Part shown: piece after piece, positions 1 to 64,000 of the stretch
How positions within the stretch are numbered: the first letter of the stretch is position 1
Layout: every line of letters starts with the position of its first letter
Virus record (IMG/VR): IMGVR_UViG_3300027141_000003
Coordinates: 1 to 64,000 of that record
Direction: 5' to 3' (one strand)
Origin: a virus
DNA length: 64,000 nt
The notes under the pieces: generated by a model
What the model saw: only the letters and a program-made list of their open reading frames with translations
What the model was told of the DNA's origin: nothing
The model's database searches: none
Made by a program: the position numbers and the translations under genes

Positions 1-29
1 TTTGGATTTACTGGCTAGTAATGTGAAAA

Positions 30-51
30 TGTCAGTGGGTTCGTGTATAAT
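30..51 (+). promoter_or_regulatory. PafBC-type (RecA-NDp) promoter TGTCAG-N10-TATAAT
   Basis: TGTCAG TGGGTTCGTG TATAAT, followed by the AACGAAAG leader and ORF 87. Confidence 0.8.
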
Positions 52-86
52 TCCATACATAACAACAAACGAAAGAAGGTCTGCCA

Positions 87-293
87 ATGGCTACCAAACT
101 ATACACAATCGAAAGCCTACTTGTAGGAAAAAACTATCGCTCAAACTCTCGCCACTTTTCAGGCGAAATTGTTTCTGCTGAACACCGCCCAGAAATTTGG
201 TATGGTGAAAAAACTGAAGCCTATCTAATCGAAATTCGTGCTGGTGGCTTGCGAAATAAATTTGCAACAATCGCAGTAAAGGTTGGTGAATAA
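87..293 (+). CDS. hypothetical early protein
   Basis: ORF with promoter and GAAGG RBS. Confidence 0.75.
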   Translation: MATKLYTIESLLVGKNYRSNSRHFSGEIVSAEHRPEIWYGEKTEAYLIEIRAGGLRNKFATIAVKVGE

Positions 294-295
294 TA

Positions 296-421
296 ATGGG
301 ATACATCGAAATTTTCCGAATGGACAACGAGGGTGCTGGCTGGGTAGATTTATCCGAAGCAACACCCGATGAATTATTCAACATCGAATTAGGATTATTA
401 GAGGAAGGTGCGTTCGAATGA
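296..421 (+). CDS. small acidic hypothetical protein (41 aa)
   Basis: MGYIEIFRMDNEGAGWVDL..., closely packed with its neighbours; below the ORF-track cutoff. Confidence 0.6.
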   Translation: MGYIEIFRMDNEGAGWVDLSEATPDELFNIELGLLEEGAFE

Positions 422-543
422 ACTTAGACGAATTCAAAAAACACGTGTTAGAAACACGTCAGGCAAGCAAGGCGGAAGCCTTGTCAGTGCTATCTGCTAC
501 AATTACAACTTCAACAAACGAAAGGGAAAACCTAAATGGCTAA
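418..543 (+). CDS. small hypothetical protein whose 3' end encodes the next promoter
   Basis: MNLDEFKKHVLETRQASKAEALSVLSATI...; ATGA overlap. Confidence 0.55.
   Translation: MNLDEFKKHVLETRQASKAEALSVLSATITTSTNERENLNG
482..503 (+). promoter_or_regulatory. PafBC-type promoter
   Basis: TGTCAG-N10-TACAAT. Confidence 0.75.
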
Positions 544-679
544 AATGAAACAACTACTTGATGAAATTATAAATTGCGATTTATGTAATGGTAAAGGCTG
601 GCAATTTTTTGGCAACGCTACTGAATACGATGTAGAGGCTTGCGAATGTAATCCTAATGAATTAGAGGTAAATTACTAA
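536..679 (+). CDS. small Cys-rich (zinc-finger-like) protein
   Basis: CDLCNGKG...CEC; AACGAAAGGG RBS. Confidence 0.6.
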   Translation: MAKMKQLLDEIINCDLCNGKGWQFFGNATEYDVEACECNPNELEVNY

Positions 680-807
680 TGAGCGAAATTGCTGGAATGT
701 GGATTTGCGATAATTGCGATACTCTCGCCATTGTGTCAGTGGAAACTGATACAATACTTGTAACACAATGTAAATGCGTAACTAACGAAAGGGAAACTAA
801 TGTATAA
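679..807 (+). CDS. small Cys-rich protein containing an embedded promoter
   Basis: CDNC...CKC; TAATG overlap. Confidence 0.55.
   Translation: MSEIAGMWICDNCDTLAIVSVETDTILVTQCKCVTNERETNV
734..755 (+). promoter_or_regulatory. PafBC-type promoter
   Basis: TGTCAG-N10-TACAAT. Confidence 0.75.
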
Positions 808-1003
808 AATAACTTGCGCCTATGATAGCAACGCTCCACACTGGTCTGCCGAATACGAAAACGAATTCGGTGCGTGGGAAAGTTTTTTCCGTTTTACCGA
901 TTGGGGAATGGCTAACGATTACTCAACTGTAAATATATCAACGCCAACTGGCAAAATGTATACAAAGGTTTTTTATCGTAGCGGAATGGTGGCAGTAAGA
1001 TGA
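800..1003 (+). CDS. hypothetical early protein
   Basis: ORF with AACGAAAGGG RBS. Confidence 0.7.
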   Translation: MYKITCAYDSNAPHWSAEYENEFGAWESFFRFTDWGMANDYSTVNISTPTGKMYTKVFYRSGMVAVR

Positions 1004-1191
1004 TGACCCGTAAAGATTATGTTGCAACCGCAGAAATTCTAAAGTATGCAAGCAATAAAATTCACCCCGCTGTTTTTTCTAAAGTCGTAAATGATTTCGC
1101 TGAAATGTTTGCAATTGATAATGAAAGATTTGATGTAAAACGATTTCACGAAGCGAGTGGATATAATGTTCCTAACTTCACTTCAAGATAA
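1000..1191 (+). CDS. hypothetical phage protein (MTRKDY...NERFD..RF type)
   Basis: ATGA overlap; motif common in small phage proteins. Confidence 0.7.
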   Translation: MMTRKDYVATAEILKYASNKIHPAVFSKVVNDFAEMFAIDNERFDVKRFHEASGYNVPNFTSR

Positions 1192-1297
1192 AGTAAAACG
1201 CATTCAGGAATTGCGTCGCAGTAATGCGGCGCAACCTGTTCGCAATAAAAAAAAATACACACGCAAAATAAAACATAAAAATAAATTTGATCAATAA
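1166..1297 (+). CDS. small basic protein with ArfA-like KKKYTRKIKHK motif
   Basis: MFLTSLQDKVKRIQELRRSNAAQPVRNKKKYTRKIKHKNKFDQ, translated by hand. Confidence 0.5.
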   Translation: MFLTSLQDKVKRIQELRRSNAAQPVRNKKKYTRKIKHKNKFDQ

Positions 1298-1315
1298 AAT
1301 TAATTTGTCGACAAA

Positions 1316-1375
1316 GCCCGCAGAGCTACGGGGTCGGGCGTGTCGTTACGGGTGTGATCTAAAACACCCTGAAAT
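1316..1375 (+). repeat. early-region fixed-geometry repeat, copy 1 of 9 (GCCCGCAG...GGG-N13-TTACG-N16-CCCTGAAAT)
   Basis: Other copies have TTACG-like blocks at 2334, 4215, 5520, 7377, 9923, 11143, 11192 and 11360. Confidence 0.8.
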
Positions 1376-1395
1376 CCTGCGTGTCAATTAGATAA

Positions 1396-1417
1396 TGTCG
1401 GTCCATTCTGTTATACT
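1396..1417 (+). promoter_or_regulatory. PafBC-type promoter
   Basis: TGTCGG-N10-TATACT. Confidence 0.8.
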
Positions 1418-1445
1418 TACAACCTTACCAACGAAAGGCCAACTA

Positions 1446-2165
1446 ATGAAATTGAAACGCTCTAATGATAGAAAGGTGGCTAACCTTGTCACAAAAAATG
1501 GAAAGCAAGCCGCAATTGCGAACACGTTCGGCCTACCTGCAGGAAAAGACTTTTCTTGTCCTGGTGCAACGTCTATCTGTGAGACTGTTTGCTACGCAGG
1601 CAAATTGGAAAAACTATATAAGGCAGTAAAGGCTAATCTTTTACACAACTGGGAATTGTTACGCAATGCAGACAATGACACAATGGTGCGCCTATTAGAT
1701 GAGATGATTGTTGATTTTGTTGCTGATTGTGATAAGAAGAATGCGCCTAAGTTATTCCGTATCCACTGGGACGGAGATTTCTTCAATGATACTTATACTT
1801 ATGCCTGGAAGACTGTTATCGAAAATCATTCCGATATTCAATTTTGGGTTTATACACGTGTAAAGTCTGCAGCGCTTATTCTAAAGGATGTATCTAATCT
1901 ATCTCTTTACTATTCCACCGACGATGAGAATAAAGAAATCGGTCACGAACTAAAAGTAAACGAAGGTATTCGCCTTGCTTACTTAGGCAAAACATTCGCC
2001 GTAACCGAAAGCACAATGAAAGAATTGACGGGCAAGCCTGGTGCAAAATGTCCTGAGAATATGAAATCAATTCCACTAATTAGCAATGCAGGTTCTGCTT
2101 GTGTATCTTGTGGCTTGTGTGTTTATGGTAAAGCAGACATTCGATTTAGCGCAACTAAAAAATAA
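1446..2165 (+). CDS. GP88-like phage protein (Cys-cluster, radical-SAM-related fold)
   Basis: CPGATSICETVCYA, FRIHWDGDF and C-terminal CP...CxxCxxC; start moved to the ATG after the RBS. Confidence 0.75.
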   Translation: MKLKRSNDRKVANLVTKNGKQAAIANTFGLPAGKDFSCPGATSICETVCYAGKLEKLYKAVKANLLHNWELLRNADNDTMVRLLDEMIVDFVADCDKKNAPKLFRIHWDGDFFNDTYTYAWKTVIENHSDIQFWVYTRVKSAALILKDVSNLSLYYSTDDENKEIGHELKVNEGIRLAYLGKTFAVTESTMKELTGKPGAKCPENMKSIPLISNAGSACVSCGLCVYGKADIRFSATKK

Positions 2166-2177
2166 GGAGAAATAAAA

Positions 2178-2300
2178 ATGGCCGAATTAAAATATTTAAA
2201 TGCGTTGCTAGCATCTGTTGTTGGTACTCCTGATCAAGCAAAAGCTGCAAAAGAATATTTAGCAGAAGTAGATCCCGACATATGGGGCCAGGAGGAGTAA
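2178..2300 (+). CDS. small hypothetical protein (40 aa)
   Basis: AAGGAG RBS; MAELKYLNALL... Confidence 0.55.
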   Translation: MAELKYLNALLASVVGTPDQAKAAKEYLAEVDPDIWGQEE

Positions 2301-2383
2301 AAGGCCCGCAGTACTGCGGGGTCGGGCGTGTCGTTAAGGATGTGATAATAATCACCCTGGAATTTTGGGCGGGTTGCCTAAAA

Positions 2384-2405
2384 TGTCAGTAGGATGTGTT
2401 ATACT
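2384..2405 (+). promoter_or_regulatory. PafBC-type promoter
   Basis: TGTCAG-N10-TATACT. Confidence 0.8.
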
Positions 2406-2433
2406 TCCATTATCCAACAACGAAAGGCTACAA

Positions 2434-2658
2434 ATGTCTAATCAAATTAAAGTTCCACACTCCGTAGTATTCGAGGCCATTATTGACCTTGATAAAATAC
2501 CTGCTAACTTACTTCCTGCATTACTAAAACTAAATGAAACAGATTTACTTACTATGTGTAAGGAAGCAACACTACACGCTCTTACTCAATCTAATTTATT
2601 GCAAACCGCTAATGAGTTTAATACTTGGGCTGAAGTAACTATCAAGGAAGGGGAATAA
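2434..2658 (+). CDS. hypothetical early protein
   Basis: Start follows the AACGAAAGG RBS. Confidence 0.7.
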   Translation: MSNQIKVPHSVVFEAIIDLDKIPANLLPALLKLNETDLLTMCKEATLHALTQSNLLQTANEFNTWAEVTIKEGE

Positions 2659-2660
2659 TA

Positions 2661-2930
2661 ATGGGAAGCATAACTGCATTAGGTATTCAAGATAGCGTGT
2701 TAGATTTAGAAACACAATTAGCCTATCACTTACAGGGTAATCATTACCCACCCGTTCCACTTTCTATGGTGCAACCTTGCATAGATGCTATTGACGCATA
2801 CTATGATGAGGATTTTGATCGACAGATAAAGATGCCTGAAGGCGTATCTTATAAAGGATTAGATACAGCACCTGCCTCCGCAATTATTGACCAACACCAC
2901 CTAGAGTTTTGGCTACCTGAGTGTGATTAG
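2661..2930 (+). CDS. hypothetical protein (HLQGNHYPPVP motif)
   Basis: ORF with RBS. Confidence 0.75.
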   Translation: MGSITALGIQDSVLDLETQLAYHLQGNHYPPVPLSMVQPCIDAIDAYYDEDFDRQIKMPEGVSYKGLDTAPASAIIDQHHLEFWLPECD

Positions 2931-2937
2931 TATCACA
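2922..2937. promoter_or_regulatory. CRP/GlxR-like box TGTGA-N6-TCACA (perfect)
   Basis: TGTGATTAGTATCACA. Confidence 0.65.
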
Positions 2938-2974
2938 CAATAACTTTCTCAAATAATGAGATACGGATACTAAA

Positions 2975-2996
2975 TGTCGGTGGTATCCGCTATAAT
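2975..2996 (+). promoter_or_regulatory. PafBC-type promoter
   Basis: TGTCGG-N10-TATAAT. Confidence 0.8.
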
Positions 2997-3025
2997 ACTA
3001 CTACCAACCAAACGAAAGGAAACAA

Positions 3026-3184
3026 ATGACAAACGCAACACTAGAGGTAGGCAAGTCCTACACAACCACTCAAAGTGGTATCACAGGAATAATCAAGTCG
3101 GTAGATACTCTGCCTAACGGCACAAGTCGTATCCTGCTTGATGTAGAAGGCAAGGAACGCTGGACAAGCGCAACTGCCAACTAA
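3026..3184 (+). CDS. small beta-barrel (SH3/KOW-like) protein
   Basis: MTNATLEVGKSYTTTQSGITGIIKSV...; strong RBS. Confidence 0.65.
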   Translation: MTNATLEVGKSYTTTQSGITGIIKSVDTLPNGTSRILLDVEGKERWTSATAN

Positions 3185-3289
3185 GGAGGCACACACCACT
3201 AATCGGGTGCTAAGCCACGAAACAGGGACAGTTTTGAGAGTGTTCTAGTCCAATGTCGTAAGTAAGAACTCTCCACCTTCGGGTGGAAA

Positions 3290-3311
3290 TGTCAGACCCC
3301 CCTGCTATACT
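3290..3311 (+). promoter_or_regulatory. PafBC-type promoter
   Basis: TGTCAG-N10-TATACT, preceded by a C(TTCG)G hairpin. Confidence 0.75.
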
Positions 3312-3346
3312 ATCCATAACAACAACCAACGAAAGGTAATAAATAA

Positions 3347-3763
3347 ATGAGCAGACAAATCACAGTAAAGGTCGCAACGACCAAAGTAATCAAGGCACTA
3401 GAAACTCGTCTAGCAACGCTAGAAAAAGACTATGCTTCACAAGAAGCAAAAGAAGCAAAGTTTCAGAAATCAGTAGAAGCGTGGCGCAAGGAAATTGGTA
3501 AGTGGGCTATTGCCAACTTCTCAAAGGCTGAGAACCTTCGCACAAACTATCGTGCTTGGAACAACACTCTCAATGTTGATTTTGACATTATCACAAAGGA
3601 AGGCAACTTCCCTACTGAACCTCAAAAAGATTTTGAGCAAATCCATCAGCACAGTTATCGTGAGATGAAAGAGGACATTACAAATGCTCTCACAATTCTC
3701 AAAATGACAGATGAGGAATTAGTCAATGCTTCTACAATGAAGCAGATTGCTAAGTATCTCTAA
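3347..3763 (+). CDS. hypothetical coiled-coil early protein
   Basis: ORF with promoter and RBS. Confidence 0.8.
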   Translation: MSRQITVKVATTKVIKALETRLATLEKDYASQEAKEAKFQKSVEAWRKEIGKWAIANFSKAENLRTNYRAWNNTLNVDFDIITKEGNFPTEPQKDFEQIHQHSYREMKEDITNALTILKMTDEELVNASTMKQIAKYL

Positions 3764-3811
3764 ATAGGTTTTGGGGGGTTAGCACACAAAGTCTAGACAC
3801 CTAAACCCAAA

Positions 3812-3838
3812 CAACCTGAGTAAGTTGCCAAACTGCTC
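3812..3838 (+). ncRNA. candidate 27-nt H-type pseudoknot, copy 1
   Basis: CAAC-CT-GAGTA-A-GTTG-CCAAAC-TGCTC; covarying copies at 5367 and 28962(-). Confidence 0.55.
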
Positions 3839-3850
3839 ACCCTTTGGGGC

Positions 3851-3880
3851 TAGACAAACTCTAACTCCAAATGCTATAAT
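3851..3880 (+). promoter_or_regulatory. sigma-A-type promoter
   Basis: TAGACA-N18-TATAAT with TG extension. Confidence 0.6.
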
Positions 3881-3907
3881 TAAAATCCCTACTAACAAAG
3901 GAACAAA

Positions 3908-4150
3908 ATGAAAAATCGTTATCGTGTAGAAATTTATGACGAAAACAAGTTAAATGATTTAACTATCTATTCTGAGCAAGGTGTCGATAAGGAATACTTA
4001 ACTGAATTAGTATTTTCTAATCTCCGCCGTTTTAACGGAACAATTCGTGCTTACGTTTATGATAATCTAAAGAAAAAGAAAATCACAGCGCTATTTTTAC
4101 CAGAAGAATTTATTCCCAAGAAAACAAACTTAACTAATCTAGTTGGCTAA
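3908..4150 (+). CDS. hypothetical protein
   Basis: ORF with AAAGGA RBS. Confidence 0.7.
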   Translation: MKNRYRVEIYDENKLNDLTIYSEQGVDKEYLTELVFSNLRRFNGTIRAYVYDNLKKKKITALFLPEEFIPKKTNLTNLVG

Positions 4151-4202
4151 AAAGTTGCAGCGATCTTCTCTTTCGCTGCAGCTGGCCCGCAGAGCTGCGG
4201 GG

Positions 4203-4232
4203 TTATCCACAGGGTTACGAGAGTTATCCACA
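4203..4232 (+). promoter_or_regulatory. two perfect DnaA boxes (TTATCCACA), 21 bp apart
   Basis: 4203-4211 and 4224-4232. Confidence 0.65.
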
Positions 4233-4245
4233 ATCCCTGGAAATT

Positions 4246-4261
4246 TGTGATAATGATCACA
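4246..4261. promoter_or_regulatory. CRP/GlxR-like box (perfect)
   Basis: TGTGATAATGATCACA. Confidence 0.65.
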
Positions 4262-4292
4262 TCACCCAATTCGGACATATTGTATCTAATCC

Positions 4293-4321
4293 TAGACAAT
4301 GTCAGTGGCAGATGTTATACT
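4293..4321 (+). promoter_or_regulatory. dual promoter: TAGACA -35 plus PafBC-type TGTCAG-N10-TATACT
   Basis: TAGACAATGTCAGTGGCAGATGTTATACT. Confidence 0.8.
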
Positions 4322-4350
4322 GAATCTAACAACCAATCGAAAGGAATAAA

Positions 4351-5358
4351 ATGGCTCATAATCTAGAAATGGAAAACGGCGAAGTTGCTTTTGCTCTTCG
4401 TGGTGCTCCTGCTTGGCACAATCTAGCAAATCGCATCTTTACAAAAGATGAGGAAGTTACAACTAGTCTAATGCTTGAAGAGGCAAAATTGGCTAATTGG
4501 AATGTTCGCTTATCACCATTGACTGACCACATTTCAGAATCTTGGAATGATGTATCTCAGGCATCTCTCGTCATTCGTGACAACCCATTCAACAAGGGAA
4601 TCGATGTTCTCGCAACTGTCGGCAAGCGTTACAAGCCTGTTCAGAATGAAGAATTGTTTGCATTCGCTGATGCAATTCACGATGCCAATGCTGATTGCCG
4701 TTGGGAATCTGCTGGCTCACTAAAAAAGGGTAAAGTTGTTTTCGGAACTGTGGACATTCCCCGCACAATGGTTCTTGACCCACAAGGCGCTAACGATGAG
4801 ACAAAACTTTATCTTATCGTATGGACATCACACGATGGTTCTGTTGCTGTTCAAGCAGCCGTTACACCTGTTCGTGTAGTATGCCAAAACACGCTAAACC
4901 TTGCAATGAAGAATGCTAAGCAATCTTTCAAGATTCGCCACACGCAATCTGTTGAAGGTCGCATTCAAGTTGCTCGTGAAACTCTTGGGCTTGCTCTTGG
5001 ATACTTTGATGAATTCGAAGTTCAAGCAAAAGCGCTTTACTCACAAGCAATCACCGATGCTGAATTCTCTAAGTTGATTCAGACAATCTATCCTAAGCCA
5101 GATAAAGATGCAGCAAAAGTTGCTCTTACTAAGTGGGAGAATAAGGTTGTTCTAATTGATGACCTTTATCATAACTCACCAACTAACGCTACAATCAAGG
5201 GAACTAAGTGGGGTGCGTTCAATGCACTAACTGAGCGCCTTGATTATTATCGTTCAGGTCGTGGCAATTCTGAAACACTAATGGCTGGTGCTTCAGGCTT
5301 TGACCCAATTCTCACCGCAGAAAAAAATAAGTTGTATCGAATGGTTGCAACTTTCTAA
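4351..5358 (+). CDS. DUF932/DUF945-family phage/plasmid protein
   Basis: MAHN..., AWH, YKPVQN, SHDGS, RVVCQNTL and TKWGAFNALTE motifs. Confidence 0.85.
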   Translation: MAHNLEMENGEVAFALRGAPAWHNLANRIFTKDEEVTTSLMLEEAKLANWNVRLSPLTDHISESWNDVSQASLVIRDNPFNKGIDVLATVGKRYKPVQNEELFAFADAIHDANADCRWESAGSLKKGKVVFGTVDIPRTMVLDPQGANDETKLYLIVWTSHDGSVAVQAAVTPVRVVCQNTLNLAMKNAKQSFKIRHTQSVEGRIQVARETLGLALGYFDEFEVQAKALYSQAITDAEFSKLIQTIYPKPDKDAAKVALTKWENKVVLIDDLYHNSPTNATIKGTKWGAFNALTERLDYYRSGRGNSETLMAGASGFDPILTAEKNKLYRMVATF

Positions 5359-5366
5359 ATAATAAA

Positions 5367-5393
5367 AATCCTAGGCACGATTTAAAACTGCCC
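5367..5393 (+). ncRNA. candidate pseudoknot, copy 2 (immediately 5' of tRNA-Asp)
   Basis: AATC-CT-AGGCA-C-GATT-TAAAAC-TGCC. Confidence 0.5.
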
Positions 5394-5397
5394 GCAA

Positions 5398-5471
5398 GAT
5401 CTCTTAGCTCAGTTGGTTAGAGCGCTACCCTGTCACGGTAGAGGTCACGGGTTCAAGTCCCGTAGGGGTCG
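5398..5471 (+). tRNA. tRNA-Asp (GTC)
   Basis: Cloverleaf: acceptor GATCTCT/AGGGGTC, anticodon arm CTACC-CTGTCAC-GGTAG, TTCAAGT T-loop; CCA not encoded. Confidence 0.92.
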
Positions 5472-5559
5472 CATCTCAAGATATGAGACGCCCGCAGACC
5501 TGAAGGCCAAATGTCCGTTTTACGGCTTTTATAAAAAAACCCCTGAAAGCTATTGTATA

Positions 5560-5581
5560 TGTCAGTGGGGCCTGGTACAAT
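5560..5581 (+). promoter_or_regulatory. PafBC-type promoter (leaderless, ATG 7 nt downstream)
   Basis: TGTCAG-N10-TACAAT-7nt-ATG. Confidence 0.75.
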
Positions 5582-5588
5582 TCTCTTT

Positions 5589-6254
5589 ATGACCAACGAA
5601 CTAGTATCAACTAAATATACATTTGCCTGTGACCCAGACGAATGCGATGTACTAATAGAACTAACATCATCTGACGGATTCGGATTCCCGTCGGGTGTGA
5701 CTGAAATCACTTGTCCGTGTGGCCGTAAGCCAGTCTTATTGTCAGTGGTCAATGCTACAATTGCTTCAACAACCCAAACGAAAGAGGAAAAAATGGAAGA
5801 GACAACAACACCTGCAGTAACAGTTCCTGATACATATAACCCTAATCTATTGGTAACTTACAAAGTTATCCGTGGTTACTCAGATGCTGAATATGCAACT
5901 GACAAGGTCACATCAATTGAATGGGACCTACACAATGCACGTCAAGCACAGAAGCACAATAGTGTTTACCAAGGCAAGATTGACACAGTCAAAGATATTA
6001 TCACTGAAGCATATGCTGATTCAGATGACCAAGAAACACTTCGTGCAATTGCTGAAGCGCTTTCAATTGAACTAATCAGAGAATTTGAATTTACCGCATC
6101 TATCGAGGTTAGCGGAACATATTCATATAACATTCTTGAAAATGATTATGACTTAGACCTTGAGTCAGAAGTTACAGATGCCCTCTTTGCTGATTCACAG
6201 AACGGTAACATTGAAATTACCGACCAAGAAGTATGCAACGTTAGTGAGCGCTAA
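5589..6254 (+). CDS. acidic hypothetical protein with N-terminal Cys motif; second in-frame start at 5793
   Basis: CDPDEC...CPCG N-terminus; internal promoter 5740-5761 and RBS before ATG 5793. Confidence 0.7.
   Translation: MTNELVSTKYTFACDPDECDVLIELTSSDGFGFPSGVTEITCPCGRKPVLLSVVNATIASTTQTKEEKMEETTTPAVTVPDTYNPNLLVTYKVIRGYSDAEYATDKVTSIEWDLHNARQAQKHNSVYQGKIDTVKDIITEAYADSDDQETLRAIAEALSIELIREFEFTASIEVSGTYSYNILENDYDLDLESEVTDALFADSQNGNIEITDQEVCNVSER
5740..5761 (+). promoter_or_regulatory. PafBC-type promoter inside a CDS
   Basis: TGTCAG-N10-TACAAT. Confidence 0.75.
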
Positions 6255-6466
6255 TGTACTTTGAGTTGACTGCTCCCGATAGGCTATCTATGGAGATGGC
6301 TTATTGGGATGCACAAATGATTGGGCTGGACCCAACTGCATTATCACCGTTGACATTCAACATCGGAACTGGTAGTATTGAGAAGGTGAGTCGCATTCGT
6401 GATAAGTATAACTTAATTGAAAGTTATACATCAGACTACGAGCCAACAGGATACACAAGGAGATAA
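6254..6466 (+). CDS. hypothetical protein
   Basis: TAATG coupling. Confidence 0.7.
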   Translation: MYFELTAPDRLSMEMAYWDAQMIGLDPTALSPLTFNIGTGSIEKVSRIRDKYNLIESYTSDYEPTGYTRR

Positions 6467-6467
6467 G

Positions 6468-6614
6468 ATGTCAGATTACAAAGATGGTTTTGATGACGGG
6501 TATAAATTTGCTCGTGAAGAGATTATGGAAAAGTTATCAGAGATTGATATCGCAGACATAGACTCTTGGATCTTAGACCGTCTTTCAGAAATGATCGAAG
6601 GTGGGAAACTATGA
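6468..6614 (+). CDS. small acidic hypothetical protein
   Basis: AGGAG RBS; MSDYKDGFDDGY. Confidence 0.65.
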   Translation: MSDYKDGFDDGYKFAREEIMEKLSEIDIADIDSWILDRLSEMIEGGKL

Positions 6615-6805
6615 TGGCTGAATGGCTTAAGTGTGATCAATGTGCAGCTCAGGCTATGTGGGAAGCTAAAAAGGATACAGCATCCCTTTATTTCTGTGGC
6701 CACCACAAAAATAAACAGGGCGAGCCACTTGTGGACTGGGCCCAAGAAATGATACAATTGCTTAACTACGAGCAAGAACAACAACTAGAAAAGGCGGAAA
6801 AGTAA
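6611..6805 (+). CDS. small zinc-binding protein (CxxC...FCGHH)
   Basis: Motif typical of small actinobacterial/actinophage proteins. Confidence 0.7.
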   Translation: MMAEWLKCDQCAAQAMWEAKKDTASLYFCGHHKNKQGEPLVDWAQEMIQLLNYEQEQQLEKAEK

Positions 6806-7209
6806 TGGGAGATAGAGCAAACTTCGTATTCGTGCAGCCAAACGGTCAATCGATTGTTTTGTACGGACACTGGGCTGGACATCAAATGCTACAACGTTTA
6901 GCAGAATCAGCAGTTAAGGCACAGGGCCGTTGGTCGGACCCTTCATATGCAACACGCATTACAATCAGCAATATGATTGGCGAAGGCTGGGCAATGGAGA
7001 CAGGCTGGGGATTATCTGTAAATGAAATTGCAGACAACGAGCACAAGATTCCTGTAATTGATTTTCAGCAACAGACATTTAGTCTTCACGAAGAGGCGCC
7101 GTATTCAGATGAATCTAATAAGATTCGTGGGATGAAGAATGAGGCAATCTTTACACAGGACCTAAGTAACTTCTGTGAGAAGTACTCAGACCAATTGGTT
7201 CGAGTATAA
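6805..7209 (+). CDS. hypothetical protein (MGDRAN...LYGHWAG)
   Basis: Coupled ORF. Confidence 0.8.
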   Translation: MGDRANFVFVQPNGQSIVLYGHWAGHQMLQRLAESAVKAQGRWSDPSYATRITISNMIGEGWAMETGWGLSVNEIADNEHKIPVIDFQQQTFSLHEEAPYSDESNKIRGMKNEAIFTQDLSNFCEKYSDQLVRV

Positions 7210-7244
7210 CTAATTAATCTAAAGGTGCCTCTATAGTCTTCGCA

Positions 7245-7342
7245 GGCCAGGGGTTAACTAAAGCATCGGATTTTACTTTCGTTGGTTACCGATAGCAGCC
7301 TTAGTAAAGAACCCTGGATCATTAACGTGTCCAGGGCTTTTT
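7245..7342 (+). ncRNA. candidate antisense sRNA/attenuator with loop complementary to the early-gene leader, followed by an intrinsic terminator
   Basis: Stem ATCGG/CCGAT encloses CTTTCGTTGGTT (reverse complement of AACCAACGAAAG); terminator CCCTGGA/TCCAGGG-CTTTTT. Confidence 0.55.
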
Positions 7343-7470
7343 GCTGCCCGCAACAGCTGAGGGGAATAAAGTCTATTTACGGATAACATATATAAATCCT
7401 GGAAATTGGACATATTGGACATATATCTATCTGATCATAGCTTTTGTGGTGTGAATCACACGATATTGCA

Positions 7471-7500
7471 TAGACAAATGTCAGTGGTCCATTATATAAT
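7471..7500 (+). promoter_or_regulatory. PafBC-type promoter with TAGACA -35
   Basis: TAGACAAA TGTCAG-N10-TATAAT. Confidence 0.8.
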
Positions 7501-7527
7501 TAGAACCTATCAACGAAAGGATATAAA

Positions 7528-8319
7528 ATGCCAAATTGGTGTTACAACACATTAACTATCCAAGGACCTAAGTCTGAGGTAGATATGATTAAAGATAGAT
7601 TGAATGCTCCATTTACATTAGCACAAGAGACATATGGTATGGGTGATATTAGTCTTTCAGGATTCCCCACCAAAATTGAACAGGTAAGTTATTCTAATCC
7701 TGTCTTTGCTTTCTTTAATATCCACTCATATAAAGATGAGGGAATTACTGATGAGGAATATGCCTGCCAGCCTTCTCGTGGTAACTATGATATACAAAAT
7801 GACCCTGATTGGTTCCGCAAGTCTGTTGAGTTCGCTAAGACTCAGAAGGATTGGTATTCTTGGAATAATTCTAATTGGGGAACTAAATGGGATGTAGCCG
7901 TCCGTGACGGTGATGAATATCCTGAAACAGAATTGCTTGAATATAAATCAGAAGGTGATGACAACTGGGTTATCTATAAGTATGAGACTGCTTGGTCACC
8001 TGCTGTAACTATCTTAACTAAACTATCTAATCTTGTTCCTAACTGCCTGCTTACTTTAGAGTTTGAGGAAGAGACAGGTTGGGGTGGGGAATATGAGATT
8101 GTTCGTGGTGAAGTAAAAGAACTAGTTGAATATGAAAATCGTTGTAATGAATGTGATTCATATGACACATTGTCTTATTGTGAGAATGACTGCGGTGAAT
8201 TCTGTTCTGAATGCGAGCACGGCTCTTGGAGAGACGAAGAGGCTATGAAAGAATGTCAGACCCATATGCTAACATTACCTATTAAGACCTACACACAGGA
8301 AGAGGCACTAAATGGCTAG
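7528..8319 (+). CDS. DUF1281/YubB ferredoxin-like domain protein
   Basis: MPNWCYN, WGTKWD and TAWSP motifs; Cys-rich C-terminus. Confidence 0.8.
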   Translation: MPNWCYNTLTIQGPKSEVDMIKDRLNAPFTLAQETYGMGDISLSGFPTKIEQVSYSNPVFAFFNIHSYKDEGITDEEYACQPSRGNYDIQNDPDWFRKSVEFAKTQKDWYSWNNSNWGTKWDVAVRDGDEYPETELLEYKSEGDDNWVIYKYETAWSPAVTILTKLSNLVPNCLLTLEFEEETGWGGEYEIVRGEVKELVEYENRCNECDSYDTLSYCENDCGEFCSECEHGSWRDEEAMKECQTHMLTLPIKTYTQEEALNG

Positions 8320-8536
8320 TTTCTTAGAAGATGTAAATCAAATGGTAATTGACGCTTGCTATCAAGATATAGCAGAACAATTACTTGAAGATTGGATTAA
8401 TAATAATCTTGACGAAGGGCAATATTATGCAGATAAGCAATTTGCTGAAATGTCAGGAGATAAGTTTGTTCAATCTGAATTTAATAAGTTCTATGAACTT
8501 AAAGAGGGAGATGAGGGTTACATTGACATACTATAA
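8312..8536 (+). CDS. acidic hypothetical protein
   Basis: Overlapping ORF. Confidence 0.7.
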   Translation: MASFLEDVNQMVIDACYQDIAEQLLEDWINNNLDEGQYYADKQFAEMSGDKFVQSEFNKFYELKEGDEGYIDIL

Positions 8537-8693
8537 CTTTGTAATTAGATTACACGGTGCAGTTGGCGCTAATAGCGAACAAGAAGCAATTGAGAAAATC
8601 AATGGACACTTAGATGACCTAGGTGATGTTGAAAGTATTATTAAGTATGACTTAGGTTGGCCTGAGACATCTTGGGAATTGGAGGAAGCATAA
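8523..8693 (+). CDS. hypothetical protein
   Basis: Probable TTG start after GAGGG. Confidence 0.55.
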   Translation: MTYYNFVIRLHGAVGANSEQEAIEKINGHLDDLGDVESIIKYDLGWPETSWELEEA

Positions 8694-8875
8694 TGTTAGG
8701 ATATACGGAATCTGATCTAAATAGGATGATTAATGCTATACACGATTCAAAGCTTTTTTATCTTAGGACCCCGTCAGATTTAATGGACAAGGAGCCTTTG
8801 AGGAAAGACTTGGAAGACGCTGTTAGTTTCTTGCAAGGTTTGTGGGCGGAGGGTTACTTTGACTACACAAACTAA
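8693..8875 (+). CDS. hypothetical protein
   Basis: GGAGG RBS; TAATG coupling. Confidence 0.65.
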   Translation: MLGYTESDLNRMINAIHDSKLFYLRTPSDLMDKEPLRKDLEDAVSFLQGLWAEGYFDYTN

Positions 8876-9044
8876 ATCTAGTAAGTTCATAGAGTATATG
8901 AAGATACATCTAATTAGTCTTAACCAGGACTTAGAGGGTGATTATAATGTTCAATCTAAGATTAATATCCAGGGACAAATTATGGCAACCGAACATTTAT
9001 TGTCAGTGGCGACTGATATAATGAATGAAAACGAAAGGGTCTAA
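8859..9044 (+). CDS. hypothetical protein with embedded promoter
   Basis: Ends ...LSVATDIMNENERV. Confidence 0.6.
   Translation: MTTQTKSSKFIEYMKIHLISLNQDLEGDYNVQSKINIQGQIMATEHLLSVATDIMNENERV
9001..9022 (+). promoter_or_regulatory. PafBC-type promoter
   Basis: TGTCAG-N10-TATAAT. Confidence 0.75.
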
Positions 9045-9045
9045 T

Positions 9046-9324
9046 ATGGAAACTCTATATAAGGATGATGAACTTCCTTTGCACCTCCAGCGTTTAGTTG
9101 ACGCAGGTGTTAATGGATTAGATATAATGCACGGCGAACTAAAGAATCTAATGTTGATTGCCGAAGAGCAATTGGCTTGGGCTCAGGCAATTGAAGATGA
9201 GACCGAAGAGGCAATGGATTCAATGGCACGTACAGAGGCGGAAGGACGACTAGATACTCTAGTTGAACTATATAAACTAACATATGCTTTATCATTTGCG
9301 ATTGGAGCACGTAATGAAGCCTGA
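9046..9324 (+). CDS. hypothetical protein
   Basis: AACGAAAGGG RBS. Confidence 0.7.
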   Translation: METLYKDDELPLHLQRLVDAGVNGLDIMHGELKNLMLIAEEQLAWAQAIEDETEEAMDSMARTEAEGRLDTLVELYKLTYALSFAIGARNEA

Positions 9325-9634
9325 AGATAAAGATAAACTAAACGAATGTTTGGCTATTCTAGATAAGACGGACCTAGGTCTATCCTTAGTTTGGCTATGG
9401 ACTTGGTCTACCATTAACAACATATTTGAGGATGAGACGTACAGGCAGAACTGCACCATAGATGAGATGTGGGACCACCTCTGTGAGGCTGTAGAGGCGG
9501 GCCAGGGCTTCTCTCTGGAGTACGGGGCAGAACAGCACAATGATGACGTCCTTGACTGGATGTTAAGCCGTGACTACATTGTTGACTCAATGTTTGAAGA
9601 AGAGGAAGAGGAGGAAGAAGATGAAGATGAGTGA
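9314..9634 (+). CDS. acidic hypothetical protein with poly-Glu tail
   Basis: Overlapping ORF. Confidence 0.7.
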   Translation: MKPEDKDKLNECLAILDKTDLGLSLVWLWTWSTINNIFEDETYRQNCTIDEMWDHLCEAVEAGQGFSLEYGAEQHNDDVLDWMLSRDYIVDSMFEEEEEEEEDEDE

Positions 9635-9914
9635 CACCTACATCAATGATCAGTTAAGTAAGGCCCAAGCTTTGTTATGGTCTGGATCTCTACACGAGGT
9701 AGACGAAGCACATAACATTGTATCTAATCTAATACAAGATAGGTTGGGCAATGAGTAAATATAAAGTAAAGATAGAGATAGTAGGGGGAGTCCCATATGT
9801 TCTTGAATGCCCACCTGAAGTAGATGTTGAGATTAAACAGGTTAATCATTGGCAGAGGTGGCGTGAACAACAAAAACTAATTAAAGATAAGTTGGTAAAG
9901 GAAGGAGGGCAAAA

Positions 9915-10148
9915 ATGACTCATTATGAGCCGAGCTTAGAAATCCTGGAAGTTGAGTATTCTTGTAGTCCAGGAGGAATTGATCTATTTGAAGTCTATGA
10001 TAAATCTGATATACCTTTATCTGTCCCAATATATGAGACAGAGAACTTGACCGATGCGGTCCTATTCTGTTACAATTTAGGTAAAGACTTTACTGTCAGG
10101 ACATTAGCGGAATGGAATGAAAGGGAGTTGGAGTATGCCTCTATATAG
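9915..10148 (+). CDS. hypothetical protein
   Basis: AAGGAGG RBS. Confidence 0.7.
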   Translation: MTHYEPSLEILEVEYSCSPGGIDLFEVYDKSDIPLSVPIYETENLTDAVLFCYNLGKDFTVRTLAEWNERELEYASI

Positions 10149-10335
10149 AGTGTTTGGTACCAAGTATAAAAACTACTACACAATTGTTTCGGCTGCCGAC
10201 GAATATCAAGCAGCGGAGATTGCAAACCTGCGTCCAGAAACTGATTGGGACGCAATTGTTACGGATGACGTCATTGAGGCGACAGACGTATTCTTAGATG
10301 AAGATACCGAGATAGATTTAAATCTCAACATATAG
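10135..10335 (+). CDS. acidic hypothetical protein
   Basis: Overlapping ORF. Confidence 0.65.
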   Translation: MPLYRVFGTKYKNYYTIVSAADEYQAAEIANLRPETDWDAIVTDDVIEATDVFLDEDTEIDLNLNI

Positions 10336-10346
10336 GCGGAAAGCTA

Positions 10347-10375
10347 TTTACAATTTCGTAAATAGTTGATATAAT
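10347..10375 (+). promoter_or_regulatory. sigma-A-type promoter
   Basis: TTTACA-N17-TATAAT. Confidence 0.65.
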
Positions 10376-10407
10376 AAATATAAACATCTCTTGAAAGGGG
10401 ATCTAAA

Positions 10408-10554
10408 ATGGCAACAAAGCGTGAATATCTAAAGTCACAAGGAATTACAGTTGGCCTACGTGGGCGCTTCTCAGCTGCAGCAGTAAAAGCTCTATCAGAT
10501 GCACAGACCAAGGGCATCACATTCGAGGCGGAAACAAAGTCAGCAAAGAAGTAA
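10408..10554 (+). CDS. Lsr2-like DNA-binding domain protein (48 aa)
   Basis: REYLKSQGITVGLRGRFSAAAV matches the Lsr2 C-terminal RGR AT-hook pattern. Confidence 0.65.
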   Translation: MATKREYLKSQGITVGLRGRFSAAAVKALSDAQTKGITFEAETKSAKK

Positions 10555-10589
10555 CTAATCTATTGTACGATCACGAGGGGCTGGCTAAA

Positions 10590-10611
10590 TGTCAGTCCTT
10601 CGTGCTATAAT
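10590..10611 (+). promoter_or_regulatory. PafBC-type promoter
   Basis: TGTCAG-N10-TATAAT. Confidence 0.75.
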
Positions 10612-10637
10612 CAAAGGTCATAGAGAAGAGGCGGAAT

Positions 10638-11048
10638 ATGAAAACCAAAGAAGAGCAAATCGGAGAACTTCTAGCAAATTCAGTAGAAGACCATTTCTTC
10701 AACCCTGCCGCTTTAGGCAGGTATCTAGCAGACCAACCGACATACACCTTAGACCGTGTTATGGAGGTAGTAGCGTGGGTTATAGAGAAGCAGGCAAGAC
10801 GATATGACCGAGAACTGGAAACGGGTGGGGCGATATCAGAAGGTCTTGCTATTGCTTCTAAGTTAGACTTAGTTATAGATAAGATAAGTCGGGAGAATGA
10901 ACTAAAGAATGTCAAATTGCCTATGACTCCAAATCAAAGGCGGGCGTTCATAAAGAGTCTCCCTAAAGAACAAGAACAATCATATAGATACTCTTGGCTA
11001 CACGAAACAAATAATCAATCTAATACATTTGTAAACCAGGGAATGTAA
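10638..11048 (+). CDS. hypothetical protein, last gene of the + block
   Basis: ORF after promoter. Confidence 0.75.
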   Translation: MKTKEEQIGELLANSVEDHFFNPAALGRYLADQPTYTLDRVMEVVAWVIEKQARRYDRELETGGAISEGLAIASKLDLVIDKISRENELKNVKLPMTPNQRRAFIKSLPKEQEQSYRYSWLHETNNQSNTFVNQGM

Positions 11049-11076
11049 ATCTAAATAGATCTAATATAGCCCAGAA

Positions 11077-11113
11077 TTATCCACAGGTTTATCCACAGCC
11101 TGTGGATTTTTTT
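11077..11113 (+). terminator. intrinsic terminator built from DnaA boxes
   Basis: ATCCACAGG/CCTGTGGAT stem plus T-run; TTATCCACA at 11077 and 11089. Confidence 0.65.
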
Positions 11114-11123
11114 GTGAAAAAAA

Positions 11124-11390
11124 TGTGGGCCGAATTTTCCATTTACGACACATGAAAAAAAGTCCCTGAAATTGTGGGCCATATATTCCATTTACGACGA
11201 GCTATAAAAAATCCCTCAAATTCTAGGAAAAAGTATATCTAATCTAATATAATGTATATGGAATCATAGAGAACATATAATGAATCTGGCATAATATACC
11301 CAGAATTGGTCAAAATTTTTCTATAGAAATCTATTGACAATGTGGGCCAAATATGCTATTTACGAGGCTATTGACAGGATCCCTGAAATA
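11124..11390 (+). repeat. three copies of TGTGGGCC...TTACG-N16-CCCTGAAAT in the non-coding junction
   Basis: Copies starting about 11124, 11173 and 11341. Confidence 0.8.
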
Positions 11391-11720
11391 TGATAGGCAT
11401 ATGGGGTCTATGTGGAGCAAAATGGATTAAAATGGGGGCTTATGGAGCCCTGCCCAATTACACATATAACTAAATAGATATAATATAATAGTAATTGCTA
11501 TAGAATTAGTAGTAATTATTCTGGTAGATCATCTCTAGAATATGCCAAATAAGGCTCTAGGAGGCTATATGAGAGGTGTTTAAATGCGGGGGGGATATAG
11601 GAGTGCTCTACTTGCAGATACTGCAATTCCTTGAGCGATATAGCTCCACTAGTGAGGATACTATGGCAATGGCTGATATACCTAACATTAGATAGATCCA
11701 GTATACGTACCAGATAGCCA

Positions 11721-11909
11721 TTATTTACACAACATACAGTAGAAAGGATTTCTCATATGATCTTTATGGATCACAAGGGTCTGAGCACATTTAGAGCATA
11801 CAGCATCTATATAATCTGTCTCTCTTTTGGGTATATTGACCTTTGGGTTTCTTGTATAGTATAGCTTGGTTATATACCATGTAATGGCTATTAGTAGTAG
11901 TTCTATCAT
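11721..11909 (-). CDS. membrane-anchored zinc-finger protein
   Basis: N-terminal hydrophobic segment; CxxC...CxxC. Confidence 0.6.
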   Translation of the reverse strand: MIELLLIAITWYITKLYYTRNPKVNIPKRETDYIDAVCSKCAQTLVIHKDHMRNPFYCMLCK

Positions 11910-11921
11910 CGGTTCCCGCCC

Positions 11922-12143
11922 TTATCTATTTGGTCCCATAAATGGGGTTATTCTACTTTTACGACTACCCTTATAGCCGTCATCAAAATCTTTTAGTTCA
12001 TCATACCCATATCCTGCATTATTTAGATCTGGTTGGGGATTGGGCATATCATCGCCCATAGCACCACAATTAAAGCATGTAATTTGACCATCAAGGTCTA
12101 GTTGATAGTCACATCCATATTTAGTACAAATGGCATCGCTCAT
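11922..12143 (-). CDS. Cys-rich hypothetical protein
   Basis: ORF track. Confidence 0.6.
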   Translation of the reverse strand: MSDAICTKYGCDYQLDLDGQITCFNCGAMGDDMPNPQPDLNNAGYGYDELKDFDDGYKGSRKSRITPFMGPNR

Positions 12144-12353
12144 TTAATACCCTCCCATACATTCATTACGAGTATGATATAGCCTGATCTTATTCATAAT
12201 CTTCTTACTAGGAGCATATAGCTCTTCCCCACAGCAAGCAGTTTTTAGATGCCATTCTCTGGCAAAGAAGTCATACTTCATGCCCTTGAATTTGGCATAC
12301 TTGATTGCTACAAATGTAGCAAATGGATCAGGTATCTCTAGGTTCTGAATCAT
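12144..12353 (-). CDS. hypothetical protein (leaderless)
   Basis: TATAAT 6 nt before ATG. Confidence 0.65.
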   Translation of the reverse strand: MIQNLEIPDPFATFVAIKYAKFKGMKYDFFAREWHLKTACCGEELYAPSKKIMNKIRLYHTRNECMGGY

Positions 12354-12827
12354 ATAGTAATTATACTATATCTGTCAGGTACTGACAAGGGGGTTCTTAC
12401 CGCCGCACTTTTTCACTATTCGGGCCTATATAGTACTATTTAACTACTTAAATCTTGAATATAGTGGCATTGGCATACCCCTATGACTGCGTAGCCTTGT
12501 TTAGCTATTTCAGCCACATCTGTATACTTGGCCTTATTTGTGCAGTAATGGCATTTCTCGTCCTTTGGATCAATATCCATATAGGCTTCAAGGTTGTCTA
12601 GTATTCCCATTATCGTTCCCCTTTATTACATTAGATATCTATTGTAGCATTTATTTATTCGTGGAGATCTGGACTCATCCATAGATCACCTATGATAATG
12701 GTATATCTTAATTTCAGTTGAGTAGAACTACATTTAAGACATTTAGGTATGTAGCTTATTTCGTGTGATAATTCTAAATACAACTCGGCTTTACATTTAC
12801 ATATAAAGGAATAAGTATAGTCTCCTG

Positions 12828-13073
12828 CTACCATAGCTCATCTGGATTGAATTCGGATCTATCCTTTACCCGCTTCCATTTACCATAAAGATTAGGTTCT
12901 TCTGATCCTATATACTCCTGACCCGTCTCTAAATCAATTAGAAGCCATTTACTTGGAGCCTTGGTATGTATTGTTAGGTCTACTGCTTTATCGGTTTCTG
13001 GAACTTCTGTTCCGTTTAAAAGCTTTCTCACACTGCTGGTTGCCTTGGTATGGTAACTAAACAATAAAGGCAT
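12828..13073 (-). CDS. conserved hypothetical protein (TKAPSKWLLIDLETG)
   Basis: ORF track; true start probably internal. Confidence 0.55.
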   Translation of the reverse strand: MPLLFSYHTKATSSVRKLLNGTEVPETDKAVDLTIHTKAPSKWLLIDLETGQEYIGSEEPNLYGKWKRVKDRSEFNPDELW

Positions 13074-13164
13074 ACATCATAGTCTGAGCCAGTATAAGGG
13101 CAAGACCCTATGTGCTTTAGTCTATGGCCCTTAAATCGGCATACAATAGATTTAAGTCTATTAA

Positions 13165-13422
13165 TCACTCAAAGTCCCTTTGGTTTTCCAATAGTTTATT
13201 TATGTCTAACTTTTTATCGTTAGACCAATGTATGTAAGATCTAATATAGACTATGGCATAGGCTATAGCTGAGAATATGAATCCATATTGATCAGTAATT
13301 AAAGCATATGCAATCCATAATACTTCATTGAATAGAAGCACAAACCATCCCCATATTGTCTTTCGACCAACAAAGTATATGCCTGCTACGCCAATAACGG
13401 CTAATACATATGACCACATCAT
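13165..13422 (-). CDS. small PnuC-like membrane protein
   Basis: Three hydrophobic segments with the WGW...LWIAYA...YG pattern. Confidence 0.55.
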   Translation of the reverse strand: MMWSYVLAVIGVAGIYFVGRKTIWGWFVLLFNEVLWIAYALITDQYGFIFSAIAYAIVYIRSYIHWSNDKKLDINKLLENQRDFE

Positions 13423-13694
13423 TTAGGTTCAGCCTCTTCTCTTGCCCACTGGTCTTCCCATAATCCCATCAATGATTCGTTTCCAATATCGTCAAAGTAA
13501 TAACGCTTGGCGTTACTGTTGTATGTCCAGCCATACCATCTATCGCCTTCCGCCCAAGTTAGATTAGTTGGTCCTTCTTCTTCGTGTTGTTTAAGGATGC
13601 GTAGCAATTCATCATTGTCATGAACAACCGCCTCAATTGCATCTCTGAGGCGCTTAGGACGCATAAGGTATTTTTCTACAAAATTAACTAACAT
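13419..13694 (-). CDS. hypothetical protein
   Basis: ORF track. Confidence 0.6.
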   Translation of the reverse strand: MLVNFVEKYLMRPKRLRDAIEAVVHDNDELLRILKQHEEEGPTNLTWAEGDRWYGWTYNSNAKRYYFDDIGNESLMGLWEDQWAREEAEPK

Positions 13695-14041
13695 TTTCTA
13701 TCTTCCCGCCGCACTTTTCTATTCACTATTCTAGGTCAATATCTTCTTCTATATCGAATAAATTATAATCGATATTCCTTAATTGATTAAAGCTAATATA
13801 TGCTAGATATCCCACAATAGCAATACCTGCTGCAAATGCCAAAAGGCTAATTGTTTTGTTATTCATTGTGACAGTCTTCTTCCTGTAGTATTCTATTATA
13901 TAACACTGTCTAGGACATTGTCAATAGCATCGTCTATTGTTTTGTCGTGCTCTTTTGAGCAATTACCGCATTCTTTACACATAAAACTCCAATAAAGATC
14001 CCCACCAGCCCTGCGTTTGCAGGGCAGTGGGGAATACTTAA

Positions 14042-14260
14042 TTAAACTTTCTTCGGCCTACCAGATTTCTTTTGACCAAGTACGGTTTCTCTTCTGATAC
14101 CGTGCTTATTTGTATCAACCTTGGTTGGTGGTCTTGGACCAGAAAACCCAGATTTAAATTTACCCTGTGTAGGCTTTTTTCTTTCTACTTCTTGAGATGT
14201 TACTGCGCCAGATGGTTGATTATTTGGCGGAGTAGCCATACCTGTGCCGTTTTCACTCAT
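14042..14260 (-). CDS. basic disordered hypothetical protein
   Basis: ORF followed by a hairpin terminator at about 13995-14035. Confidence 0.6.
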   Translation of the reverse strand: MSENGTGMATPPNNQPSGAVTSQEVERKKPTQGKFKSGFSGPRPPTKVDTNKHGIRRETVLGQKKSGRPKKV

Positions 14261-14644
14261 TAATGAATTGTCTTGTCTGCTCAGGTGTTGAAGTCATGTT
14301 TAATGTTAAACCTGATTCACCATCTCTTGAAACATCATTGATAGTTACTGGAACAATACCAGTTTCGCTACCCAATGCTTCGCAACCACATTCAACGCAC
14401 ACTATTACTTACCGTTGTTTCCAAGTCCTGCGCCATCTTGTGATGACTTGTCTGTTGCTGGGAAAGCTGATGCTGGTGCCTGTCCTGTTGGATTTAGATC
14501 CAAGTTGTTTGTCGCTCCTGGCTTTGTTTCGTTAAAGCCTGTTAAGTTAATTCCGTCTGACATGTTATTCTCCTATAGGTTTATTATTTAGATGGGTCTA
14601 GAAATCCATCTATATGACTATTATAGCATTTATTTTTTAATAGA

Positions 14645-15262
14645 CTAAGTCCTAATTGAGTAGAATGTTATTAGATTTATTCTATTGCCAGAGGTAATTT
14701 CTGTTACCTGATGGGGTAGGGTATCGTCTCCCACAAAACAGATAAAAGTACCCTTTTTAGGCTTTATTGAAATGTTGTGTTGTGGGAACTCTAGGAGCCC
14801 GCCTTCATATTCATCGCTTAAATACAAAAGCCCAGAATGGTCATTAGCCTGATCTTCTAGCCAATTGTCGTGGTGCAAAGCATTGGCTGCCCCAGTTTCC
14901 ATAAAACAATACATCATATGCTTCATATATATATTTTTTTTAAATATATCAGACACTGCTTTTTCTTGTAAAAGCGCTACGCCAGTCAAGAGATCTTTTG
15001 CCAGATCATTATCTCCATCATAAGGTAGTATTTTATTATTTGCGGAAAGCTCTTCTTTCCGATAAGAATGTGCGTATGCTGGCCCCGCAGACATTCCTTT
15101 TTTCCAAAAATCTTTACTAGATCCAGCTCCATAGTCGCCATTTCCTTCTTCCCAGCTAGGACTATTTACTAAGTTTTTAGAAAAACTTTCTGCTAAAAAA
15201 TCACATGTTTGTTCTGATAAAAAATTTTCTAAAACAAAAACTTTATCAGATAGTATTTGCAT
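14645..15262 (-). CDS. 2OG-Fe(II) oxygenase (prolyl-4-hydroxylase-like)
   Basis: HHDN...LYLSDEYEGGLLEF...HQV...GNR. Confidence 0.88.
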   Translation of the reverse strand: MQILSDKVFVLENFLSEQTCDFLAESFSKNLVNSPSWEEGNGDYGAGSSKDFWKKGMSAGPAYAHSYRKEELSANNKILPYDGDNDLAKDLLTGVALLQEKAVSDIFKKNIYMKHMMYCFMETGAANALHHDNWLEDQANDHSGLLYLSDEYEGGLLEFPQHNISIKPKKGTFICFVGDDTLPHQVTEITSGNRINLITFYSIRT

Positions 15263-15787
15263 TTATCCGATTACAGACAATCTTATTCTAGTTGGCCAAA
15301 AAAATCCAACAAAGGCATTTCTGCTGCCAGACTTAACAACTTTTACTTCGTGCATCAATGATTCTTCTCCTCTAAAAAATATAAAGGTTCCCTTTTTAGG
15401 CTTTATCAATAAATCTTGATCTGGAAAATTAAGCTCTCCGCCTTCATATTCTTCGTTAATATAAAACAAGCTTGACACATCTTCTTGCCCATTTTCAATA
15501 TAGTTGTCCCAATGCAATGGGTTTACTGCTCCAGGAACCATTACGCTATGAAATAATGTTTTAAGCTCCATTGGCTCCCCATAGTGATCCGATATCTCTT
15601 TGCCCATTCGTTTAACAATTTGCAAGAGGAGTGTATCCTTTTCATAAAACTCTTTAATTTCTTTTTCAGATATCCCGAATCCAGTTTTTACAAAAGGGTC
15701 TGCTGCGTCCCATATTTTCTTGTTGTAATGGTCAAAAAGATCATCACACTCTTGGGTAGATACAAAATTTTCTAAGACATTTATCAT
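15263..15787 (-). CDS. 2OG-Fe(II) oxygenase (prolyl-4-hydroxylase-like)
   Basis: HWDN...YINEEYEGGELNF...HEV...GSR. Confidence 0.88.
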   Translation of the reverse strand: MINVLENFVSTQECDDLFDHYNKKIWDAADPFVKTGFGISEKEIKEFYEKDTLLLQIVKRMGKEISDHYGEPMELKTLFHSVMVPGAVNPLHWDNYIENGQEDVSSLFYINEEYEGGELNFPDQDLLIKPKKGTFIFFRGEESLMHEVKVVKSGSRNAFVGFFWPTRIRLSVIG

Positions 15788-15905
15788 TTTCTATACTTTT
15801 CATGCCAACAATCTTCACAGATCATAATGTATTTACTTTCTGTGTTTGTTATTCGGGATGCAGTGTTGCTGCACCCCGCTATCTCACAAATTTGTTCTTT
15901 AGACA

Positions 15906-16061
15906 TTACTTCTTTTTAGTAGTATTTTTGACTGCAGTTTTCTTTGCTGTAGCCTTTTTCTTTACTGGGGCTTTCTTCTTGGCTGGCGCCTTCTTAGGCT
16001 CTTCTCCAAGCATTGCCTTTACTTGTTGCTCTAGCAACCATAATCTTAGCTTATTAAACAT
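15906..16061 (-). CDS. Lys/Ala-rich histone-tail-like small protein
   Basis: ...PKKAPAKKKAPVKKKATAKK..., translated by hand. Confidence 0.55.
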   Translation of the reverse strand: MFNKLRLWLLEQQVKAMLGEEPKKAPAKKKAPVKKKATAKKTAVKNTTKKK

Positions 16062-16281
16062 TTAATCCCTATCTATTTTGTAAGTAATATAGTCTATTAC
16101 TTGTTTTGGTGTCCAGTCATCTGGAAACTCAAAGTTATTTATTTGATCTACTATTGATTTAGTATATTTTTTTTGAAAATATTCTTCTAGTTTGTAGGTC
16201 TCATTTTCTGCCATATCTTATTTTAGCATTTATACGTTAAAGGGGCAAGACCCTTGGGCCCCGCCCCTTTAATTAAGTTAT

Positions 16282-17316
16282 TTACTTCTTTAGTGCAACC
16301 TTTAGCTTAGGGAACTTCTTGTTCCACTTTGTTGCCAAGGCATTGTATTCCGCCTTGTATGTAGCCTTAGCAAGATCTGCTGCTGCTTTTGCTGTTACTG
16401 CATCGGCTGCTGCTTTTGATGTTGCTGTAGCAGAATCTAATGCACGTCCAGCTTTTTCTGCTGCTAGAGCATCTTGTGCTGCTTTGAGTGCTGCATTAGC
16501 TGTTGCTAATTCTGCATTCTTTGCTGCTAGTTCTGCTAGAACATCACGCACTACAATTGTAGCACTTACAGAACCGACTGGCGCTGCTAAACCTGTTACG
16601 GCTGTTGCTACTGTTGCATACGCAACTACTGTTACTGAACCAGTTGCAGGTACTGTTACTGTCTGCTCTTTTGTTCCAACAGTTGCTACTGCTGTGTCAG
16701 TTGTTAGCGCTGTTGCCAGTGCTGCTCCAGAACTTGAAACCAAAGTATTAATTGTGGCTCCACCCTTTGCATTACCGAACACGTCAAATCCAGATACCTT
16801 AAGCACCTGTGATGTACCTGCTGCTGCTGATGCAGGAGCGGTTAGTGTAATTGAGTTCAAAGCACCTGCGGTACCTTGTACATAATAAACTGTTGTAGTT
16901 CCAGCACGAGTAATCGATACTGATCCTACTGCTGTACTTTTAGTATATACATAAAAGTCTGCTGATGTTCCAGTTCCTGTTGCAATTGATAGCGTTGAGG
17001 TTCCAGATGATGCTGTTACTGCTGCACCAGTTGCTGCTAGAGCAGGAACAAGTGTTGCATTTACTGCAACTGCTGTTACTGCTGTTCCAGTGTCTACGCC
17101 TGTTACGGCAATCTTCAATGCATCTGCTGCATCTACACTGTTATCTGCTGGTACTGGTAGTGATACAGGAGTTGTTACTACTGTTCCACCTGTTGCTGCA
17201 GTTCCCGCCACCGTTAGGGTGACAGTTCCAGCATTAGCCTGAGCTGCTGGCGATACAAGCATTGTGCTAGTCAGGGCTGCAGCGATGATTAGCGATACTT
17301 TCTTAAATGAGTTCAT
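16282..17316 (-). CDS. secreted Ala/Thr-rich surface protein (Ig-like domains plus coiled coil)
   Basis: Signal peptide ending AQA; AAGGAG RBS; terminator downstream at about 16238-16272. Confidence 0.75.
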   Translation of the reverse strand: MNSFKKVSLIIAAALTSTMLVSPAAQANAGTVTLTVAGTAATGGTVVTTPVSLPVPADNSVDAADALKIAVTGVDTGTAVTAVAVNATLVPALAATGAAVTASSGTSTLSIATGTGTSADFYVYTKSTAVGSVSITRAGTTTVYYVQGTAGALNSITLTAPASAAAGTSQVLKVSGFDVFGNAKGGATINTLVSSSGAALATALTTDTAVATVGTKEQTVTVPATGSVTVVAYATVATAVTGLAAPVGSVSATIVVRDVLAELAAKNAELATANAALKAAQDALAAEKAGRALDSATATSKAAADAVTAKAAADLAKATYKAEYNALATKWNKKFPKLKVALKK

Positions 17317-17361
17317 TTAATTTGTTCTCCTTCTTACTCTAATTCTTTCTGAATTAGAATT

Positions 17362-17598
17362 CTAGTTTATGTATGAGTTCCGCCATTGTGACGGAGAGTG
17401 ATACTCTTCTATTTCTTTTTTCATTTCAATGCCATCATACATTCGAACAACGTGGATACATGGATCTTGACCTTCGTTAAATTCCGTATCTTCTTGCTCT
17501 GACATTGGTAGTCCATCGTGTGTGGTGCATACAGGAGGTCCGCACCAACCTTTATTAACCCCGTATGACATCCATTCATCAAACTCTAGTTCAGCCAT
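17362..17598 (-). CDS. hypothetical actinophage protein (GWCGPPVCxTHDG)
   Basis: ORF track. Confidence 0.7.
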   Translation of the reverse strand: MAELEFDEWMSYGVNKGWCGPPVCTTHDGLPMSEQEDTEFNEGQDPCIHVVRMYDGIEMKKEIEEYHSPSQWRNSYIN

Positions 17599-17891
17599 TC
17601 TTCAAACTCCTTTAAAAGTTTATGCTTGGGCATTGCGCCTTGCACTTTGTGGACTGGCTTTCCATTCTTAAATAGTACCATAGTTGGAATTGATTGTACA
17701 GAGTATTCCTGTGTTTTTTCAGGATTCTCATCAACATTTAACTTTCCGACCCATAGACCACGCTCACTCGATATCTCGTCTAAGATTGGCGATACCATTT
17801 TGCATGGACCACACCATTCAGCCCAAAAATCAATAAGAACTAGCTTATGATTTTGTAGTACAGAATCAAAGGATTCATCTGTTACTATCAA
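17586..17891 (-). CDS. trxA: thioredoxin
   Basis: DFWAEWCGPCK; SIPT cis-Pro loop. Confidence 0.95.
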   Translation of the reverse strand: MIVTDESFDSVLQNHKLVLIDFWAEWCGPCKMVSPILDEISSERGLWVGKLNVDENPEKTQEYSVQSIPTMVLFKNGKPVHKVQGAMPKHKLLKEFEEWLN

Positions 17892-18100
17892 TTTTTGTCC
17901 TTAAGGTCATCTGCTGCTTCGTTGAACTTATCCATAAACATTTTAACTACAAAATAAGAAGTTTCTGTAGCATTTTTATTTAGGTTAGCAATGCTTTCTT
18001 CCGACTGCTGATCTTGAGGCATAGCGTTAAACCACTTCTGGAATAACGCTGTGCCTACGTCCTGAATAATTGATTCAAGGACTGTCATTCTCTTATCCAT
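17888..18100 (-). CDS. hypothetical protein
   Basis: Coupled ORF. Confidence 0.65.
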   Translation of the reverse strand: MDKRMTVLESIIQDVGTALFQKWFNAMPQDQQSEESIANLNKNATETSYFVVKMFMDKFNEAADDLKDKN

Positions 18101-19028
18101 TAATCGCCTTTGTTAAATCAAACAAGTTTCCAAAGGAAGCTGGAAACTTTTTACCTCTATTAATTTTTGTAGATGTTGAGTGTATTAAATCAGTTAACTG
18201 TTTAACTGTATATCCTGGCTTAGACTGCTTCAACGCAATCCATTGGGATGCAGCAATTTGAGCAGATACAGAAGTTCCAGCAGCATTTTTAATTACATTG
18301 CCTGGATATATAGCTTTAGTGTTGCCTAAAGAATAAAAATCTGTTAACAATTGATCAGAGTTACTGATTAAGTCTATGCCATTCTTAGAACCAGACCCAA
18401 TTGCAAATGATTCTGGGATACAAGAAGGCCAATCAATTCTATTGTAATTACGACCATTTCCTGTTGGGAAAAAAGATGGAATGCCAGAAGACAGCAGGTT
18501 ATTAATTGATTTTTGTGTATTTGGGGTAGATGGGCAGTAATGTCCTGCACCTGAAATATTGCTGTCGCCTAAAGACATAGAAACTGCTTGGATATTGAAT
18601 CTATCCTTGTTGGCATAAACCCAATCTAAAGCAGAGTATACTGTTTTTTCACCAGTAATTTGTCGATCAAGATTGATGTTCTGTCCGATAACTCTAACAA
18701 AAACAATATTCATGTTAGGGTTTGCAGCAATTGCTACTGAAGCCATTTGAGTTCCGTGATCAAATCCATTTTTTGTAATAGATGCCAGTGGAAGCGTTGA
18801 GGATCCTGGACCTTCCATAAAAGATTGTCCGTTTGGGCAAGTTGTCCACTCTAATATACAAACTTCGTATATGAGTTTTTCTTTAATAGATGGGATAGAT
18901 GTATCCAAAGCTGTGTCAAGAATTGCAAGAGTAGGGGTTGTAACAGTCCTATTCTTTATGTTAGCGTGTGATGTTGCTGGTACGGTTAATGCTAGGGCTA
19001 ATATGCCCACTACTATTTTTTTATTCAT
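18093..19028 (-). CDS. secreted subtilisin-like (S8) serine protease
   Basis: Signal peptide; AILDT, HGTQMAS, GNG and GTSVSA triad motifs. Confidence 0.85.
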   Translation of the reverse strand: MNKKIVVGILALALTVPATSHANIKNRTVTTPTLAILDTALDTSIPSIKEKLIYEVCILEWTTCPNGQSFMEGPGSSTLPLASITKNGFDHGTQMASVAIAANPNMNIVFVRVIGQNINLDRQITGEKTVYSALDWVYANKDRFNIQAVSMSLGDSNISGAGHYCPSTPNTQKSINNLLSSGIPSFFPTGNGRNYNRIDWPSCIPESFAIGSGSKNGIDLISNSDQLLTDFYSLGNTKAIYPGNVIKNAAGTSVSAQIAASQWIALKQSKPGYTVKQLTDLIHSTSTKINRGKKFPASFGNLFDLTKAING

Positions 19029-19235
19029 ATGTACATAATACTAAATATGTTAAATCCTGTCAAGGGGTCTACTTGTCTTTATTTAGTTTAGAGTTGTACC
19101 ATTTACCAGCGTCCATATCTGGGCCAGCCAGATTATTTTTATCTAATAATAATCCAATTGCTGCGTTTAAGTATTCAATCTGGAATTGCATTCTAAGCAT
19201 TTCCATTTCAAGGAGCCTGATTCTTTCAGATTTTC

Positions 19236-19595
19236 TCATTCTTCCATTCCATTTATATCTATAGGGGTAGGGGCTGTTGCTAAACTACCGCAGTTTGCAC
19301 ATTCCATATCTAAAAAATAAGTTGCAATCTCTCCGTCTTTAAAAATTGCTTTTAGGTCCCAAACAATACTTCCGCAAGGACACACGTGGGTTGGTGTGCC
19401 ACGAAGATCCATTGCATTATGATAATCGTTAGGTCTTAAACTATTTATATCTTTAGGGCCGTTTTCTTCACAATCTTCATCGTGTTCATCTTCATCGTTA
19501 ACAACAAGGATTCTGTTTCTTTCAAGCAAATCTTTGATTACTCCTAAAGTAAGTAATCCAAACATGAGGGCAGAGAAGCGGGAAAACCATTTCAT
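19236..19595 (-). CDS. membrane-anchored zinc-ribbon protein
   Basis: DLRGTPTHVCPCG...CANCG; TATAAT 6 nt before ATG 19595. Confidence 0.7.
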   Translation of the reverse strand: MKWFSRFSALMFGLLTLGVIKDLLERNRILVVNDEDEHDEDCEENGPKDINSLRPNDYHNAMDLRGTPTHVCPCGSIVWDLKAIFKDGEIATYFLDMECANCGSLATAPTPIDINGMEE

Positions 19596-19609
19596 AAATC
19601 TATTATACA

Positions 19610-20167
19610 CTAAACTTGAATATATGTATAGGGAGCAGACACGCTCATATTGAACTCAGTTGCTGCTTCTAATGCAGCTTTAAGTCTAAGTCTAGGGTTT
19701 CTTTGCTTCTTTGTTGCATGCAGTGCTCCTAGCGCTAGCATTCCACCACTGCCTTCCGCCATATAGTTAACTATGTTTTCTCCAACATGAAAGTCTTCGT
19801 CTACTGTAAAAAGCCTACCGCACACTCCAACAATAAAAATTCCACCTGTATCTTCTTCTGATGCCGAACCAACGCTTCCATAACCATGATCTTTAAATGC
19901 AACCTTGACAGAATCAATAAACTTGGTTCTCATAAACTTATCTAAGCCAGAGTTTGTTTTAGTTGGTGTATATTTTGGAGGAGTCCACATGTATTGAAGG
20001 ATTTGTCCCATACGGAATGAGTCTGTAAATGCAATTCCGTATTGACCATTCTTAAACACCTTGGGTTCTTTTCTTGCAAGAATCCAGCCAGTCTTGTCAT
20101 CCGAAGCGGCATGGTCGGACCCCATATAAACGACACCATTCTGGGCTATTGCTACTATACAGGTCAT
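19610..20167 (-). CDS. HslV/proteasome-beta-like Ntn-hydrolase
   Basis: N-terminal M-T-C-I-V, GSD, K, and GSGG...ALGAL. Confidence 0.8.
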   Translation of the reverse strand: MTCIVAIAQNGVVYMGSDHAASDDKTGWILARKEPKVFKNGQYGIAFTDSFRMGQILQYMWTPPKYTPTKTNSGLDKFMRTKFIDSVKVAFKDHGYGSVGSASEEDTGGIFIVGVCGRLFTVDEDFHVGENIVNYMAEGSGGMLALGALHATKKQRNPRLRLKAALEAATEFNMSVSAPYTYIQV

Positions 20168-20185
20168 GCCTCTAGTATACTAAAT

Positions 20186-20500
20186 TTAAAATTCCGTGTC
20201 CAGTTCGTCTAAATGATGCTCTGCATGGCTTACTCTAATTAAAGCATCTTCAAGCTCAGCCTTTACGGATATAAGCTCCTGAATGGTATTATAATATTTA
20301 TCTTTCCATTCAGTCAATTCTTTTTCAATTTTATACAATTCAATTTTAAGGTCTTTTAAATCTAATTTAAGGTGATCCTGCTCACGCTCATGACGCCTAT
20401 TTTTTTCTTTAACATTATCCCTGATTCCAGCAATAAAGGAGGTTGCTGCACCGCTTAATATAGCAGCAGAAATAGCAATAATAGCGGTAGTATAATCCAT
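20186..20500 (-). CDS. membrane-anchored coiled-coil protein
   Basis: N-terminal TM segment plus heptad repeats. Confidence 0.7.
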   Translation of the reverse strand: MDYTTAIIAISAAILSGAATSFIAGIRDNVKEKNRRHEREQDHLKLDLKDLKIELYKIEKELTEWKDKYYNTIQELISVKAELEDALIRVSHAEHHLDELDTEF

Positions 20501-20529
20501 AATAAACTAATTATACCCTAAAATTAATT

Positions 20530-20766
20530 TTAAACTAATAGCTCTGATGCAGATATTTCATTGCCAATATATCGGCGTTTAATAATAAATTCCTTAACAT
20601 AATCTGACCCATTAGATCTCCCAGCCAATATAACTACCCATCTAGGCTCAAGCTTAGACGATATGCAGGTTTCGCATATCAATAGATTAATTGGTAGTAA
20701 GGCCGACTTCTTTGCCTCTAGTTTATTCTTGGATTTATTACAGCTATAACACAATATCTTTTCCAT
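20530..20766 (-). CDS. zinc-finger hypothetical protein
   Basis: CxxC...CxxC. Confidence 0.7.
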   Translation of the reverse strand: MEKILCYSCNKSKNKLEAKKSALLPINLLICETCISSKLEPRWVVILAGRSNGSDYVKEFIIKRRYIGNEISASELLV

Positions 20767-20963
20767 TAGTTTGAGTCCTCAATATGCGTAAATACTATTT
20801 CATCTACAATTGTAAAATCTTCATTTTCCATAAGTTCGTTATACTCTATTCCGTTTTTGTTATAATTAACAATTGATGCGTATGCACCAAGTTTCTCAAC
20901 TGTTCCATGAAGATCTTCTGCGTGAATAAAAACAACATGGGTGATATCATAGTACTCTTTCAC
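20766..20963 (-). CDS. hypothetical protein
   Basis: Coupled ORF. Confidence 0.6.
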   Translation of the reverse strand: MKEYYDITHVVFIHAEDLHGTVEKLGAYASIVNYNKNGIEYNELMENEDFTIVDEIVFTHIEDSN

Positions 20964-21273
20964 TAGGCTTGCCCTCCAGCTCGCATCTTACTCCATATGA
21001 CTCAAGCAGTCGCTTGACCTTTGTTACATAATCAATAACCATTTCTTTCTTGGTTCCCTCAAACTGTAAAAAATTGTCTTCATATAGTCGTAGTGCTAAA
21101 AACTGTGGATACATTACTATGTCCATTAAGAGCATAGAAGGCTTCTTTATTTGATGAACAGCCTTTTTCATCTCTGGGGTATAGAATACTGGCTTATTTG
21201 GTTCGCCAGTCCATTCGTTGACTCCGTATTTAAAATGCTCTTTTAGCCTGTCCTGGCTCTTATCAATAAACAT
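20947..21273 (-). CDS. hypothetical protein
   Basis: Coupled ORF. Confidence 0.7.
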   Translation of the reverse strand: MFIDKSQDRLKEHFKYGVNEWTGEPNKPVFYTPEMKKAVHQIKKPSMLLMDIVMYPQFLALRLYEDNFLQFEGTKKEMVIDYVTKVKRLLESYGVRCELEGKPSERVL

Positions 21274-21616
21274 TTTTCTTCTTTAACTTCTTCCATAGGT
21301 CTTGATCTTTATGCAGATTCTTAGACTTATCAATTGATCCAGATGTCAAGTATACACCACCCCATACACCGTATTCATTTCCTTCAACTCCAGATTCATA
21401 GCACATGCTAATCACTGGACAACTTAAACACATCTCGTCTATGTTCTTTGCTATGTTAGAATCGGATTCATACTTCTCATAAAACAAATCAGTATTCATT
21501 CCTCTGCATATAGCAAGATGAAACCAATCTAAAGAATCTTGATCTATTCCTAAACTACTTAAAATGTCTGACATACTTTGTGGGCAGCTTCCATATTCCA
21601 TTGTTGGCAACTGCAA
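21263..21616 (-). CDS. whiB: WhiB-family Fe-S transcription regulator
   Basis: AIC...FY...CLSCPVISMC...YGVWGG. Confidence 0.9.
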   Translation of the reverse strand: MQLPTMEYGSCPQSMSDILSSLGIDQDSLDWFHLAICRGMNTDLFYEKYESDSNIAKNIDEMCLSCPVISMCYESGVEGNEYGVWGGVYLTSGSIDKSKNLHKDQDLWKKLKKKNVY

Positions 21617-21782
21617 TTCGTTCTGCTGTTCCCCAGGTGTTCTCTTTGAACATTCCTCTTATGCTGGTAAACCCGCCACTATCTTTCTTCCAAATGATAA
21701 GATCGTAATTGTCCCAGTACGGGGTTACACTCTTAGCCTTTTTAATAAAGACTTCGACACCTAGTTCTGTTAGATTTAACAT
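21555..21782 (-). CDS. hypothetical protein
   Basis: GAGGG RBS; sigma-A promoter upstream. Confidence 0.65.
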   Translation of the reverse strand: MLNLTELGVEVFIKKAKSVTPYWDNYDLIIWKKDSGGFTSIRGMFKENTWGTAERIAVANNGIWKLPTKYVRHFK

Positions 21783-21854
21783 TGTCCCTCAAACATAAAC
21801 CGCAGCATCCCACTGATATATATTATACAGTAGAAACTGCGGCTCTGTCAATGA

Positions 21855-22619
21855 CTATTTAAGAAAAGCTCCACCCCATATGGACTTATTTACTTCTTTT
21901 TCTGCTTCGTTAATTGGATCTTCATCTGCAGACTTTTTAATAGGAACACAGTTAGGGACTTTGCGTCCACCCTTGTCTTTCATTCCTTGCTGCTCATATC
22001 CTGACCAACAAGCTTTTTCCATATTATTCCATTTGTCTTCGTCTTCATTATCTGACTCATAGGACTTGCTCATTTCTTCTGAGCATTTAGGGCAATCTTC
22101 GCATTTTGTTCCGTTTGCTTTGCATTCTTCACAGTCACAGTCTTCAGATTTTTCCATTTCATCTTCTGGCTTAGGATCTATTGATTTTGCTAAATCATCC
22201 TCTGTAATTTCAACCACTGCCTCTATTGGATTTACTACATCTTCTAAGATGCCTTTAATTTCTTCTACCATTTCCTGCATTTCTAAATTCTTTTTCATGT
22301 TTTTCTCCCTTGTTACTATTTTTCTAGACCATGAGAACCCTGCGTCCCCACCCCAAGCCAACCACATAATTTTGCCATTAGATGGGTTTTCTGCATTATT
22401 AAAGTCTTTTCCTTTTTTATCTACCTCATGGCGTGAAAAAAAAGAATACATTCTTTTAACTGTTGATAAACTTAAAGTCTCTCCTCTTGCTAGCTGTCCT
22501 GCACGAGTCCAGCCTACTGCCGTTCCCGCACCCTTAGCCTTGCCTTCTTCTTTTAATTTAATTGCACGGCGGGCTGCAGATTGCATTCCTGAAGTTGGTT
22601 TGTATCCTTCAGTTGCCAT
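21855..22619 (-). CDS. conserved phage protein (possible head-associated), with CWxGY...VPNCVP motif
   Basis: N-terminal domain TVKRMYSFFSRH...WGGDAG seen in phage head modules. Confidence 0.6.
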   Translation of the reverse strand: MATEGYKPTSGMQSAARRAIKLKEEGKAKGAGTAVGWTRAGQLARGETLSLSTVKRMYSFFSRHEVDKKGKDFNNAENPSNGKIMWLAWGGDAGFSWSRKIVTREKNMKKNLEMQEMVEEIKGILEDVVNPIEAVVEITEDDLAKSIDPKPEDEMEKSEDCDCEECKANGTKCEDCPKCSEEMSKSYESDNEDEDKWNNMEKACWSGYEQQGMKDKGGRKVPNCVPIKKSADEDPINEAEKEVNKSIWGGAFLK

Positions 22620-22762
22620 TATTTCTCCTTAACGCTAACTACTTTAACGTTTTTAATTTCATCGTCTACGCCAAATATATCATTAGCATAATCTAGAGCA
22701 TCGCTTTCATCAAAGGCTTCTACTTCTGCCGTTACTTCAAGCTTAACTTTGTATGTGTTCAT

Positions 22763-23347
22763 TTACTTACCGCAGGTTGGGCATACTTTTGTTTTAGCTT
22801 TAGCAGGCTTTTGTTCTGCAATTGGTGCTGCTGCTTTAAACTTTGGACGACCAAATCCAACAATAGATATTAAAACTCCTGCTTTGTTTTTCTTGTAGGC
22901 ACGGAGTTGTTTGCAAACTTCTCCGCCATTTCTTTGGCTCCCAGACTTCTTTGAAGATGTGTTTCCTTCAATACACCAAACGGTTCCGTCTTCATTGTCT
23001 TTAACAACAATACCTACGTGAGAAACCCTATCGACGCCATCTGAAGGGAAATCAAAATAGGCTATATCTCCTGGTTCTGGATCTGCAATATCTCCATCAA
23101 TCCATGCGTTAGCTTTTTTAAATGCTGTTACTCCTGCTGGAGTATAAACTGTATTAGGAATCTTTACGCCAGATTCGTTCCCGCACCAATTTACGAAACT
23201 TCCGCACCATGGTTGGAAATTAGCTTTAGTGTAAGCACCATACTTTGTTTCGTTATCCTTTGGACCTTCAATAGTCCCAATCTCTGCTGTAGCAACTTCG
23301 ATTAAACGTGCTGCTGTGCCTTGGTCTGCCATTATTCTTTGTCCCAA
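22763..23347 (-). CDS. endolysin, CHAP domain
   Basis: PWCGSFVNWC, HVGIV and IEGNT. Confidence 0.88.
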   Translation of the reverse strand: MGQRIMADQGTAARLIEVATAEIGTIEGPKDNETKYGAYTKANFQPWCGSFVNWCGNESGVKIPNTVYTPAGVTAFKKANAWIDGDIADPEPGDIAYFDFPSDGVDRVSHVGIVVKDNEDGTVWCIEGNTSSKKSGSQRNGGEVCKQLRAYKKNKAGVLISIVGFGRPKFKAAAPIAEQKPAKAKTKVCPTCGK

Positions 23348-23742
23348 TCTGTATCAACTGGTTGTTCTGCTGGCATCTCTCCGTCTGGCTTTGCCGCTAA
23401 ACGTGCTGCAGTTGCATCAATTTCTGCTTCAAGCTTCTTGTCTGCCTGTGTATTCTTTGCATCTACTTCTTTATTTTGTATTTGGGCCGCCATAATATCC
23501 TTGGCACCTGAATTGCCAATCAAAATTCCTGCAAGTGTGCCTGTAATAAATGTTGCAATACTACCTAGAACATTAAAGAACATCTTGTCATTTTCTGACT
23601 GAGCTCCTATGGGCTGTGTTACAAACAATAGTCCGTAAATAATTCCGACTGCTGTTAGAAACAGGATGCTTCCAAGAGTTATTCCTAGAATAAACTTTAA
23701 ACGAGCATCTAAGTCTGCTGGGGTTAGCTTTTGTTTAGCCAT
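23332..23742 (-). CDS. two-TM membrane protein, putative holin
   Basis: Two hydrophobic helices; adjacent to the endolysin. Confidence 0.6.
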   Translation of the reverse strand: MAKQKLTPADLDARLKFILGITLGSILFLTAVGIIYGLLFVTQPIGAQSENDKMFFNVLGSIATFITGTLAGILIGNSGAKDIMAAQIQNKEVDAKNTQADKKLEAEIDATAARLAAKPDGEMPAEQPVDTDWDKE

Positions 23743-23950
23743 TTGTTATTTCCTGTTCTGGTGTTGTAGGTGTAATTTTTATTACATCATTTGTGCAAGT
23801 CTGTGAAGCTTCACATACTGGAGGATTACATTCTGCAATTTCCCAATTTTTAGGATCTTGACATGGGTATCTATAGAATCCACTATAGCCACATGAACTC
23901 AATGATACCATTAATAGTCCAGCTAAAGCAATAGCAGTTATTTTCTTCAT
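23735..23950 (-). CDS. lipoprotein
   Basis: Lipobox LSSC; Cys/Pro-rich. Confidence 0.75.
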   Translation of the reverse strand: MKKITAIALAGLLMVSLSSCGYSGFYRYPCQDPKNWEIAECNPPVCEASQTCTNDVIKITPTTPEQEITNG

Positions 23951-23964
23951 ACTACTATTATACC

Positions 23965-24147
23965 CTATTCTGAGTTTCTATTTCTGATAGGACTAGTTAC
24001 TATCCATAGAGCAGTAGTAGCTATAATGCCATAACCGACTATATCTTTAGCACTTCCGTCCAAAACAACCCAAGCAATAAACATACCAAGAAGGGTCCAT
24101 GCTTGGTCTACCATATCTTTTAGGATATTCTTTATTATTCTTACCAT
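23965..24147 (-). CDS. small two-TM membrane protein
   Basis: WTLLGMFIAWVVLDG. Confidence 0.65.
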   Translation of the reverse strand: MVRIIKNILKDMVDQAWTLLGMFIAWVVLDGSAKDIVGYGIIATTALWIVTSPIRNRNSE

Positions 24148-26906
24148 TTTCTTCTTCCTCCTCGACCTGGTGAATTAGCTCCTGAGCCTCCACCAGAATT
24201 TCCTCCGCCTCCTGTGCTACCCCCTGTGGCTCCTCCTGTTGCAACTGCTGCTGCGTTAATTGCTGCACCTGCTGCTACAACTGTTGCTACAACCATTTCA
24301 GTTGCCTCTTCTCTTTCGCCTTCTGTCATATCTGCACCTATGCTTCCCAAGGCCTGTAGGGCTGCTCCTGGGTCATTAAATAACTCTTGTGCAAATGCCG
24401 CTGGGTCAGATATTAATTCTACTTGTACTGCAACTTCTGCAGTAATTACAACCGAGTCACCATTTTCAGATGTTCTAACATCAACTGGTGTGCTTGCTGG
24501 CAAATCTGATAACTTAATTCCAGCTTCCGCTACCTGTTCTTTAGTAAGATTTTCACCTTCTGGAACAGATTGAATTAATGCATCGGCAACAATATCTTTT
24601 TCTGCTTCAGATAATTTACCATCTGAGTTAGCTAATTCAACAATGGCTGCAACATCCTCTTTTGAAACTTCGCCGTCTGACGCAAGTGCTTCCAGAACTG
24701 CTTCTTGATCTGCTACAGAAACTTTTCCATCTTCTGCCAATGCTTCAATTAACTGATTAGTTTCTTCTGCATCAATTTCACCATCTGCAGACATAGCTTC
24801 TGCAATTGCTTCAACTTCTGTACTATCAATTTTACCATCTTCCAATGCATCATCAACTGTATTTGTTACATCTTCTTCTGATCCCGTCACAGGCTCTGTA
24901 TCAACTGGTTCTGTTTCCACAGGTGTGGTATCAACTGGTTCTGTTTCCACAGGCTCTGTGTCTACTGGTTCTGTTTCCACAGGTGTGGTATCAACTGGTT
25001 CTGTTTCCACAGGTGTGGTATCAACTGGTTCTGTTTCCACAGGCTCTGTGTCTACTGGTTCTGTTTCCACAGGCTCTGTGTCTACTGGTTCTGTTTCCAC
25101 AGGCTCTGTGTCTACTGGTTCTGTTTCCACAGGTGTGGTATCAACTGGTGTGGTAGTTACTGGTGTAGTGTCTACAGGTGGCACGACTACGGGTGTAGTG
25201 TCTACAGGTGGCACGACTACGGGTGTAGTGTCTACAGGTGGCACGACTACGGGTGTAGTGTCTACAGGTGGCACGACTACGGGTGGTTCAACTGGTGCAG
25301 GTGGAGCAGGGGCTGGCAAGGGCGCTGGTGCAGGAACTGCATCAATTACTGTTTGAGCTGCTGCCACTATTGTAGGTGCTGTAGTTACTTTTTCTACGGC
25401 TGTAGAAACAATTGCAAGGTCTGCCACCTTTTCAGTCAATGTTGTGCTTGCTGTTGATAATGCCGTTACAGTATTTTGTGAAACAGTTGCAATTGGTGCA
25501 ATAACTGTATTTGTATTTGCTGTATTTGTTGCAACAATAGCAGTAACTGCTGAGTTTAATGTAGCAATTTGTGCATTTGCTGTATCAATTGCTGCCAAGA
25601 CTGTTGAATTGTCTGGATCAGGGGTGGGAGTAAATGCAGCGCCTTGACTAATTGTTCCAGTAAATCCCGTAGTAGTGCTTGTATTACTAATATTTGTTAC
25701 GGGACCATTTGTAGTTTCTCTTACGTTAAATCTAGCACCATTTGGGATTGGTCCAGTCACGCTTACATCTGCCTGCCAGGCACCATCTGAAGGATTAACA
25801 TCCGCATTAAATCTAACTTGAGTCATTTGTGTTTCTGCTGTTTGCAAAGGATAAACTCTAAGATCCCAAGCAACGCTAAGTGTATTGGTAGTTGTTGAGT
25901 ATGTAATTCCAGATCCATTACTCCAAGTAGTCCAGTCATACCCTGCTATAGAAATGGAAGGTGCATTAGGTGTAGAATAATAATTTGCACCCTCATTTAC
26001 TCCAAAGGTGATTGTCGCATTAGATCCTACAAAAACATTATTATATGTGACTCCGCCCATCTGTAAATTAAATGGAAGATTCATGCGAACACCAGCATCA
26101 TCTACATTAGATAAAACATTTGTGGTTGTACCAATAGTTGCAGCAAGGGCATTGACTGCATCTTGAGCATTATTAATTGCTACGTTTGCTTGAGTTAATT
26201 GTGTTTGAGCCTCTGTCCGTGCAGGAGTTACTGCTGCTACAGCCGTAGTTGCTGTTGCTACTGTGGCCGTTGCGGTATCTATTGCCGCCTGAGCTACCTG
26301 TATTGCAGTAGAAGCTGTTGCAGCCTGTGCTACTTCTGTTGTAATTGCGGTTGCTACTTGAGTAACTGTAGTGGGGGTTTCAGGCATTAAAGGGGATGCT
26401 GTTGCTATAACCGTTGCAGTTGCAGATTCAATAACGGGAACCGCTGCTGTAACAGCTACTTGTGCTGTAGCAACTTCTGGTGTTTGAGTTGTAGCACTTA
26501 CTGGAATTGCTGCTACCGCTTGTGTAACGGATGCTACCGTTGAAGTAATTGTTTGAACAACCGCTGTCGCTGTTTCTACGGCTGTGGACACATTAGACAC
26601 TTCCGCCACTGCTGTAGTTGCTGCAGTCACAGCCGTTGTTGCGGCAGTTACTGCGGCATTAGATGCTGTTACTGCCTGTACAGCTGTTGCTGTTGTGACA
26701 GTGGACGTATCTGATGCTGCTATGGCCTGTGCAACTTCTGTAGTTGCGGTTGCAATGGCTGTATTTACTGCCTGCTGTGCAGGGCTTACAACAACTTGCT
26801 CTGAGGGGGCTGGTGGCTCATTAGCATTAGCAAAGTTAGGACTAAAAAGGAAAAGCCAGCCGATTATAAAAAGGCTGGTTAAAAAATACTTTAACTTTCT
26901 AGTCAA
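24141..26906 (-). CDS. large secreted/membrane-anchored Ala/Thr/Pro-rich protein with tandem repeats
   Basis: Signal peptide, beta-rich central domain, PVDTEPVETE repeats, DG[KE][IVL][DS] repeats, hydrophobic C-terminus plus basic tail. Confidence 0.75.
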   Translation of the reverse strand: MTRKLKYFLTSLFIIGWLFLFSPNFANANEPPAPSEQVVVSPAQQAVNTAIATATTEVAQAIAASDTSTVTTATAVQAVTASNAAVTAATTAVTAATTAVAEVSNVSTAVETATAVVQTITSTVASVTQAVAAIPVSATTQTPEVATAQVAVTAAVPVIESATATVIATASPLMPETPTTVTQVATAITTEVAQAATASTAIQVAQAAIDTATATVATATTAVAAVTPARTEAQTQLTQANVAINNAQDAVNALAATIGTTTNVLSNVDDAGVRMNLPFNLQMGGVTYNNVFVGSNATITFGVNEGANYYSTPNAPSISIAGYDWTTWSNGSGITYSTTTNTLSVAWDLRVYPLQTAETQMTQVRFNADVNPSDGAWQADVSVTGPIPNGARFNVRETTNGPVTNISNTSTTTGFTGTISQGAAFTPTPDPDNSTVLAAIDTANAQIATLNSAVTAIVATNTANTNTVIAPIATVSQNTVTALSTASTTLTEKVADLAIVSTAVEKVTTAPTIVAAAQTVIDAVPAPAPLPAPAPPAPVEPPVVVPPVDTTPVVVPPVDTTPVVVPPVDTTPVVVPPVDTTPVTTTPVDTTPVETEPVDTEPVETEPVDTEPVETEPVDTEPVETEPVDTTPVETEPVDTTPVETEPVDTEPVETEPVDTTPVETEPVDTEPVTGSEEDVTNTVDDALEDGKIDSTEVEAIAEAMSADGEIDAEETNQLIEALAEDGKVSVADQEAVLEALASDGEVSKEDVAAIVELANSDGKLSEAEKDIVADALIQSVPEGENLTKEQVAEAGIKLSDLPASTPVDVRTSENGDSVVITAEVAVQVELISDPAAFAQELFNDPGAALQALGSIGADMTEGEREEATEMVVATVVAAGAAINAAAVATGGATGGSTGGGGNSGGGSGANSPGRGGRRKW
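24890..25285 (-). repeat. coding 30-bp tandem repeats (PVDTEPVETE and PVVVPPVDTT units)
   Basis: ACTGGTTCTGTTTCCACAGG... and GGGTGTAGTGTCTACAGGTGGCACGACTAC arrays. Confidence 0.9.
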
Positions 26907-26964
26907 CTAGGTATCTCCTAAGTAATGCAATATCTTTGCTTACTTAGTTAATTATACCATGTTG

Positions 26965-27150
26965 TTATTTAATATTATCTGTTTTGTAGAAGCCATTGCC
27001 TTTAAACTGTATACCAAAAGAACCGTAATGTCTCTGCATTTTTTTACCACATAGGTTACACAAGTAGTTTGGCTCAACAGAATTTATAGATCTTTCTTTT
27101 GATACAATATCTTCTGGAGAACATTCGCATTTGTATTCATAGATTGGCAT
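26965..27150 (-). CDS. FmdB-family zinc-ribbon protein
   Basis: MPIYEYKC...CNLCG...FKGNGFYKTD. Confidence 0.85.
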   Translation of the reverse strand: MPIYEYKCECSPEDIVSKERSINSVEPNYLCNLCGKKMQRHYGSFGIQFKGNGFYKTDNIK

Positions 27151-27741
27151 CTATTCCCGCACCTCTTTATATCTGAATGCTATAGCTGCTCTTGAAACAT
27201 GTGGGTTTAATCCATGGAATACTCCCCTGGGAACAACGATTATATCTCCTGGTTCCACTGTTACTGTCTGTATTGGTTCTATCCCTCTACCCTGATCATC
27301 TTTGTTTAAAAATACTTGCCAAATTGTTGATCCTTGACATTGCCAAAACACGCTGTCTACATCATCTACATGCGTTGGAACCATCATGCCGTTGCCAACT
27401 ATATTCAAGAATGTTCCACCTCCGTTAGTTTTTTCGTCATACACTTCGTTGAAAAAATTAACCACATCTTTACATTCTGGGAAAAAAGTAAACTCACCCT
27501 TTGATGTTGCTTCTCTGACATGGAAATAATAACCAGTTTTAGCAACAGTCCCATTATGTATTGTGTGCCATTCATCAGACTCTTCTTGAGGGCCTTCTGG
27601 CGTAGTGTTAAAATGATAATCTAAATGATTAATGAATTGATCCCACTTTGGCACATTAATAAACATCGATTTTATCTGCAGGATCTTCTTGTCAGACCTG
27701 GCCTGCTCAATCATTTGACTTACTTCATCTTTAGATATCAT
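27151..27741 (-). CDS. JmjC/cupin-domain oxygenase
   Basis: HVDDVD, WQCQG and PGDIIVVPRGVFH. Confidence 0.8.
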   Translation of the reverse strand: MISKDEVSQMIEQARSDKKILQIKSMFINVPKWDQFINHLDYHFNTTPEGPQEESDEWHTIHNGTVAKTGYYFHVREATSKGEFTFFPECKDVVNFFNEVYDEKTNGGGTFLNIVGNGMMVPTHVDDVDSVFWQCQGSTIWQVFLNKDDQGRGIEPIQTVTVEPGDIIVVPRGVFHGLNPHVSRAAIAFRYKEVRE

Positions 27742-28537
27742 TTATTTTTTTTACCATTCTGTGTATTCGATAGTGCTCATCATCCATCTGAGCTCTGCTT
27801 GCTAAAATATCCGTTATTCCTTCTTTTCCCATATTTTTTATCTGTTCTATTATCTCATTTTCTGTACCAAAAAGGCAAGACCCTTTAATCATATTGTTTG
27901 GCAATTGATTATATATATCCTCTGCCTCTTCTTTAGTATCACGTATTATTATTGGCCCAGAGACTATTTTTTTGTTTGTTTTAATTAAATCTTTTAACCC
28001 ATCTTTATAGCTAGAGTACATAGATAGGTGTGCATCGGCATAATTATTGGCATTTACAATAGTTTCTTTAGATGTTCCGCTTATAACTATTTCTGGTTTA
28101 TTTTTTAGCAAGGTCAGGTTTGTAAATTTTTCTAACCACTCAGAAGTATATTTTACCCTATCCTCATGCGTTGTTAAAAGATTTGATATTGCAACAACAT
28201 CAGATACGCTAGTTTCGTCAGACTGTATATCTCCAGCAGCAATATTTAATATCAGCCTGTTGGGGGACAGCTCATTAAACGCTTCACACATCATTGCACA
28301 GTATTCTGGGCTTATTGCATATGTTCTCATTGCAATCATATACTTTAATTTATGGTCTGGATTAATTATATTGGCTATCTTGATCCAATAGTCAGGAATT
28401 TGTGAGTGATATACGGTTAAAGTAGAGTAATATCCAGCAAACTCTAGTACGTTAGATAAAGTTTTGAGTTCTTCTGGGCTACCCCCATCAAACCTCTGCA
28501 TCCAATGAATATTTGGCTTGCCATTTACAGCCATCAC
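27731..28537 (-). CDS. luciferase-like (LLM) flavin monooxygenase
   Basis: Resembles SsuD-like TIM barrels (LKYMIAMR, RLILNIAAG). Confidence 0.7.
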   Translation of the reverse strand: MMAVNGKPNIHWMQRFDGGSPEELKTLSNVLEFAGYYSTLTVYHSQIPDYWIKIANIINPDHKLKYMIAMRTYAISPEYCAMMCEAFNELSPNRLILNIAAGDIQSDETSVSDVVAISNLLTTHEDRVKYTSEWLEKFTNLTLLKNKPEIVISGTSKETIVNANNYADAHLSMYSSYKDGLKDLIKTNKKIVSGPIIIRDTKEEAEDIYNQLPNNMIKGSCLFGTENEIIEQIKNMGKEGITDILASRAQMDDEHYRIHRMVKKINDI

Positions 28538-28941
28538 TTACCGCTCTTTTTTCTCTTCTCTGCTAAGGCTACAAAATCTTTAACCTTAGTTTCGCCCATG
28601 TATCCCCAAGCGTATCCATCTTCAATCATCTGTTCGTTAATAGACTTTGTGTTGCCGTCTATGTAAATCCAGCCAAGTATGCGACCATACTTTTCTGTGC
28701 TGTCTGGCTTTTCTGTTTTTACAACAATAACATTTGCGTCTTTAAACTTAGACTTAAGATATTCTTTTGATTCGAGACCTAATGTCTTTTCAAGTTTATC
28801 GGTAGTTCTAGACTCTGGGGTATCAATTCCTGCCAGTCTAAGTCTTTGAGCATATGAAATGCTAAATCCTAAATCTATGTCGACATCTACTGTGTCTCCA
28901 TCTACAATTTTTGTTACTTGCTTAATTCTGTACTCAAACAT
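28534..28941 (-). CDS. thermonuclease (SNase family)
   Basis: IVDGDT, RLAGIDTPE and KYGRILG. Confidence 0.9.
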   Translation of the reverse strand: MFEYRIKQVTKIVDGDTVDVDIDLGFSISYAQRLRLAGIDTPESRTTDKLEKTLGLESKEYLKSKFKDANVIVVKTEKPDSTEKYGRILGWIYIDGNTKSINEQMIEDGYAWGYMGETKVKDFVALAEKRKKSGK

Positions 28942-28961
28942 TATTCTCCTAAAATATTAAA

Positions 28962-29047
28962 GAGCAGTTTGCGGACGTGCTCAGGTCCATCTTTCGGGTA
29001 GCGACCCGAATAGTCTGCGACTCCCCAGTGACGGGGTGCAGATCTCC
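28962..29047 (-). ncRNA. structured leader/sRNA ending in pseudoknot copy 3
   Basis: TATAAT at 29048-29053; stems TCTGC/GCAGA, CCCC/GGGG and TTCGGGT/ACCCGAA, then GGAC-CT-GAGCA-C-GTCC-GCAAAC-TGCTC. Confidence 0.55.
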
Positions 29048-29056
29048 ATTATACTA

Positions 29057-29476
29057 TTATTTAATTTTTATGGTCTTTGGCTTCTTGTCTTCTGGGACTA
29101 AGCGGCTAATACTGATATTAAGCATGCCGTCCTTTAGAGAAGCGCTAGATACTTCCATGTACTCTCCGAGGGCAAAAGACCTTGTAAATTTACGTGCAGC
29201 AATTCCTTTATGTAAAACTTCTGCATCTGTAACTTCAGTAATTTCTCCAGAAATAACTAATGTACCGTTATCTACAGATAGATTAATGTCTTCTTTTGTG
29301 AATCCTGCCACTGCAAGAGATACTAAGAATGTATCCTCATCTAGCTTTAATACATCGTATGGTGGATATGACTGACGAGATGCAGCACTGTGCACGTTAG
29401 ACATTCTTTCAAGTTCACGATTAAAGCCAATAAAAAAAGGATCCTTGAAAAGATCCCATGTATATGTTGTTACCAT
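29057..29476 (-). CDS. small heat shock protein Hsp20/IbpA-like
   Basis: YPPYD, AVAGF, LHKGIAARKFTRSF and DGML. Confidence 0.92.
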   Translation of the reverse strand: MVTTYTWDLFKDPFFIGFNRELERMSNVHSAASRQSYPPYDVLKLDEDTFLVSLAVAGFTKEDINLSVDNGTLVISGEITEVTDAEVLHKGIAARKFTRSFALGEYMEVSSASLKDGMLNISISRLVPEDKKPKTIKIK

Positions 29477-29548
29477 TTTATTCCTCCTTCAAGCGAATAA
29501 GTTAATTTATAGGCCCCTATTGGCGACCTAGTGTAATTATACCATATT

Positions 29549-29896
29549 CTAGTCGTTTGGAATATCTTTATTAAATTCCATTTCGATTAAACCTTTTTCT
29601 TTAGCTATTTTTTGACCTTCTGGACTAATATGAAAAGTTGCCTCTAGGTTCTCATCGTATTCAACTTCAACCAAGCCCTGCTCATACAGTTCAATCAAAG
29701 ACCTATCTACATATTCAGTATGAGATTGCCACAATTCTGGAGCTAAAGTCTCTGCGTCTTCGCTAATAGAATAAATAAGCTCTCCGCTTTCATCTACGCC
29801 CTCTAAACTAACGGCACCTATTTCTATATAATACGCCAGTCTATCTGAGTCATGCTGATCTTCTTCTTCTGTCATATTGCCTCCCCTGTGCAACAA
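29549..29896 (-). CDS. acidic winged-helix-like hypothetical protein
   Basis: ORF track; true start probably MTEEE, since the annotated start overlaps the tRNA. Confidence 0.65.
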   Translation of the reverse strand: MLHRGGNMTEEEDQHDSDRLAYYIEIGAVSLEGVDESGELIYSISEDAETLAPELWQSHTEYVDRSLIELYEQGLVEVEYDENLEATFHISPEGQKIAKEKGLIEMEFNKDIPND

Positions 29897-29962
29897 GTAG
29901 GACTTGAACCTACGATTACCGAATTATGAGTTCGGGGCTTTAACCAACTAAGCTATTGTTGC
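29889..29962 (-). tRNA. tRNA with CAT anticodon (elongator Met or Ile2)
   Basis: GCAACAA/TTGTTGC acceptor, CCGAA-CTCATAA-TTCGG, GTAGG-TTCAAGT-CCTAC; own TATAAT upstream. Confidence 0.9.
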
Positions 29963-29971
29963 CTAGTTTTA

Positions 29972-30220
29972 TTATAACTGAACGTTTTCAGTTTTGTCAA
30001 TAGTGTTCTCTACTACTTGCTGAACATAATCAGAAAAATGTTTTCTTATGCTTCCGCTTGGTCGGCCACCAATAGATTTCCAAATTCTTTTATATTCAAG
30101 AACATTTGCAAAGCTTGTTGGGCACAAAATAACCCCCTGATACTCTTTTAATGTGGTTGGTAGAGGAACGTGCTTACCACAGCACTTACACTCTTTAGCT
30201 TGCTCTTGATATATACTCAT
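29972..30220 (-). CDS. hypothetical protein (CKCCG)
   Basis: Coupled to TerL. Confidence 0.65.
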   Translation of the reverse strand: MSIYQEQAKECKCCGKHVPLPTTLKEYQGVILCPTSFANVLEYKRIWKSIGGRPSGSIRKHFSDYVQQVVENTIDKTENVQL

Positions 30221-32022
30221 ATTATTTCCATTCCTTCTAGTGCATTTGATAAGTTTTGAGGCATTCTTGGTGCTCTTATCATATTTAAAACAGTTGTGTC
30301 GTCTTCATCCTGCCTATCCCATTTCAAGGAACTGTAGGTGTGAATATCTATTTCTTCATTGTTGTCGGGCCTACTTCTTTTAATTGCATTAAATATAGAT
30401 CCGCATACAGCGTCAGCTAAGTCTTTAGATCCTTTTCTAGGGTGATCAACTCTATCTCTCATAATTTTAAGTTGAAGCAATTCATCTATAAGCAGAGGAA
30501 TGTGTGGGCCATCCAGCCTATCTTCTGCCACAACCATTGCCATATCGTCGTAATGTTTTTTGGCAACAGATAGCGTTTCTGTATTAATTCCATACTGCTT
30601 TAGTTGCTGCATCATATCGTGTGAGTTCCACCTGTCAAATGTACAAACTTTTACCTTAAACCCTTTAGACCTTAAAGACAATATGTAATCTTTTACTTCT
30701 GTAAAATCTACAGACTTATCTGGAGTTGGTGTCCAATATCTTACAACGTCTACTTCAACAATAGGTGCTGGCTGAGAATATGTATCTGTCACCTTAACAT
30801 TAACCCACTTTTTTACGTGTGACATTGCTACTGCACAATGGTCATGCTTTTGTGCAAGGTCGACGTGTATAAAATATTCTTTATCTGGGTCTGGTGCAAA
30901 CCAGTCTTCAAATCTTCCAAAGTTATCCACAGCTAAGGCTGTGTTCTTAAATGCATTCTCAATTTTTTCTCTGGATTTAAAAAATGCATCTACTGCATCT
31001 GTTGGCATGCAGGCAAATCTTCCCAAGGCATCTGGTGCATTCTTGTAGAACGCAACCTTAAAGTCTTCAATCTTTCTTACTGGATTTACTTCCCATGTGG
31101 GTCTTTTAAGCGCATACATTTTAGGATACTTGTACGAGATGATGTGGTCTTCTTCCCACTCAATATCAAATTCGTTACCTTCTGTTCCATCTGGAAGATC
31201 ATCGTCTAGCTTAAAATGATGAGTTCTAGTTACAACTTCTTTTTCCGCCACAACATCATTATATCTTTGCTGAATATAATCATTTTTATATCTAGGAAAT
31301 GACAGAAGAATAACTTTACCAAAGTCTGGAAAACGTGAGTCTACCGATGCTCTATACATATCATATATAGCTCCACCAGTTTTAGCTTGCTCATGACCAG
31401 TTGTATTCTCTGTAGCAAAGCCTGAAATTTCATCGAGAATGATTACGATAACGTTATAACCTTCCCACGCTTCACGCTCTGAGTGTCCTGAGTGTACTGT
31501 TATGGCCTTATCAAACTTCATTTCAGAAGCTTTTGCTTCGTATTTTCCAGTAAACCATGGAGACTTATCTATTCGTGTTTTAAATCCCTTAAAGAAAACA
31601 TTGTTTGCTTGCTGAGAGTTAATAGCAATATTAATAATATCAATTGAGTCCCCAGGAGGCTTGCCATAATAGGTTGCTGGATCTTTAAGGCACAACAGTA
31701 AATATACTATATACGCTACTGATATTGTAGAGCAGTAATCTTTTCCAGAACCCTTGCCAAGCTGGGCAACAACTTCGTTAGCTGTTTGCTTAAACATTCT
31801 GACGCCTTCATCTTCACCAAAAAGCTTAATCAGTGTAGACTCTTTATAAATCTGTGAACTTTTTTCAATGAGGGTATGCTGATATTCAGACAATGGTGGG
31901 AGACCTAAATATTCTGGACTCTGCACAAAAGTTCTTAGGTCTACTGGTCTTTCTTCAAACTCTTCTCCATCTAATATATCAATTAGATTGCTAAAATCAA
32001 ATTCCATGGTACTCCAATACAT
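30217..32022 (-). CDS. terL: terminase large subunit
   Basis: Walker A GKGSGKD, Walker B IILDE, nuclease HVDLA...FDRW...KDLADA; start probably 32007. Confidence 0.88.
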   Translation of the reverse strand: MYWSTMEFDFSNLIDILDGEEFEERPVDLRTFVQSPEYLGLPPLSEYQHTLIEKSSQIYKESTLIKLFGEDEGVRMFKQTANEVVAQLGKGSGKDYCSTISVAYIVYLLLCLKDPATYYGKPPGDSIDIINIAINSQQANNVFFKGFKTRIDKSPWFTGKYEAKASEMKFDKAITVHSGHSEREAWEGYNVIVIILDEISGFATENTTGHEQAKTGGAIYDMYRASVDSRFPDFGKVILLSFPRYKNDYIQQRYNDVVAEKEVVTRTHHFKLDDDLPDGTEGNEFDIEWEEDHIISYKYPKMYALKRPTWEVNPVRKIEDFKVAFYKNAPDALGRFACMPTDAVDAFFKSREKIENAFKNTALAVDNFGRFEDWFAPDPDKEYFIHVDLAQKHDHCAVAMSHVKKWVNVKVTDTYSQPAPIVEVDVVRYWTPTPDKSVDFTEVKDYILSLRSKGFKVKVCTFDRWNSHDMMQQLKQYGINTETLSVAKKHYDDMAMVVAEDRLDGPHIPLLIDELLQLKIMRDRVDHPRKGSKDLADAVCGSIFNAIKRSRPDNNEEIDIHTYSSLKWDRQDEDDTTVLNMIRAPRMPQNLSNALEGMEII

Positions 32023-33139
32023 ACTTTGTCATAGCCTCAGATACACTTCCATCAATAATTTCTGGTAACAATACATTATCAACTTCTATTCCATTGTTTG
32101 TTAAAATAACATTATAGTAGCTTAGAAGATCATTTTCTTTTTTAGTTGCCAGGACTGTTACCTTTGTATTTGGTTTACCATAATACAGATTAACTATAGA
32201 TGATCCTACATGACAGGCTATATCAGTGCACTCCCTGACAAGCTTTATTTGTTCTATCGGATTCATATCTTCCATGCATACCGACTGATAACCTTTAGAC
32301 AAAAAATGACTTTCTATTTCTTTTTCATTAGGGTGAACCCTTGAGTAATTTTTTCTAGATATGTATATTTTTTTGTCAGCATCAGAAACTATGGACTTTG
32401 ACTCTACCTGTTTAGTTATATACGGACGCACCCAGTCAACTGTTTTCCCGTCTATATCTGAACTGCCTCTATCTAAAGTAATTGAAACAAAATATTCTTT
32501 CCCGTCCACCTGCACGGGCGAGCCATTAAGCATTACTGAATCATATGCATCGCTACCACTTCTCTGTTTCATAAAGGAATTTTCGTAAAAAACATATGCG
32601 TATTCAAAATCTAAATTCATAGATTCTAAATCTTTTAAATTAAAGCACACATAGTCAATCTCTAGTAAATCAAGCCAAAATTTAAATGAAGATCCATCTT
32701 CTTCCCTGCCGTGCTCTGCATTTCCCTTTAACCCTAAAAATATTCCATCTGTATCTTTATCTTCGTTAGAAAAAAGAAGTAACTTAAAGTTTGGGTCTTT
32801 TTCTTTTAAGAAAAATATTTTAGGCAGATGCTCTAGCATGAAATGAAAAAATCTAGGAGTATAAGCAATTAAATATACTGATCTTCCATCAAAAGATTTT
32901 TTAGGATTGTCGTGTATTTTGTCGACAATTGGATTGATCATGGGGGAAGTTGGGCAAAGTGGATCTTTAATACTTTCAGGCAAACTCATTGCTTTATTTG
33001 CTTTGTCCCACCTGGTAGGAGAATTAGGCCTCCTGTGCATTAATTCATAAAACTTAAACGACGGGTTTTTATACTTTAAACAAACTTCGTCGTCATTCAT
33101 TTTGTATACGTCAACTACGCCCTTAAGGTTCACATTCAT
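31997..33139 (-). CDS. glycosyltransferase family 61 (DUF563-like)
   Basis: FFHFMLEHLPK...IYISR...NE...EDM...EQI...GS..VN. Confidence 0.75.
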   Translation of the reverse strand: MNVNLKGVVDVYKMNDDEVCLKYKNPSFKFYELMHRRPNSPTRWDKANKAMSLPESIKDPLCPTSPMINPIVDKIHDNPKKSFDGRSVYLIAYTPRFFHFMLEHLPKIFFLKEKDPNFKLLLFSNEDKDTDGIFLGLKGNAEHGREEDGSSFKFWLDLLEIDYVCFNLKDLESMNLDFEYAYVFYENSFMKQRSGSDAYDSVMLNGSPVQVDGKEYFVSITLDRGSSDIDGKTVDWVRPYITKQVESKSIVSDADKKIYISRKNYSRVHPNEKEIESHFLSKGYQSVCMEDMNPIEQIKLVRECTDIACHVGSSIVNLYYGKPNTKVTVLATKKENDLLSYYNVILTNNGIEVDNVLLPEIIDGSVSEAMTKYVLEYHGI

Positions 33140-33140
33140 T

Positions 33141-35693
33141 TTATTCCTGCAACAATTTCGATAAAGTTGGGTTAGTATGCCTGTACTCCATATCTGCAGG
33201 AATATTTAATAATTTAATCTTTATGTGATCTCCAAACTGTCTACTTTCCGATGTAATCAGATCTGAATAGTGGTTATACATTTGTTCAACAAATCCTGCT
33301 TGGTTAGGATCATCTAAAGCTAATACTGTAATGTTAACTTCACGATCATCTAGTGGGTCCAAATAATACAAATTAACCATTCCTGATCCTACATAACAAA
33401 CTATGTCTGATGCTGATCTGCAGATATTTATCTGTTCTTCTGGAGTAAAATCTTCCATGCATATAGCCTCAAAACCCTTCCTGCGATAAAAATTTTCAAT
33501 AGCTACTTCGCTAGGGTGTACTCTTTCGTAGTTTTTCCTAGAGAAATATATTTTTTTTCTTATATTTTTTTTATTTTTAAAAAATAACTCTATTTCATTT
33601 CTTGTATAAGTTATTGCATCTATTTCAGGTGCGCCAGTGCTTCTATGATAAATCCAAGTAGGAATATATTCTATTGAATTTAATTTAATGCTGGGGTTTA
33701 ACCATTTTTCACAATATGCTTTTTTAGAATCTAGAATTGTTTTGTCTAGTTCTAAAGTCGGAGCTACTGTTTCCATTTTTTCATAGAACACATATGACTT
33801 TTCAAATGTTAAATTGGTTCCTGCAAAACTTTTCTTGTCAAGGCATTCAAATTCTATGTCTAAAGCATCAAGCCAGAACTTTAAAGAGGCACACTCTTCT
33901 TCTCTGCTTGGAAGTATATTTAAATTTTTAAGGTCCATCCCAATAAAATTTTTATTTTTGTCAAGTTTGTGGTCTCCTAAAAGAATTACTTTAAAATCAG
34001 GGTCTATTTTTTTTAAGAAAAATAGTTTTGGAAGAACTTCTAAGTATATGTGATAAAATCTTGTAGTATAAACTATTAAAAAAACAGATTTTTCATTTTC
34101 TTTTTTAACGTAATCGTTGTCTATTGAAGTGATTACTGGGTTAAAAGAAGGATGCCTGTAGCCTTTTATTAAATTTAAGGCGTTGACAAATTTGCCCTCT
34201 TCATCCTGATCAAAAACTTCGTATTTAGCATTTTTGTAAGATATACAAATTTCTGAAGGAGTCATCCTAAATATATTTTCAACATAGGAGTCATTGTTTT
34301 TTGGCAAATTATCTGAGTTGTTAAAAAAATATTTATTTTTATCTTCAGGTTTAAATGATGGAAGGCTGCCCAGGACAAACTTTTCTAGATCCTCTGGGGT
34401 TCCAAGGCCACGCATCTCTTTTACCCTTGAATAAGATATAATCTTACCATCTCCTATTGCTTGGTTATAAACTGGAGCTACATAAAATTCATTATTAGTT
34501 TTTATTCCTTTTTCAATCATCATTTCAGCGTACTTTACAAAATCAGATCCAGACTTCCAGTAATATATGCCGCAAGTTGCTTCTTGGCCAACTACTATTT
34601 TTTCATGAACCTGCTTAACAAAATAATCTTTTATTTCTGCATATGACCATTTATTTTCATTAGATAAAAAGGTTAGTACGGATCCATCTATCCCTGATTG
34701 AATCCAGGAGTCCAATTCTTTTTTAGAATTCCATCTAACATACTGATCTGAATTAGCAATTATTAAATGGGAATCATTATTAATAAGATCTTTTGCCAAA
34801 AGAGATGATAGTGCAGCTCCATCCAACTTGTTATCCTGTGGAATAATAGTAAAATCTTTACAGAATTCGCTTATATGTTTTTGTAAATTAAATTCTTCTA
34901 TATGCTCTGATTTTGCAATAAAAATATAATGGGCGTCTAAATCTATAGAGTCGTAAACTAAATTAATCATTGATTTCCCATGAATTTCAATCAAGGGCTT
35001 CGGTATAGCATATCCCGCTTCAGTAAATCTAGAGCCTTCACCAGCCATTGGGATAAGAACATTTATTTTTTTTCTTTTTGGGTTTAAATATTCTAAAACA
35101 AGTTTAGATGTCAAATCAATTCTGCTGTTAATACTTGCTAATGTAGCACCACTTGCTAAGGCTGCAGTGCGCCCAATCAAGCTGTCCTCAAAAATAACAG
35201 TGCTCCATTTATCACTACCTAATTCATCCATACACCTCAAATATATTTCTGGACTAGGCTTTGGGTAAGCAACATCTTGATTTCCTAAATAAAAATTTAC
35301 TTCATTGTAAATGCCTAAAGATTTAAGGCAGGTCTCAACCGTGTCTCTAATACAGTTACTTGCTACGGCAATATCTACACCGTAGGATTTAATCATTTTA
35401 AATATTTGAATTAGTTCATCGTCTTCAGGCAAATCTTGAAAAAACTGAATTGATTTTTTTTGTTTTAGACCCCATATTTTTTCATGATCTTCTTCTGGTA
35501 GACCACGAGTTTCGCTTAATATTTTTAGTTTTTGATTTGTACTTAATCCTTCAAAAATTTGTGCATGATCTTCTTCTGATATAACATATTTTTCATCTAT
35601 CTCTTTTAGGGCAAGGTTTAATGAATCAAAATGTATTTGTTTGCTGTCTACAAGAACGCCATCTAAATCAAATACGAAAAGCCTGTTGCTCAT
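33141..35693 (-). CDS. fusion: HAD phosphatase + sugar nucleotidyltransferase-like + GT61 glycosyltransferase
   Basis: FDLDGVL...KPSP...FEDS; IPMAGEGSRF...PKP...LGTPEDL; YHIYLEVLPK...IYFSR...EQI...GSGMVN. Confidence 0.8.
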   Translation of the reverse strand: MSNRLFVFDLDGVLVDSKQIHFDSLNLALKEIDEKYVISEEDHAQIFEGLSTNQKLKILSETRGLPEEDHEKIWGLKQKKSIQFFQDLPEDDELIQIFKMIKSYGVDIAVASNCIRDTVETCLKSLGIYNEVNFYLGNQDVAYPKPSPEIYLRCMDELGSDKWSTVIFEDSLIGRTAALASGATLASINSRIDLTSKLVLEYLNPKRKKINVLIPMAGEGSRFTEAGYAIPKPLIEIHGKSMINLVYDSIDLDAHYIFIAKSEHIEEFNLQKHISEFCKDFTIIPQDNKLDGAALSSLLAKDLINNDSHLIIANSDQYVRWNSKKELDSWIQSGIDGSVLTFLSNENKWSYAEIKDYFVKQVHEKIVVGQEATCGIYYWKSGSDFVKYAEMMIEKGIKTNNEFYVAPVYNQAIGDGKIISYSRVKEMRGLGTPEDLEKFVLGSLPSFKPEDKNKYFFNNSDNLPKNNDSYVENIFRMTPSEICISYKNAKYEVFDQDEEGKFVNALNLIKGYRHPSFNPVITSIDNDYVKKENEKSVFLIVYTTRFYHIYLEVLPKLFFLKKIDPDFKVILLGDHKLDKNKNFIGMDLKNLNILPSREEECASLKFWLDALDIEFECLDKKSFAGTNLTFEKSYVFYEKMETVAPTLELDKTILDSKKAYCEKWLNPSIKLNSIEYIPTWIYHRSTGAPEIDAITYTRNEIELFFKNKKNIRKKIYFSRKNYERVHPSEVAIENFYRRKGFEAICMEDFTPEEQINICRSASDIVCYVGSGMVNLYYLDPLDDREVNITVLALDDPNQAGFVEQMYNHYSDLITSESRQFGDHIKIKLLNIPADMEYRHTNPTLSKLLQE

Positions 35694-36238
35694 GACACTT
35701 CCGTTTCTATGACATCCGCCTCTATAAATACTGGCTCTACTATGCCAGTAACCTGAGACAATCTTTTTGCTACATCCATTTTACATTTTGAGCAGCTTGC
35801 GGTAACCTCTTTTAGTATTTTGACAAGTATGTCTTGCTTTCTTTCTGTCTCTGCAATCTGGTTAGCTAGCTCAGCGTTATCCAGCAATCCTATTTCTTGC
35901 AGCATGCCGATTCTTTTTCCTTCAATATCTGCAATAAGCTTTAATGCTGTTGATTTAACATTTAGTTGTCCTTGTGCGTCTGCATCTTCTACTGTTTTCC
36001 AGGCTTCTTTAATAAGCATTGCGTAATGACGGTCTGCCCCAGAGATAGCCTCTTTTGCCCTGTCACGGGCCGCTGTGTCGTTGTGGACAACACTCTTCCA
36101 CTCTTCTACTAGCTCAACTACTTCGGCTCTTTTAAAGCCTGTAATGGTTGCTATTTGGGTGGGGTTGTTTCCTTTAAGTAATTCTGATACAACGGTATTC
36201 ATACGGTCAAAATGATTAGTTAACTCTATCTCAGACAT
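35690..36238 (-). CDS. putative terminase small subunit (HTH plus helical domain)
   Basis: N-terminal HTH; position upstream of TerL. Confidence 0.55.
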   Translation of the reverse strand: MSEIELTNHFDRMNTVVSELLKGNNPTQIATITGFKRAEVVELVEEWKSVVHNDTAARDRAKEAISGADRHYAMLIKEAWKTVEDADAQGQLNVKSTALKLIADIEGKRIGMLQEIGLLDNAELANQIAETERKQDILVKILKEVTASCSKCKMDVAKRLSQVTGIVEPVFIEADVIETEVS

Positions 36239-36254
36239 ATACTAGAGTATACTC

Positions 36255-36596
36255 TCAGTCGACTGAAAGTGCAACTTTGTTGGCTATTTTAAGCAATATT
36301 AGGTAGCCAATTAAATCATCAATATCATTGTCTCCTGGAAATGCCTGATCATTTTGAATCCTATTTAGCTTATCATCAATTCTTACACGGATCTGCTCTG
36401 TTGAATCCGCCTTTGAAAATATACGGATTGGCTCTAGCGCAGAGTTTCCGTATGATATATTCTTTTCAATTAACATTCCTGCTATTTCAAGGCACTCTGT
36501 AATAATCTTTTGACCAGATGGTGCCTTTGTTGCTATTAGCTGTAAGTCTGTAACCCACATCTGATAGCCTTTATCTTTTTCTGGATATCCCGCCAT
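36255..36596 (-). CDS. nucleotide-modification-associated domain (DUF1599/Nmad1-like) protein
   Basis: EKNISYGNS...RIDDKLNRI...DLIGY. Confidence 0.7.
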   Translation of the reverse strand: MAGYPEKDKGYQMWVTDLQLIATKAPSGQKIITECLEIAGMLIEKNISYGNSALEPIRIFSKADSTEQIRVRIDDKLNRIQNDQAFPGDNDIDDLIGYLILLKIANKVALSVD

Positions 36597-36601
36597 TATG
36601 T

Positions 36602-37147
36602 TTACCTCTTATTTAGTGTTGCAATAAAATGATCATCAATAGGGCTATTGGGATCTCTTGAATATTCTATCGTATCAATTATAAAATATTTTTCTACAAT
36701 TGGCAATACCTGTGAAGCTGAATGATCAATCCATGTTCTGCTATGAAGAACTAATCTGTCCACTATCTGAGACAAGTCATTTAGGTATGAATCTAACTCT
36801 GAATCTTCAATATGCTGAAATACAAGACTTGCCAGTACTATATCAAATTTAAATTCTTTAACATACTCCCAGTCTGTTGTATATGATATGTTACTTAGTT
36901 TATTTTCTTGTGGAACTAAATCAATCATGCTGGGAAGATCAAAGGATATTACCTTGCCGTATGTCTCTGCAAGTGCTACCGAGTTTCTTCCAACACCACA
37001 ACCAAAGTCTAGAGCAATAGATCCGTTTCCAAATAAAGACTTAACTTCATTGTACACTGGCATGTCTTTAAACGGACCAACATATCCAGTAAGAATAAGG
37101 TCTCCAGCAGTTTCTTCGTTAGCCTCTAACCATATGTCCTTGCTCAT
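36602..37147 (-). CDS. class I SAM-dependent methyltransferase
   Basis: LDFGCGVGR; FDIVLASLVFQHI. Confidence 0.85.
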   Translation of the reverse strand: MSKDIWLEANEETAGDLILTGYVGPFKDMPVYNEVKSLFGNGSIALDFGCGVGRNSVALAETYGKVISFDLPSMIDLVPQENKLSNISYTTDWEYVKEFKFDIVLASLVFQHIEDSELDSYLNDLSQIVDRLVLHSRTWIDHSASQVLPIVEKYFIIDTIEYSRDPNSPIDDHFIATLNKR

Positions 37148-37290
37148 CGTTTTTTAACCAACCCAAACTTGTCTAATGCTCTCTGTATAGTCATAGCAGA
37201 AACCTTACACTCTTCGGCAATTTCAGTTACCGTTTTCTTTTGAACAACATATCTTCTATACATCCAGGTCTGGCTTTGATATAGTTTCAT
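37144..37290 (-). CDS. small HTH DNA-binding protein
   Basis: KTVTEIAEECKVSAMTIQRAL, translated by hand. Confidence 0.65.
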   Translation of the reverse strand: MKLYQSQTWMYRRYVVQKKTVTEIAEECKVSAMTIQRALDKFGLVKKR

Positions 37291-37853
37291 CGTTCTGTCA
37301 ACACCTTATTGGCATAGTGAGCAATTCCAAATGAATCTGCCACATCAAAATCGTTTACCACAATATTATACTTATCATTAAAATAATTTGCAGTTCTTTG
37401 TTTACGCATATTGCGTAGTTGATTTTTATACCAGGAGTCTGCATATCCTGGGTTTGCTAATCTTATTGCAGACTTTTCATCCTTTGTCGGATTTTTGTTG
37501 CCAATGTACGCCTGCCACGAGGATGGACTAATAGTAATAACCTTAGCACCAGTAGACATAAGCTCAGCAATAACAACTCCATAGACATAAGACAATTTTA
37601 TCACAGCATCGGGGGATCTGACAAGTATGGCACCCTCTACTGCTATATAGTCACTCTCCAATTCATTTAGCATAGCATGCATTTTAACCTTAGCATCATA
37701 TATTTTTTCATAAATGTCGGCACCGCTAAGTTCTATTTTGCCCCATTTAATCGGGACATTATTCTCCATGAGGCAAAAAGCTATCGAGTTTGTTGAGGCA
37801 TCTATACCTAAAACCCTATTAGCTTTAGTTTTTATTAGCTCAGCTAATTTCAT
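37287..37853 (-). CDS. ruvC: RuvC-like Holliday junction resolvase
   Basis: VLGIDAS, IAVE and DVADSFGIA. Confidence 0.82.
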   Translation of the reverse strand: MKLAELIKTKANRVLGIDASTNSIAFCLMENNVPIKWGKIELSGADIYEKIYDAKVKMHAMLNELESDYIAVEGAILVRSPDAVIKLSYVYGVVIAELMSTGAKVITISPSSWQAYIGNKNPTKDEKSAIRLANPGYADSWYKNQLRNMRKQRTANYFNDKYNIVVNDFDVADSFGIAHYANKVLTER

Positions 37854-38118
37854 TTATTCTATCCAATATGCTAGATCTTTTGCCGACATCTGTCTTTTTT
37901 TGACATGAAGCACACAAAAGAGTGTCATTGTATCTGCTTAGCTGAAAACCACATTTTTTACAACCACGGTCCGCACCTTGCCTAATAGCTTTTTTCTCAT
38001 AATACTTTTCCATAATGCGTCTGTTTGTAGCAACTCTGCAGCATTCATCGTTATGATACTTTTGGTTATGTGTTTTAGGCTCAAACTCTATGCCGCATTC
38101 TTTATTAGAGCATATCAT
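37840..38118 (-). CDS. Cys-rich zinc-finger protein
   Basis: Multiple CxxC motifs. Confidence 0.7.
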   Translation of the reverse strand: MICSNKECGIEFEPKTHNQKYHNDECCRVATNRRIMEKYYEKKAIRQGADRGCKKCGFQLSRYNDTLLCASCQKKTDVGKRSSILDRINEIS

Positions 38119-38906
38119 TATTTTGGTATCTCAAACAATTCTATTTGAACTGTTCCTGTTGGAGTTTCTTTTGAGTAGCACTCTTTCTTTACTGGACAGT
38201 ATGTGCAGGGAAGTTTGTACTTAGACGCTCCCGCTGGCTTCATTGGAAGATCTCCGTCTTTAAAGTTGTCCCACACTTCCATCATCCAAGTAAATGTGTC
38301 TTCAATTATCTTAGTATTTTTTTCGTTCATTGAAATTGGAATAACTATAATCTCTTGAGTATTTTTATTCTCGTATAAAAAGAATCCTTCTTTTGCTTTT
38401 TTTAATTTCATATAAGTTAAAAGCTGAAGCATATGATTTGGTGTTGGCTTCATCTCAGATTGACGAACATCCCAAACTTCTTGTTTAGCAGTTTTAATTT
38501 CACCAATTACTGTTTCACCATCGTATTCCATAATTAGATCTATAAAGCCACGAATAGGAGGGTATTCATTAACAATTTCCTCTTCCTCTGCTTTCCATTC
38601 TGGCATAGTTTTAATTAAATTTTGTAATCTCTCGTGAGCCTGTGTTCCTTGTGCCATATTAGCAACCGCAACGGCATCGTTGTCATCAATAAACATTGCC
38701 CCGCTAAATGCCATATACCAATATCTAGGGCAAGTTCCATGGCCATACCCTAAAGAGCTAGGACTAAATGACTTCTTGGTCATGTCTCCATCAGGACGCT
38801 TTGTATTTCTGTATGCTTCATCAAGCAGTGTGGCAAACTTTTCTGGATCAAAAAACTTTCCTGTATGCTTTTTAAATTTAAGATTCTTTACTATGTCTCT
38901 GCCCAT
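38118..38906 (-). CDS. Cas4-like PD-(D/E)XK exonuclease
   Basis: CPRYW, GTQAH, IDL...EIKT, QLLTY and CTYCPVKKEC. Confidence 0.85.
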   Translation of the reverse strand: MGRDIVKNLKFKKHTGKFFDPEKFATLLDEAYRNTKRPDGDMTKKSFSPSSLGYGHGTCPRYWYMAFSGAMFIDDNDAVAVANMAQGTQAHERLQNLIKTMPEWKAEEEEIVNEYPPIRGFIDLIMEYDGETVIGEIKTAKQEVWDVRQSEMKPTPNHMLQLLTYMKLKKAKEGFFLYENKNTQEIIVIPISMNEKNTKIIEDTFTWMMEVWDNFKDGDLPMKPAGASKYKLPCTYCPVKKECYSKETPTGTVQIELFEIPK

Positions 38907-39244
38907 TATGAATTATACCTAACGACATACTTAAGTGCATCTACAAGTTTGTCTATGGACTCCTTTAGTGAGTAATAAACATTCTTTTTATTGTTATTTG
39001 TGGTTCCAGCTTTATCTTTTGCAATGGTTGAATAGTACGAAGCCATAACAGCAAACTTTGTTGACATTGCCTGTAACTCCATAATAAGCATAGGGGATTT
39101 AGCGGACGGAACATCTGGATTTAATAATAGCTTTACTACAATAGCCAAGGCCTTATCTAGGTGTTCATCCTTCATAAACTCGTGTAGATCATTAAACTCT
39201 GTGATCTGACTTATTAATTCAAGGGTGTTTTTATCTTCCGCCAT
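38906..39244 (-). CDS. hypothetical helical protein
   Basis: Coupled ORF. Confidence 0.7.
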   Translation of the reverse strand: MAEDKNTLELISQITEFNDLHEFMKDEHLDKALAIVVKLLLNPDVPSAKSPMLIMELQAMSTKFAVMASYYSTIAKDKAGTTNNNKKNVYYSLKESIDKLVDALKYVVRYNS

Positions 39245-39443
39245 TTTTAATCTTCCTATCCCATCTATCTATAAACAGGCCTAGCCCGTAACCAATTACA
39301 AAACAAACTAATGAGCTTAGTAGAATAGCGGTCACTTTTTTACCTGCTTGTGTTTTGGTGTGTATGGACCAACTACTGATTTTATTGTGCCGTCTTTGCG
39401 AATCTTTATAATCATACCGTTTTTAATAATAGTATCATTAAAC

Positions 39444-39761
39444 CTACGCTTGTTCGCCATTGTTATCCTCCCAAAACTGGATCAGCTCTTCTAAAACTGC
39501 CCATTCAATAATTCCAAGTCGTACCTTAGAATCTTTTCCTATAATAATTTTTAATGCTGGGTGCATATCTCTATTTACTTTAAATGTGTCTGTGCAAATT
39601 TTTGCCCAGTTATCTTTATTTAAATTAAATGATGACCCTGCTTCTTTATAATCAACAAGAAACTGTTTCCATTGAGCATCACCCTTTTGATAGTCTCCAC
39701 GTCCGCTATTCTTTTGGGCCCTAGCCCTGTCTCTTTTTACTTCTGATCTTTCAGACATCAA
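39444..39761 (-). CDS. PD-(D/E)XK endonuclease (resolvase-like)
   Basis: NSGRG..KGD...VDYK. Confidence 0.65.
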   Translation of the reverse strand: MMSERSEVKRDRARAQKNSGRGDYQKGDAQWKQFLVDYKEAGSSFNLNKDNWAKICTDTFKVNRDMHPALKIIIGKDSKVRLGIIEWAVLEELIQFWEDNNGEQA

Positions 39762-39929
39762 TTAACCTTGAATGAATTCTTGTGCCCATCTGGACACTCC
39801 CAAGTCATTGTCAATAAAGATGCATTCCAAAAATATTCGTCTGCATCTTTATCGCACTGGGAGCAAGGCTTCTTCCCACCAATCTTTTCCAGTTCTGGAG
39901 GATAAATTTTTTCTGAGTATATAAACTCA

Positions 39930-40934
39930 TTAAGATTTGGCATTAATTGCCTCACGAAGTTCATCCACAACCTTCGGATTGTCTTTAAGATATTGAACTG
40001 CTTTAGCTCTACCTTGAAGTCTTTCTCCATTTACTGTATACCATGCTCCACCCTTTTCTACAACACCACACATTTCTGCAACGTCTAGAGTTTCGCCTAC
40101 ACCATCTACACCAAGAGTTTCCCCTTGGTAATAAAAGTCGTACTGTCCCGATAGATTTGGGGGACCGAGTTTGTTGTAATCAATAATCCAGTTAACTGGC
40201 CTGCCAACTCTTTGTTCAATGATCTTGTCGCCAACTTTAACGCCAGCCTTAATAGCATTCGCCTCAGCCTCAGACGACCAGAGCTTAATGACCGTGGAAG
40301 AAAAGAACTTGACTGCCATGCCACCTGTGGGGATGTGACTAGCATGCATAGATCCAAACTGATTTCGCTGTTGTGAGATGAGTACAAGTAGTGTGTTTTT
40401 GTTTGCATAGTTTAACATCTTGACTGCGTGGGTCATATCCTTTGCTTCAGCGCCGATCTGCTTAGTGTCTTGCAGATCTTTCATTTCATTTCCATCTTTT
40501 TCAAAATAAATTCCTGGCAATAATGCAGATATAGAATCGACAACGATCATATCTACTCCAGCCTCCATAAGTTTTACTCCAACATCAACCATATCGTTAA
40601 CTGTTTTTGCCGAAGAATAAATTAACTTAGATGAGTCTACGCCTAAAGACTCTGCCCATGCCTGATCGTAAGAAGCTTCAGAATCAATCCATGCACAAGT
40701 TTTGCCTTCTTTCTGGGCAATTGCTATCATCTGCAAACAAAAAGAAGATTTCCCAGCAGACTTATTACCCCATACAAGGACCTGTCTGCCATAACCTAGG
40801 CCCCCACGAAGAGCCATGTTTAATCCAATGCTTGGGGTCTTTTGTTTTTCAACAACAACATTTTGTGCTGACTGAACTCTTGCTCTTGTTTTTGGATCTA
40901 GTTTTGCTAGTATATCGTCTAGTGAAATTTTCAT
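39930..40934 (-). CDS. recA: RecA recombinase
   Basis: GNKSAGKS, IDSE, VVDSIS, ISQQR, TGGMAVKF and KGGAWY. Confidence 0.93.
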   Translation of the reverse strand: MKISLDDILAKLDPKTRARVQSAQNVVVEKQKTPSIGLNMALRGGLGYGRQVLVWGNKSAGKSSFCLQMIAIAQKEGKTCAWIDSEASYDQAWAESLGVDSSKLIYSSAKTVNDMVDVGVKLMEAGVDMIVVDSISALLPGIYFEKDGNEMKDLQDTKQIGAEAKDMTHAVKMLNYANKNTLLVLISQQRNQFGSMHASHIPTGGMAVKFFSSTVIKLWSSEAEANAIKAGVKVGDKIIEQRVGRPVNWIIDYNKLGPPNLSGQYDFYYQGETLGVDGVGETLDVAEMCGVVEKGGAWYTVNGERLQGRAKAVQYLKDNPKVVDELREAINAKS

Positions 40935-41170
40935 TATTGCTCTATTCTCTCTTCATCTATTGTAGCATTTAAATTAGTTTTTGTCTCTCTTAAACTAAAT
41001 GTAAATGATGGGTCCTTTTCATCATAGTCAATAACTAATTCTTTTTCTGAATTTCCCGCATCTAAAAATCTTAAAGTAGGAACTGTTAATTTGCCGTACT
41101 CTTCTAGAATGGCAACCAAAACCTGATTGATACTTATAGATGTTACTAGACCTTCGATATCGTCTGTCAC
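40934..41170 (-). CDS. hypothetical protein
   Basis: Coupled ORF. Confidence 0.6.
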   Translation of the reverse strand: MTDDIEGLVTSISINQVLVAILEEYGKLTVPTLRFLDAGNSEKELVIDYDEKDPSFTFSLRETKTNLNATIDEERIEQ

Positions 41171-44100
41171 TTTATCTCCTTTACCATTAAAGTACCGTCG
41201 TCTAGTTTAGATAAAACTACCTGACATACCATACCCTCACGCATTTTTGCTAGGGCAATTTTATACATACTAGAGAAAACAATAGCTCTAGTTAAATTCT
41301 TATCTTTATCTGACATTACTATATGAGCCATAGTCTTCCCAGCCTTTGTCTTATATGGAGTAAAGTCTACTACGAAGTATTGATTCTCTTCAAGGTCGTA
41401 TTCTTTTCGATACAGGAAGTCTACAAAAGAATCTTTAGACTGCGGATTAATATCTTGAACCTTTACATATCTTGCAATTCTATTATCTCCTACTAATATA
41501 AAATACATTTGATTAGTTTCAATTGGAGTCTGCTCATTATGAAATAGACCAATAGATCCTGTCTCATCTACCAATTCAATTCTTGCCCATCCATTTCCTC
41601 TTTTAATTGACTTTGCCATTCCAAACATTACAAAGGAACCTAAATCATCAAACTCTTCAATTGGTTTTGCTTGCGCTTTAATCCTTGGCGGTATTCCTTC
41701 AAGGTTAAACGTAGGGATACCCAAGTATTCATAGTAAGATTCTTTTTCTTTACCGCTACGTGGATTGTCTTCAAATGCCGCTCCGCCAATTGAATTTAAT
41801 GCAGCAACTGCCCGACTATTAATCCCGCTTCCCTTTGCAGAAGCTTTCTGTATAAAATCGGTGTAACTATCATAAGGCCTTTTGCTTATAATTTTATTTG
41901 CAATGCTATCTGAAATAAACTTTATCTCTGCTAATCCAAACTGAATCCTATCTTCCTTTAAAGAAAAATACAATTCAGACTCATTAATGTGAGGAAGAGA
42001 TACTCTCAGACCCAGTCTTTTTGCTTCAATTAAATATCCCGTTCTAGCATCTTTGTCGTTTTCGTTTTTAAGGATGGAGAACATGAATTCCAGTGGGTAA
42101 TAAGTTTTGAGCCAAGCAGTATAATAAGAAAGCATAGAGTAAGCAACAGCGTGGGAACGATTGAACGAATACCCAGCATGCGCCTCAAATGTGTGCCAAA
42201 GTGTTTCTGCTTGCTTCTTAGAAATATGTTTTGAAGCACCTTCAATAAACCTATCTTTAAACTCATCAAATTCTTTTGCATCCTTTTTCTTTCCAATAAT
42301 TTTACGAACTTTATCAGCTTCTGACCAAGTCATACCTCCCAAGTGTACGCAAGCCTGCATAACCTGTTCCTGATAAATAATAACCCCATATGTATTTTCT
42401 GTAAAAGGCTTCATAATTGGGTGAATAAATTGAACTGCTTCATCTCCGTGCTTACGTTTAATATAAGAGGCGCCTACAGTATTCATGGCTCCAGGTCGAA
42501 CCAATGCGTTAGATGCAGCCAAGTCTTCAAACTTATCTACACCCATCTTAATTAAAAGATTAGTGTAAGGGGTTGCTTCTGCTTGGAATACACCTTTTGT
42601 ATATCCCTCGCTTAAAGTTTTATAAACAGACGGGTCATCTAAAGTAAGCTTTGCAAGATCTATATCTTTACCGTGACGATCTTTAATAGACTTTACAGTA
42701 TCAGAAATTACAGACAAAGTTTTTAATCCCAAAGCATCTAGCTTAATAAGACCAATGTCCGCAATTGTATCCATATCGTATGCCACAACTGGAATTCTTC
42801 CAGAAACCTCATCGTTTGCGTCTGCTCTAGATTCAACTGGAGCATATTTTCTTAAATCATCTTTAGCAACAACTACACCAGCAGCATGCACTCCAACTGA
42901 CCGAATCTTGCCACGTAATCTATCAGCCAACCAAAATACCTCTGGATACTTTGTTCTAAATTCTTTTGTGTTGGGAGAACTTACAAAGTCCTCGAACGTG
43001 TCGATTGATTTTAATGCACGGTTTACTTCTGAAAGTGGAACCATAAACACACGAGCAGCATCTCTAATTCCACCCTTATCTTTGAAATAAGTGTATGTAG
43101 AAATAGAAGCAACAAACTTAAACTTCTTCTTTAAATAATCTTTAACCTCTTTACGACGACGATCTTCAAAGTCGGTATCAATATCTGGGAAGTCATTGCG
43201 CTCAGGGTTAATAAATCGGAAGAAGAGCAAGTCATATTTAATTGGGTCTACGCTTGTAATCCCTAACGAATAGCATACCAGGGAGCCAGCTGCCGAGCCT
43301 CGGCCTGGGCCAACCATAATATTATTTTCTTTTGCCCAGTTAACCATATCGGCTACAACCAAGAAATATGAGGCAAAAGACTTATCTTTAATTATAGATA
43401 ACTCTTCCTGAATTCTGTCATAATAGACCTTGTCTTCTAGCAGACCTAGCCTTTTAAGGCCTTCTAGGGCCATCTCAGACAGTTTCTGGTCGGCATTGGT
43501 CTTAGGGACTGGCAGGAGGTCTAGACCCCTGTTAAAGTCGTATTCCTCAATTTTTTTGGATATATCCATAGTATTTTCATAAATATCTTTTCTAGAAATA
43601 CCAACCAGATTAAAATCATTTTCTATTTCTTCTCTGGATTGAACCCACAAATTCTGTCCCTCAAAGGTCATTTTCCTATCAGGATATAAATAATTTAATC
43701 TTTCTTTTATGTCTTTAATTTCTTTAGACATTTCAAAATCTGCATCCTTGCTAGATTTAGGAGAGGTGGATAAGACTAACATTGCTTCTACAAGAACTTT
43801 GTCTTCTTCGTGGGCAAAGTGGCAGTCCCCAGTTGCTGCTGGTTTAATATTTAATTTATCTGCTAACTCTAATAGTTTTGCATTTAGCTCTGGTGGATTA
43901 TGAGCTTGAACTTCTATATAAAAATCATTGCCAAAAACTTCTTTAAACTTTGTAAATACAGATTCTGCTTCTTCAAAATTATTTTTTTCAATTAGCTTAG
44001 ACATTAATCCGTTCATGCACCCAGACAAGGCTATCACGCCTTCGCTATATTTAAATAAAATCTCTCTATCAATTCTAGGCTTGTGGTAAAACCCTTCGTT

Positions 44101-44436
44101 CCAAGCCAACTCTTGAAGTATTCCAATATTCTCTAAGCCCTTTTTATTTTTGGCTAGTAAAGTAATGTGGTTATAGTTTTGAATTGTTTTATCTGTTTTA
44201 GAGGATCTATCAAATCTGTCTGTTGGAGAAATGTAAGCTTCTACTCCAAGGATCGGTTTGATTCCATTTTCTTTGCAGGCAACTTGAAATTCTCTATGTG
44301 AGGATAAGGTTCCGTGGTCCGTGATTGCCATTGCAACCTGCCCAGATTTTTTTGCTGCTGCCACTAGGTCGGCAGGAGAATTAAGGCCATCCATTAATGA
44401 ATAGTATGAATGCACATGAAGATGTGTGAATGACAT
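41167..44436 (-). CDS. dnaE: DNA polymerase III alpha subunit (family C)
   Basis: PHP HLHVHS/TDHG, GRGSAAGS, PDIDTDF, HAAG, KLDALGL and YSFNRSH. Confidence 0.96.
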   Translation of the reverse strand: MSFTHLHVHSYYSLMDGLNSPADLVAAAKKSGQVAMAITDHGTLSSHREFQVACKENGIKPILGVEAYISPTDRFDRSSKTDKTIQNYNHITLLAKNKKGLENIGILQELAWNEGFYHKPRIDREILFKYSEGVIALSGCMNGLMSKLIEKNNFEEAESVFTKFKEVFGNDFYIEVQAHNPPELNAKLLELADKLNIKPAATGDCHFAHEEDKVLVEAMLVLSTSPKSSKDADFEMSKEIKDIKERLNYLYPDRKMTFEGQNLWVQSREEIENDFNLVGISRKDIYENTMDISKKIEEYDFNRGLDLLPVPKTNADQKLSEMALEGLKRLGLLEDKVYYDRIQEELSIIKDKSFASYFLVVADMVNWAKENNIMVGPGRGSAAGSLVCYSLGITSVDPIKYDLLFFRFINPERNDFPDIDTDFEDRRRKEVKDYLKKKFKFVASISTYTYFKDKGGIRDAARVFMVPLSEVNRALKSIDTFEDFVSSPNTKEFRTKYPEVFWLADRLRGKIRSVGVHAAGVVVAKDDLRKYAPVESRADANDEVSGRIPVVAYDMDTIADIGLIKLDALGLKTLSVISDTVKSIKDRHGKDIDLAKLTLDDPSVYKTLSEGYTKGVFQAEATPYTNLLIKMGVDKFEDLAASNALVRPGAMNTVGASYIKRKHGDEAVQFIHPIMKPFTENTYGVIIYQEQVMQACVHLGGMTWSEADKVRKIIGKKKDAKEFDEFKDRFIEGASKHISKKQAETLWHTFEAHAGYSFNRSHAVAYSMLSYYTAWLKTYYPLEFMFSILKNENDKDARTGYLIEAKRLGLRVSLPHINESELYFSLKEDRIQFGLAEIKFISDSIANKIISKRPYDSYTDFIQKASAKGSGINSRAVAALNSIGGAAFEDNPRSGKEKESYYEYLGIPTFNLEGIPPRIKAQAKPIEEFDDLGSFVMFGMAKSIKRGNGWARIELVDETGSIGLFHNEQTPIETNQMYFILVGDNRIARYVKVQDINPQSKDSFVDFLYRKEYDLEENQYFVVDFTPYKTKAGKTMAHIVMSDKDKNLTRAIVFSSMYKIALAKMREGMVCQVVLSKLDDGTLMVKEIK

Positions 44437-44460
44437 TAATTCTCCGCCTTTAACCTTGTG

Positions 44461-45132
44461 TTACCAGTCTACGCTGCTACTTGAAGCAGAAGACTCTTCT
44501 TGCTGTCCACCTTCGCCCATATAGAAGCCTTCTTGTTCCGCATATGTAACGTGACGCACTGCTGTTTTTTCTAGGTCATACAATTCTAGCGAAGTGAAAT
44601 CAAATGGGGTTTCGTCTTTTGCTAATGGAATAATTGTATAACTTGTGTCTGTCTTTGAACCATTGCGCTTAATTCTCCACATCAGGTTAGTGATGCTTCC
44701 CATCTCGCCAGCGTATTCAATTAGGGTAGGAGTAATTGTTTTACCGCTAGTACCTTGTGAAAGAATTGCAACATATGGCTCTTCTTTACCATCGTCTACT
44801 AAGACGTTGATATATAGGCGGGTCCTGGCTTTCCAGCCAGCCTTTGGATCCTTGCGATGCTGTTCATTAGCCCAGTCACGTCCTTCTGTTTCCATTGTGT
44901 CTAGAGCCTTGCGACGATAATCTTTTGGATTCGTGTGCTCTAACGCAATAAAACCGCAACCTAGCTTGTCGTTGTATGTTGGTGAATCTGGATCAAGTTC
45001 TTGCAAGAACCTAATCTTTACGCTTTCGCCGTCTTCAATCTTTAGCCAACGGCCTTTGTTTTCGTCCCCACCACTGTAGGTAGGCTTATCTAGTGCCTTG
45101 TTTAGGTCTTTTAGACCCTTTACTATACTCAT
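44461..45132 (-). CDS. single-stranded DNA-binding protein
   Basis: gp32-like pattern (KIRFL, YINVLV, IKRNG..T.Y); acidic tail. Confidence 0.75.
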   Translation of the reverse strand: MSIVKGLKDLNKALDKPTYSGGDENKGRWLKIEDGESVKIRFLQELDPDSPTYNDKLGCGFIALEHTNPKDYRRKALDTMETEGRDWANEQHRKDPKAGWKARTRLYINVLVDDGKEEPYVAILSQGTSGKTITPTLIEYAGEMGSITNLMWRIKRNGSKTDTSYTIIPLAKDETPFDFTSLELYDLEKTAVRHVTYAEQEGFYMGEGGQQEESSASSSSVDW

Positions 45133-45183
45133 ATATTTCTCCTTTATAGTTGATGGTATAAATCCATCTGTATTTTTATTATA

Positions 45184-46233
45184 TCACGAGTTCCAAGATC
45201 TGTATTCCATATCGGGTACAGAATTTTTAATGCATGCCTTAATTTCTTCGTCCGTTAAATCACCAGCATCTTTTGCATCATGTGGATATATCTTACCATA
45301 TTCACACGAAGCCCACAAGAGGTCCTTGAACTTTAATTTAGTAACAATACTTTTGCCTAGGTCTCTTCCAGCCTGATCGGCATCAGTCATAACAGTTATC
45401 TTGTTAAAGTGTCTGTTTAGTAGGCTGTGCTGTTCCTTAGAAAGAAATCCTCCTAGGGTAGCCACTACATTAGGAAACCCAGCTTGATGGACACGAATTG
45501 CATCAAAGCTAGACTCTACCACTATTACGTGGTCACCAATTTTCTTGGCACGATGAATGTTGAATAACGTCTTGCTCTTAGGTAAGTTTGTACTGTTCTT
45601 AAAAGACTTACCCTCAATTGATCTTCCAACTATTCCTATTGCCATTCCGTCAGGGCTATGTACTGGAACAGTAACCATATTCATATTACTAGAATATCCA
45701 AGACCGAAATCAATTATTGATTGTTGATTTATTCCCCTAGAAAGAAAGTATTCTTTACCAGGGCTTGTTGTAATTAAATCAGTATATAGTTTTTTTAAAG
45801 TCTCTTCTGAAAACTCTTTAAACAATGGCTTGTCTTCCATTGCTTCTGAAAGCATTTCATCAAAGTTTTCTAGTGACTCTGCCTCTTTTGAAGATATAAA
45901 CCTCATAGCCTGAAAATCATTTTTGTTTAGTACTCGCTTAACAAGTTCTTGTAGGGTTCCAGCTTCCCCGCAAGATGGGTTAAAGCATATGAATGCACCC
46001 TTCTCACGGCTAACGCTAAAGCTTGAAGTATGTCTGTTAGAGTGAAATGGGCAGTAGCATAGAAAGTCATTACCAGTTTCGCCAACTAACTCAAGACCTA
46101 TAGATCTTAGGATAGATTTAATATGGTTTGGCGTGTAGTGCGTGGTATCGACTTCCCTTGCGTTATACCCTCTGATTGCCATGCCTTCTTCTTTCCCACA
46201 TATACTCCGTGAATGCTCATTAAGAACTTCCAC
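45184..46233 (-). CDS. DNA primase (CHC2 zinc finger plus TOPRIM)
   Basis: CPFH...CF..SC, VESSFD and DADQAG; start probably 46182. Confidence 0.9.
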   Translation of the reverse strand: MEVLNEHSRSICGKEEGMAIRGYNAREVDTTHYTPNHIKSILRSIGLELVGETGNDFLCYCPFHSNRHTSSFSVSREKGAFICFNPSCGEAGTLQELVKRVLNKNDFQAMRFISSKEAESLENFDEMLSEAMEDKPLFKEFSEETLKKLYTDLITTSPGKEYFLSRGINQQSIIDFGLGYSSNMNMVTVPVHSPDGMAIGIVGRSIEGKSFKNSTNLPKSKTLFNIHRAKKIGDHVIVVESSFDAIRVHQAGFPNVVATLGGFLSKEQHSLLNRHFNKITVMTDADQAGRDLGKSIVTKLKFKDLLWASCEYGKIYPHDAKDAGDLTDEEIKACIKNSVPDMEYRSWNS

Positions 46234-46415
46234 GTCTCGCCAGTAAATTCTACCGAAAATGCTGGATCTATGTCAAGCACTCTTACGTATCCTTTACCCC
46301 TCATATCCTGAACCAAAAGGTTTTCGTACTGAGGCCTTAAACTTATTAGCTGAGAGTTGTCATGAAACTCTACATCTATTTGAAATCTTTTAATTCTTCG
46401 ATGCGTCATTTGCAA
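46107..46415 (-). CDS. hypothetical protein
   Basis: Lies between helicase and primase. Confidence 0.6.
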   Translation of the reverse strand: MQMTHRRIKRFQIDVEFHDNSQLISLRPQYENLLVQDMRGKGYVRVLDIDPAFSVEFTGETWKFLMSIHGVYVGKKKAWQSEGITQGKSIPRTTRQTILNLS

Positions 46416-47634
46416 ATGGGTTCTCGTAAATTTCTTTGATAATACCTCTGTTAATTTCCCAATCTAAAAAGACATTGAAATCCATTCCGTGACGATTCTT
46501 TCTGCTAACAACCTCAATCATATTGGTATCAGTGTACTTGTGAATAGCAATAGCCATATCTGCATCATACTCAATAGCCTTAGACCAAGCAACTTGGCTA
46601 AGCATAGGTGGTGCATCTTGGTCTGTAATATCATCCATAGTTGCTGCAGTGATATCAATAACTGGAATATTGTTTGTCATAGCAAGCATTTTAAATTCAC
46701 GAGATACGTTCATGTTACGCTCTGTTGCACCTGAACTCCGCTTATTATCAGAAAACAATTGGTGATAATCTAAAATAACTAAGTCTGGTTTATGCTGATC
46801 TATCTTAGACTGAATAGTATTAGCGTTAACTTCTCCCATACCTTCATTAGATACCAGAATGAATCCGTTTTTATTCTCAAATCTCTTCTGACCCCATGAA
46901 CGGAATGTGTCTACATTTACGTCACCTCTTGCAAAGTCTGAAGCACGAAATAATCCTGAGCCCATCATTGTATAAATACGATCACGCATATTTTCTGGAG
47001 ACATTTCAAGGGATACAATCATAGGCTTAAAGCCCTGCTCCCACGCCTTACAAGCAAGGTAGGATGTAAACCATGTCTTACCACGTCCTGGCCAGCCAAT
47101 AGCCACTATGAGGTGCCCTGGAGCCATACCAGTAGGATACGCTTTGTCTATAGCATCAAAGCCTGTAAGAATTCCTGGAGCCCCTCCCATAATTACTGAG
47201 CGCTCCTTGACTGCTAGGAAATGTTTTTCTGCTAACTCAATGTCTGTTACGTCTACGTCACGAACATGATTTGTAAACTTAGAAAGCTGAGACAACTTAG
47301 CCTGAAGATCTCCCAATACTCTAGAGGCTGCATCTTCTTTTAAAGCAGAGCCACTCTGAATAATAATATTTTTTAGTCTGCCAGTTAGGTATTCATTCTT
47401 TAGTTTATCTAAATAATAGCCAGTCTCTGCTTTTGTTTCTACTGGCTCAAAGTCCTTGAATCTTTCCATAAGGATTCCAGCTTCTGGAACTGCCTTGAAC
47501 TTATAATAATAAGACTTTAATGAATCCCAGATATCTTTATGTGAAGTAAATATCTCATCTACATTGTCTGCAAGCAGGGTGCTGATGTCTTTATTCTTAC
47601 ATACTGCTGAGATTAACTCGGCTTCTGTATTCAT
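46390..47634 (-). CDS. dnaB: DnaB-like replicative helicase
   Basis: GWPGRGKT, SLEM, LDYHQL, IEYDAD and KNRHG. Confidence 0.92.
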   Translation of the reverse strand: MNTEAELISAVCKNKDISTLLADNVDEIFTSHKDIWDSLKSYYYKFKAVPEAGILMERFKDFEPVETKAETGYYLDKLKNEYLTGRLKNIIIQSGSALKEDAASRVLGDLQAKLSQLSKFTNHVRDVDVTDIELAEKHFLAVKERSVIMGGAPGILTGFDAIDKAYPTGMAPGHLIVAIGWPGRGKTWFTSYLACKAWEQGFKPMIVSLEMSPENMRDRIYTMMGSGLFRASDFARGDVNVDTFRSWGQKRFENKNGFILVSNEGMGEVNANTIQSKIDQHKPDLVILDYHQLFSDNKRSSGATERNMNVSREFKMLAMTNNIPVIDITAATMDDITDQDAPPMLSQVAWSKAIEYDADMAIAIHKYTDTNMIEVVSRKNRHGMDFNVFLDWEINRGIIKEIYENPFANDASKN

Positions 47635-47951
47635 TCATTCCCGCCTTCAACTAGTTCTTTCGTTGCCTGTAGTAGCAATTTACGATGCATTGCATCTTTT
47701 TCTCGTTCTGTTTTTAAATAGTCTAGCTTATCAAAGTTATAAAAGAAGAAACTAAGAGGGTGGCCTGACTTGGTTGTCTTGAAGTAGTATACCAAAAGTT
47801 CCTTTGCTTTGTCCATACCAACGCTATCTATAACATCTTGCATTGCCCACTTTTCACGAAATTTATTTATCCTAGGCTTTTTATTATATCTTTCAAGATA
47901 GAGGTTCTCGTATAGTCCAATTAGAACATATGGCAGTTTTTCATTTGCCAC
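47631..47951 (-). CDS. hypothetical protein (possible helicase loader/inhibitor)
   Basis: Position only. Confidence 0.6.
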   Translation of the reverse strand: MANEKLPYVLIGLYENLYLERYNKKPRINKFREKWAMQDVIDSVGMDKAKELLVYYFKTTKSGHPLSFFFYNFDKLDYLKTEREKDAMHRKLLLQATKELVEGGNE

Positions 47952-48162
47952 TGCTTAGCTCTTTCTCTACTTCACGAGTCTTCTCTATTAATTTATTTTC
48001 TACAAACGCATACACTCTCTCTGTAGCAGAGTCTACGTTCTCTCCACTACGGACATCATCTTCTACGCCTATGTTTATTCTAATGCTCTCGTAGTTTCCT
48101 AGATTGCGTGTGAATGACAAATCCACCTTTACTCTTGTTTCTGACATTACTCCGCCTTCCAT
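47941..48162 (-). CDS. hypothetical protein (NLGNYES motif)
   Basis: Conserved-looking phage motif. Confidence 0.65.
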   Translation of the reverse strand: MEGGVMSETRVKVDLSFTRNLGNYESIRINIGVEDDVRSGENVDSATERVYAFVENKLIEKTREVEKELSSGK

Positions 48163-48629
48163 ACAGGTACAAATTTTCCGTCTTCTGTCTTAGTATACAT
48201 TATTAAATTGTGTTTGAGAAGAGCCTGCAATTCTGATCTTGAAGGCAGGTCCCTAATATGACCTGCATCAATAATAAACTCATGAATGTCCAGAATGTCC
48301 GATTCGCTAAGCATATACTTAGACCAAGCACTTTCTGGATTACTAATTGGATATACTTTTTGGGGCTGCTTGATTTTGCCCTGCAAAATATATTCCTCTA
48401 TAGTCACCTTATGCCTTCCTAAAATTTTGCCAACTTCTGTTATGGTGTATGCCTTCTCCATATTTTTATCTACTTGAGAATAGGAATACATCATTCTTTT
48501 TTTATCTAAATAGGACCATGCTACAACTTCGTCTTTAGCCCTAGATAGCCTTAGCACCTTATGGATTTTACCATTTAAGAAGAAATAGACGAATCTTTTG
48601 CGTAGTCTTTGTCTGTTTTCTCTAGCCAT
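48147..48629 (-). CDS. HTH (MerR/excisionase-like) DNA-binding protein
   Basis: YTITEVGKILGRHKVTI. Confidence 0.7.
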   Translation of the reverse strand: MARENRQRLRKRFVYFFLNGKIHKVLRLSRAKDEVVAWSYLDKKRMMYSYSQVDKNMEKAYTITEVGKILGRHKVTIEEYILQGKIKQPQKVYPISNPESAWSKYMLSESDILDIHEFIIDAGHIRDLPSRSELQALLKHNLIMYTKTEDGKFVPVWKAE

Positions 48630-48793
48630 TTTCCGAAGGCACTCGTTTCTTTATTGATCATCCATCGCTTACCGCAAAGAATGCAAAACAACTCTGTGTG
48701 CAGCTTTTGAGAAAATACTCTATCTACAAAAACCCTACCTGAACATTTTTGGCATTTCATCATAGCGAGAATGTTTTTCCATCTACAACGCAT
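48575..48793 (-). CDS. zinc-ribbon protein
   Basis: CQKCSG...CILCG. Confidence 0.65.
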   Translation of the reverse strand: MRCRWKNILAMMKCQKCSGRVFVDRVFSQKLHTELFCILCGKRWMINKETSAFGKWLEKTDKDYAKDSSISS

Positions 48794-49560
48794 GAGTAGT
48801 CTGGAGCAATGTGGATCATTTGAATGTGTGGATAATCATTTACGATGTGAGCCACAGCAAAACCTTTTTGCCAGTCGTGGTGCTGAGTATATTTCATACC
48901 TGGCCCCTTTTCGTCACACATGTGACCAATCTCATATCCACGAAGGGTTTCTCCTTCGCCATCGTTTCTTAATTCATATGTTACCATATGTGAAGCAATT
49001 CTATGTGAGTGTCCTCTGATTAAAGATACTTGTAGGTCTTCCATATCTTTTCTGACTGACCCAGTTGCCGATATCGAAATTCCGTGGTGTACGTGCACAT
49101 CGCCAAAGCGACGTTTTGGTAAAGAGTCATAATAGATATAATCATAACCTAAAGAATCTAAACTCCATAGTGCCTCTGGTGTTACCTCAGAAATGTAATC
49201 TGGAAGCTTTGCATCAACGTAATTAAATACTCTAATGTCGTGGTTTCCTAGTGCTGAGAACAGCTGTGCATCTGGCAACATCTCTCTTGTTTTAGCATAA
49301 AAATCTCTTGCACCCTTTGCCTCGTGGCGCATCATCGGAACAATTAGATCTTTGCTATCATTTTTATGATAGTTTAAAAACTCAGCTGATCGTCCCTCAG
49401 TATATTTGCTGTAACATGCTTGATCGTCTGTATCGCCAAGGTAATCAACTACGTCTGGCTTAAACCATTTCATTACCTTAAACCACAGGGCAATCATCTT
49501 ATCGTCTTGATACGGAAATTGCTGATCAGATGACAGCATCCATTTTAAATCGTTTGTCAT
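48760..49560 (-). CDS. calcineurin-like metallophosphoesterase
   Basis: SD.Q, LGD..D, GNHD, HHG and GHSH. Confidence 0.85.
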   Translation of the reverse strand: MTNDLKWMLSSDQQFPYQDDKMIALWFKVMKWFKPDVVDYLGDTDDQACYSKYTEGRSAEFLNYHKNDSKDLIVPMMRHEAKGARDFYAKTREMLPDAQLFSALGNHDIRVFNYVDAKLPDYISEVTPEALWSLDSLGYDYIYYDSLPKRRFGDVHVHHGISISATGSVRKDMEDLQVSLIRGHSHRIASHMVTYELRNDGEGETLRGYEIGHMCDEKGPGMKYTQHHDWQKGFAVAHIVNDYPHIQMIHIAPDYSCVVDGKTFSL

Positions 49561-49646
49561 TAATGTCCCTGCGTAAAGATAGGGCCACAGAATTGTGGCC
49601 TTAATATTATCTAAATTGTAGCATATTGAGCTACGGTGTCAAGAGT

Positions 49647-50060
49647 TTAGCTATATACTGCTACGAAATAAACTCTTCCCTTGCCAGCCTTACCTGTAGC
49701 AGGACACTTCACTCTGCATTTAGCAGAGGTTGCATCCATAGATCTTACCTGTGGCATATAAATTAAAGCATCATTGCTGCTAGTGTACACTTGACCAAAG
49801 GCAATTGCTGTTGGCTTTACCCCAAGATTGTGTTCAATTGTAAAGTCAACATATGTCCCTGGTGTAAAAGTTATTTGATCAGAAGATCCTCCAAAAAACT
49901 TTGCAACTCTGGCATCTGCGCCTGTTTTTGGAGCAAGATTTATAGTTGAGCCAGCAGATGCACCTTGTAGGGCAATAGATTCAACCTTTGCAAGTCTCTC
50001 CAGCAACTGCTGTAGTGATGCTGCATCAATTGGGTCGCCGTCATTAAATGTACTAGCCAT
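49647..50060 (-). CDS. putative virion/tail-associated protein
   Basis: HNLGVKP motif; end of the tail operon. Confidence 0.55.
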   Translation of the reverse strand: MASTFNDGDPIDAASLQQLLERLAKVESIALQGASAGSTINLAPKTGADARVAKFFGGSSDQITFTPGTYVDFTIEHNLGVKPTAIAFGQVYTSSNDALIYMPQVRSMDATSAKCRVKCPATGKAGKGRVYFVAVYS

Positions 50061-50536
50061 TATAAATTTTCTCCTAAATCGTGTGCTGCAATTTCTTTAT
50101 CAGACACTTCTATTACCTTAGATCTATCTAAACCATACAGCCCAAACGAGTCTGGACTAACTATATGCCTTAACTTATTCTGTGATACTAAATACATTTT
50201 ACCATCTGCCAGGTTTTTTATCAAGGATCCATCTCTGAATCCAAGCTTTCCTACCAGCTTAATTCCTGATAATGCTGCTTCAGTTGCCAATACAGTAGTA
50301 AAGCTCCAAGACTCAGCGGCCCTATTAGAAATTAATTTATACCTTTTGCCGTCTTTGATCCAGTAGGTATCTTTGTCTGTTTTTACAGCAATACCTGAAG
50401 GGAAATTAGTCGGCTGTGATATCGTTAAGATGCTCTGAGTAGTCTTGAATAGCCGCACTCTTTGCCTCTTTCTCTTCCACAAGTTGGGTAATTTCTGCTC
50501 GAAAAACTGCAATCTGCGTTTCATAGTTAGAGACAA
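50060..50536 (-). CDS. hypothetical protein
   Basis: ORF track; start uncertain. Confidence 0.6.
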   Translation of the reverse strand: MSLTMKRRLQFFEQKLPNLWKRKRQRVRLFKTTQSILTISQPTNFPSGIAVKTDKDTYWIKDGKRYKLISNRAAESWSFTTVLATEAALSGIKLVGKLGFRDGSLIKNLADGKMYLVSQNKLRHIVSPDSFGLYGLDRSKVIEVSDKEIAAHDLGENL

Positions 50537-50591
50537 TTTCTCCTATACGTTGCTGTAATGCAGTGATAATTAGTTCTGCTTTTTCTGCCAC
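50406..50591 (-). CDS. small coiled-coil protein
   Basis: ORF track. Confidence 0.6.
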   Translation of the reverse strand: MAEKAELIITALQQRIGEIVSNYETQIAVFRAEITQLVEEKEAKSAAIQDYSEHLNDITAD

Positions 50592-50602
50592 TTATATTCC
50601 TA

Positions 50603-50815
50603 CTATTCTAGTGTTGCTGCTTCTGATTCCAGAGCAGTTCTTTTTGCCGTTAAAGCATTCATTCTAGTATTAAGCGTTGCAACAGAATCTGAATTTACTG
50701 GTGATTCAGCATTTGCTTCAATTAGATCTAGTTCTAGATTATATGCTTGATAATCAATACTCTTAATGTGTTGATCTATAAGGTTTAACTTATCTGCGTT
50801 TGTTAATAATGTCAT
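50603..50815 (-). CDS. small coiled-coil protein
   Basis: AAAGGAGG RBS. Confidence 0.7.
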   Translation of the reverse strand: MTLLTNADKLNLIDQHIKSIDYQAYNLELDLIEANAESPVNSDSVATLNTRMNALTAKRTALESEAATLE

Positions 50816-50996
50816 TTTATTCCTCCTTTCATATTATAGCATTTCAAGCATATTAGTCAATGCTTGAATTTTAGCCTGAAGGTCTTCTAAGGACTCTCCA
50901 GAATCTTCTTCCGTCCCTATTAAATTAATTCTTCCCTTTAAGGATTTAATTTTAGAATTAATTAGGTACTCCTTGTGTATTTTTTCTAGATTCATC

Positions 50997-53900
50997 TTAT
51001 AACCACGCCGAGTAAGCGCTATAGTATGTTGTTCCATTTGAACCCAGCATCTTAACCCTTCCTCTACCATATCTTGCGGAAGAGCTATATGTTATGTCTC
51101 CGTCAGTTGTACCCATTCTAAATGCCCAAATGGTTCCTCCAGCGCTGTACGGATATGATCCTGCTCCTGGATAGGATCTGGTTCCGCTTGCAAGAAGCGT
51201 TCCGCCTCCAGCAGTGGTTCTAATTTCAAACTCCATTCCAGTAATGGTACCATTACCTGATATTGAAGGATAATCACAATACCATTGCAAGTGTGTTGTG
51301 GCTGTTGTTTTTCTTGAAAACTGCATAGATGGTGCGGGAGATGTAGGGGCTACAAATACAACATTCCATATTGCTGTTGCTGTTGCATTTGCAGACCCGA
51401 ATGTGTAAGAGCCACCTGCAGAATATGTAGTGCCTCCAATAGTCCATCCTCCAAATGTATACCCAGATAGTGTTCCAGCACTTGAAGCTAAAGTTATTGA
51501 AGCCCCCTGAATACCATTTTGTGTAGATGGTGTAGATGATCCACCATTAGCAGAATATGTAAGGCTATATGTTGGAACTATATTAGATGTTCCAGATGCT
51601 GTGGCGAAAGCGTTGTTGTATCCAGAAACAGATTTAGTAACTATAACTGAAGTGGTAGTATTAGAAGCTAATCCTGTTGTCGTTACTGTTCCAGTTGAAG
51701 AATTTATTGTTCCAGTTCCCGAAGATATAGAGTACGTTGCTCCCGACTGGGCAGTAACTACAGTGGCTGACCAGCCACCAGATGCACCAACTCCTGGGTT
51801 ATATGAAAATGCAACGGCATCTGCGTTAGCTGAAGTAATCTGATTACTGTAGAAATAATACGTTGTTCCATTTATACCAACAACTGTGTCTCTTACTGCA
51901 AATACATAGGGGGTTCCTGCGGGATCGTTAGTTTGAATTACATATGGATTTGATGTTCGAGTTGAGGTGTTTGTATTTCCGCCTGGGGAAACAAGGTTTG
52001 CTGTATTTGTGCTAAGTGCATATAAAAGAACTGATGTTATAGATGCGGCATTAGTATAGCTACCAGTTGTCCAAGTTATGCTATCCAAATACTTGACAGT
52101 AGATGTAGAAAAAGTATTAGTTGCTCTAGTTGTTGGCGCACTGTTTTGTGAAACTGCAGTAGAGGTCATATTAAATGATACTCCAGCACTCCAAGCACTT
52201 GCTGTAGTTGATTCTCCTGCAGATGTATCACCTACGTTTGTAACCGATCTAACATACATGTATTGTGTTGCCGTAGATGATGGTCCAGTATTATCTGTTA
52301 ATGGGCTTAAAGAACCAGTTTGATCTGGAGTCACTTGGCCTGTTGGGGCTGTTGCTGATCCATACCAATACATTTGATAACTTGGTCCAGATCCTCCAGA
52401 AAAAGTAGCAGTAACTGGGCCACCTTGTGGACCTGGAGTCACCGTAACCGATGTTGGAGGAGTTAAACGCAAATTAGTTAGTCCAGATGTTCTAACATAA
52501 GGAGTCCATGTTGTTCCATTTGCAGATGCAGATACATAAAAATAATAACTACTTCCCAATGATGGGTTGTTATTATTTCTATCTGGATCTCCAGGACCCC
52601 ATGCCCAAGAACCAGCAGATGCAGTAATAGTACTTCCATCTACAACTTTTTGTTCATCATAACTTACTCCTGGATCTGTTGGTGCCGTGGGGCTACTACT
52701 CCAATAAATTCTATAATAAGCTGCATATGTTGCACCAGACCAAGATACGGTAATTGTATTTGAGCTACCATTATTTGATGCAGTAACTGAAGTAGGTGCA
52801 GTTGCTACTTGAGGTATTGTAACTTGAACTCTAGTTGTACTGTAAGAGCTTACATTTACATTAGATGTATTTGAAGTAGACTCTAATGCAGATCTGACCC
52901 AGAAATAATATGTTCCTCCAGGTGTTGGATTAAATCCAGGAGTGTAAGTTATTGTACTTGTGTTTTGTGTTGCAGACCCTGAATCATATCCAGTTCCATC
53001 TGATGGGTATGTAGTGTTGTCAACTCTATACCAACTCTGAAACCATGGGCCTGATCCACCTGTATAGGATATAACAAAAGATGTACCGTTCCACACAACT
53101 CCAGTTGGATTTGGTGCAGATAATGCTGGAGAAATTACAACGCTTGTAGAGCCATTTGAATAGTCTGGTATTGTTTGAAAGTATGGATAATATTCACCAG
53201 CATTAGAATACTGTTTTATATTTGTAAAGGATGGTTTATTTGTGCCATAGGACCATTCTCCTACTGGCAGCCATCCGCTATTATTTCCATCCCCGTAGAT
53301 AATTTTATATTGTCTTGGGTATGAGTTTCCTCCACCTAGAGCACCAATTGATCCAGAAAATGTTACATCTGTATTTACTTGAGCAGTAGTAGGAGATGCA
53401 CTAAGTAATAAATTTGCTGCTGGTCTAGAAATATACCAAAGAGCTCCTCCCACAAGATCTGCATAATATTTTCTTATTGAATTCTTTAAAACACTGACCT
53501 CTATATCAATACTCCATCTATCAGTACTTGTAGTACTGCCTGTTGGGGTATAAGTTGTTGATCCAAACAGAGATGAGCTTATTACTTCATTGTGGGTTAA
53601 TGTAGCGGTATTGCCAGAAATTGAAATTTCATTAATATATGTTCCGCCGTAGCCAAATTGTGTGCTTGAACCAGTGTAAGTAGTCCATGCACTAGAAGCA
53701 GATGCTCCATAATTTGTTCCAGCCATTGAATAGTAGCTACTGGTTTGCCAGTTATACATTCTATATCTAATTCTATATGTTGTACTTCCATCAACCCCTG
53801 TAACATTAGATCTAATTTTCATCAGACCGCCTACTGGTATATAGCCCCTGTTATCTGTACCCTCATTGCTATAGTAATCTAAAATATCTAATGAGGTAAC

Positions 53901-54932
53901 TTCAAGCGCCGAGCCTGGGGCTGTAGAATCTTCTGCAGTAAATGGGCTGTTTGGGGTAAAGCCAGATACAGGAATTACTGGAGATTGAGTATTTGAATTA
54001 TTTAAAGTAAGTCTGGCAGCATAAAATTTATTTGGCTGTATAGCATAATAGCTTGCTGTACCAGATTTTGTTGTTGTGCCAGTTACGGACAGGGTATATA
54101 GATCTTGAATCTCTACCCGATTGCTTGCTGTTAGCGTTTCGGAGGCAGAATCTACAGCAAACCATTCTATATAAGAATCATAGAGGTCTGGCTTTCTGTA
54201 CCACTCATCTTTATAGGTAAAGTTTGCATATAAAGTTTCTGGAACATCTACGTTAGTATTTGTTAAATCTATTGTTCCGCTAGGTCTTTGTCTTATAATG
54301 TATACAGGAGCACTTTCAGAAAAAACTGGTCCACCTGCTGAATTTGATGCTCCAACTCTGAATGTAAGAAAGTTTTTATCAAAGTAGTCTCCGTCGTCAT
54401 ACCCTAAATAACTTTCAGAGTTTGTCAACATATCTGCTCTTCCAGTTGAAGAAGTATTTCTTGAACTTGATGTGCCTGAAACATAGAATTGTGGATCAAA
54501 TATATTGTCGTTTGAATCACCAGTAGTATTATATAGCCATTGATAAATAAATGTTATGGTGCTTCCGTTACCAGAAGTCCATGTTCCATCATACCCCCAC
54601 AGATGATTACCTAAGCTGGTGCTTGGCCAACCTGTTGTAGGAGTTGTTGTGGGAGGGCCCATCTGCTGAACTGGAGGAGCTTCAACTACTGGGTTTACTG
54701 TTCCAGCAACAGAGCTATTAGTTCTAAATGTATTAAGTCTTATCTTTGGTATATCGGTACCAACAAATGGCCTATTGCTTGCGGTATCATATATCTTTTG
54801 CCAGGTATAAGTGCCAGTTTTTATATAAGCTTTTCTTATTGCCTGCCAAGTAATACCACCAGTTTTTAAATATACTTTTTTGACTCTTGACCAAGTATAT
54901 TCCCCAGTTTTAATATAAGTTTTACCAGCCAT
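50997..54932 (-). CDS. tail fibre/receptor-binding-like protein with FN3/PKD-like and InlB-B-like repeats
   Basis: Ser/Thr/Gly/Tyr-rich beta modules; YSANGG...GYTFGGW near the C-terminus. Confidence 0.7.
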   Translation of the reverse strand: MAGKTYIKTGEYTWSRVKKVYLKTGGITWQAIRKAYIKTGTYTWQKIYDTASNRPFVGTDIPKIRLNTFRTNSSVAGTVNPVVEAPPVQQMGPPTTTPTTGWPSTSLGNHLWGYDGTWTSGNGSTITFIYQWLYNTTGDSNDNIFDPQFYVSGTSSSRNTSSTGRADMLTNSESYLGYDDGDYFDKNFLTFRVGASNSAGGPVFSESAPVYIIRQRPSGTIDLTNTNVDVPETLYANFTYKDEWYRKPDLYDSYIEWFAVDSASETLTASNRVEIQDLYTLSVTGTTTKSGTASYYAIQPNKFYAARLTLNNSNTQSPVIPVSGFTPNSPFTAEDSTAPGSALEVTSLDILDYYSNEGTDNRGYIPVGGLMKIRSNVTGVDGSTTYRIRYRMYNWQTSSYYSMAGTNYGASASSAWTTYTGSSTQFGYGGTYINEISISGNTATLTHNEVISSSLFGSTTYTPTGSTTSTDRWSIDIEVSVLKNSIRKYYADLVGGALWYISRPAANLLLSASPTTAQVNTDVTFSGSIGALGGGNSYPRQYKIIYGDGNNSGWLPVGEWSYGTNKPSFTNIKQYSNAGEYYPYFQTIPDYSNGSTSVVISPALSAPNPTGVVWNGTSFVISYTGGSGPWFQSWYRVDNTTYPSDGTGYDSGSATQNTSTITYTPGFNPTPGGTYYFWVRSALESTSNTSNVNVSSYSTTRVQVTIPQVATAPTSVTASNNGSSNTITVSWSGATYAAYYRIYWSSSPTAPTDPGVSYDEQKVVDGSTITASAGSWAWGPGDPDRNNNNPSLGSSYYFYVSASANGTTWTPYVRTSGLTNLRLTPPTSVTVTPGPQGGPVTATFSGGSGPSYQMYWYGSATAPTGQVTPDQTGSLSPLTDNTGPSSTATQYMYVRSVTNVGDTSAGESTTASAWSAGVSFNMTSTAVSQNSAPTTRATNTFSTSTVKYLDSITWTTGSYTNAASITSVLLYALSTNTANLVSPGGNTNTSTRTSNPYVIQTNDPAGTPYVFAVRDTVVGINGTTYYFYSNQITSANADAVAFSYNPGVGASGGWSATVVTAQSGATYSISSGTGTINSSTGTVTTTGLASNTTTSVIVTKSVSGYNNAFATASGTSNIVPTYSLTYSANGGSSTPSTQNGIQGASITLASSAGTLSGYTFGGWTIGGTTYSAGGSYTFGSANATATAIWNVVFVAPTSPAPSMQFSRKTTATTHLQWYCDYPSISGNGTITGMEFEIRTTAGGGTLLASGTRSYPGAGSYPYSAGGTIWAFRMGTTDGDITYSSSARYGRGRVKMLGSNGTTYYSAYSAWL

Positions 54933-54934
54933 CT

Positions 54935-57856
54935 TTAATCCCTTGTGCTTAAGATTATGTCGCCAATTAAGCCCACGTTATAGAAGTTGCCGCCACTGGT
55001 TATAGCAGTTTCTGAGCTTCCAGATTTAAATATAGTTCTACCAACGGACACTGTGCCGTCACTTTTTATCATAAGCATTGCGGCTTTTTCATCTCCGTAA
55101 TAATTGTTGTGTGCTCGGCCTGACAAGTTTTTAAAAACATACGCACCAGCAGTTGCGGAATTTAAAACTATTCCAGTGCTTGTTGCTGAAATATAAGAAG
55201 ACCCAGCTCTTAAAAGTGCTGATATTGGATTTTGGCTTAAGGTTAAAGCCCCTCCAGATGTAACTCCAGCAGTTGCTTTTATGGAAATAGTTGATGATGT
55301 TGTTGATGCAGAAGCAGCTGATGAGCTGGCGTAAACAGAATTTGGATCGTCATCTTCATCAAGTGTACTTGCTGCTTTATTTTCAGTTGTAATTGTAGGT
55401 ATTGAAACTGTGTCTTGATCTATTTCATACCCTTGCTTAAATGTAATTGTTTGATCTGAAGAGTCAAGTATAAGTCCGCTAGAAGATAGAGATGTGTCAT
55501 CAATTGTCCATCCAGCAATTTTACTAATTCCACTTTTTGACAACTCAAATTTTGGCGTAGCTACTCCGCTTGTATATGCTGCAATTCCACCAGAGTTAAT
55601 TAAAATTCTATCTCCAGAACTAGCGCTTGCTCCTATAAAAAATGTTCCAGTAATATCTAAGTTGCCAGTAATGGTTCCAGAATTTGCTGTAATCTTTCCA
55701 GTAATTTCTGCATCTGTAGATATAAGTTTTCCAGTAGATGCTGCAATTGAAGATGCTCCTACTGTCAAAGAGCCTCCTGTAATTGTTATATCTGAAGCTG
55801 TAACTGCTCCAGCTGGAGTAACAGAAAATTTGGCTGATGAGTTTCCAGCAGATACTGGAGACCCTGCCCAAATTGCATACGTGCCAGATGAACTTATTCC
55901 AGTGTATGTACCAGTAGTTCCTCTTTCAAATTTAGATGAATCAATTGTCCACCCAGCAATTTGTCCATACTGTGCATAAATTCCACCATCTGAAGTATCA
56001 AGTCTTAATTGAACTGCGCCTTTTTTAATTGCAAGCCCGCCACTATTTAACAAAAATCCGTCGCTAGTTAAATTTCCAGACACATTTAATGTTCCTTGAA
56101 AAATAGAAGCCCCAGATGCTCCCATAGAAATATTGCCACCAATGGTTGTTCCGCCTGCAACTCCCAAATCTCCATCAATAGATAACTTAGTTCCATTCCA
56201 AGAAACAAAGTTGCTAGATGCTCCACCTATTTTAAATAATGCAGATTGAGCAGAATCAATGTACCAATAGTTATTTGGATTTAAAACAAGACCACGTTTG
56301 CCTGTGTCTACTCCGTATCCAAACTTAAATGTTCCAGTATCAGTTCCGCTTACTCCAGCTTCAAAGTATCCAGTGGTTGAAACATTTGTGCCAACAAATG
56401 GGGATCCGCTTACCGCAATGTTTGGAGAAAGAGCGGTATATGCAGAAGAAGTATTATTAAATTCATCATAAGAAGCAATGCCAACTTCGTAAGTAGTTCC
56501 TAAAGCTAATCCTGCAAGCCTATATGTTGTTGCATTACCTGGCGAGTCTACATAAGAATAATTTTCAAATGGCGCTGATGCTTTGTATGGCCTAAATCTA
56601 ATTCTATATCCACGAAGAGTTGAATCGGATACTCCAGTCCAAGAAATATTTACAACTCCATTGAATCCAATTGTTCCAGTGCTATCTGTTCCTGCTGTTG
56701 CAGATATTGTTGAAGGAGCAGCAGGTGCATTTACGTCTGCAGCGATTGCATCAATTGGAGTAACAGATTGCTCTGCTGACCACGAAGATGTAAATCCATC
56801 ATCTGTTATATATCTAATTTTAACATATCTAAGAGTGTATACGGTCTTCTTTATAATTGCTGGGCTTGCTCCGCTAAAAACTAAATCTAATTCTGTTGGA
56901 TTGCCAGCCCCCCAAGAACTTCCACTTTCGTAAACCTTAGCAAAGGAAGCTCCAGGTGGCAACGTCCAGGTTGCAGTGTATCCATTTGTAATTGCAGTTA
57001 ATGTAAATGTAGGAACTACTCCAAGCAAAACATTTGTTTTTTCAGATACAGTAAACGATACGCCAGAGTCACGATTATCTAATGAATCTGCTGAAACAAA
57101 TAAGCCAGTAAACGATGTAAAGTACTGTCCAAATGTGTTATATAGTTCTTGCTGAGTAATTAAAATTGATTGTGATGTTCCAGATGTGCTTGGAAATTTT
57201 GTAAAGAATCCATTGTTAGATCCGTTTGTTAATCTTATAACAAACTTTTTAGCGTCCGCAGATACTGTTGCTGTTATTAATATATTATTTCCAGACCAAG
57301 ATGCGGTGATTCCAGATGCTGGAGTAGGAGGAGTAACATCTAATGCTGCTGCTACTGGATCTACTGGTGTTACTGAAACTGGATCAGAGTATGCAGTATT
57401 TCCTGAAATCTTATCTATTAGCTTTATTCGAACCCATCTCTTTAAAACATCACCAACTGTTACTGTTGTTGGGTTAGTAGAAGTTACTTTAACCTCTGTC
57501 CATCCAGTAGTTGGAGCAGTATTAGAATTAGAAACAGATTCTTCAATAATTGCATGCTCAAAATTTTTGTCAGTTTGTTTAGTAAAAGAAACTATATACC
57601 CTAAAGATGATGGGGTTACTGTAATCGTTGGCTTTGTTAATTTTGTTGTATAGGAAGCTGTAGTTACTGTATAGCCATCTGACCACTTACTTCTAGTTCC
57701 GTCTGGGAAAACCCATTGAAAATTAAATGCATGTGGAGTGCCTGGTGTTAAATTTAAAATTGGTATAATAAAATAATCTTGTTCTGTGGTCTTTGAATTA
57801 TTTTTATCTAAGTCTTTAGGGAAATAGCTTAATCTTTCTTCGTATGCGCCAGCCAT
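54935..57856 (-). CDS. minor tail protein with FN3 domains and beta-helical repeats
   Basis: FN3-like W...GYRIR...L..GTTYEV; IAGWTID repeats. Confidence 0.75.
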   Translation of the reverse strand: MAGAYEERLSYFPKDLDKNNSKTTEQDYFIIPILNLTPGTPHAFNFQWVFPDGTRSKWSDGYTVTTASYTTKLTKPTITVTPSSLGYIVSFTKQTDKNFEHAIIEESVSNSNTAPTTGWTEVKVTSTNPTTVTVGDVLKRWVRIKLIDKISGNTAYSDPVSVTPVDPVAAALDVTPPTPASGITASWSGNNILITATVSADAKKFVIRLTNGSNNGFFTKFPSTSGTSQSILITQQELYNTFGQYFTSFTGLFVSADSLDNRDSGVSFTVSEKTNVLLGVVPTFTLTAITNGYTATWTLPPGASFAKVYESGSSWGAGNPTELDLVFSGASPAIIKKTVYTLRYVKIRYITDDGFTSSWSAEQSVTPIDAIAADVNAPAAPSTISATAGTDSTGTIGFNGVVNISWTGVSDSTLRGYRIRFRPYKASAPFENYSYVDSPGNATTYRLAGLALGTTYEVGIASYDEFNNTSSAYTALSPNIAVSGSPFVGTNVSTTGYFEAGVSGTDTGTFKFGYGVDTGKRGLVLNPNNYWYIDSAQSALFKIGGASSNFVSWNGTKLSIDGDLGVAGGTTIGGNISMGASGASIFQGTLNVSGNLTSDGFLLNSGGLAIKKGAVQLRLDTSDGGIYAQYGQIAGWTIDSSKFERGTTGTYTGISSSGTYAIWAGSPVSAGNSSAKFSVTPAGAVTASDITITGGSLTVGASSIAASTGKLISTDAEITGKITANSGTITGNLDITGTFFIGASASSGDRILINSGGIAAYTSGVATPKFELSKSGISKIAGWTIDDTSLSSSGLILDSSDQTITFKQGYEIDQDTVSIPTITTENKAASTLDEDDDPNSVYASSSAASASTTSSTISIKATAGVTSGGALTLSQNPISALLRAGSSYISATSTGIVLNSATAGAYVFKNLSGRAHNNYYGDEKAAMLMIKSDGTVSVGRTIFKSGSSETAITSGGNFYNVGLIGDIILSTRD

Positions 57857-58783
57857 TTAAAACTCCAGCAATAACTTGTATTCAATGTCTACGGGTCTTC
57901 CTGGCTTCTTTATTAACGGGGTAGACAATACGGATCTACTAATTATTCCATATCCTGGATCAAAGGTATCTTCATCATTAACTCTAATGCCATCAAAGTA
58001 GACTGTTGTGTTCCCGCCAGCTGCTGTTACGGCAACTCCTATTTTTGTAATAGATGCAGGATCTGGCAAGTTTGGAGAAGCAGTATAATTTGAAAAAAGG
58101 CTGTTCATTGACAGACTTTGTATTCTATCTCCTGAGCCAGTTGCGGGAGTAAAATCAACATAGTAGTATGCTGTTGGAGAACTATAAAACTTTACTCTAA
58201 TGTTAGATAAGTTATTGTCTGATTTTTTGTAAGCGATAGATATAGTATCATTAATGCTATAGCCTGAGATATCATAAGAATCTAAAGAGTTAGTGTATTC
58301 TTTTGTTGTACCAGAAGTTGCATCTACTCTAATCATGCTATCATCAATTTTTGATAAAAATGTGTAGTTCCCAGAAGCATCCTGGGTATTACTCTGAATA
58401 GTTGGATTGAGTATTCCGTCAAACCAATTAAAATTATTTGTAAAAGAAGAAATAAACTGACTATCATAGTTGTTGAAAGAAGATCTACCTCCAGGATAAA
58501 GACCTATTTCTGACACTACACCAGACACATCTTGTGGAATTGTTGAGGAATAAACAACATTATATTGAAATACTGGATTGTTGCTTCCATCTACCCCAGT
58601 TTGAATTACGTCAAAACTTGATAAGAGGACGGGCAATCTATAAAATTCAAACTCTAGTTTAGTATCATTCCCATTAGCATCGACAGGAGTAGAGCCTATT
58701 CCTAATGCTAGCTCTCTGCCAGAAGAAGAATTAACCCCTGCCAGTTGACCTGCTAAAAATCTTTTACCAAATTTAGTTATCAT
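57857..58783 (-). CDS. minor tail protein
   Basis: MITKFGKR...LEFEFYR...EIGLY; position in the tail operon. Confidence 0.7.
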   Translation of the reverse strand: MITKFGKRFLAGQLAGVNSSSGRELALGIGSTPVDANGNDTKLEFEFYRLPVLLSSFDVIQTGVDGSNNPVFQYNVVYSSTIPQDVSGVVSEIGLYPGGRSSFNNYDSQFISSFTNNFNWFDGILNPTIQSNTQDASGNYTFLSKIDDSMIRVDATSGTTKEYTNSLDSYDISGYSINDTISIAYKKSDNNLSNIRVKFYSSPTAYYYVDFTPATGSGDRIQSLSMNSLFSNYTASPNLPDPASITKIGVAVTAAGGNTTVYFDGIRVNDEDTFDPGYGIISRSVLSTPLIKKPGRPVDIEYKLLLEF

Positions 58784-59169
58784 TTTTTCTCTACTCTCAT
58801 ATCAATTGCTTTTAACATTTTACCACTGCTATTTTTTACTTTAAAAACTATTTTTGCAGAAGGTATTCCAGCCAAATCAAAAACCACTTCGTTAGAAACA
58901 ATTTCTATATCTGATAATTTGGGCCTGTCATTACCTTCAGGGGGATCTTCAGGTTCTTCTGGATCGTCTGGATCATCTGGGTCTTTTGGTTCTTCTGGGT
59001 CATCTAGCCCATCATTAGCCTGCTTACCACCAAATCTGGCTGCAGCAACATTTGGCTGTAAATATGCTAGATAGTTTGAGTTGGCAACAACGTCTATATC
59101 TGAACCAGCAACCGTAACAATTGGGGCTGTTACTGGAGAGGAGCTTGCAGACTTCTTGGAATTTTTCAT
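58780..59169 (-). CDS. tail-associated protein with PDD/PEE repeats
   Basis: Leaderless ATG 7 nt after TATAAT. Confidence 0.6.
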   Translation of the reverse strand: MKNSKKSASSSPVTAPIVTVAGSDIDVVANSNYLAYLQPNVAAARFGGKQANDGLDDPEEPKDPDDPDDPEEPEDPPEGNDRPKLSDIEIVSNEVVFDLAGIPSAKIVFKVKNSSGKMLKAIDMRVEKK

Positions 59170-59186
59170 CTTTTTTATTATACCAT

Positions 59187-62100
59187 TTACTGACTATAAA
59201 TAGATCTAGCAGTTATTTTAGTATTAAGCCCTCCCTCAAAGCTGTTATTTATATTAGATACTATAAACTTCTGTGTTCCGTCGAATCCATTTGCAGGATA
59301 GTTAATTGTAACAAGATCTCCCACAGAAATCAAGGGGTTGGAGAATACTTCTAGTTCGCAAACTGACTGCTTTTTAGACCATTGCTGTTTAATCCACTCA
59401 GATAAGCTCTTAGCATCCGACTCCCTTTGTATCCAGGCCGACTCGAAAGTTGCCTGCTCTGGAGTAGTAAATTCATTTATTGTTTTATCCAGATATTCAT
59501 TTTGGCCAGACTGAACAATAGTGTTTCCTAGGATAGTAAAAGAGGCAAACTGAGAGTCATCTAGCGGAACAAACGTACCCGCATTATTTACAACATAAAC
59601 TTCGGCTCCAAAAGACGTTAGCCTTGATCCTAAAACTTCTACATACTGGCTTAGCCCAACGCTTGCAAAAACTGGGAATGCGGGCCTAGAGTCAAATTTA
59701 ATATCTATCTTTTTTAGCTCTCTTGCAACTGTGCCAAATTCATCTACCGTTCCGCCAGAAACACCAGTGTTGTCAAAATTACTTGTAAGCTTGTCTCCAT
59801 AAAGAAAATCTAGTGTTGTACTTCCAAATCTTCCGTAATACTGATCTTTAAATAAACCCTTGTCATACTGATCTTTAGTTAAGGGGATTGCATATACGTA
59901 ATCAAAGAAGGTAGTTCCTGTTCTTGAGTATATAGCTATATTTGGAGTGGGAACAATAATATCGTCTGCGTCAGCTGCTGTAATCTTAAATCCATTAATA
60001 AATACGTCTATAGCAATAACCTCATTGACTGTATCATGCTTTACACGTATGTCAACCTTATAAGAAGTAGATCCTGATAAAAATGCTAATGTTTTATTTA
60101 TATCCGACTGCGAATCAGTAAGAGATGTCATAATGCCATCTTTAACTTTAAATACCCCTAATGACTTATCTGATCCGCTTTTTGCTAAATTAGCTGTTGT
60201 TTCTAAAGAGACATAATATCCATCATCTCCATTAGCACTTGTAAAGAATCCAATTCCCCCAGCCGCTGATACATCCTTGACGGTGCTTTTAAAAAACATT
60301 CCTGTTCCGAAAGTGTAGTAATCTCCAGAGTAATCTATGGCCATATTTTTTACAGCCACAGAGTATAGTTGCTTGTTGGTAGAATCAGATGTTATTTTAA
60401 ATAAAGACTTTTGAATTTCTTTAACCGACGAATTTGTTTCTGTTGGAACTGAATCTAAAGATGGTGGATTTGCTACAGATGCTAAAATATCAGATGACAC
60501 AGAGCTTGGTGCCAGAGGGTCTGAGTTGGCTTTAAATACATTATTGTATCCTGACCACCCAATTTTAGCGTTTGCCCCAGCAGCTGTATGCGCTGCTATA
60601 GCTGTGCCCAATGCGCCTCTAGTTTTAATTCTTATTCTTCCAGTTTGTCCTATAGATTTATTAGCAGCTTTTGTTGTTGTCATATCGTTTGCAATTTTTT
60701 GCAAGTCGCTCTGCTGCTTGATGTCAATCTTTTTTATAGTATCATTGGCGCTGTAATACTGATACTCAACTGCGTCATACTCTATAATTTCAGAATCAAT
60801 AACTAAATATCCAGAGTAGCTATAAATAATTTGTTTTTGTTCTTGATTAACTATGATAGGAGATAGGCTAATATACTCTCCTGCTCCTGCGGTTGCTGAC
60901 AATGCGGTATTAAGCGAGTATGCTCCTAGATATGCAGATCCTGACTTCCATAAAGGCTGGGCGCTACCAAGCAATTCGCTGGCTGTTACTGGATTCCATA
61001 ATACTTTTACTTGGTTAATTGCTGGTAAATCTATTTTATTTAAAGACATTATGTTAGGTAAAATGGTTCCGTCTTTTGCATACTTAAAGTTCCAGTGTGC
61101 AGTAGTTTGAGAAAATAAGTAGTCTCTTGTATAAAATTGAAGAACGTTGTTTTCATCAAAGGTCGCCACCATTTGCGAATCTCTACAGAGTTCCTGTATG
61201 GCATTCCAAACACTTTCACTGTCATCTGTCCACCAATATATAGGACTGAGTATAGATTCATCTTTTACTGTACCCACCGTTGGCTTGTAGTTTATATTAT
61301 AGTTGGTAAAGCCTACATTATCTAAAAGCCTTCTTATAATTCCTATTGCCGAAGTGTCCTTGCAAACCATTCCTGGAACGATTATGTCTTGCAAAGCTTT
61401 AGCACCATCTAAGGCTGTTAAATTAATATTGCCAAATTCAGATGTATTCCAGCTATCAATATAAAATGTTCCCTGCTTTACCCTTTGGTGTGTACCCTTT
61501 GAATCACTAAATGGCGCAGCTGAATAATAAACTTTTATATATGGCTTTAGCTCGGCACCCTTATACATATACAAATATGATGAATTGAATGCTGTTCCCT
61601 TTTCGTATGAAACAATTTTTCTTGGGGATTCATAAGAAAGCAAAGAGGCCGACATTGAGTTTGCTGAAACTTTTCCAACTGGCAATATATCATCAGCGCT
61701 AGTAGATGATTCTTGGGATGTAGAAAAACTTATCATGCTATCAGTTAGGTCTGCTACCCATCTAGGAGATAGCTCAATGACTCCAACATGTGCATTAGTT
61801 ACGCCTGCTGTTGTTAGCCTTAAAGATGTTATAGGCACAGGAGCTGATAATGTTGAAGGCTCCGTAGTTGTCCAAGATGTTCCGTTATAGTATAAAGTTA
61901 GAGTTCCTGCATCGTAATTTTTTGTTCCGCTAGTAGTGAATGGTTTGATTGCAGAACTTGACCCTGTTGCAAGTTGAACATTTCCTTCTTTAAATATTGT
62001 CCATGTGCCTGGAGTTGAATGTGATATCTCAAACCTAACAATAATTTTATTTGTTAATATTGTTTGTCCATTATATGTAATTGTTATATCTGCCCCTACT

Positions 62101-62480
62101 CCTTTTTGAGTAAGATGATATTTGTAGTACGTATCTATGCCAGGGTAATAGGTTCTGTAGTTTAGTCCGTAATCTACGTTCTTGGGATCCAGCCAAGTTT
62201 TGCTAGGAACGTCTCCAAAAACTCCATATTTAACTCCAGCTCCAACGGGCCTAAAAGCTTTTGTAACAGAAGACAATGGAAACAATTTCTTGTAAGGTTT
62301 TGACTGATCGCCTTTAGTGTACTCGGTACCTGTAACCGTAATATTATCTACCATTGAGTTCATATTATATTCAATGGTGCAGCCGACATTAGCTTCAATT
62401 GTAGTATTCTGTTCTATAATGTCTTTAACTGCTGGTAAATTAATCATTAAACTTCTTCCAGTGAAATAGATACGTCCCAA
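59187..62480 (-). CDS. large minor tail (baseplate hub-like) protein
   Basis: C-terminal NPLISVGD pattern; follows the distal tail gene. Confidence 0.75.
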   Translation of the reverse strand: MGRIYFTGRSLMINLPAVKDIIEQNTTIEANVGCTIEYNMNSMVDNITVTGTEYTKGDQSKPYKKLFPLSSVTKAFRPVGAGVKYGVFGDVPSKTWLDPKNVDYGLNYRTYYPGIDTYYKYHLTQKGVGADITITYNGQTILTNKIIVRFEISHSTPGTWTIFKEGNVQLATGSSSAIKPFTTSGTKNYDAGTLTLYYNGTSWTTTEPSTLSAPVPITSLRLTTAGVTNAHVGVIELSPRWVADLTDSMISFSTSQESSTSADDILPVGKVSANSMSASLLSYESPRKIVSYEKGTAFNSSYLYMYKGAELKPYIKVYYSAAPFSDSKGTHQRVKQGTFYIDSWNTSEFGNINLTALDGAKALQDIIVPGMVCKDTSAIGIIRRLLDNVGFTNYNINYKPTVGTVKDESILSPIYWWTDDSESVWNAIQELCRDSQMVATFDENNVLQFYTRDYLFSQTTAHWNFKYAKDGTILPNIMSLNKIDLPAINQVKVLWNPVTASELLGSAQPLWKSGSAYLGAYSLNTALSATAGAGEYISLSPIIVNQEQKQIIYSYSGYLVIDSEIIEYDAVEYQYYSANDTIKKIDIKQQSDLQKIANDMTTTKAANKSIGQTGRIRIKTRGALGTAIAAHTAAGANAKIGWSGYNNVFKANSDPLAPSSVSSDILASVANPPSLDSVPTETNSSVKEIQKSLFKITSDSTNKQLYSVAVKNMAIDYSGDYYTFGTGMFFKSTVKDVSAAGGIGFFTSANGDDGYYVSLETTANLAKSGSDKSLGVFKVKDGIMTSLTDSQSDINKTLAFLSGSTSYKVDIRVKHDTVNEVIAIDVFINGFKITAADADDIIVPTPNIAIYSRTGTTFFDYVYAIPLTKDQYDKGLFKDQYYGRFGSTTLDFLYGDKLTSNFDNTGVSGGTVDEFGTVARELKKIDIKFDSRPAFPVFASVGLSQYVEVLGSRLTSFGAEVYVVNNAGTFVPLDDSQFASFTILGNTIVQSGQNEYLDKTINEFTTPEQATFESAWIQRESDAKSLSEWIKQQWSKKQSVCELEVFSNPLISVGDLVTINYPANGFDGTQKFIVSNINNSFEGGLNTKITARSIYSQ

Positions 62481-62893
62481 AATGCTTGTGCTGTATCCGC
62501 CGCTTTTCCCTTTACATTTCTTTTGATCATATTAAATGAGCATGAAGTAAAGCTTGCAACAAAATCTTCAGTTCTAGCTGAGTTATAGGCTATTCTTACA
62601 TTAAATGTTCCTTGGCCTTTAGCGCTTAAATAAAACGTTTTTATATCTTCTGCTCCCCAGCCTGAATCTACAGTCATAGAAGAGTATGAAGGGATATTGT
62701 TCCAAGAGGTAGAAACATTCTTCTTGTCGGCTATAAATAGCTTTCTAAGGCTTCCATTAGACATTCTGGCTGTTTGCTCAATACGTTCTACGTTTATAGA
62801 TACTGGGGCTCTATTATGCTCAGTTAATTTTTGCCACGTACCAACGGCATCCTGTATAAATAATGCCGAACCTACTGGTAAAGTTATAGCCAT
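62447..62893 (-). CDS. distal-tail-like protein
   Basis: RMSNGSLR motif; directly after the tape measure gene. Confidence 0.65.
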   Translation of the reverse strand: MAITLPVGSALFIQDAVGTWQKLTEHNRAPVSINVERIEQTARMSNGSLRKLFIADKKNVSTSWNNIPSYSSMTVDSGWGAEDIKTFYLSAKGQGTFNVRIAYNSARTEDFVASFTSCSFNMIKRNVKGKAADTAQAFWDVSISLEEV

Positions 62894-64000
62894 TAAACAC
62901 TTCCTCCTATTCTTCTGCCGACTCCTTCTTTTGCATTAATCAAAGACAGCTCCTGCTTAAAGCTACGCATTACGTCATCTACTGTAACAGTTGTTCCATT
63001 TAATGCTATATCAATATTGTAAACATTATTGCTGCTTGGGCTATTACTAATATTAACCCCAGACATTTTAGTTCCAGAAGGTATATCATACCTTGGCATG
63101 GTAGCAGCATTTGGATAAATTATTCCTGAAAACTTAGGCTCAATAAGAATTCCTTCTTGTTGTGCACCCAATGGATTAATTCTATCATTGATCTCCATAA
63201 GTTGTCCAGCAGCAAATCGTCCGCCCAAAGAACTCTGCCTTACTGCTTCTTTAGGACCAATTCCAAATCTTTTTTGTACCTTGTACTTAACTCCATTAGG
63301 ATCTTCAATTATATCGCCAACTTCTAATTGATCTCCAGCAATTACTGCTTTTCTTGCATCATTCGTCAAGTATCCGTCCTTGCCATAAGGATTTTTAAGA
63401 GTGGCATCACTTGCGTTACCATCATACATTGCTGAATAAAGGTCTCCCGCAGTAGCATACTTACCCTTCATTCCGTCTTTTACCTGATCGGTATAAATTG
63501 TAACGTATGGGGCATTAATTCCATTTTTTAAAGCATTAAGAATTTCATCTACAACTCCAGTAGCTGGTTTTTCAATTCCAAGTTTCTTGCCCAGAGTTTC
63601 TAAAGCAGACATAGTCTCTGTAAACTCTTTAGTCATTTTAAACTTGTCGCCTTCAGTTTGAAGTTTATTAATTATGTTAGATAGGTTAGTGCTATATGTA
63701 GTCAAATCTTTATTAAGATTGTCTGCTTTTGTTTGAAGAACTCCTAATTTATCTCCAGCTAAAGCTGCCTTGTCTGCAAGCTTTGTGTTCTTGGCAGTAA
63801 GTGAATCTATTTGATCTTGTAAGGGTTTAATCTCAAGCTCTGCTTTGAGGGTAATTGCCTCTTCTGCTGATTTACGATTAGATTCATTTAGTATCTGCTC
63901 TATACTCATTTGCTCTTCTGCATAGGCTGTCATGTTGCCAGTTGCAAGAGCTTGCTGTGCTCTTAGTTGAGCCTTCTGAATTTCTAGCTGAGCGTTTTCT
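62893..64000 (-). CDS. tail tape measure protein, C-terminal part (truncated by window edge)
   Basis: Coiled coil open to the window end; typical C-terminal NNVYNIDI tail; upstream of the tail genes. Confidence 0.75.
   Translation of the reverse strand, partial: ENAQLEIQKAQLRAQQALATGNMTAYAEEQMSIEQILNESNRKSAEEAITLKAELEIKPLQDQIDSLTAKNTKLADKAALAGDKLGVLQTKADNLNKDLTTYSTNLSNIINKLQTEGDKFKMTKEFTETMSALETLGKKLGIEKPATGVVDEILNALKNGINAPYVTIYTDQVKDGMKGKYATAGDLYSAMYDGNASDATLKNPYGKDGYLTNDARKAVIAGDQLEVGDIIEDPNGVKYKVQKRFGIGPKEAVRQSSLGGRFAAGQLMEINDRINPLGAQQEGILIEPKFSGIIYPNAATMPRYDIPSGTKMSGVNISNSPSSNNVYNIDIALNGTTVTVDDVMRSFKQELSLINAKEGVGRRIGGSV

Follow-up and report, generated by a model that had tools for sequence, protein, structure and literature searches.

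The question raised by this locus is how a phage controls a block of small genes when no regulator is recognisable among 20 early ORFs. The window, the whole 64,000-nucleotide stretch analysed, forms the first part of a phage genome of 109.9 kb that carries terminal repeats. We assign this genome to an actinophage because genes for WhiB, Lsr2-like, GP88 and DUF932 proteins are present; it belongs to an abundant uncultured lake phage of actinobacteria. Its plus-strand block begins outside the window coordinates, at genome position 108.3 kb, and runs across the terminus with its 127-bp terminal repeat to 11.05 kb. The genes of this block, most of them without known function, are small and organised as reusable regulatory cassettes, and the block is probably the early region of a lytic-type freshwater phage. 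An earlier note had read it as a multi-input host-state sensor with an RNA off-switch, two roles that stay at the level of inference here. Motif counts were obtained at positions 1-11400 of the window against 500 dinucleotide shuffles of this interval, and conservation was followed in 80 related contigs.

Each transcription unit appears to start at a promoter consisting of a -10 hexamer and an upstream TGTCAG element, without a -35 box. The + block contains 16 TGTCRG-N10-TAnnnT promoters; at 1-11400, 14 are observed on the + strand versus 0.09 expected and none on the - strand, and in the 80 relatives the ratio is 1152 on + to 3 on -. Among 671 distinct instances TGTCAG (-28 to -23) is invariant and the spacing always N10, while spacer and flanking bases diverged freely and positions -36 to -31 carry no information for a -35 signal. 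The published PafBC/RecA-NDp motif, tGTCgg(N10)tA(N3)T, likewise pairs a -26 element with a SigA -10 and lacks a -35 (PMC8635444, PMC11804915), and this agreement in core, spacing and missing -35, together with the enrichment, bears out the assignment of a PafBC type in the earlier note. In 9 of the 14 window promoters, the RecA-NDp consensus is matched in its flanking GTG as well. Compared with the RecA-NDp promoters of Actinobacteria (PMC8635444, PMC11804915), which share TGTCRG at -28 to -23, N10, TAnnnT and no -35, the phage sites number about 16 per genome, drive small ORFs rather than repair genes, strongly prefer A at -24 and frequently carry a TGn-extended -10 (T 68%, G 79%). PafBC is constitutively present and is switched on by ssDNA; it connects the -26 element with sigma region 4, a mechanism termed 'sigma adaptation' (PMC8635444, PMC11804915). 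Host SigA RNA polymerase would thus read such promoters only when PafBC forms this bridge, and all early operons of the phage may be activated through the PafBC of the host or a comparable host factor. A domain search of the phage proteins found no WYL, Crp-HTH or DnaA-C domain.

The intergenic spaces of the block had been proposed to share one layout. The elements indeed occur far above chance, with 7 copies of the fixed-geometry repeat TTACG..CCTSRAA versus 0.02 expected, but the full module (repeat, boxes, promoter, leader) is found only in six larger gaps (109.6 kb to 86, 1298-1445, 2301-2433, 4151-4350, 5473-5588 and 7346-7527), whereas the remaining promoters lack the repeat and lie within the 3' ends of the ORFs that precede them. 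On the + strand, the first promoter (TGTCAG-N10-TATAAT, 30..51) lies partly inside the terminal repeat, with a CRP-like palindrome 64 nt upstream in the right end of the genome, and those at 482..503 and 734..755 are within the 3' ends of upstream ORFs. The element at 1316..1375 (hairpin, GGCGTGTCG box, TTACGG, a spacer with a CRP-like half-palindrome, CCCTGAAAT) precedes the promoter of the GP88-family gene (1396..1417; gene 1446-2165), and a second one (2304..2363), whose spacers hold a GGCGTGTCG box and a CRP-like box (2341-2356), precedes the promoter at 2384..2405. Perfect TGTGA-N6-TCACA palindromes, assigned to neither strand, stand 53 nt upstream of promoter 2975..2996 (2922..2937) and 54 nt upstream of promoter 4300..4321 (4246..4261); the latter serves the DUF932 gene (4351-5358) and also follows an element (4185..4244) with a TTATCCACA DnaA box in each of its two spacers (4203-4211, 4224-4232). 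Between these promoters lies another at 3290..3311, whose leader matches the loop of the RNA described below over 12 nt. A degenerate element (5490..5549) 3' of tRNA-Asp (5398-5472) is followed by promoter 5560..5581, whose transcript is probably leaderless, as the ATG at 5589 comes only 7 nt past the -10, and promoter 5740..5761 is located within an ORF that has a start in frame at 5793. A further element (7346..7405) directly 3' of the RNA terminator is followed by promoters at 7479..7500 (DUF1281_C gene, 7528-8319), 8254..8275 (weaker -10 TAACAT, without the AACGAAAG leader), 9001..9022 and 10590..10611 (last + gene, 10638-11048). Two canonical promoters complete the block, namely a SigA-like TAGACA-N18-TGcTATAAT without TGTCAG at 3851..3880, upstream of ORF 3908-4150, and an extended -10 promoter, TTTACA-N17-TGATATAAT, at 10347..10375 for the Lsr2-like ORF 10408-10554. 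The block ends in a terminator hairpin (11077..11113) with two TTATCCACA boxes plus an inverted copy, then T7, and the convergent gap holds three iteron-like right-half copies of the element (TGTGGGCC..TTTACGA-N16-CCCTSAAAT, 11118..11389, + strand).

In the 80 related contigs, 62 protein families stand behind about 14 promoters per locus; therefore, the genes turn over and the cassettes persist, and the comparison suggested in the earlier note, namely whether the boxes are conserved meanwhile, came out in its favour. TGTGA-N6-TCACA is found twice at 1-11400 versus 0.03 expected, and its five copies in the whole early block are the only ones in the 110-kb genome. Class I promoters activated by CRP/GlxR carry this palindrome upstream, at positions spaced by whole helical turns. 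Similarly, 286 of 293 distinct CRP-like palindromes sit 34-86 nt upstream of a promoter, with distance peaks at 44, 54, 64/65, 75 and 86 nt that reveal helical phasing; in the present genome, four promoters have the box at -43 to -45, three at -53/-54 and one at -64. Such a box accompanies about half of the promoters and would probably act as a face-dependent co-activator site. Differences from class I promoters are the PafBC-type partner promoter and a minority of sites that, at 49 nt, are out of phase by half a turn, which speaks against this reading; moreover, the inferred centres (about -64.5, -74.5, -85 and -95.5) deviate from the E. coli CRP positions by roughly 3 bp. The DnaA-like box TTATCCACA occurs 4 times versus 0.13 expected, marking one promoter (DUF932) and the convergent gap. 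The DUF932 upstream module is kept across 56 distinct upstream sequences, and its second DnaA-like box differs in orientation among relatives, some having it direct and others inverted. Both kinds of box are thus enriched, positionally constrained and conserved despite the changing genes behind them. GACAC, previously read as a WhiA (division state) input, is not enriched (14 versus 15.2 expected), and hence the WhiA reading fails; the longer GGCGTGTCG occurs six times in the genome, always within early intergenic DNA. The idea of separate inputs for different operons is only weakly reflected, since every operon has the PafBC-type signal, about half add a CRP-like box, and DnaA boxes mark a single promoter besides the convergent gap. 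A decoy function of the boxes is less likely, because the spacing from every site to a leader and start codon is that of a promoter.

T4 middle promoters combine a MotA box at -30 with a -10, and sigma is appropriated there by AsiA/MotA. As in the present promoters, the -35 is substituted there by an upstream box (about 30 bp) whose distance to an ordinary -10 is constant, a design discussed in the PafBC paper. TGTCAG might accordingly be read by a phage-encoded or virion-delivered factor; the block would then be delayed-early, its activation following that of the canonical promoters at 3851 and 10347 or the arrival of an injected protein. The two canonical promoters, which could be the true immediate-early ones, leave room for this order, the many early ORFs without known function might hide such a factor, and the TGTCRG class is missing in the cultured relatives (BillNye and Samisti12, phages of Streptomyces), even though these infect hosts with PafBC. 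We nevertheless consider this explanation unlikely: core, spacing and flanking GTG match the host motif exactly, the promoters nearest the genome end and at the divergent block start are already PafBC-type, and the only DNA-binding domains recognisable in the phage, WYL included in the search, are Lsr2-like, WhiB and a 48-aa HTH in the other block. The T4 factors are phage-encoded and remodel sigma region 4, whereas in the present phage no such factor can be recognised and the box is identical to the site of a host activator. Less probable still are ordinary constitutive extended -10 SigA promoters whose TGTCAG, leader and flanking repeat were kept mainly by copying and recombination of the whole cassette, and not for being read by host-state regulators. 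The frequent TGn-extended -10 could let SigA fire without any activator, 62 families were exchanged behind one cassette, and the composite terminator/promoter layout resembles the PeSL cassettes of T4-like phages (PMC2839356, PMC4122927), where repeated stem-loop and early-promoter modules likewise separate small variable ORFs and relatives exchange genes at them. PeSLs are, however, unrelated in sequence and host phylum, and the present cassette additionally has a three-anchor element of fixed geometry, TF-like boxes and a common translated-leader word. Besides, TGTCAG and N10 stayed fixed in 671 copies, the CRP-like boxes hold helical phase at five distances and the DnaA boxes persist through an orientation flip, which argues for selection on individual sites, not just cassette homology.

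The AACGAAAG leader occurs 10 times on the + strand at 1-11400 versus 0.33 expected, and AACGAAAG(G) lies just 5' of the start codon behind about 60% of the promoters. These leaders are short and A/C-rich, and the Shine-Dalgarno of the first cistron is in most units embedded in the conserved word AACGAAAGG; conservation reaches 4 nt 5' of its core, exactly the part matched by the RNA loop. The single reverse complement of the leader (7276-7283), noticed earlier in a hairpin, belongs to a genuine structured RNA of 80 nt and three helices (P0, P1 and P2; 7222..7301, + strand) with its own terminator (7312..7342, a 7-bp G+C stem, then a T run). Its P2 loop (7275-7287), antisense to (AA)CCAACGAAAG, exposes CUUUCGUU(GG), with CUUUCGUU invariant in 39 distinct variants. 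In the alignment 94% of cells are paired, and the covariation score of 0.328 compares with 0.113 in shuffles (none of 500 reached it) and with no more than 0.077 when the partners are slid; P1 shows GC/CG/AU exchanges, and P0 and P2 vary too. Of 17 early leaders, with the terminal-repeat promoter entered once for each genome end, 13 give predicted loop duplexes of -10 kcal/mol or lower, compared with a mean of -7.3 for 97 other gene starts, and two leaders match the loop perfectly over 11-12 nt.

An RNA that is real but has another role, as a 3' stabiliser of the upstream operon, as an RNA that binds a protein or serves as a decoy, or as a scaffold for some other target, its CUUUC-containing loop resembling an anti-Shine-Dalgarno by coincidence, is a possibility that we rate as doubtful, though a more serious one than either alternative for the promoters. 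The thermodynamic z-score is about 0, equal to shuffled sequence, a promoter of the RNA could not be located, an 8-nt complement is expected about once per 65 kb, and Samisti12 has a weak, possible homologue of the scaffold whose loop lacks the anti-leader sequence. On the other hand, no single-stranded stretch other than the loop is invariant and covariation is seen in all three stems, the complementarity includes the non-Shine-Dalgarno AAC(G), equally conserved in the leaders, and the perfect matches to two leaders span 11-12 nt; in one lineage with the loop ..CGUUCC, two leaders carry GAACGAAAGG, a form absent elsewhere, which hints at loop-leader covariation.

The CI RNA of phage P4 is a small structured phage RNA that represses phage mRNAs through short loop sequences complementary to their ribosome-binding region. 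The c4 antisense RNA of phages P1/P7 (Citron and Schuster, 1990, cited in PMC8198154) works in this way too, and the present RNA shares with both the small structured form and the display of such recognition sequences in a loop. While c4 acts on a single immunity operon in temperate phages that infect Proteobacteria, the RNA described here, which has another fold and matches no Rfam family, C4 included, would target a dozen scattered early leaders of a large actinophage. In T4, the endoribonuclease RegB and the translational repressor RegA likewise shut off many early messages post-transcriptionally. They act through a feature shared at the ribosome-binding sites of these messages, but both effectors are proteins, whereas the one proposed here is an RNA.

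With moderate confidence, we therefore favour early regulation by cassettes that are read by a host PafBC-type factor, combined with an anti-leader RNA. Once expressed, the structured RNA would pair with the early leaders across the Shine-Dalgarno and, as it accumulates, may turn down translation of the promoter-proximal early genes, while the cassettes would also behave as mobile promoter/terminator modules with genes swapped between them.

The motif TGTC[A/G]G-N10-TAnnnT occurs 14 times on the plus strand within 1-10.6 kb, against 0.09 copies expected from dinucleotide shuffles of 1-11400, and is absent from the minus strand there. The genome has further copies at 108376 and 108765, the right-hand terminal repeat contains the motif too, and outside the block a looser first scan, allowing a spacing of 6-10 nt, returned three weak matches only. 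All 16 copies of the genome share the invariant TGTC[A/G]G, and so do 671 distinct copies drawn from the window and the 80 best of 290 related viral contigs, where the motif is found 1152 times on the plus strand compared with 3 times on the minus strand. When TGTCRG was considered with any -10-like hexamer 5-16 nt downstream, the spacing was N10 in 541 of 568 contexts, and neither N9 nor N11 was found. The in vivo motif published for PafBC, tGTCgg(N10)tA(N3)T, combines a -26 element with a SigA -10 and has no -35 (PMC8635444, PMC11804915). A logo of the 671 distinct copies likewise carries no more than 0.12 bits between -36 and -32, and the GTG of the older RecA-NDp consensus is present in nine of the window copies. 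The suggestion of the earlier note that PafBC-type promoters drive this region thus agrees with the published motif in -26 element, spacing and missing -35, as far as sequence can tell. Interspersed with the PafBC-type promoters are two canonical SigA-type ones (3851 and 10347).

These promoters belong to a block of plus-strand genes. From its start at a divergent gap (about 108.2-108.4 kb) the block runs through the terminal repeat as far as 11048 and there converges on the 3' ends of genes on the minus strand. The early plus block described in the earlier note is therefore real, although base 1 is not its start. The virus record measures 109,912 bp with direct terminal repeats of 127 bp and a G+C content of about 39%. 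The phage encodes WhiB, GP88-family and DUF932 proteins, the last two from genes in the plus block, together with DnaE, DnaB, a primase and RecA. Its DnaE is 55-57% identical to those of Stanwilliamsviridae phages of Streptomyces, and the block holds a 48-aa ORF for an Lsr2-like DNA-binding domain (10408-10554; phrog_6269), driven by one of the only two canonical promoters in the block. Taken together, the WhiB, GP88-family and DUF932 proteins, the Lsr2-like domain and the DnaE kinship identify an actinophage. No near-identical cultured phage was found. A comparison of the phage WhiB with genome contigs, aimed at the host, gave as its sole match an irrelevant stretch of 16 residues in a Gemmatimonadaceae MAG, and host searches by protein atlas and RecA homologues returned phage relatives only. 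The DUF932 protein retrieved the 290 related viral contigs, and another gene more than 3,700 relatives. Among the remaining genes, a tRNA-Asp (GTC) lies inside the early block (5398-5472) and a tRNA-Met (CAT) in the minus block (29888-29962); an 850-aa fusion of HAD hydrolase, nucleotidyl transferase and GT61 glycosyltransferase (33141-35693, minus strand) may have a role in the modification of DNA or cell-surface sugars.

Upstream of the promoters lie CRP-like sites. All five perfect TGTGA-N6-TCACA palindromes of the genome fall within the early block, and four more promoters have near-perfect ones ahead of them. Measured from TGTC, the offsets of these palindromes in this genome form three classes (43-45, 53-54 and 64 nt). 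The 80 best related contigs contain 481 perfect palindromes, the relatives hold 214 distinct TGTGA-N6-TCACA sites, and, among 293 distinct palindromes, 286 have a promoter 34-86 nt downstream, with distance peaks at 44, 54, 64/65, 75 and 86 nt and a smaller off-phase class at 49. The symmetry continues one base into the spacer, at positions 6 and 11. The period of about 10.5 bp suggests that the protein bound there has to be turned towards the polymerase, and the position of these putative CRP/GlxR-type sites is compatible with face-dependent activation.

The DnaA-like 9-mer TTATCCACA occurs four times in the window versus 0.13 times in shuffles, as one pair upstream of the DUF932 gene (4203/4224) and another in the stem of the terminator at the block end (11077/11089). 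Upstream of DUF932 the first copy is constant, and the second stands in the same place among relatives in either direct or inverted orientation, which argues for selection on the box itself. Another 9-mer, GGCGTGTCG, has six copies in the genome, all of them in early intergenic DNA (window 1337 and 2325; genome 108748, 109622, 109672 and 109715), and recurs in relatives in both orientations. A third recurring box, GGACATWTTG, is placed between the fixed-geometry element described below and the promoter (window 4273 and 7408-7425, in tandem at 7408; genome 109740). The reading of GACAC boxes as WhiA sites finds no enrichment, with 14 copies compared with 15.2 expected in shuffles of 1-11400; the one recurrent form is the longer word GGCGTGTCG.

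Downstream of the promoters comes a shared leader word, AACGAAAG, present 10 times on the plus strand of the window as compared with 0.33 times expected from shuffles. It is found exactly in 60% of 666 distinct promoter-downstream regions, or in 74% if one mismatch is allowed, usually 10-16 nt past the -10 and 7-11 nt ahead of the start codon. The word includes the Shine-Dalgarno core GAAAGG, but the conserved stretch reaches four bases further 5', and the ribosome-binding sites of internal cistrons differ from it. The 80 best related contigs carry the leader 768 times on the plus and 78 times on the minus strand, so that reverse copies amount to about one per contig.

One such reverse complement had been noticed in the earlier note as part of a hairpin. 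It is indeed present, at 7276-7283, in a loop that belongs to a larger conserved RNA (7222-7301, plus strand). In an alignment of 31 variants the fold comprises the closing stem P0, the hairpins P1 and P2 and, between the two hairpins, a conserved junction. The covariance model finds a single copy in this genome and one copy per contig in 55 others. In 39 distinct rows, 94% of the cells pair, and the covariation score is 0.328 versus 0.113 in shuffles (0/500), with slid partners at 0.077 or below; since the rows were fitted to the model, this alignment leans towards structure. An independent MAFFT alignment displays the same base-pair exchanges. Both sides change in seven pairs, with GC, CG and AU alternating in P1 and further changes in P0 and P2. 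The folding energy of the single sequence gives no support (z about 0), the support for the structure being comparative only. The loop word of P2, CUUUCGUU, is invariant and complementary to AACGAAAG. An intrinsic terminator follows the RNA in the window (7312-7342) and in most relatives, and the DNA upstream holds AT-rich -10-like hexamers only. Searches of Rfam gave no match at gathering thresholds, the C4 antisense RNA RF01695 included, and cmscan up to an E-value of 10 yielded terminator-like noise only; a tRNA-like molecule was considered and rejected. The c4 antisense RNA of phages P1 and P7 (Citron and Schuster, 1990, cited in PMC8198154) is alike in kind, whereas the RNA of this phage differs from it in sequence and fold. 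The message from the promoter at 5560 is probably leaderless, as an ATG lies 7 nt past the -10 (5560-5592), and its first codons (ACCAACGAA) are likewise complementary to the RNA loop.

The intergenic layout is completed by the fixed-geometry element, which consists of a hairpin-like GCCCNCA..TGNGGGG, 12 nt, TTACGR, 16-17 nt and CCCTGRAAT. It has 341 distinct copies, always in the plus orientation (a tally by strand gives 335 and 0), and it always stands where a transcription unit ends, past a stop codon, the tRNA-Asp or the terminator of the RNA, at a variable distance from the next promoter. In keeping with the variable, box-bearing spacers reported for it before, its two spacers hold GGCGTGTCG, CRP-like or DnaA-like boxes. 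As a SigA promoter the element was rejected, for TTACGA and TGRAAT are 17-18 nt apart but position -11 is a G; an N4-type hairpin promoter was rejected because the phage encodes no giant virion RNA polymerase. To the best of our knowledge, the element matches no ECF, SigF, WhiG or sigma-54 consensus. Three iteron-like partial copies, TGTGGGCC..TTTACGA-N16-CCCTSAAAT, occur in the convergent gap between the plus and minus blocks (11048-11721), along with a terminator hairpin of DnaA boxes and AT-rich DNA. This gap, where the cumulative GC skew reaches its maximum, may be a replication origin.

The prediction that the boxes would be conserved while genes turn over was borne out across the related genomes by the motif tallies and by the genes themselves. 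In the 80 best related contigs, with about 14 promoters each, the first ORFs behind the promoters make up 62 protein families, only about six of which are near-universal, and the module upstream of DUF932 has been retained downstream of eight or more different sequences, several of them unrelated. A composite of stem-loop and early promoter thus stands at gene-replacement boundaries, as do the PeSL cassettes of T4-like phages (PMC2839356, PMC4122927). The putative role as a recombination module is similar, but the cassettes of this phage have no sequence relation to PeSLs.

Promoters of the TGTCRG class are absent from two cultured Streptomyces phages, BillNye and Samisti12. In Samisti12 (NC_042012.1), the early genes of the terminal repeat (1-9700, minus strand) have TAGACA-N17/18-TAGACT promoters and (A/T)CGAAAGGG near the 5' ends of their messages. 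As this phage and ours have a leader core in common and different promoter classes, the core predates the promoter type. In the Samisti12 repeat (777-837, minus strand) the RNA model has a weak match of 23.9 bits with the same order of P0, P1, junction and P2, preceded by a TTGACA-N17-TAACAT promoter. Its loop, AAGGUCGG, is not anti-leader, and the match possibly represents a distantly homologous RNA scaffold.

The most economical account of these observations has four parts. Early-gene cassettes would be fired by the host polymerase through a host activator of the PafBC type; a CRP-type protein would modulate them from phased sites, with DnaA-type boxes acting at one promoter; the anti-leader RNA would damp early genes post-transcriptionally; and, as with the PeSLs of T4-type phages, the cassettes would also act as modules for recombination. 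A rival is that TGTCAG is read by a phage-encoded factor. The phage has a candidate regulator of its own (37144-37290, minus strand), a helix-turn-helix protein of 48 aa that weakly matches sigma-70 region 4 and could read one of the palindromic boxes. Among the phage proteins no WYL domain, Crp-type HTH or DnaA C-terminal domain was detected, and twenty early ORFs disclosed no regulator apart from the Lsr2-like protein. Alternatively, the sites might be plain extended -10 promoters kept by the copying of cassettes. The logo has a -10 of TAtAAT, a frequent TGn extension and an A/T-rich stretch just upstream of TGTCAG, and with these features go the invariant TGTC[A/G]G and the strict N10 spacing. 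To our knowledge, PafBC and sigma adaptation are known from host DNA-damage genes only, and our literature search found no paper linking PafBC or RecA-NDp promoters to phage promoters.

A further rival holds that the RNA has another role. Predicted loop-leader duplexes reach -10 kcal/mol or lower for 13 of 17 early leaders (the promoter of the terminal repeat being counted at both ends), versus an average of -7.3 for 97 other gene starts, and two leaders match the loop over 11-12 nt. In one lineage whose loop reads ..CGUUCC, two leaders have GAACGAAAGG, with a G that is otherwise almost absent at this place; the independent events are few, so this covariation between loop and leader is a hint only.

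PafBC is present constitutively, and ssDNA activates it (PMC8635444, PMC11804915). We entertain, as a speculation more likely to fail than to hold in full, that the early programme is wired to the single-stranded DNA alarm of the host, with PafBC acting at about 16 promoters, CRP-cAMP tuning them and an RNA of a new family shutting them off. Host PafBC, switched on by incoming or replicating phage DNA, would then be the early transcription factor of the phage, the phased upstream sites would let CRP-cAMP adjust the output, and base pairing of the structured RNA with the leader shared by the early messages would end the early window. If true, sigma adaptation would here underlie a phage regulon for the first time, and the RNA would be the first multi-target anti-leader sRNA to serve in early shut-off.

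Borrowing PafBC for all early genes would turn a host alarm into a viral ignition key. WYL-type ssDNA sensors also control anti-phage defence, and the use of PafBC by a phage would bear on how such sensors are exploited. The RNA constitutes a new, covariation-supported family with a simple target rule, and the compact promoter-leader cassette might be used for damage-inducible expression in actinobacteria. In lake metagenomes the phage group is very abundant, and the clade is abundant worldwide. Its hosts are likely the dominant, hard-to-grow freshwater Actinobacteria, so the regulatory logic of these phages would bear on carbon turnover in lakes.

Follow-up and report, generated by a model that had tools for sequence, protein, structure and literature searches.

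In Mycobacterium, Streptomyces and other Actinobacteria, promoters controlled by the activator PafBC have in common a TGTCRG(tg) element that spans -28 to -23 and is followed after exactly 10 nt by TAnnnT. The published PafBC promoter reads tGTCgg(N10)tA(N3)T, lacks a -35 element and has its 5' part between -28 and -23 (PMC8635444), and the RecA-NDp consensus is tTGTCRgtg-8nt-TAnnnT (PMC5656591). ChIP-seq, cryo-EM and in vitro transcription link the motif at that position to PafBC (PMC8635444, PMC11804915). The phage sites described here match both published forms in motif and geometry, as the original prediction had proposed: TGTC is invariant, position 5 is A or G, a -35 consensus is missing and the RecA-NDp 'gtg' extension is also reproduced in the phage consensus. 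Unlike host PafBC promoters, however, they form a phage-borne array, about 15 in 13 kb, that serves small genes of no assigned function rather than DNA-repair genes; their -10 is near consensus and often of the TGn type, and a phased palindromic box precedes most of them. We found no published description of this motif on such phage genomes.

The source genome is that of an uncultured lake phage (a 109,912-bp record from an IMG/VR lineage that counts more than 590 related contigs); its first 64,000 nucleotides are here called the window. A pattern scan for TGTCRG-N10-TAYAMT in the window recovered exactly the 13 sites that had been listed before, all of them on the + strand (Table 1), whereas shuffled sequences averaged 0.12 matches and never exceeded 2. 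Loosening the -10 to TAnnnT added one + strand site at 8254, which was missing from the earlier list and is kept in relatives G001-G003 as TGTCAGACCCATAGTGTATTAT. It also gave a single - strand match at 21552, which reads ATG TCA GAC within the WhiB ORF and is probably due to chance, since it is coding sequence with a poor -10. The reported lack of the motif from the minus-strand block was confirmed, as was the use there of TTGACA-N16-18-TAnnnT promoters (sites 13924, 19063, 21851, 30000, 30638, 46276, 49642, 54428 and 60055). Over the entire record, 15 forward and 0 reverse matches were found, and the reversed-pattern control gave 0. The array occupies a one-strand block of about 13 kb that wraps the record ends (about 108.2 kb to 11.1 kb) and holds about 40 small genes, with about one promoter per one to three genes.

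Table 1. Promoters, upstream boxes and other features of the window
Feature	Position	Strand	Associated genes and remarks
-26/-10 promoter (TGTCAGTGG..TATAAT)	30..51	+	ORF 87-293; present again at 109815, within the terminal overlap of 127 bp
-26/-10 promoter	482..503	+	ORF 536-679 and small ORFs after it
-26/-10 promoter	734..755	+	ORFs 800-1003 and 1000-1191
-26/-10 promoter	1396..1417	+	GP88-family gene 1446-2165 (PF17338, 183 bits)
-26/-10 promoter	2384..2405	+	ORFs 2434-2658 and 2661-2930
-26/-10 promoter	2975..2996	+	ORF 3026-3184
-26/-10 promoter, TGTCAGACC variant	3290..3311	+	ORF 3347-3763; hairpin before it at 3270-3289
-26/-10 promoter with TAGACA at -35	4300..4321	+	DUF932 gene 4351-5358 and tRNA-Asp 5398-5472
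-26/-10 promoter	5560..5581	+	ORF 5589-6254; ATG 7 nt past the -10
-26/-10 promoter within ORF 5589-6254	5740..5761	+	in-frame start at 5793
-26/-10 promoter with TAGACA at -35	7479..7500	+	gene 7528-8319 (DUF1281_C-like)
Fourteenth, weaker promoter (TGTCAGACC..TAACAT)	8254..8275	+	ORF 8312-8536
-26/-10 promoter	9001..9022	+	ORFs 9046-9324 and 9314-9634 and ORFs after them
-26/-10 promoter	10590..10611	+	ORF 10638-11048, the final gene of the block
Intrinsic terminator, 11-bp stem and T run	11079..11107	+	ends the + strand block
GTGA-N6-TCAC palindrome (CRP/GlxR-type box)	2342..2355	.	upstream of promoter 2384
Similar GTGA-N6-TCAC boxes	2923-2936, 4247-4260, 5697-5710		
GTGA-N6-TCAC boxes with one mismatch	1354-1367, 7446-7459		
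WhiB-like gene	21263..21616	-	PF02467, 44.8 bits; marks an actinobacterial host
Phage RecA	39930..40934	-	part of the replication block on the minus strand, whose promoters are of the -35/-10 and not the -26 type

In all 69 sites taken from five related phages, hexamer and -10 are 10 nt apart, never 9 or 11 nt; in a scan of the IMG/VR collection, the correct spacer matched at least 119 stretches, while a spacer one base longer gave 6 single matches. Consistent with the claim that the sites lie just upstream of gene starts, each is followed by a short leader and a AACGAAAGG-type SD, with the start codon about 30 nt downstream; the exception is 5560, whose ATG comes 7 nt past the -10. Given the position of its ATG, the mRNA from this promoter is probably leaderless; the same arrangement is seen in two relatives (G001 and G002), and the place of its ATG would fit PafBC-dependent (RecA-NDp) promoters, at which transcription begins some 7 nt past the -10. 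When units were defined by -10, SD and start alone, leaving the upstream element aside, TGTCRG was present at the exact distance in 53 of 70 and 551 of 900 of them. One-mismatch variants in the units fell at position 5 (47) or position 6 (3), while TGTC was never altered; judged from these variants, the tolerance pattern is that of RecA-NDp (TGTCR) and of GTC readout. On sequence evidence, the sites of the array are real promoters.

The phage consensus is aaTGTCAGTGG-N7-TAYAAT, and TGG follows the hexamer in its commonest form. A canonical -35 is indeed mostly missing: there is little information at positions -7 to -1, and TAGACA at 17-18 nt is found only at 4300 and 7479 among the 13. While the original prediction was right about motif and geometry, it overlooked a TGn-extended -10 and a phased palindromic box. 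TG is present at -15/-14 in 39 of 69 sites and G at -14 in 51, and the -10 is TATAAT or TACAAT in 48 of 69. Sigma A promoters of the extended -10 (TGn) kind have TG at -15/-14 beside a good -10 and can do without a -35. Since more than half of the sites have TGn and most have a near-consensus -10, the promoters may fire without any activator, and TGTCRG may not be needed for firing.

The box, TGTGA-N6-TCACA, lies upstream of most promoters with its center phased in 10-bp steps from TGTCAG, and exact GTGA-N6-TCAC boxes cluster within the small-gene block. Other upstream palindromes (ATAAC-N6-GTTAT in distant relatives) accompany the promoters of the distant contigs L173, L179 and L188, which have only 3-4 proteins in common with the phage, at 41-48% identity, and hold 11-16 copies of aaTGTCAGTGG-N7-TATAAT. 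The conservation of the motif across such gene turnover points to a shared, host-level reader.

The same arrangement, TGTCRG-N10-TAnnnT, occurs 21-39 nt upstream of recA in environmental contigs of 48-69% G+C, in a scan that is biased by design towards the motif, with a chance expectation that is not negligible and 3 of 30 matches that look like Bacteroidota. Those assigned to uncultured actinobacteria have 48-56% G+C. In most of these contigs the RecA N terminus is of the actinobacterial type, and the two environmental RecA proteins that were checked scored about 605 bits against mycobacterial RecA structures versus about 483 against E. coli RecA. Their variants at nucleotides 7-9 (TGG, TGC, ACC, TAG) cover those of the phage; their -10 is weaker (for example TAGTGT or TATTCT) and lacks TGn.

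The mycobacterial setting assumed at the outset needs correction, as the window has a G+C content of 38% and belongs to an uncultured IMG/VR lineage rather than to a mycobacteriophage. The phage DnaE is 55-57% identical to that of Streptomyces phages (Stanwilliamsviridae), to which the phage is, by protein similarity, distantly related. GP88 and DUF932 are families common to Mycobacterium, Streptomyces, Microbacterium and Arthrobacter phages, and the WhiB-like protein has four Cys and a GVWGG turn. From WhiB, the actinophage gene families and the DnaE (57% identical to Streptomyces phages) only, we infer that the host is an actinobacterium. It may well encode PafB and PafC, for which the phage WhiB and the element at actinobacterial-type recA genes in metagenomes give indirect support. 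A search for an integrase or resolvase in the phage found none.

Given that promoter sequence and spacing equal those of PafBC promoters, the phage probably plugs into the PafBC switch of its host. On balance, we favor a model in which the reader is host RNA polymerase-sigma A adapted by host PafBC, and in which the block is switched on or boosted by single-stranded DNA (ssDNA). TGTCRG(TGG) at -28 to -23 would take the place of the -35, paired with TATAAT or TACAAT (often TGn). In such 'sigma adaptation', the GTC triplet is read by the PafB HTH and sigma region 4 is held by the PafC HTH. PafBC engages only once bound to ssDNA, and the phage block would respond when ssDNA appears in the infected cell, candidate sources being resected phage ends, replication, host DNA breakdown and cuts by defense systems. 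With a -10 so close to consensus, and in many sites extended, some basal firing independent of PafBC is also likely. As the original prediction did, we infer PafBC as the reader, early timing, and ssDNA, including injected DNA, as the trigger. The block genes are probably early, which fits synteny: in cultured relatives, the Streptomyces BE-type phages, the homologue of the DUF932 gene sits as gene 2 within the long terminal repeat, and the homologue of the GP88-family gene is gp88 of phage D29, which gave the family its name and lies in the early right arm of L5/D29-type phages. Against this, PafBC promoters in the host stay silent unless DNA is damaged, which makes them an unexpected choice where genes must act immediately. 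Conceivably, although we hold this extension to be rather doubtful, a very abundant group of lake phages uses the host ssDNA alarm (PafBC) as an ignition: the block would stay quiet until its roughly 15 promoters fire together at ssDNA from resected ends or a defense nuclease, the palindromic boxes, which differ between lineages, would supply a second input, and the replicating array would draw PafBC-polymerase away from the host repair regulon. No other phage program is known that relies on a host WYL activator for sigma adaptation, so that this one would be the first.

Alternatively, a phage-encoded factor of no recognizable family (a small DNA-binding protein, or WhiB on sigma region 4) might read TGTCAG and redirect host RNA polymerase like MotA/AsiA, which would make the block delayed-early or middle and its likeness to PafBC promoters a matter of convergence or mimicry. 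We regard this as unlikely. WhiB-family proteins bind sigma A region 4 and the phage encodes one, most phage proteins have no family match, and ordinary TTGACA-type promoters are present that could make such a factor first; the motif is also specific to this lineage, as the Streptomyces relatives lack it. However, no WhiB protein is known to read a sequence of this kind, and the element is unchanged even in contigs whose gene content barely overlaps with that of the phage. The possibility of a phage-encoded activator had been raised in the original prediction, but none was recognizable by domain search: WYL, HTH_PafC, Sigma70_r2 and Crp-type HTH were not detectable in a six-frame search of the phage, so that such an activator seems less likely. 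Sigma70_r4_2 gave no match above the cut-off in the phage, and a family search found no DNA-binding families among the proteins of the block. Convergence would also require an unrelated factor to hit by chance on a host consensus of 6-9 nt together with the exact spacing of 10 nt and the tolerance for A or G (PMC5656591).

The extended -10 would also suit self-sufficient sigma A promoters at which TGTCRG is a site of negative control or titration, either as the operator of a shut-off repressor or within an array of decoys that would soak up PafBC-RNA polymerase and blunt the host DNA-damage response during phage replication. The counts given above for TG, G at -14 and TATAAT/TACAAT fit this explanation, set against the weaker, TGn-free -10 of the environmental recA-type sites, as do the TAGACA -35 kept at two promoters and the palindromic boxes, which show other regulators at work. 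We nevertheless consider it improbable. The full TG is missing from 30 of 69 sites, yet TGTCRG is kept in all of them, and its rigid distance from the -10 fits polymerase contact better than a free-standing operator. A non-palindromic site of 6-9 nt would be unusual for a repressor, and the decoy version still requires PafBC binding. That a different host factor reads the element, either another WYL activator of the PafBC/SiwR kind or ClgR, seems very unlikely to us: although Actinobacteria have about five WYL-domain proteins per genome (PMC6789036) and ClgR was once reported to recognize the recA P1 region (mentioned in PMC5656591), the motif has been assigned to PafBC by the three experimental approaches cited above (PMC8635444, PMC11804915), and in the PafBC literature we found no other reader of TGTCRG at -26.

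The proposed use of PafBC by the phage is reminiscent of T4 middle promoters, where a MotA box at -30 accompanies the -10 and which are of the same class in that an element near the -10 replaces the -35 and a factor bridges DNA and sigma region 4; a parallel with the 'sigma appropriation' of T4 MotA/AsiA has also been drawn by the PafBC authors (PMC8635444). T4, however, uses its own factors and its own box, whereas here the box equals the site of a host regulator and no phage WYL, PafC, sigma or Crp-type factor is detectable. The terminal-repeat arrays of Stanwilliamsviridae (Samisti12, BillNye) likewise consist of small genes on one strand, with about as many promoters as genes and with leaders that are short and of the CGAAAGG type, and their copy of the DUF932 gene is 50% identical. 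In contrast, their promoters at the equivalent terminal-repeat genes are of the -35 type, TAGACA-N18-TAGACT, and the TGTCRG-N10 motif is at background in Samisti12 and BillNye (0 and 3 matches; BillNye none). Since the hosts of these Streptomyces relatives have RecA-NDp promoters and the phages yet use the -35 type, a host that carries PafBC is not in itself enough to impose the -26 promoter type. Prophage induction via SOS (LexA/RecA-sensing repressors) likewise ties a phage program to a host DNA-damage signal, but it does so through repressor cleavage in a lysogen, whereas in the reading proposed here a positive activator would act at many lytic promoters.

All 13 TGTCRG-N10-TAYAMT sites of the original prediction were recovered exactly where it had placed them and on the + strand only, whereas shuffles of the window gave 0.12. 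When the -10 element was relaxed to TAnnnT, the window yielded an extra + strand site at 8254 and a single - strand match at 21552, which lies within coding sequence, has a poor -10 element, and was dismissed as a coding coincidence. Across the entire IMG/VR virus record, which has 109,912 bp and opens with the 64 kb of the window, the motif scan returned 15 forward and 0 reverse matches, with 0 for a reversed-pattern control. The assembly is probably circular, given a 127-bp overlap between the ends of this record; in that case, the + strand block of small genes would span the junction and run from ~108.2 kb to a strong terminator (see the table). Pooling this phage with four near-complete relatives (DnaE 80 to 86% identical) gave 69 sites, all on the gene strand and all with a spacer of 10 nt, never 9 or 11. 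A chance or low-complexity origin is ruled out by the shuffles, the strand bias of 15 versus 0, and the spacer fixed in 69/69 sites. The -10 element reads TATAAT or TACAAT in 48 pooled sites, TG is found at -15/-14 in 39, and alignment of the sites gives aaTGTCAGTGG-N4-(T)GnTAYAAT as the consensus. The sites had been described as lying just upstream of gene starts and mostly lacking a -35 element; indeed, the -10 is followed after 16 to 20 nt by an AACGAAAGG-type Shine-Dalgarno sequence and a start codon, and no -35 consensus is seen across the 69 sites.

To escape circularity, transcription units were also picked by -10 element, Shine-Dalgarno sequence, and start codon alone. TGTCRG then occupied exactly the position -16 to -11 from the -10 in 53 of 70 such units from the five phages and in 551 of 900 from 124 loci of the wider group. 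One-mismatch variants were confined to position 5 (A/G, 46; C, 1) and position 6 (3), with T, G, T, and C invariant. Among the leftover units of the five phages is a minority class that carries a -35 element (TAGACA, TTTACA, or TTGACA). As anticipated, the -26 type is missing from the minus-strand part (0 of 8 units in 90 kb), where TTGACA-N16-18-TAnnnT sites are found instead; this phage thus has two promoter classes. The block itself is not driven purely by the -26 type, since it also contains ordinary -35/-10 promoters, of which the types at 3851 and 10347 are kept in relatives.

At promoter 5560, an ATG lies 7 nt past the -10 element and opens an open reading frame at 5589-6254 (221 amino acids), an arrangement shared by two of the relatives (G001 and G002) that suggests a leaderless mRNA. 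Within this frame lies promoter 5740, which drives an in-frame start at 5793, so that the two promoters may yield a longer and a shorter version of the same protein.

Upstream of some 44 of the 69 promoters in the five phages lies a TGTGA-N6-TCACA palindrome, which we take to be the consensus of actinobacterial Crp/GlxR. Its center is 26, 35 to 37, 41, 45 to 46, or 54 to 57 nt before TGTCAG, mostly in 10-bp helical steps. The block has 7 exact copies of GTGA-N6-TCAC versus 1 in the other 96 kb of the genome, and variants with another spacing number 0 to 1. In addition, GTGTCG/CGACAC elements precede TGTCAG by ~14 to 15, 25 to 27, or 55 nt (e.g., window 1376-1381; also loci L099 to L103), with 12 GACAC observed against 3.8 expected upstream of promoters and 14 GTGTC against 3.5; these may be second GTC-core sites or parts of hairpins.

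Features of the phage genome by position
Feature	Coordinates	Strand	Remark
Ordinary -35/-10 promoters (TAGACA, TTGACA, or TTTACA)	3851-3880, 6350-6378, 8523-8551, 10047-10076, 10347-10375	+	Inside block, minority
Strong terminator	11079-11107		Closes + strand block
TGTGA-N6-TCACA-type boxes (window)	1354-1367, 2342-2355, 2923-2936, 4247-4260, 5697-5710, 7446-7459
TGTGA-N6-TCACA-type boxes (genome)	108323, 108721, 109752
tRNA-Asp (GTC)	5398-5472		Inside small-gene block, downstream of DUF932 gene
tRNA-Met (CAT)	29888-29962		In minus-strand block
921-aa protein, extensin-like proline-rich stretch and weak TerB match	24141-26906	-	No PHROG family; no tblastn match in phage collection

An origin as a mycobacteriophage is ruled out by the G+C content of 33 to 44%, by a search of the phage collection that gave no match at the nucleotide level, and by the nearest cultured relatives being Streptomyces phages whose DnaE is only 57% identical (55 to 57% for those of the Stanwilliamsviridae). 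The phage encodes this DnaE-type polymerase, RecA, DnaB, a primase, the terminase large subunit, and a WhiB-like protein that shows the four-cysteine pattern and a GVWGG turn. A temperate lifestyle with damage-triggered induction was dismissed, as no integrase or resolvase was found. The few recognizable genes of the block fall in the actinophage families GP88, DUF932, DUF1281_C, and DUF7455. The DUF932 homologue is gene 2, within the long terminal repeat, of the cultured Streptomyces relatives, and the GP88 family takes its name from gp88 of phage D29, which presumably belongs to the early right arm of L5/D29-type phages. Synteny of these two genes therefore supports the assignment of the block as putatively early.

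Scanned with the correct spacer, the collection gave matches in at least 119 IMG/VR stretches (G+C, 0.34 to 0.50), and among the matches listed, 118 of 119 stretches have proteins in common with this phage. The control scan with a spacer one base too long gave 6 matches, one per stretch, judged to be chance. Three distant relatives (L173, L179, and L188) have only 3 to 4 proteins in common with this phage, at 41 to 48% identity, and despite this low sharing carry 11 to 16 copies of aaTGTCAGTGG-N7-TATAAT. Their upstream palindromes are of the ATAAC-N6-GTTAT type, replacing TGTGA-N6-TCACA. Hence, the upstream operator is lineage specific while the -26 element is not, and the TGTGA-N6-TCACA box could be bound by a phage regulator. 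The best explanation for an element that outlasts complete gene turnover and a change of neighboring operators is a reader of TGTCAG that lies outside the phage.

Metagenome contigs served as a stand-in for host genomes: in the genome collection, the sole match to WhiB spanned 16 residues of a Gemmatimonadaceae MAG, and matches in a RecA homologue search were taken up by phage relatives. The scan pattern comprised TGTCRG-N10-TAnnnT and, downstream at a spacing typical of recA, the N-terminal motif of RecA in A/T-ending codons; that all 30 matches were recA is guaranteed by this design, and the chance expectation is not negligible. Most of the 30 have an actinobacterial-type RecA N terminus and span 48 to 69% G+C. 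In the two contigs checked, L116 (51% G+C) and L117 (48%), RecA scored ~605 bits against 1ubc and 1g18, which we take to be mycobacterial RecA structures, versus ~483 bits against E. coli RecA. Three low-G+C contigs (L109, L112, and L134) were counted as chance matches, since the RecA N terminus YGKGTVM and a TAnnTTTG-like -7 box look Bacteroidota. The element lies 21 to 39 nt from the start codon at the environmental recA genes and shows the TGG, TGC, TAG, and ACC variants found in the phage; compared with the phage sites, the -10 boxes are weaker and TGn is absent. These promoters show the element in apparent use at recA of low-G+C uncultured actinobacteria. Six contigs with actinobacterial-type recA (L106, L111, L116, L118, L126, and L131; 50 to 52% G+C) have, 31 nt ahead of the ATG, TGTCGG(A/C/T)AGCAAAAAGTA(T/A)TCT, and their leader, ...aaatcgaaagagg..., resembles the AACGAAAGG leader of the phage; they may represent the type of host infected by these phages.

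The published consensus from PafBC ChIP-seq is tGTCgg(N10)tA(N3)T, with the 5' part at -28 to -23 and without a -35 element, and its GTC triplet, read by PafB, hardly varies among actinobacteria (PMC8635444). For RecA-NDp, an older consensus reads tTGTCRgtg-8nt-TAnnnT (PMC5656591). The likeness to the PafBC promoter that had been proposed is borne out, as the phage motif equals both consensuses, including "gtg" and A/G at position 5. That host PafBC reads the phage promoters is the reading that we favor, with moderate confidence. Three points hold us to this level: the -35 promoters of the Streptomyces relatives; the -10 boxes of the phage, which may be strong enough that no upstream element is needed for firing; and the odd choice that a damage-dependent activator would be for immediate-early genes. 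PafBC must bind single-stranded DNA before it engages the polymerase (PMC11804915).

The strength of the -10 boxes speaks for self-sufficient promoters in which TGTCRG is an operator or decoy, a reading that we consider unlikely beside the rigid distance between TGTCRG and the -10 element. Equally doubtful is a phage factor of an unrecognized kind. No WYL, HTH_PafC, Sigma70_r2, or Crp-type HTH domain is detectable in six frames, and no DNA-binding family was found among the proteins of the block; the search for a phage-encoded PafBC, WYL, sigma, or Crp protein left a 12-bit Sigma70_r4_2 match (37174-37251), below the cut-off, as its sole signal. Some other host factor we regard as the least probable reader, very unlikely to account for the arrays.

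If host PafBC is indeed the reader, these phages exploit an activator of the host through copies of its promoter, without a sigma factor or activator of their own, and the timing of their genes is tied to single-stranded DNA sensing by a protein with a WYL domain, a domain family with control over many anti-phage systems as well. Promoter sequence by itself could then place uncultured phages with actinobacterial hosts. The claim can be tested without growing the host, because the motif matches that of the published Mycobacterium smegmatis in vitro system. No description of PafBC-type promoters on a phage was found in the literature searched; PMC12848934 cites work from 2025 on PafBC and mycobacteriophage resistance.

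The cultured Streptomyces relatives differ in this respect, in that their equivalent terminal-repeat genes are driven by TAGACA-N18-TAGACT and the TGTCRG-N10 motif occurs only at background level; inheritance of the motif from them was dismissed on these grounds. In Streptomyces phage Samisti12 (L105, 1-10000), ~20 small terminal-repeat genes have one such promoter apiece and a common leader, ...agacatcgaaaggg, with TGTCGGGCCCGGACA-type palindromes upstream, beside terminator hairpins. PafBC-type promoters have so far been known only for switching the host's own DNA-repair genes; here, arrays of ~15 such promoters stand ahead of the small-gene block in an abundant group of freshwater phages.

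Follow-up and report, generated by a model that had tools for sequence, protein, structure and literature searches.

What is the short composite element that recurs, always in the same orientation, along the early-gene block of an abundant uncultured freshwater actinobacterial phage, and which machinery reads it? The phage genome is 109,912 bp long (a circular assembly with a 127-bp overlap), and we analysed a window consisting of its first 64,000 nucleotides. Throughout, class B refers to the TTACG element under study and class A to separate PafBC-type promoter sites.

Geometry and conservation of the class B element

The first-pass annotation had described nine copies of a fixed-geometry element in a single orientation, and all nine were found on the + strand, starting at 1330, 2318, 4199, 5504, 7361, 9907, 11127, 11176 and 11344. 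Searched with at most two mismatches, the full pattern gave these 9 matches in the window versus 0.01 expected from shuffles. A tenth copy lies outside the window at 109665-109710, also on the + strand, and the 109,912-bp genome contains no others. The GCCCGCA block noted 14-15 bp before the GGG of the first five copies was seen there and in the tenth copy as well, and the palindromes CCCGCAG-N2-CTGCGGG at 2305 and 4186 are present as claimed. The element is strictly spaced and one-directional over about 46-60 bp; it heads early operons and clusters at the edge of the block.

Class B is conserved across hundreds of related contigs. The 24 related viral records that we searched contain 168 copies, compared with a single control hit; within each record, the copies share one strand and one block of 6-13 kb. 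Spacing is equally rigid, as had been proposed: TTACG and CCCTGAAA are separated by N16 in 78 cases and by N15 in 12, with no other spacing, and CCCTGAAA itself occurs 112 times on the element strand versus 2 on the opposite strand. In 57 orthologous regions around copy 3, blocks and boxes were conserved at 0.84-1.00 and the short gaps between them at 0.51-0.66, below the 0.78 of third codon positions. The class B signal is real and strongly conserved. Its rigid spacing, strand specificity and conservation, and a purifying selection that is seen on the blocks and absent from the filler, give good support to the extended protein footprint that had been suggested. The element may be regarded as a polar docking site with a fixed frame, read by one sequence-specific protein machine of the phage lineage rather than of the host.

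The spacers, which had been said to differ freely, can be sorted into subtypes by the insert that they hold: TCGGGCGTGTCG, a pair of DnaA boxes at constant offsets, the word ATGTCCG, a Crp-like palindrome or TTGACA. These inserts are kept between orthologous copies and are under purifying selection. In 30 copies, DnaA boxes occupy fixed slots (+4 or +6; +25 or +27/28). A Crp-like palindrome goes with 81 of the 99 long copies, where chance would give about 5 %.

Gene-proximal and right-border copies

Class B occurs in two forms. The gene-proximal (long) form has the extra GCCCGCA block and a PafBC-type promoter just downstream, and the right-border form lies in a non-coding gap flanked by predicted convergent terminators; among 158 copies, 99 are gene-proximal and 59 are gene-less between such terminators. 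All 99 gene-proximal copies are co-oriented with their genes, and 82 of them have a class A promoter within 100 nt downstream, the distance from class B to class A being 11-105 nt. The class A sites carry both PafBC-type features, the -26 element and the canonical -10.

Copies 1 to 5 of this phage, all on the + strand, are of the long form. Copy 1 (1316-1375) comprises GCCCGCA (1316-1322), GGGG (1330), TCGGGCGTGTCG in spacer 1, TTACG (1346), a Crp-like TGTGA-N6-ACACC in spacer 2 (1353-1368) and CCCTGAAAT (1367-1375), and is followed by a class A promoter at 1396 and a GP88-family gene (1446-2165). Copy 2 (2304-2363) contains the perfect palindrome CCCGCAG-TA-CTGCGGG, TCGGGCGTGTCG, the block 2 variant TTAAG, a Crp-like site (2341-2356) and CCCTGGAAT, with a class A promoter at 2384. 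In copy 3 (4185-4261), the palindrome and GGGG precede a DnaA box (4203-4211), TTACG (4215), a second DnaA box (4224-4232), CCCTGGAAAT and then a perfect Crp-like palindrome (4246-4261); a class A promoter at 4300 and a DUF932 gene (4351-5358) lie downstream. Copy 4 (5490-5549) directly follows a tRNA-Asp and consists of GCCCGCA (5490), the block 1 variant AGG, the word ATGTCCG in spacer 1, TTACG (5520) and CCCTGAAAG, with a class A promoter at 5560. Copy 5 (7346-7406) carries GCCCGCA (7346), GGGG (7361), TTACG (7377) and CCTGGAAAT. Upstream of it, a hairpin followed by a T-run (about 7310-7343) was read by eye and is not listed by the terminator scan; downstream are two TTGGACATA words, a Crp-like site (7445-7460), a class A site at 7479 and an Api92-like gene.

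The candidate copy 6 (9907-9952, + strand) lies within coding sequence. It does overlap a start codon at 9915, as had been noted, together with the ribosome-binding site of a 77-aa ORF, but it is doubtful as a functional copy: it is the weakest, with two mismatches (TTATG, GAAGT), and its conservation in relatives follows the protein N-terminus MTHYEPSLEILEV.

A 0.5-kb non-coding island holds the right-border copies; about 15 relatives retain it, but not the flanking genes. The region 11,049-11,720 has no credible ORF and holds two DnaA boxes, an inverted partial box and three class B copies. A terminator-like segment for the + block (11077-11114, + strand), with direct DnaA boxes at 11077 and 11089, an inverted TGTGGAT at 11101 and a T-run, opens the island. 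Copies 7 and 8 (11127-11221, + strand) are of the GGGCMA form and follow each other head to tail at a period of 49 bp; they have neither GCCCGCA nor a class A promoter. Copy 9 (11344-11389, + strand) has TTGACA upstream and within spacer 2. The distal part (11390-11620, no strand assigned) contains a predicted - strand terminator (11450-11436), CAATTACACATATA and GGGGGGATATAGGAGT (11589-11604), and conservation among relatives stops at about 11,610-11,620.

The promoter-type reading

The reading that we favour, tentatively, is a factor-dependent docking site of the promoter type. We infer that the machine is RNA polymerase, and each of the following steps likewise. Host RNA polymerase would be redirected by a putative small phage protein, as T4 MotA/AsiA re-aim the housekeeping sigma factor, and would contact a -35-like block (TTACG) and a -10-region block (CCCTGAAA), as well as TG-GGG some 52 bp upstream and, in long-form copies, GCCCGCA. 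Host proteins bound to the DnaA and Crp-type boxes in or beside both spacers would gate access. The subterminal copies without genes would send transcription toward the genome end, in the manner of promoters at the origins of T7 and T4 and at concatemer junctions of T7. For each early operon, the copy at its head would be a second input, in tandem with the PafBC-type promoter downstream. Host PafBC also re-aims the housekeeping sigma factor (PMC8635444), and early genes of T4 are known to be preceded by two classes of promoter in tandem (PMC2839356, PMC4122927).

The geometry fits the promoter for a phage or alternative sigma factor that the first-pass annotation had put forward, the centres of TTACG and CCCTGAAA being 22.5 bp apart, close to the 23 bp of sigma-70 hexamers. 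Other observations speak against it. Block 3 does not have the A(-11) and T(-7) that mark a housekeeping -10 element, TGAAAT taken as -10 gives a 19-bp spacer, and no TAnnnT is conserved at any fixed offset in the class B copies. No sigma factor, T7-type polymerase or two-barrel polymerase was detectable in the phage genome. The listed metatranscriptome contigs bridge the copies at 4199 and 7361 rather than starting at class B, and begin just after TATAAT-type sites (3885, ~5604, 9039); being assembled contigs, they are weak evidence against a promoter. Finally, the 59 gene-less copies face no gene, and the related elements of cultured phages occur only in gene-less subterminal DNA.

Three known promoter classes were considered and rejected. 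For a housekeeping sigma-70/SigA promoter, TTTACG agrees with TTGACA at 4 of 6 positions and CCCTGAAA has G at A(-11). The PafBC-dependent (RecA-NDp) promoter consists of a -26 element TGTCRGTG and a canonical -10, without -35 (PMC8635444), and class B has neither of these elements. For a host alternative-sigma class, a search for exact matches to TTACG-N16-CCCTGAAA in a sample of 401 Actinomycetia genomes gave 2 hits versus 5 for the reversed control, and one of the two hits, which we inspected, was inside a coding sequence. Since the motif is not enriched in these Actinomycetia genomes and no phage polymerase or sigma factor was detected, an extra factor must be assumed.

Subterminal repeats in cultured phages and the alternative readings

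Cluster-BE Streptomyces phages (Bmoc NC_055842.1, Samisti12, Mildred21, MindFlayer and others) carry related subterminal TTTACGA repeats, apparently undescribed and new here. In nine Samistivirus phages, 4-6 sense-strand copies and no antisense copy are present in subterminal non-coding DNA; the copies are invariant against a background divergence of about 30 %, and the last one always lies 219-221 nt from the physical end. The pattern recurs in MindFlayer, where 238 nt separate the last copy from the end. As in class B, TTTACGA is followed after 15-16 bp by a GC-rich block and then A/T, on the sense strand only, and two short boxes stand ahead of the first copy of the array, which lies downstream of a block with GP88 and DUF932 homologues. 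The third block is CCAGGGATT, GCCGGGCTT or GCGGGATTT in BE phages and CCCTGAAAT in this phage, and the last BE copy has TTGTCAAAAT in its spacer, the counterpart being TTGACA in this phage and TTGACAAAAT in relatives. Unlike class B, the BE repeats have no fixed GGG 16 bp upstream. No operon-head copies were found in the terminal repeats of Bmoc and MindFlayer, where another word (GGGCCGCCCCGGCCC in Bmoc) follows hairpins, and the first 14 kb of Bmoc hold no TTTACGA copies beyond the subterminal non-coding DNA.

These TTTACGA-N15-GC-block copies sit in an 11-kb terminal repeat. That of Bmoc (11,063 bp) contains the GP88 and DUF932 homologues and has the topology seen in our phage, a small-gene block transcribed toward a 936-bp non-coding end. 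Copy 9 corresponds to the TTTACGA copy that comes last in the subterminal array of the BE phages. Because BE phages carry these copies in their terminal repeat, the + block of this phage is probably a collapsed long terminal repeat, as judged by homology and shared topology, and the BE phages place its predicted physical terminus near 11,580.

The element might then be the binding unit of machinery acting on a long terminal repeat, which we consider possible but less than likely: a T5-like injection-stop or anchor for two-step DNA entry, a terminase or end-processing array, or a DnaA-assisted origin, with the gene-proximal copies as secondary copies of the subterminal repeat. Selective conservation of the island, its location with predicted convergent terminators on either side and two DnaA boxes adjacent, the common topology with Bmoc and the near-constant end distance of the sense-only BE arrays all favour this reading. 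The T5 injection-stop region likewise consists of untranslated repeats with DnaA boxes (bioRxiv 10.1101/866236). Like the island, it is non-coding and borders a block of small early genes in a long terminal repeat (inferred in this phage); each combines oriented and inverted repeats with DnaA boxes in a definite layout that the phage group conserves. The stretch 11,049-11,720 thereby shows what marks such a region: no credible ORF, repeats in one orientation and more than one DnaA box. The two share no sequence similarity, T5 having 8 DnaA boxes and different repeats, and the island's unit also heads early operons. As for an origin, direct repeats, DnaA boxes, phased A-tracts and the cumulative GC-skew maximum all fall at 11.1-11.6 kb, but in the comparison with iteron-type origins no initiator gene was identified, and seven more class B copies lie at operon heads. 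A terminal-repeat role leaves unexplained why copies stand at nearly every early operon head, in a set place between the GC-rich word and the promoter, and why Crp-type sites are interleaved. Moreover, cultured phages share block 2, the spacing and a GC-rich third block rather than the whole element, the long repeat of this phage is itself deduced, and the fixed 220-nt distance may simply reflect few indels in a conserved region. That related elements lie subterminally in cultured relatives lends support to the role in DNA entry or translocation raised by the first-pass annotation, but does not settle it.

It is unlikely, though still worth weighing, that class B is an operator array for a phage-encoded regulator, an early shut-off repressor or polar roadblock, with transcription not starting there. 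The sites are polar, intergenic, co-oriented with transcription and upstream of true gene promoters, TGnGGG is matched by a quasi-inverted CCCTGA about 40 bp away, the listed RNA contigs read through copies, and the motif is phage-specific. The stoperators of Cluster A mycobacteriophages, bound by L5 gp71, are also many asymmetric sites in one orientation to transcription within short intergenic gaps. They are single 13-bp sites with an identified repressor in temperate phages, whereas class B is a multi-block frame of 46-60 bp in an apparently virulent lineage with no repressor identified. No protein of the repressor or helix-turn-helix kind was found in the block, and the one small HTH protein is a 48-aa ORF at 37144-37290, with no role assigned. 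With class A 11-105 nt away, direct occlusion of its promoter is unlikely, and the gene-less subterminal copies are left unexplained.

A recombination site for shuffling gene cassettes, served by a dedicated recombinase or acting as a hotspot of homologous exchange, is very improbable. Relatives clearly show rearranged gene modules, genes for RecA, RuvC and a PD-(D/E)XK nuclease are present in the phage, and homology breakpoints are indeed about twice as dense in class B windows (3.9 per 100 bp) as in the background (1.9). But class A/leader repeats reach 6.9, the junction of the relocated Api92-like gene falls at the class A site at 7477, no serine or tyrosine recombinase was found (PF00239 and PF00589 are absent from all six genome frames), and repeat exchange does not explain purifying selection on a rigid multi-block frame. 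A parallel is offered by the PeSL (promoter-early stem-loop) cassettes of T4-type phages (PMC2839356, PMC4122927), short composite motifs repeated between small variable early genes and co-oriented with them, in which a GC-rich inverted repeat precedes a promoter-like part and modules are rearranged between relatives. Class B differs in that its promoter part is not of the housekeeping type, a stable stem occurs in only about 12 % of long copies (all six pairs at the fixed register in 12/99, outer CCC/GGG pairs in 71-86/99), breakpoints favour class A/leader repeats over the element, more than one-third of copies are in gene-less subterminal DNA, and host DnaA and Crp-type boxes are built into the frame.

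An RNA-level element (leader structure, processing site or nut/put-like antitermination site) is hardly credible: some copies have local hairpins and CCCTGAAA resembles the 5' arm and loop of lambda boxB, but the six-pair upstream stem is as rare as stated, Rfam gave nothing, a DnaA box can occupy its slot in either direction, something that only double-stranded DNA would explain, and RNAalifold found no consensus structure in the 158 copies or either sub-class, indicating that the signal acts at the DNA level.

A broader, rather unlikely scheme would have a phage protein and host DnaA bind both the subterminal array and the operon-head copies, staging DNA entry or end processing together with early transcription. 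If true, such a control system would be the actinophage counterpart of the unexplained two-step injection signal of T5, and the cultured Streptomyces phages with a related array about 220 nt from their ends could serve to test it.

Copy number, spacing and conservation of the class B element

In the window, a search with the pattern GGG-N13-TTACG-N16-CCYKGAAAT, allowing up to two mismatches, returned nine matches against 0.01 expected, all on the + strand, with their TTACG-like blocks at 1346, 2334, 4215, 5520, 7377, 9923, 11143, 11192 and 11360. These are the nine copies of this element, hereafter class B, reported in the first-pass annotation. A tenth copy lies at 109,665 and no others were found elsewhere in the genome. 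Scanning viral contigs with the two-block core and screening them with the full pattern gave 158 non-identical copies in 36 related loci, none of which carried copies on both strands. Among 24 whole related records (about 1.2 Mb), 168 matches were obtained vs one for the reversed control, and in each record, including those 70-113 kb long, they occupied a single strand and a single block of 6-13 kb. TTACG-N16-CCCTGAAA occurred 78 times and the N15 variant 12 times, with no other spacing between 10 and 23, and CCCTGAAA was found 112 times on the element strand vs twice on the opposite strand. Since the spacing is kept in relatives and the matches are neither genome-wide nor in both orientations, the original observation of a fixed geometry, a single orientation and a confined block stands.

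The spacers had been described as differing freely, which does not hold, as they contain DnaA boxes at fixed offsets and recurring words. Thirty copies carry exactly two DnaA boxes, one at +4 (forward) or +6 (reverse) and one at +25 (forward) or +27/28 (reverse), and TCGGGCGTGTCG is present in the first spacer of 18 copies. Several features unused in the search are also conserved, namely a TG at -3/-2, an A-tract directly before the third block, a TT after it and CCC..A at -13 to -8. The copies fall into two super-classes, a gene-proximal form (99 copies) and a GGGCMA right-border form (59 copies). Upstream GCCCGCA is found in 84/99 gene-proximal and 0/59 right-border copies, a PafBC-type class A promoter within 100 nt in 82/99 and 9/59, and a Crp-like TGTGA-N6-TCACA palindrome within the element or directly after it in 81/99 (about 5 % expected by chance) and 1/59, respectively.

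An orthologous footprint of 57 non-identical regions upstream of the DUF932 gene gave conservation values of 1.00 for GGGG, 0.98 for the first DnaA box, 0.96 for TTACG, 0.85 for the second DnaA box and 0.84 for the third block; the Crp-like palindrome (4246-4261) scored 0.90 overall, with invariant half-sites TGTGA and TCAC. Because blocks and inserted host-factor boxes are both highly conserved while the short gaps between them (0.51-0.66) fall below third codon positions (0.78), each of them is under purifying selection. No shared RNA structure was obtained with RNAalifold and the upstream six-pair stem forms in only 12/99 long copies, indicating that the signal acts on double-stranded DNA.

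Early-block genes, promoters and the search for a reader

The IMG/VR record, of which the window covers bases 1-64,000, is a 109,912-bp assembly that closes on itself through a 127-bp overlap of its ends. Judged by its DnaE-type polymerase, 57 % identical to those of large Streptomyces phages, and by a gene set comprising DnaB, RecA, RuvC, a PD-(D/E)XK nuclease and a WhiB protein, this is an actinobacterial phage of low GC content (about 39 %). The + strand carries about 47 small genes between ~108.7 kb and 11,048, spanning the record start (the + block); the remaining genes all lie on the - strand, so that the two gene sets converge at 11.05-11.72 kb. Large ORFs encode structural, replication or nucleotide-metabolism proteins, and the genes that follow class B copies belong to the actinophage families GP88, DUF932 and Api92-like, with no function assigned. 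In lakes and rivers this family of phages is highly abundant, one early gene being common to 290 viral contigs at >=91 % identity and the early block being present in 19 metatranscriptome runs (river and lake). No cultured phage matched the early block at the nucleotide level, and the sole Rfam match in 1-13,000 was a tRNA. This tRNA-Asp (5398-5472) is bracketed by GCCCGCA at 5390-5396 and 5490-5496; the first ends one base before the mature 5' end and is followed by no class B element, which looks like the outcome of a tRNA inserting into, or duplicating, an upstream GCCCGCA block.

Class A sites, AATGTCRGTGG-N7-(TG)nTAtAaT, were found at 30, 1396, 2384, 2975, 3290, 4300, 5560, 7479, 9001 and 10590 in the window and at 108765 in the genome, 25-35 nt upstream of a AACGAAAGG ribosome-binding site and an ATG. 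They fit the PafBC type of hybrid -26/-10 promoter, which is read by PafBC through sigma adaptation (PMC8635444), and are the gene-proximal promoters of the + block. Crp/GlxR-like palindromes (TGTGA-N6-TCACA) lie at 1353-1368, 2341-2356, 2922-2937, 4246-4261 and 7445-7460, ~63-73 bp upstream of predicted class A start points. Another shared word, AAAWCGGACATWT (ATGTCCG on the complementary strand), recurs between class B and class A sites at 4270-4281 (about 0.95 conserved), 7406-7424 and 5511-5517, in intergenic regions of the terminal repeat of the Streptomyces phage Bmoc and, in both lineages, immediately before TTTACG; a further factor may bind it.

In 4/19 metatranscriptome runs, the listed contigs span the class B copies at 4199 and 7361 and start just after TATAAT-type sites at 3885, about 5604 and 9039. 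The RNA data being assembled contigs of which a minority are listed, missing starts and thin cover are not evidence of silence: among the contigs listed, none starts at the predicted class B starts (about 1381, 2369, 4250, 5555, 7412, 11178, 11227 and 11395) and there is little cover of about 11,160-11,418. One contig ends at 11,418 with adapter sequence attached, which fits a predicted - strand terminator at 11450-11436. As assembled contigs, they speak only weakly against strong initiation at class B.

We then consider what could read the element. The exact two-block core gave two matches in 401 Actinomycetia genomes, vs five for the reversed control, and the one match inspected lies inside an oxidoreductase gene; given this lack of enrichment, class B, unlike class A, is not a copy of a host promoter type in the genomes sampled. 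With the models Sigma70_r2, r4, r4_2, TIGR02937 and T7-type RNA polymerase, no match in the phage exceeded the 16 bits of a helix-turn-helix at 37.2 kb, the T7-type model being uninformative as it had no match in any control genome either, and the DxDGD motif is absent from every ORF of at least 50 aa. Thus neither a sigma factor nor a polymerase of the single-subunit or two-barrel kind was detected in the phage. The helix-turn-helix match is a 48-aa ORF (37144-37290, - strand), weakly like sigma region 4 (16 bits), with a methyltransferase gene on one side and a RuvC-like gene on the other; no other small DNA-binding candidate was seen in the genome. No DNA-binding domain came out of Pfam and PHROG scans of 29 proteins, from the + block or of large size, and for GP88 and DUF932 no relative with a solved structure was found, the protein atlas giving only their own families. 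A literature full-text search for the motif words returned unrelated papers only, and class B matches no described promoter, operator or origin repeat. To our knowledge, it does not fit sigma-54-, sigma-28-, SigF- or ECF-type consensus sequences, nor does its opposite strand fit those considered. WhiB was tried as bait for host genomes and rejected, as it returned mostly phage contigs binned into unrelated MAGs; its close relatives lie on contigs binned as Bacteroidia, Arenimonas, Chitinophagaceae and Saccharibacteria MAGs, most likely mis-binned phage contigs.

The right-border island and the terminal repeats of cluster-BE phages

The three right-border copies (11127, 11176 and 11344) lie in a non-coding island ending near 11,620, which starts with two DnaA boxes and an inverted box with a T-run, terminator-like for the + block. 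The island is kept in about 15 relatives, its flanking genes being common to only 1-3. At its outer edge, GGGGGGATATAGGAGT (11589-11604) is conserved in >80 % of 14 relatives, and its core GGGGGATATA corresponds to the inverted first bases of some cluster-BE genomes (Mildred21 left end: GTGGGGGATATATCG), which may be a coincidence or may belong to a symmetric end-processing site. At 11401-11450, five ATGG/ATGT-led units with 9-12 nt spacings (ATGGGGTCT, ATGTGGAGCAAA, ATGGATTAAA, ATGGGGGCTT and ATGGAGCCC) have an iteron-like look and overlap the predicted - strand terminator.

Homologues of DUF932 and GP88, about 50 % identical, occur in cultured cluster-BE Streptomyces phages, where they sit inside an 11-kb direct terminal repeat (PMC5764925, PMC10690885). 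The Bmoc repeat (11,063 bp) contains ~20 small genes, all transcribed in the direction of the physical end and each under a control region of its own, followed by 936 bp of non-coding DNA up to that end; in the right-hand repeat, unique-region genes converge on this non-coding end island. The topology is that of the + block and right border of the freshwater phage. Most intergenic regions of Bmoc 1189-10411 share a layout of a GC hairpin, then GGGCCGCCCCGGCCC, then a TAGACT-type -10, GGGCCGCCCCGGCCC being a different boundary word in the position of GCCCGCA...GGGG in the freshwater phages.

The cluster-BE subterminal region is 68-87 % conserved in 86 phages, with coding annotations almost absent. 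Nine Samistivirus phages have 4-6 TTTACGA there, exclusively on the gene-sense strand, and the first 14 kb of Bmoc have no TTTACGA outside this region. These copies are invariant vs about 30 % background divergence, and at TTACG+N16 a GC-rich block is followed by A/T (CCAGGGATT, GCCGGGCTT, GCGGGATTT). The last copy lies 219-221 nt from the physical end in 9/9 phages; its spacer holds TTGTCAAAAT, where this phage has TTGACA and relatives have TTGACAAAAT, and the first copy is preceded by two TGTCCG-type boxes vs two DnaA boxes in this phage. MindFlayer, a more distant phage, repeats this pattern and has its copies 664, 622, 500 and 238 nt from the end. The satellite MiniFlayer has no subterminal array, which is uninformative because it encodes its own packaging genes, and BillNye (cluster BE1-like), whose left end is organised differently, gave no comparison. 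A 220-nt offset from the TTTACGA at 11,359 would put the end near 11,580, which falls about 30-40 nt before the conservation limit among relatives. By analogy, we infer that the + block may be a collapsed long terminal repeat of about 12.9 kb, with the right-border copies as its subterminal repeats.

Possible roles of the element

The closest analogues of class B are the PeSL (promoter-early stem-loop) cassettes of T4-type phages and the repeat region of T5. We tentatively favour class B as a factor-dependent promoter-type site. Such a site would best explain the -35/-10-like geometry and strict co-orientation, and would account best for the operon-head position, where a promoter of another class stands in tandem as in T4, and for the host-factor boxes packed into the spacers, but it calls for a factor not seen here and for gene-less copies with a special function. 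Rather doubtful, a terminal-repeat signal would give the best account of the subterminal array and of the T5-like company of DnaA boxes (bioRxiv 10.1101/866236), yet it leaves the operon-head copies unexplained. An operator, which we regard as unlikely, would fit the polarity and the read-through by RNA contigs; no regulator was found. One protein could serve several of these roles.

A recombination site for shuffling gene cassettes had also been proposed. Gene modules are rearranged between relatives, but homology breakpoints are denser at class A promoter/leader repeats (6.9 per 100 bp) than at class B (3.9) or elsewhere (1.9), and no serine or tyrosine recombinase was found in the phage, so that a dedicated recombination site is very improbable and largely excluded; class B would be at most a minor junction. 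The Api92-like gene (7528-8319), whose neighbourhood varies among relatives and whose upstream junction at 7477 is a class A site, is a clear case of module exchange at a promoter/leader repeat. An RNA-level element, lacking shared structure and with DnaA boxes in either orientation, is the least probable and likewise largely excluded.

The cis-element that organises the early region has host DnaA and Crp-type sites as selected parts of its frame, suggesting that a virulent phage senses, at the level of DNA, the replication and metabolic state of its host. Connecting it to the subterminal repeats of cultured Streptomyces phages makes a problem known only from metagenomes accessible to bench work and gives, in addition to T5, a second model of what DnaA-box-rich repeat regions do in long terminal repeats.
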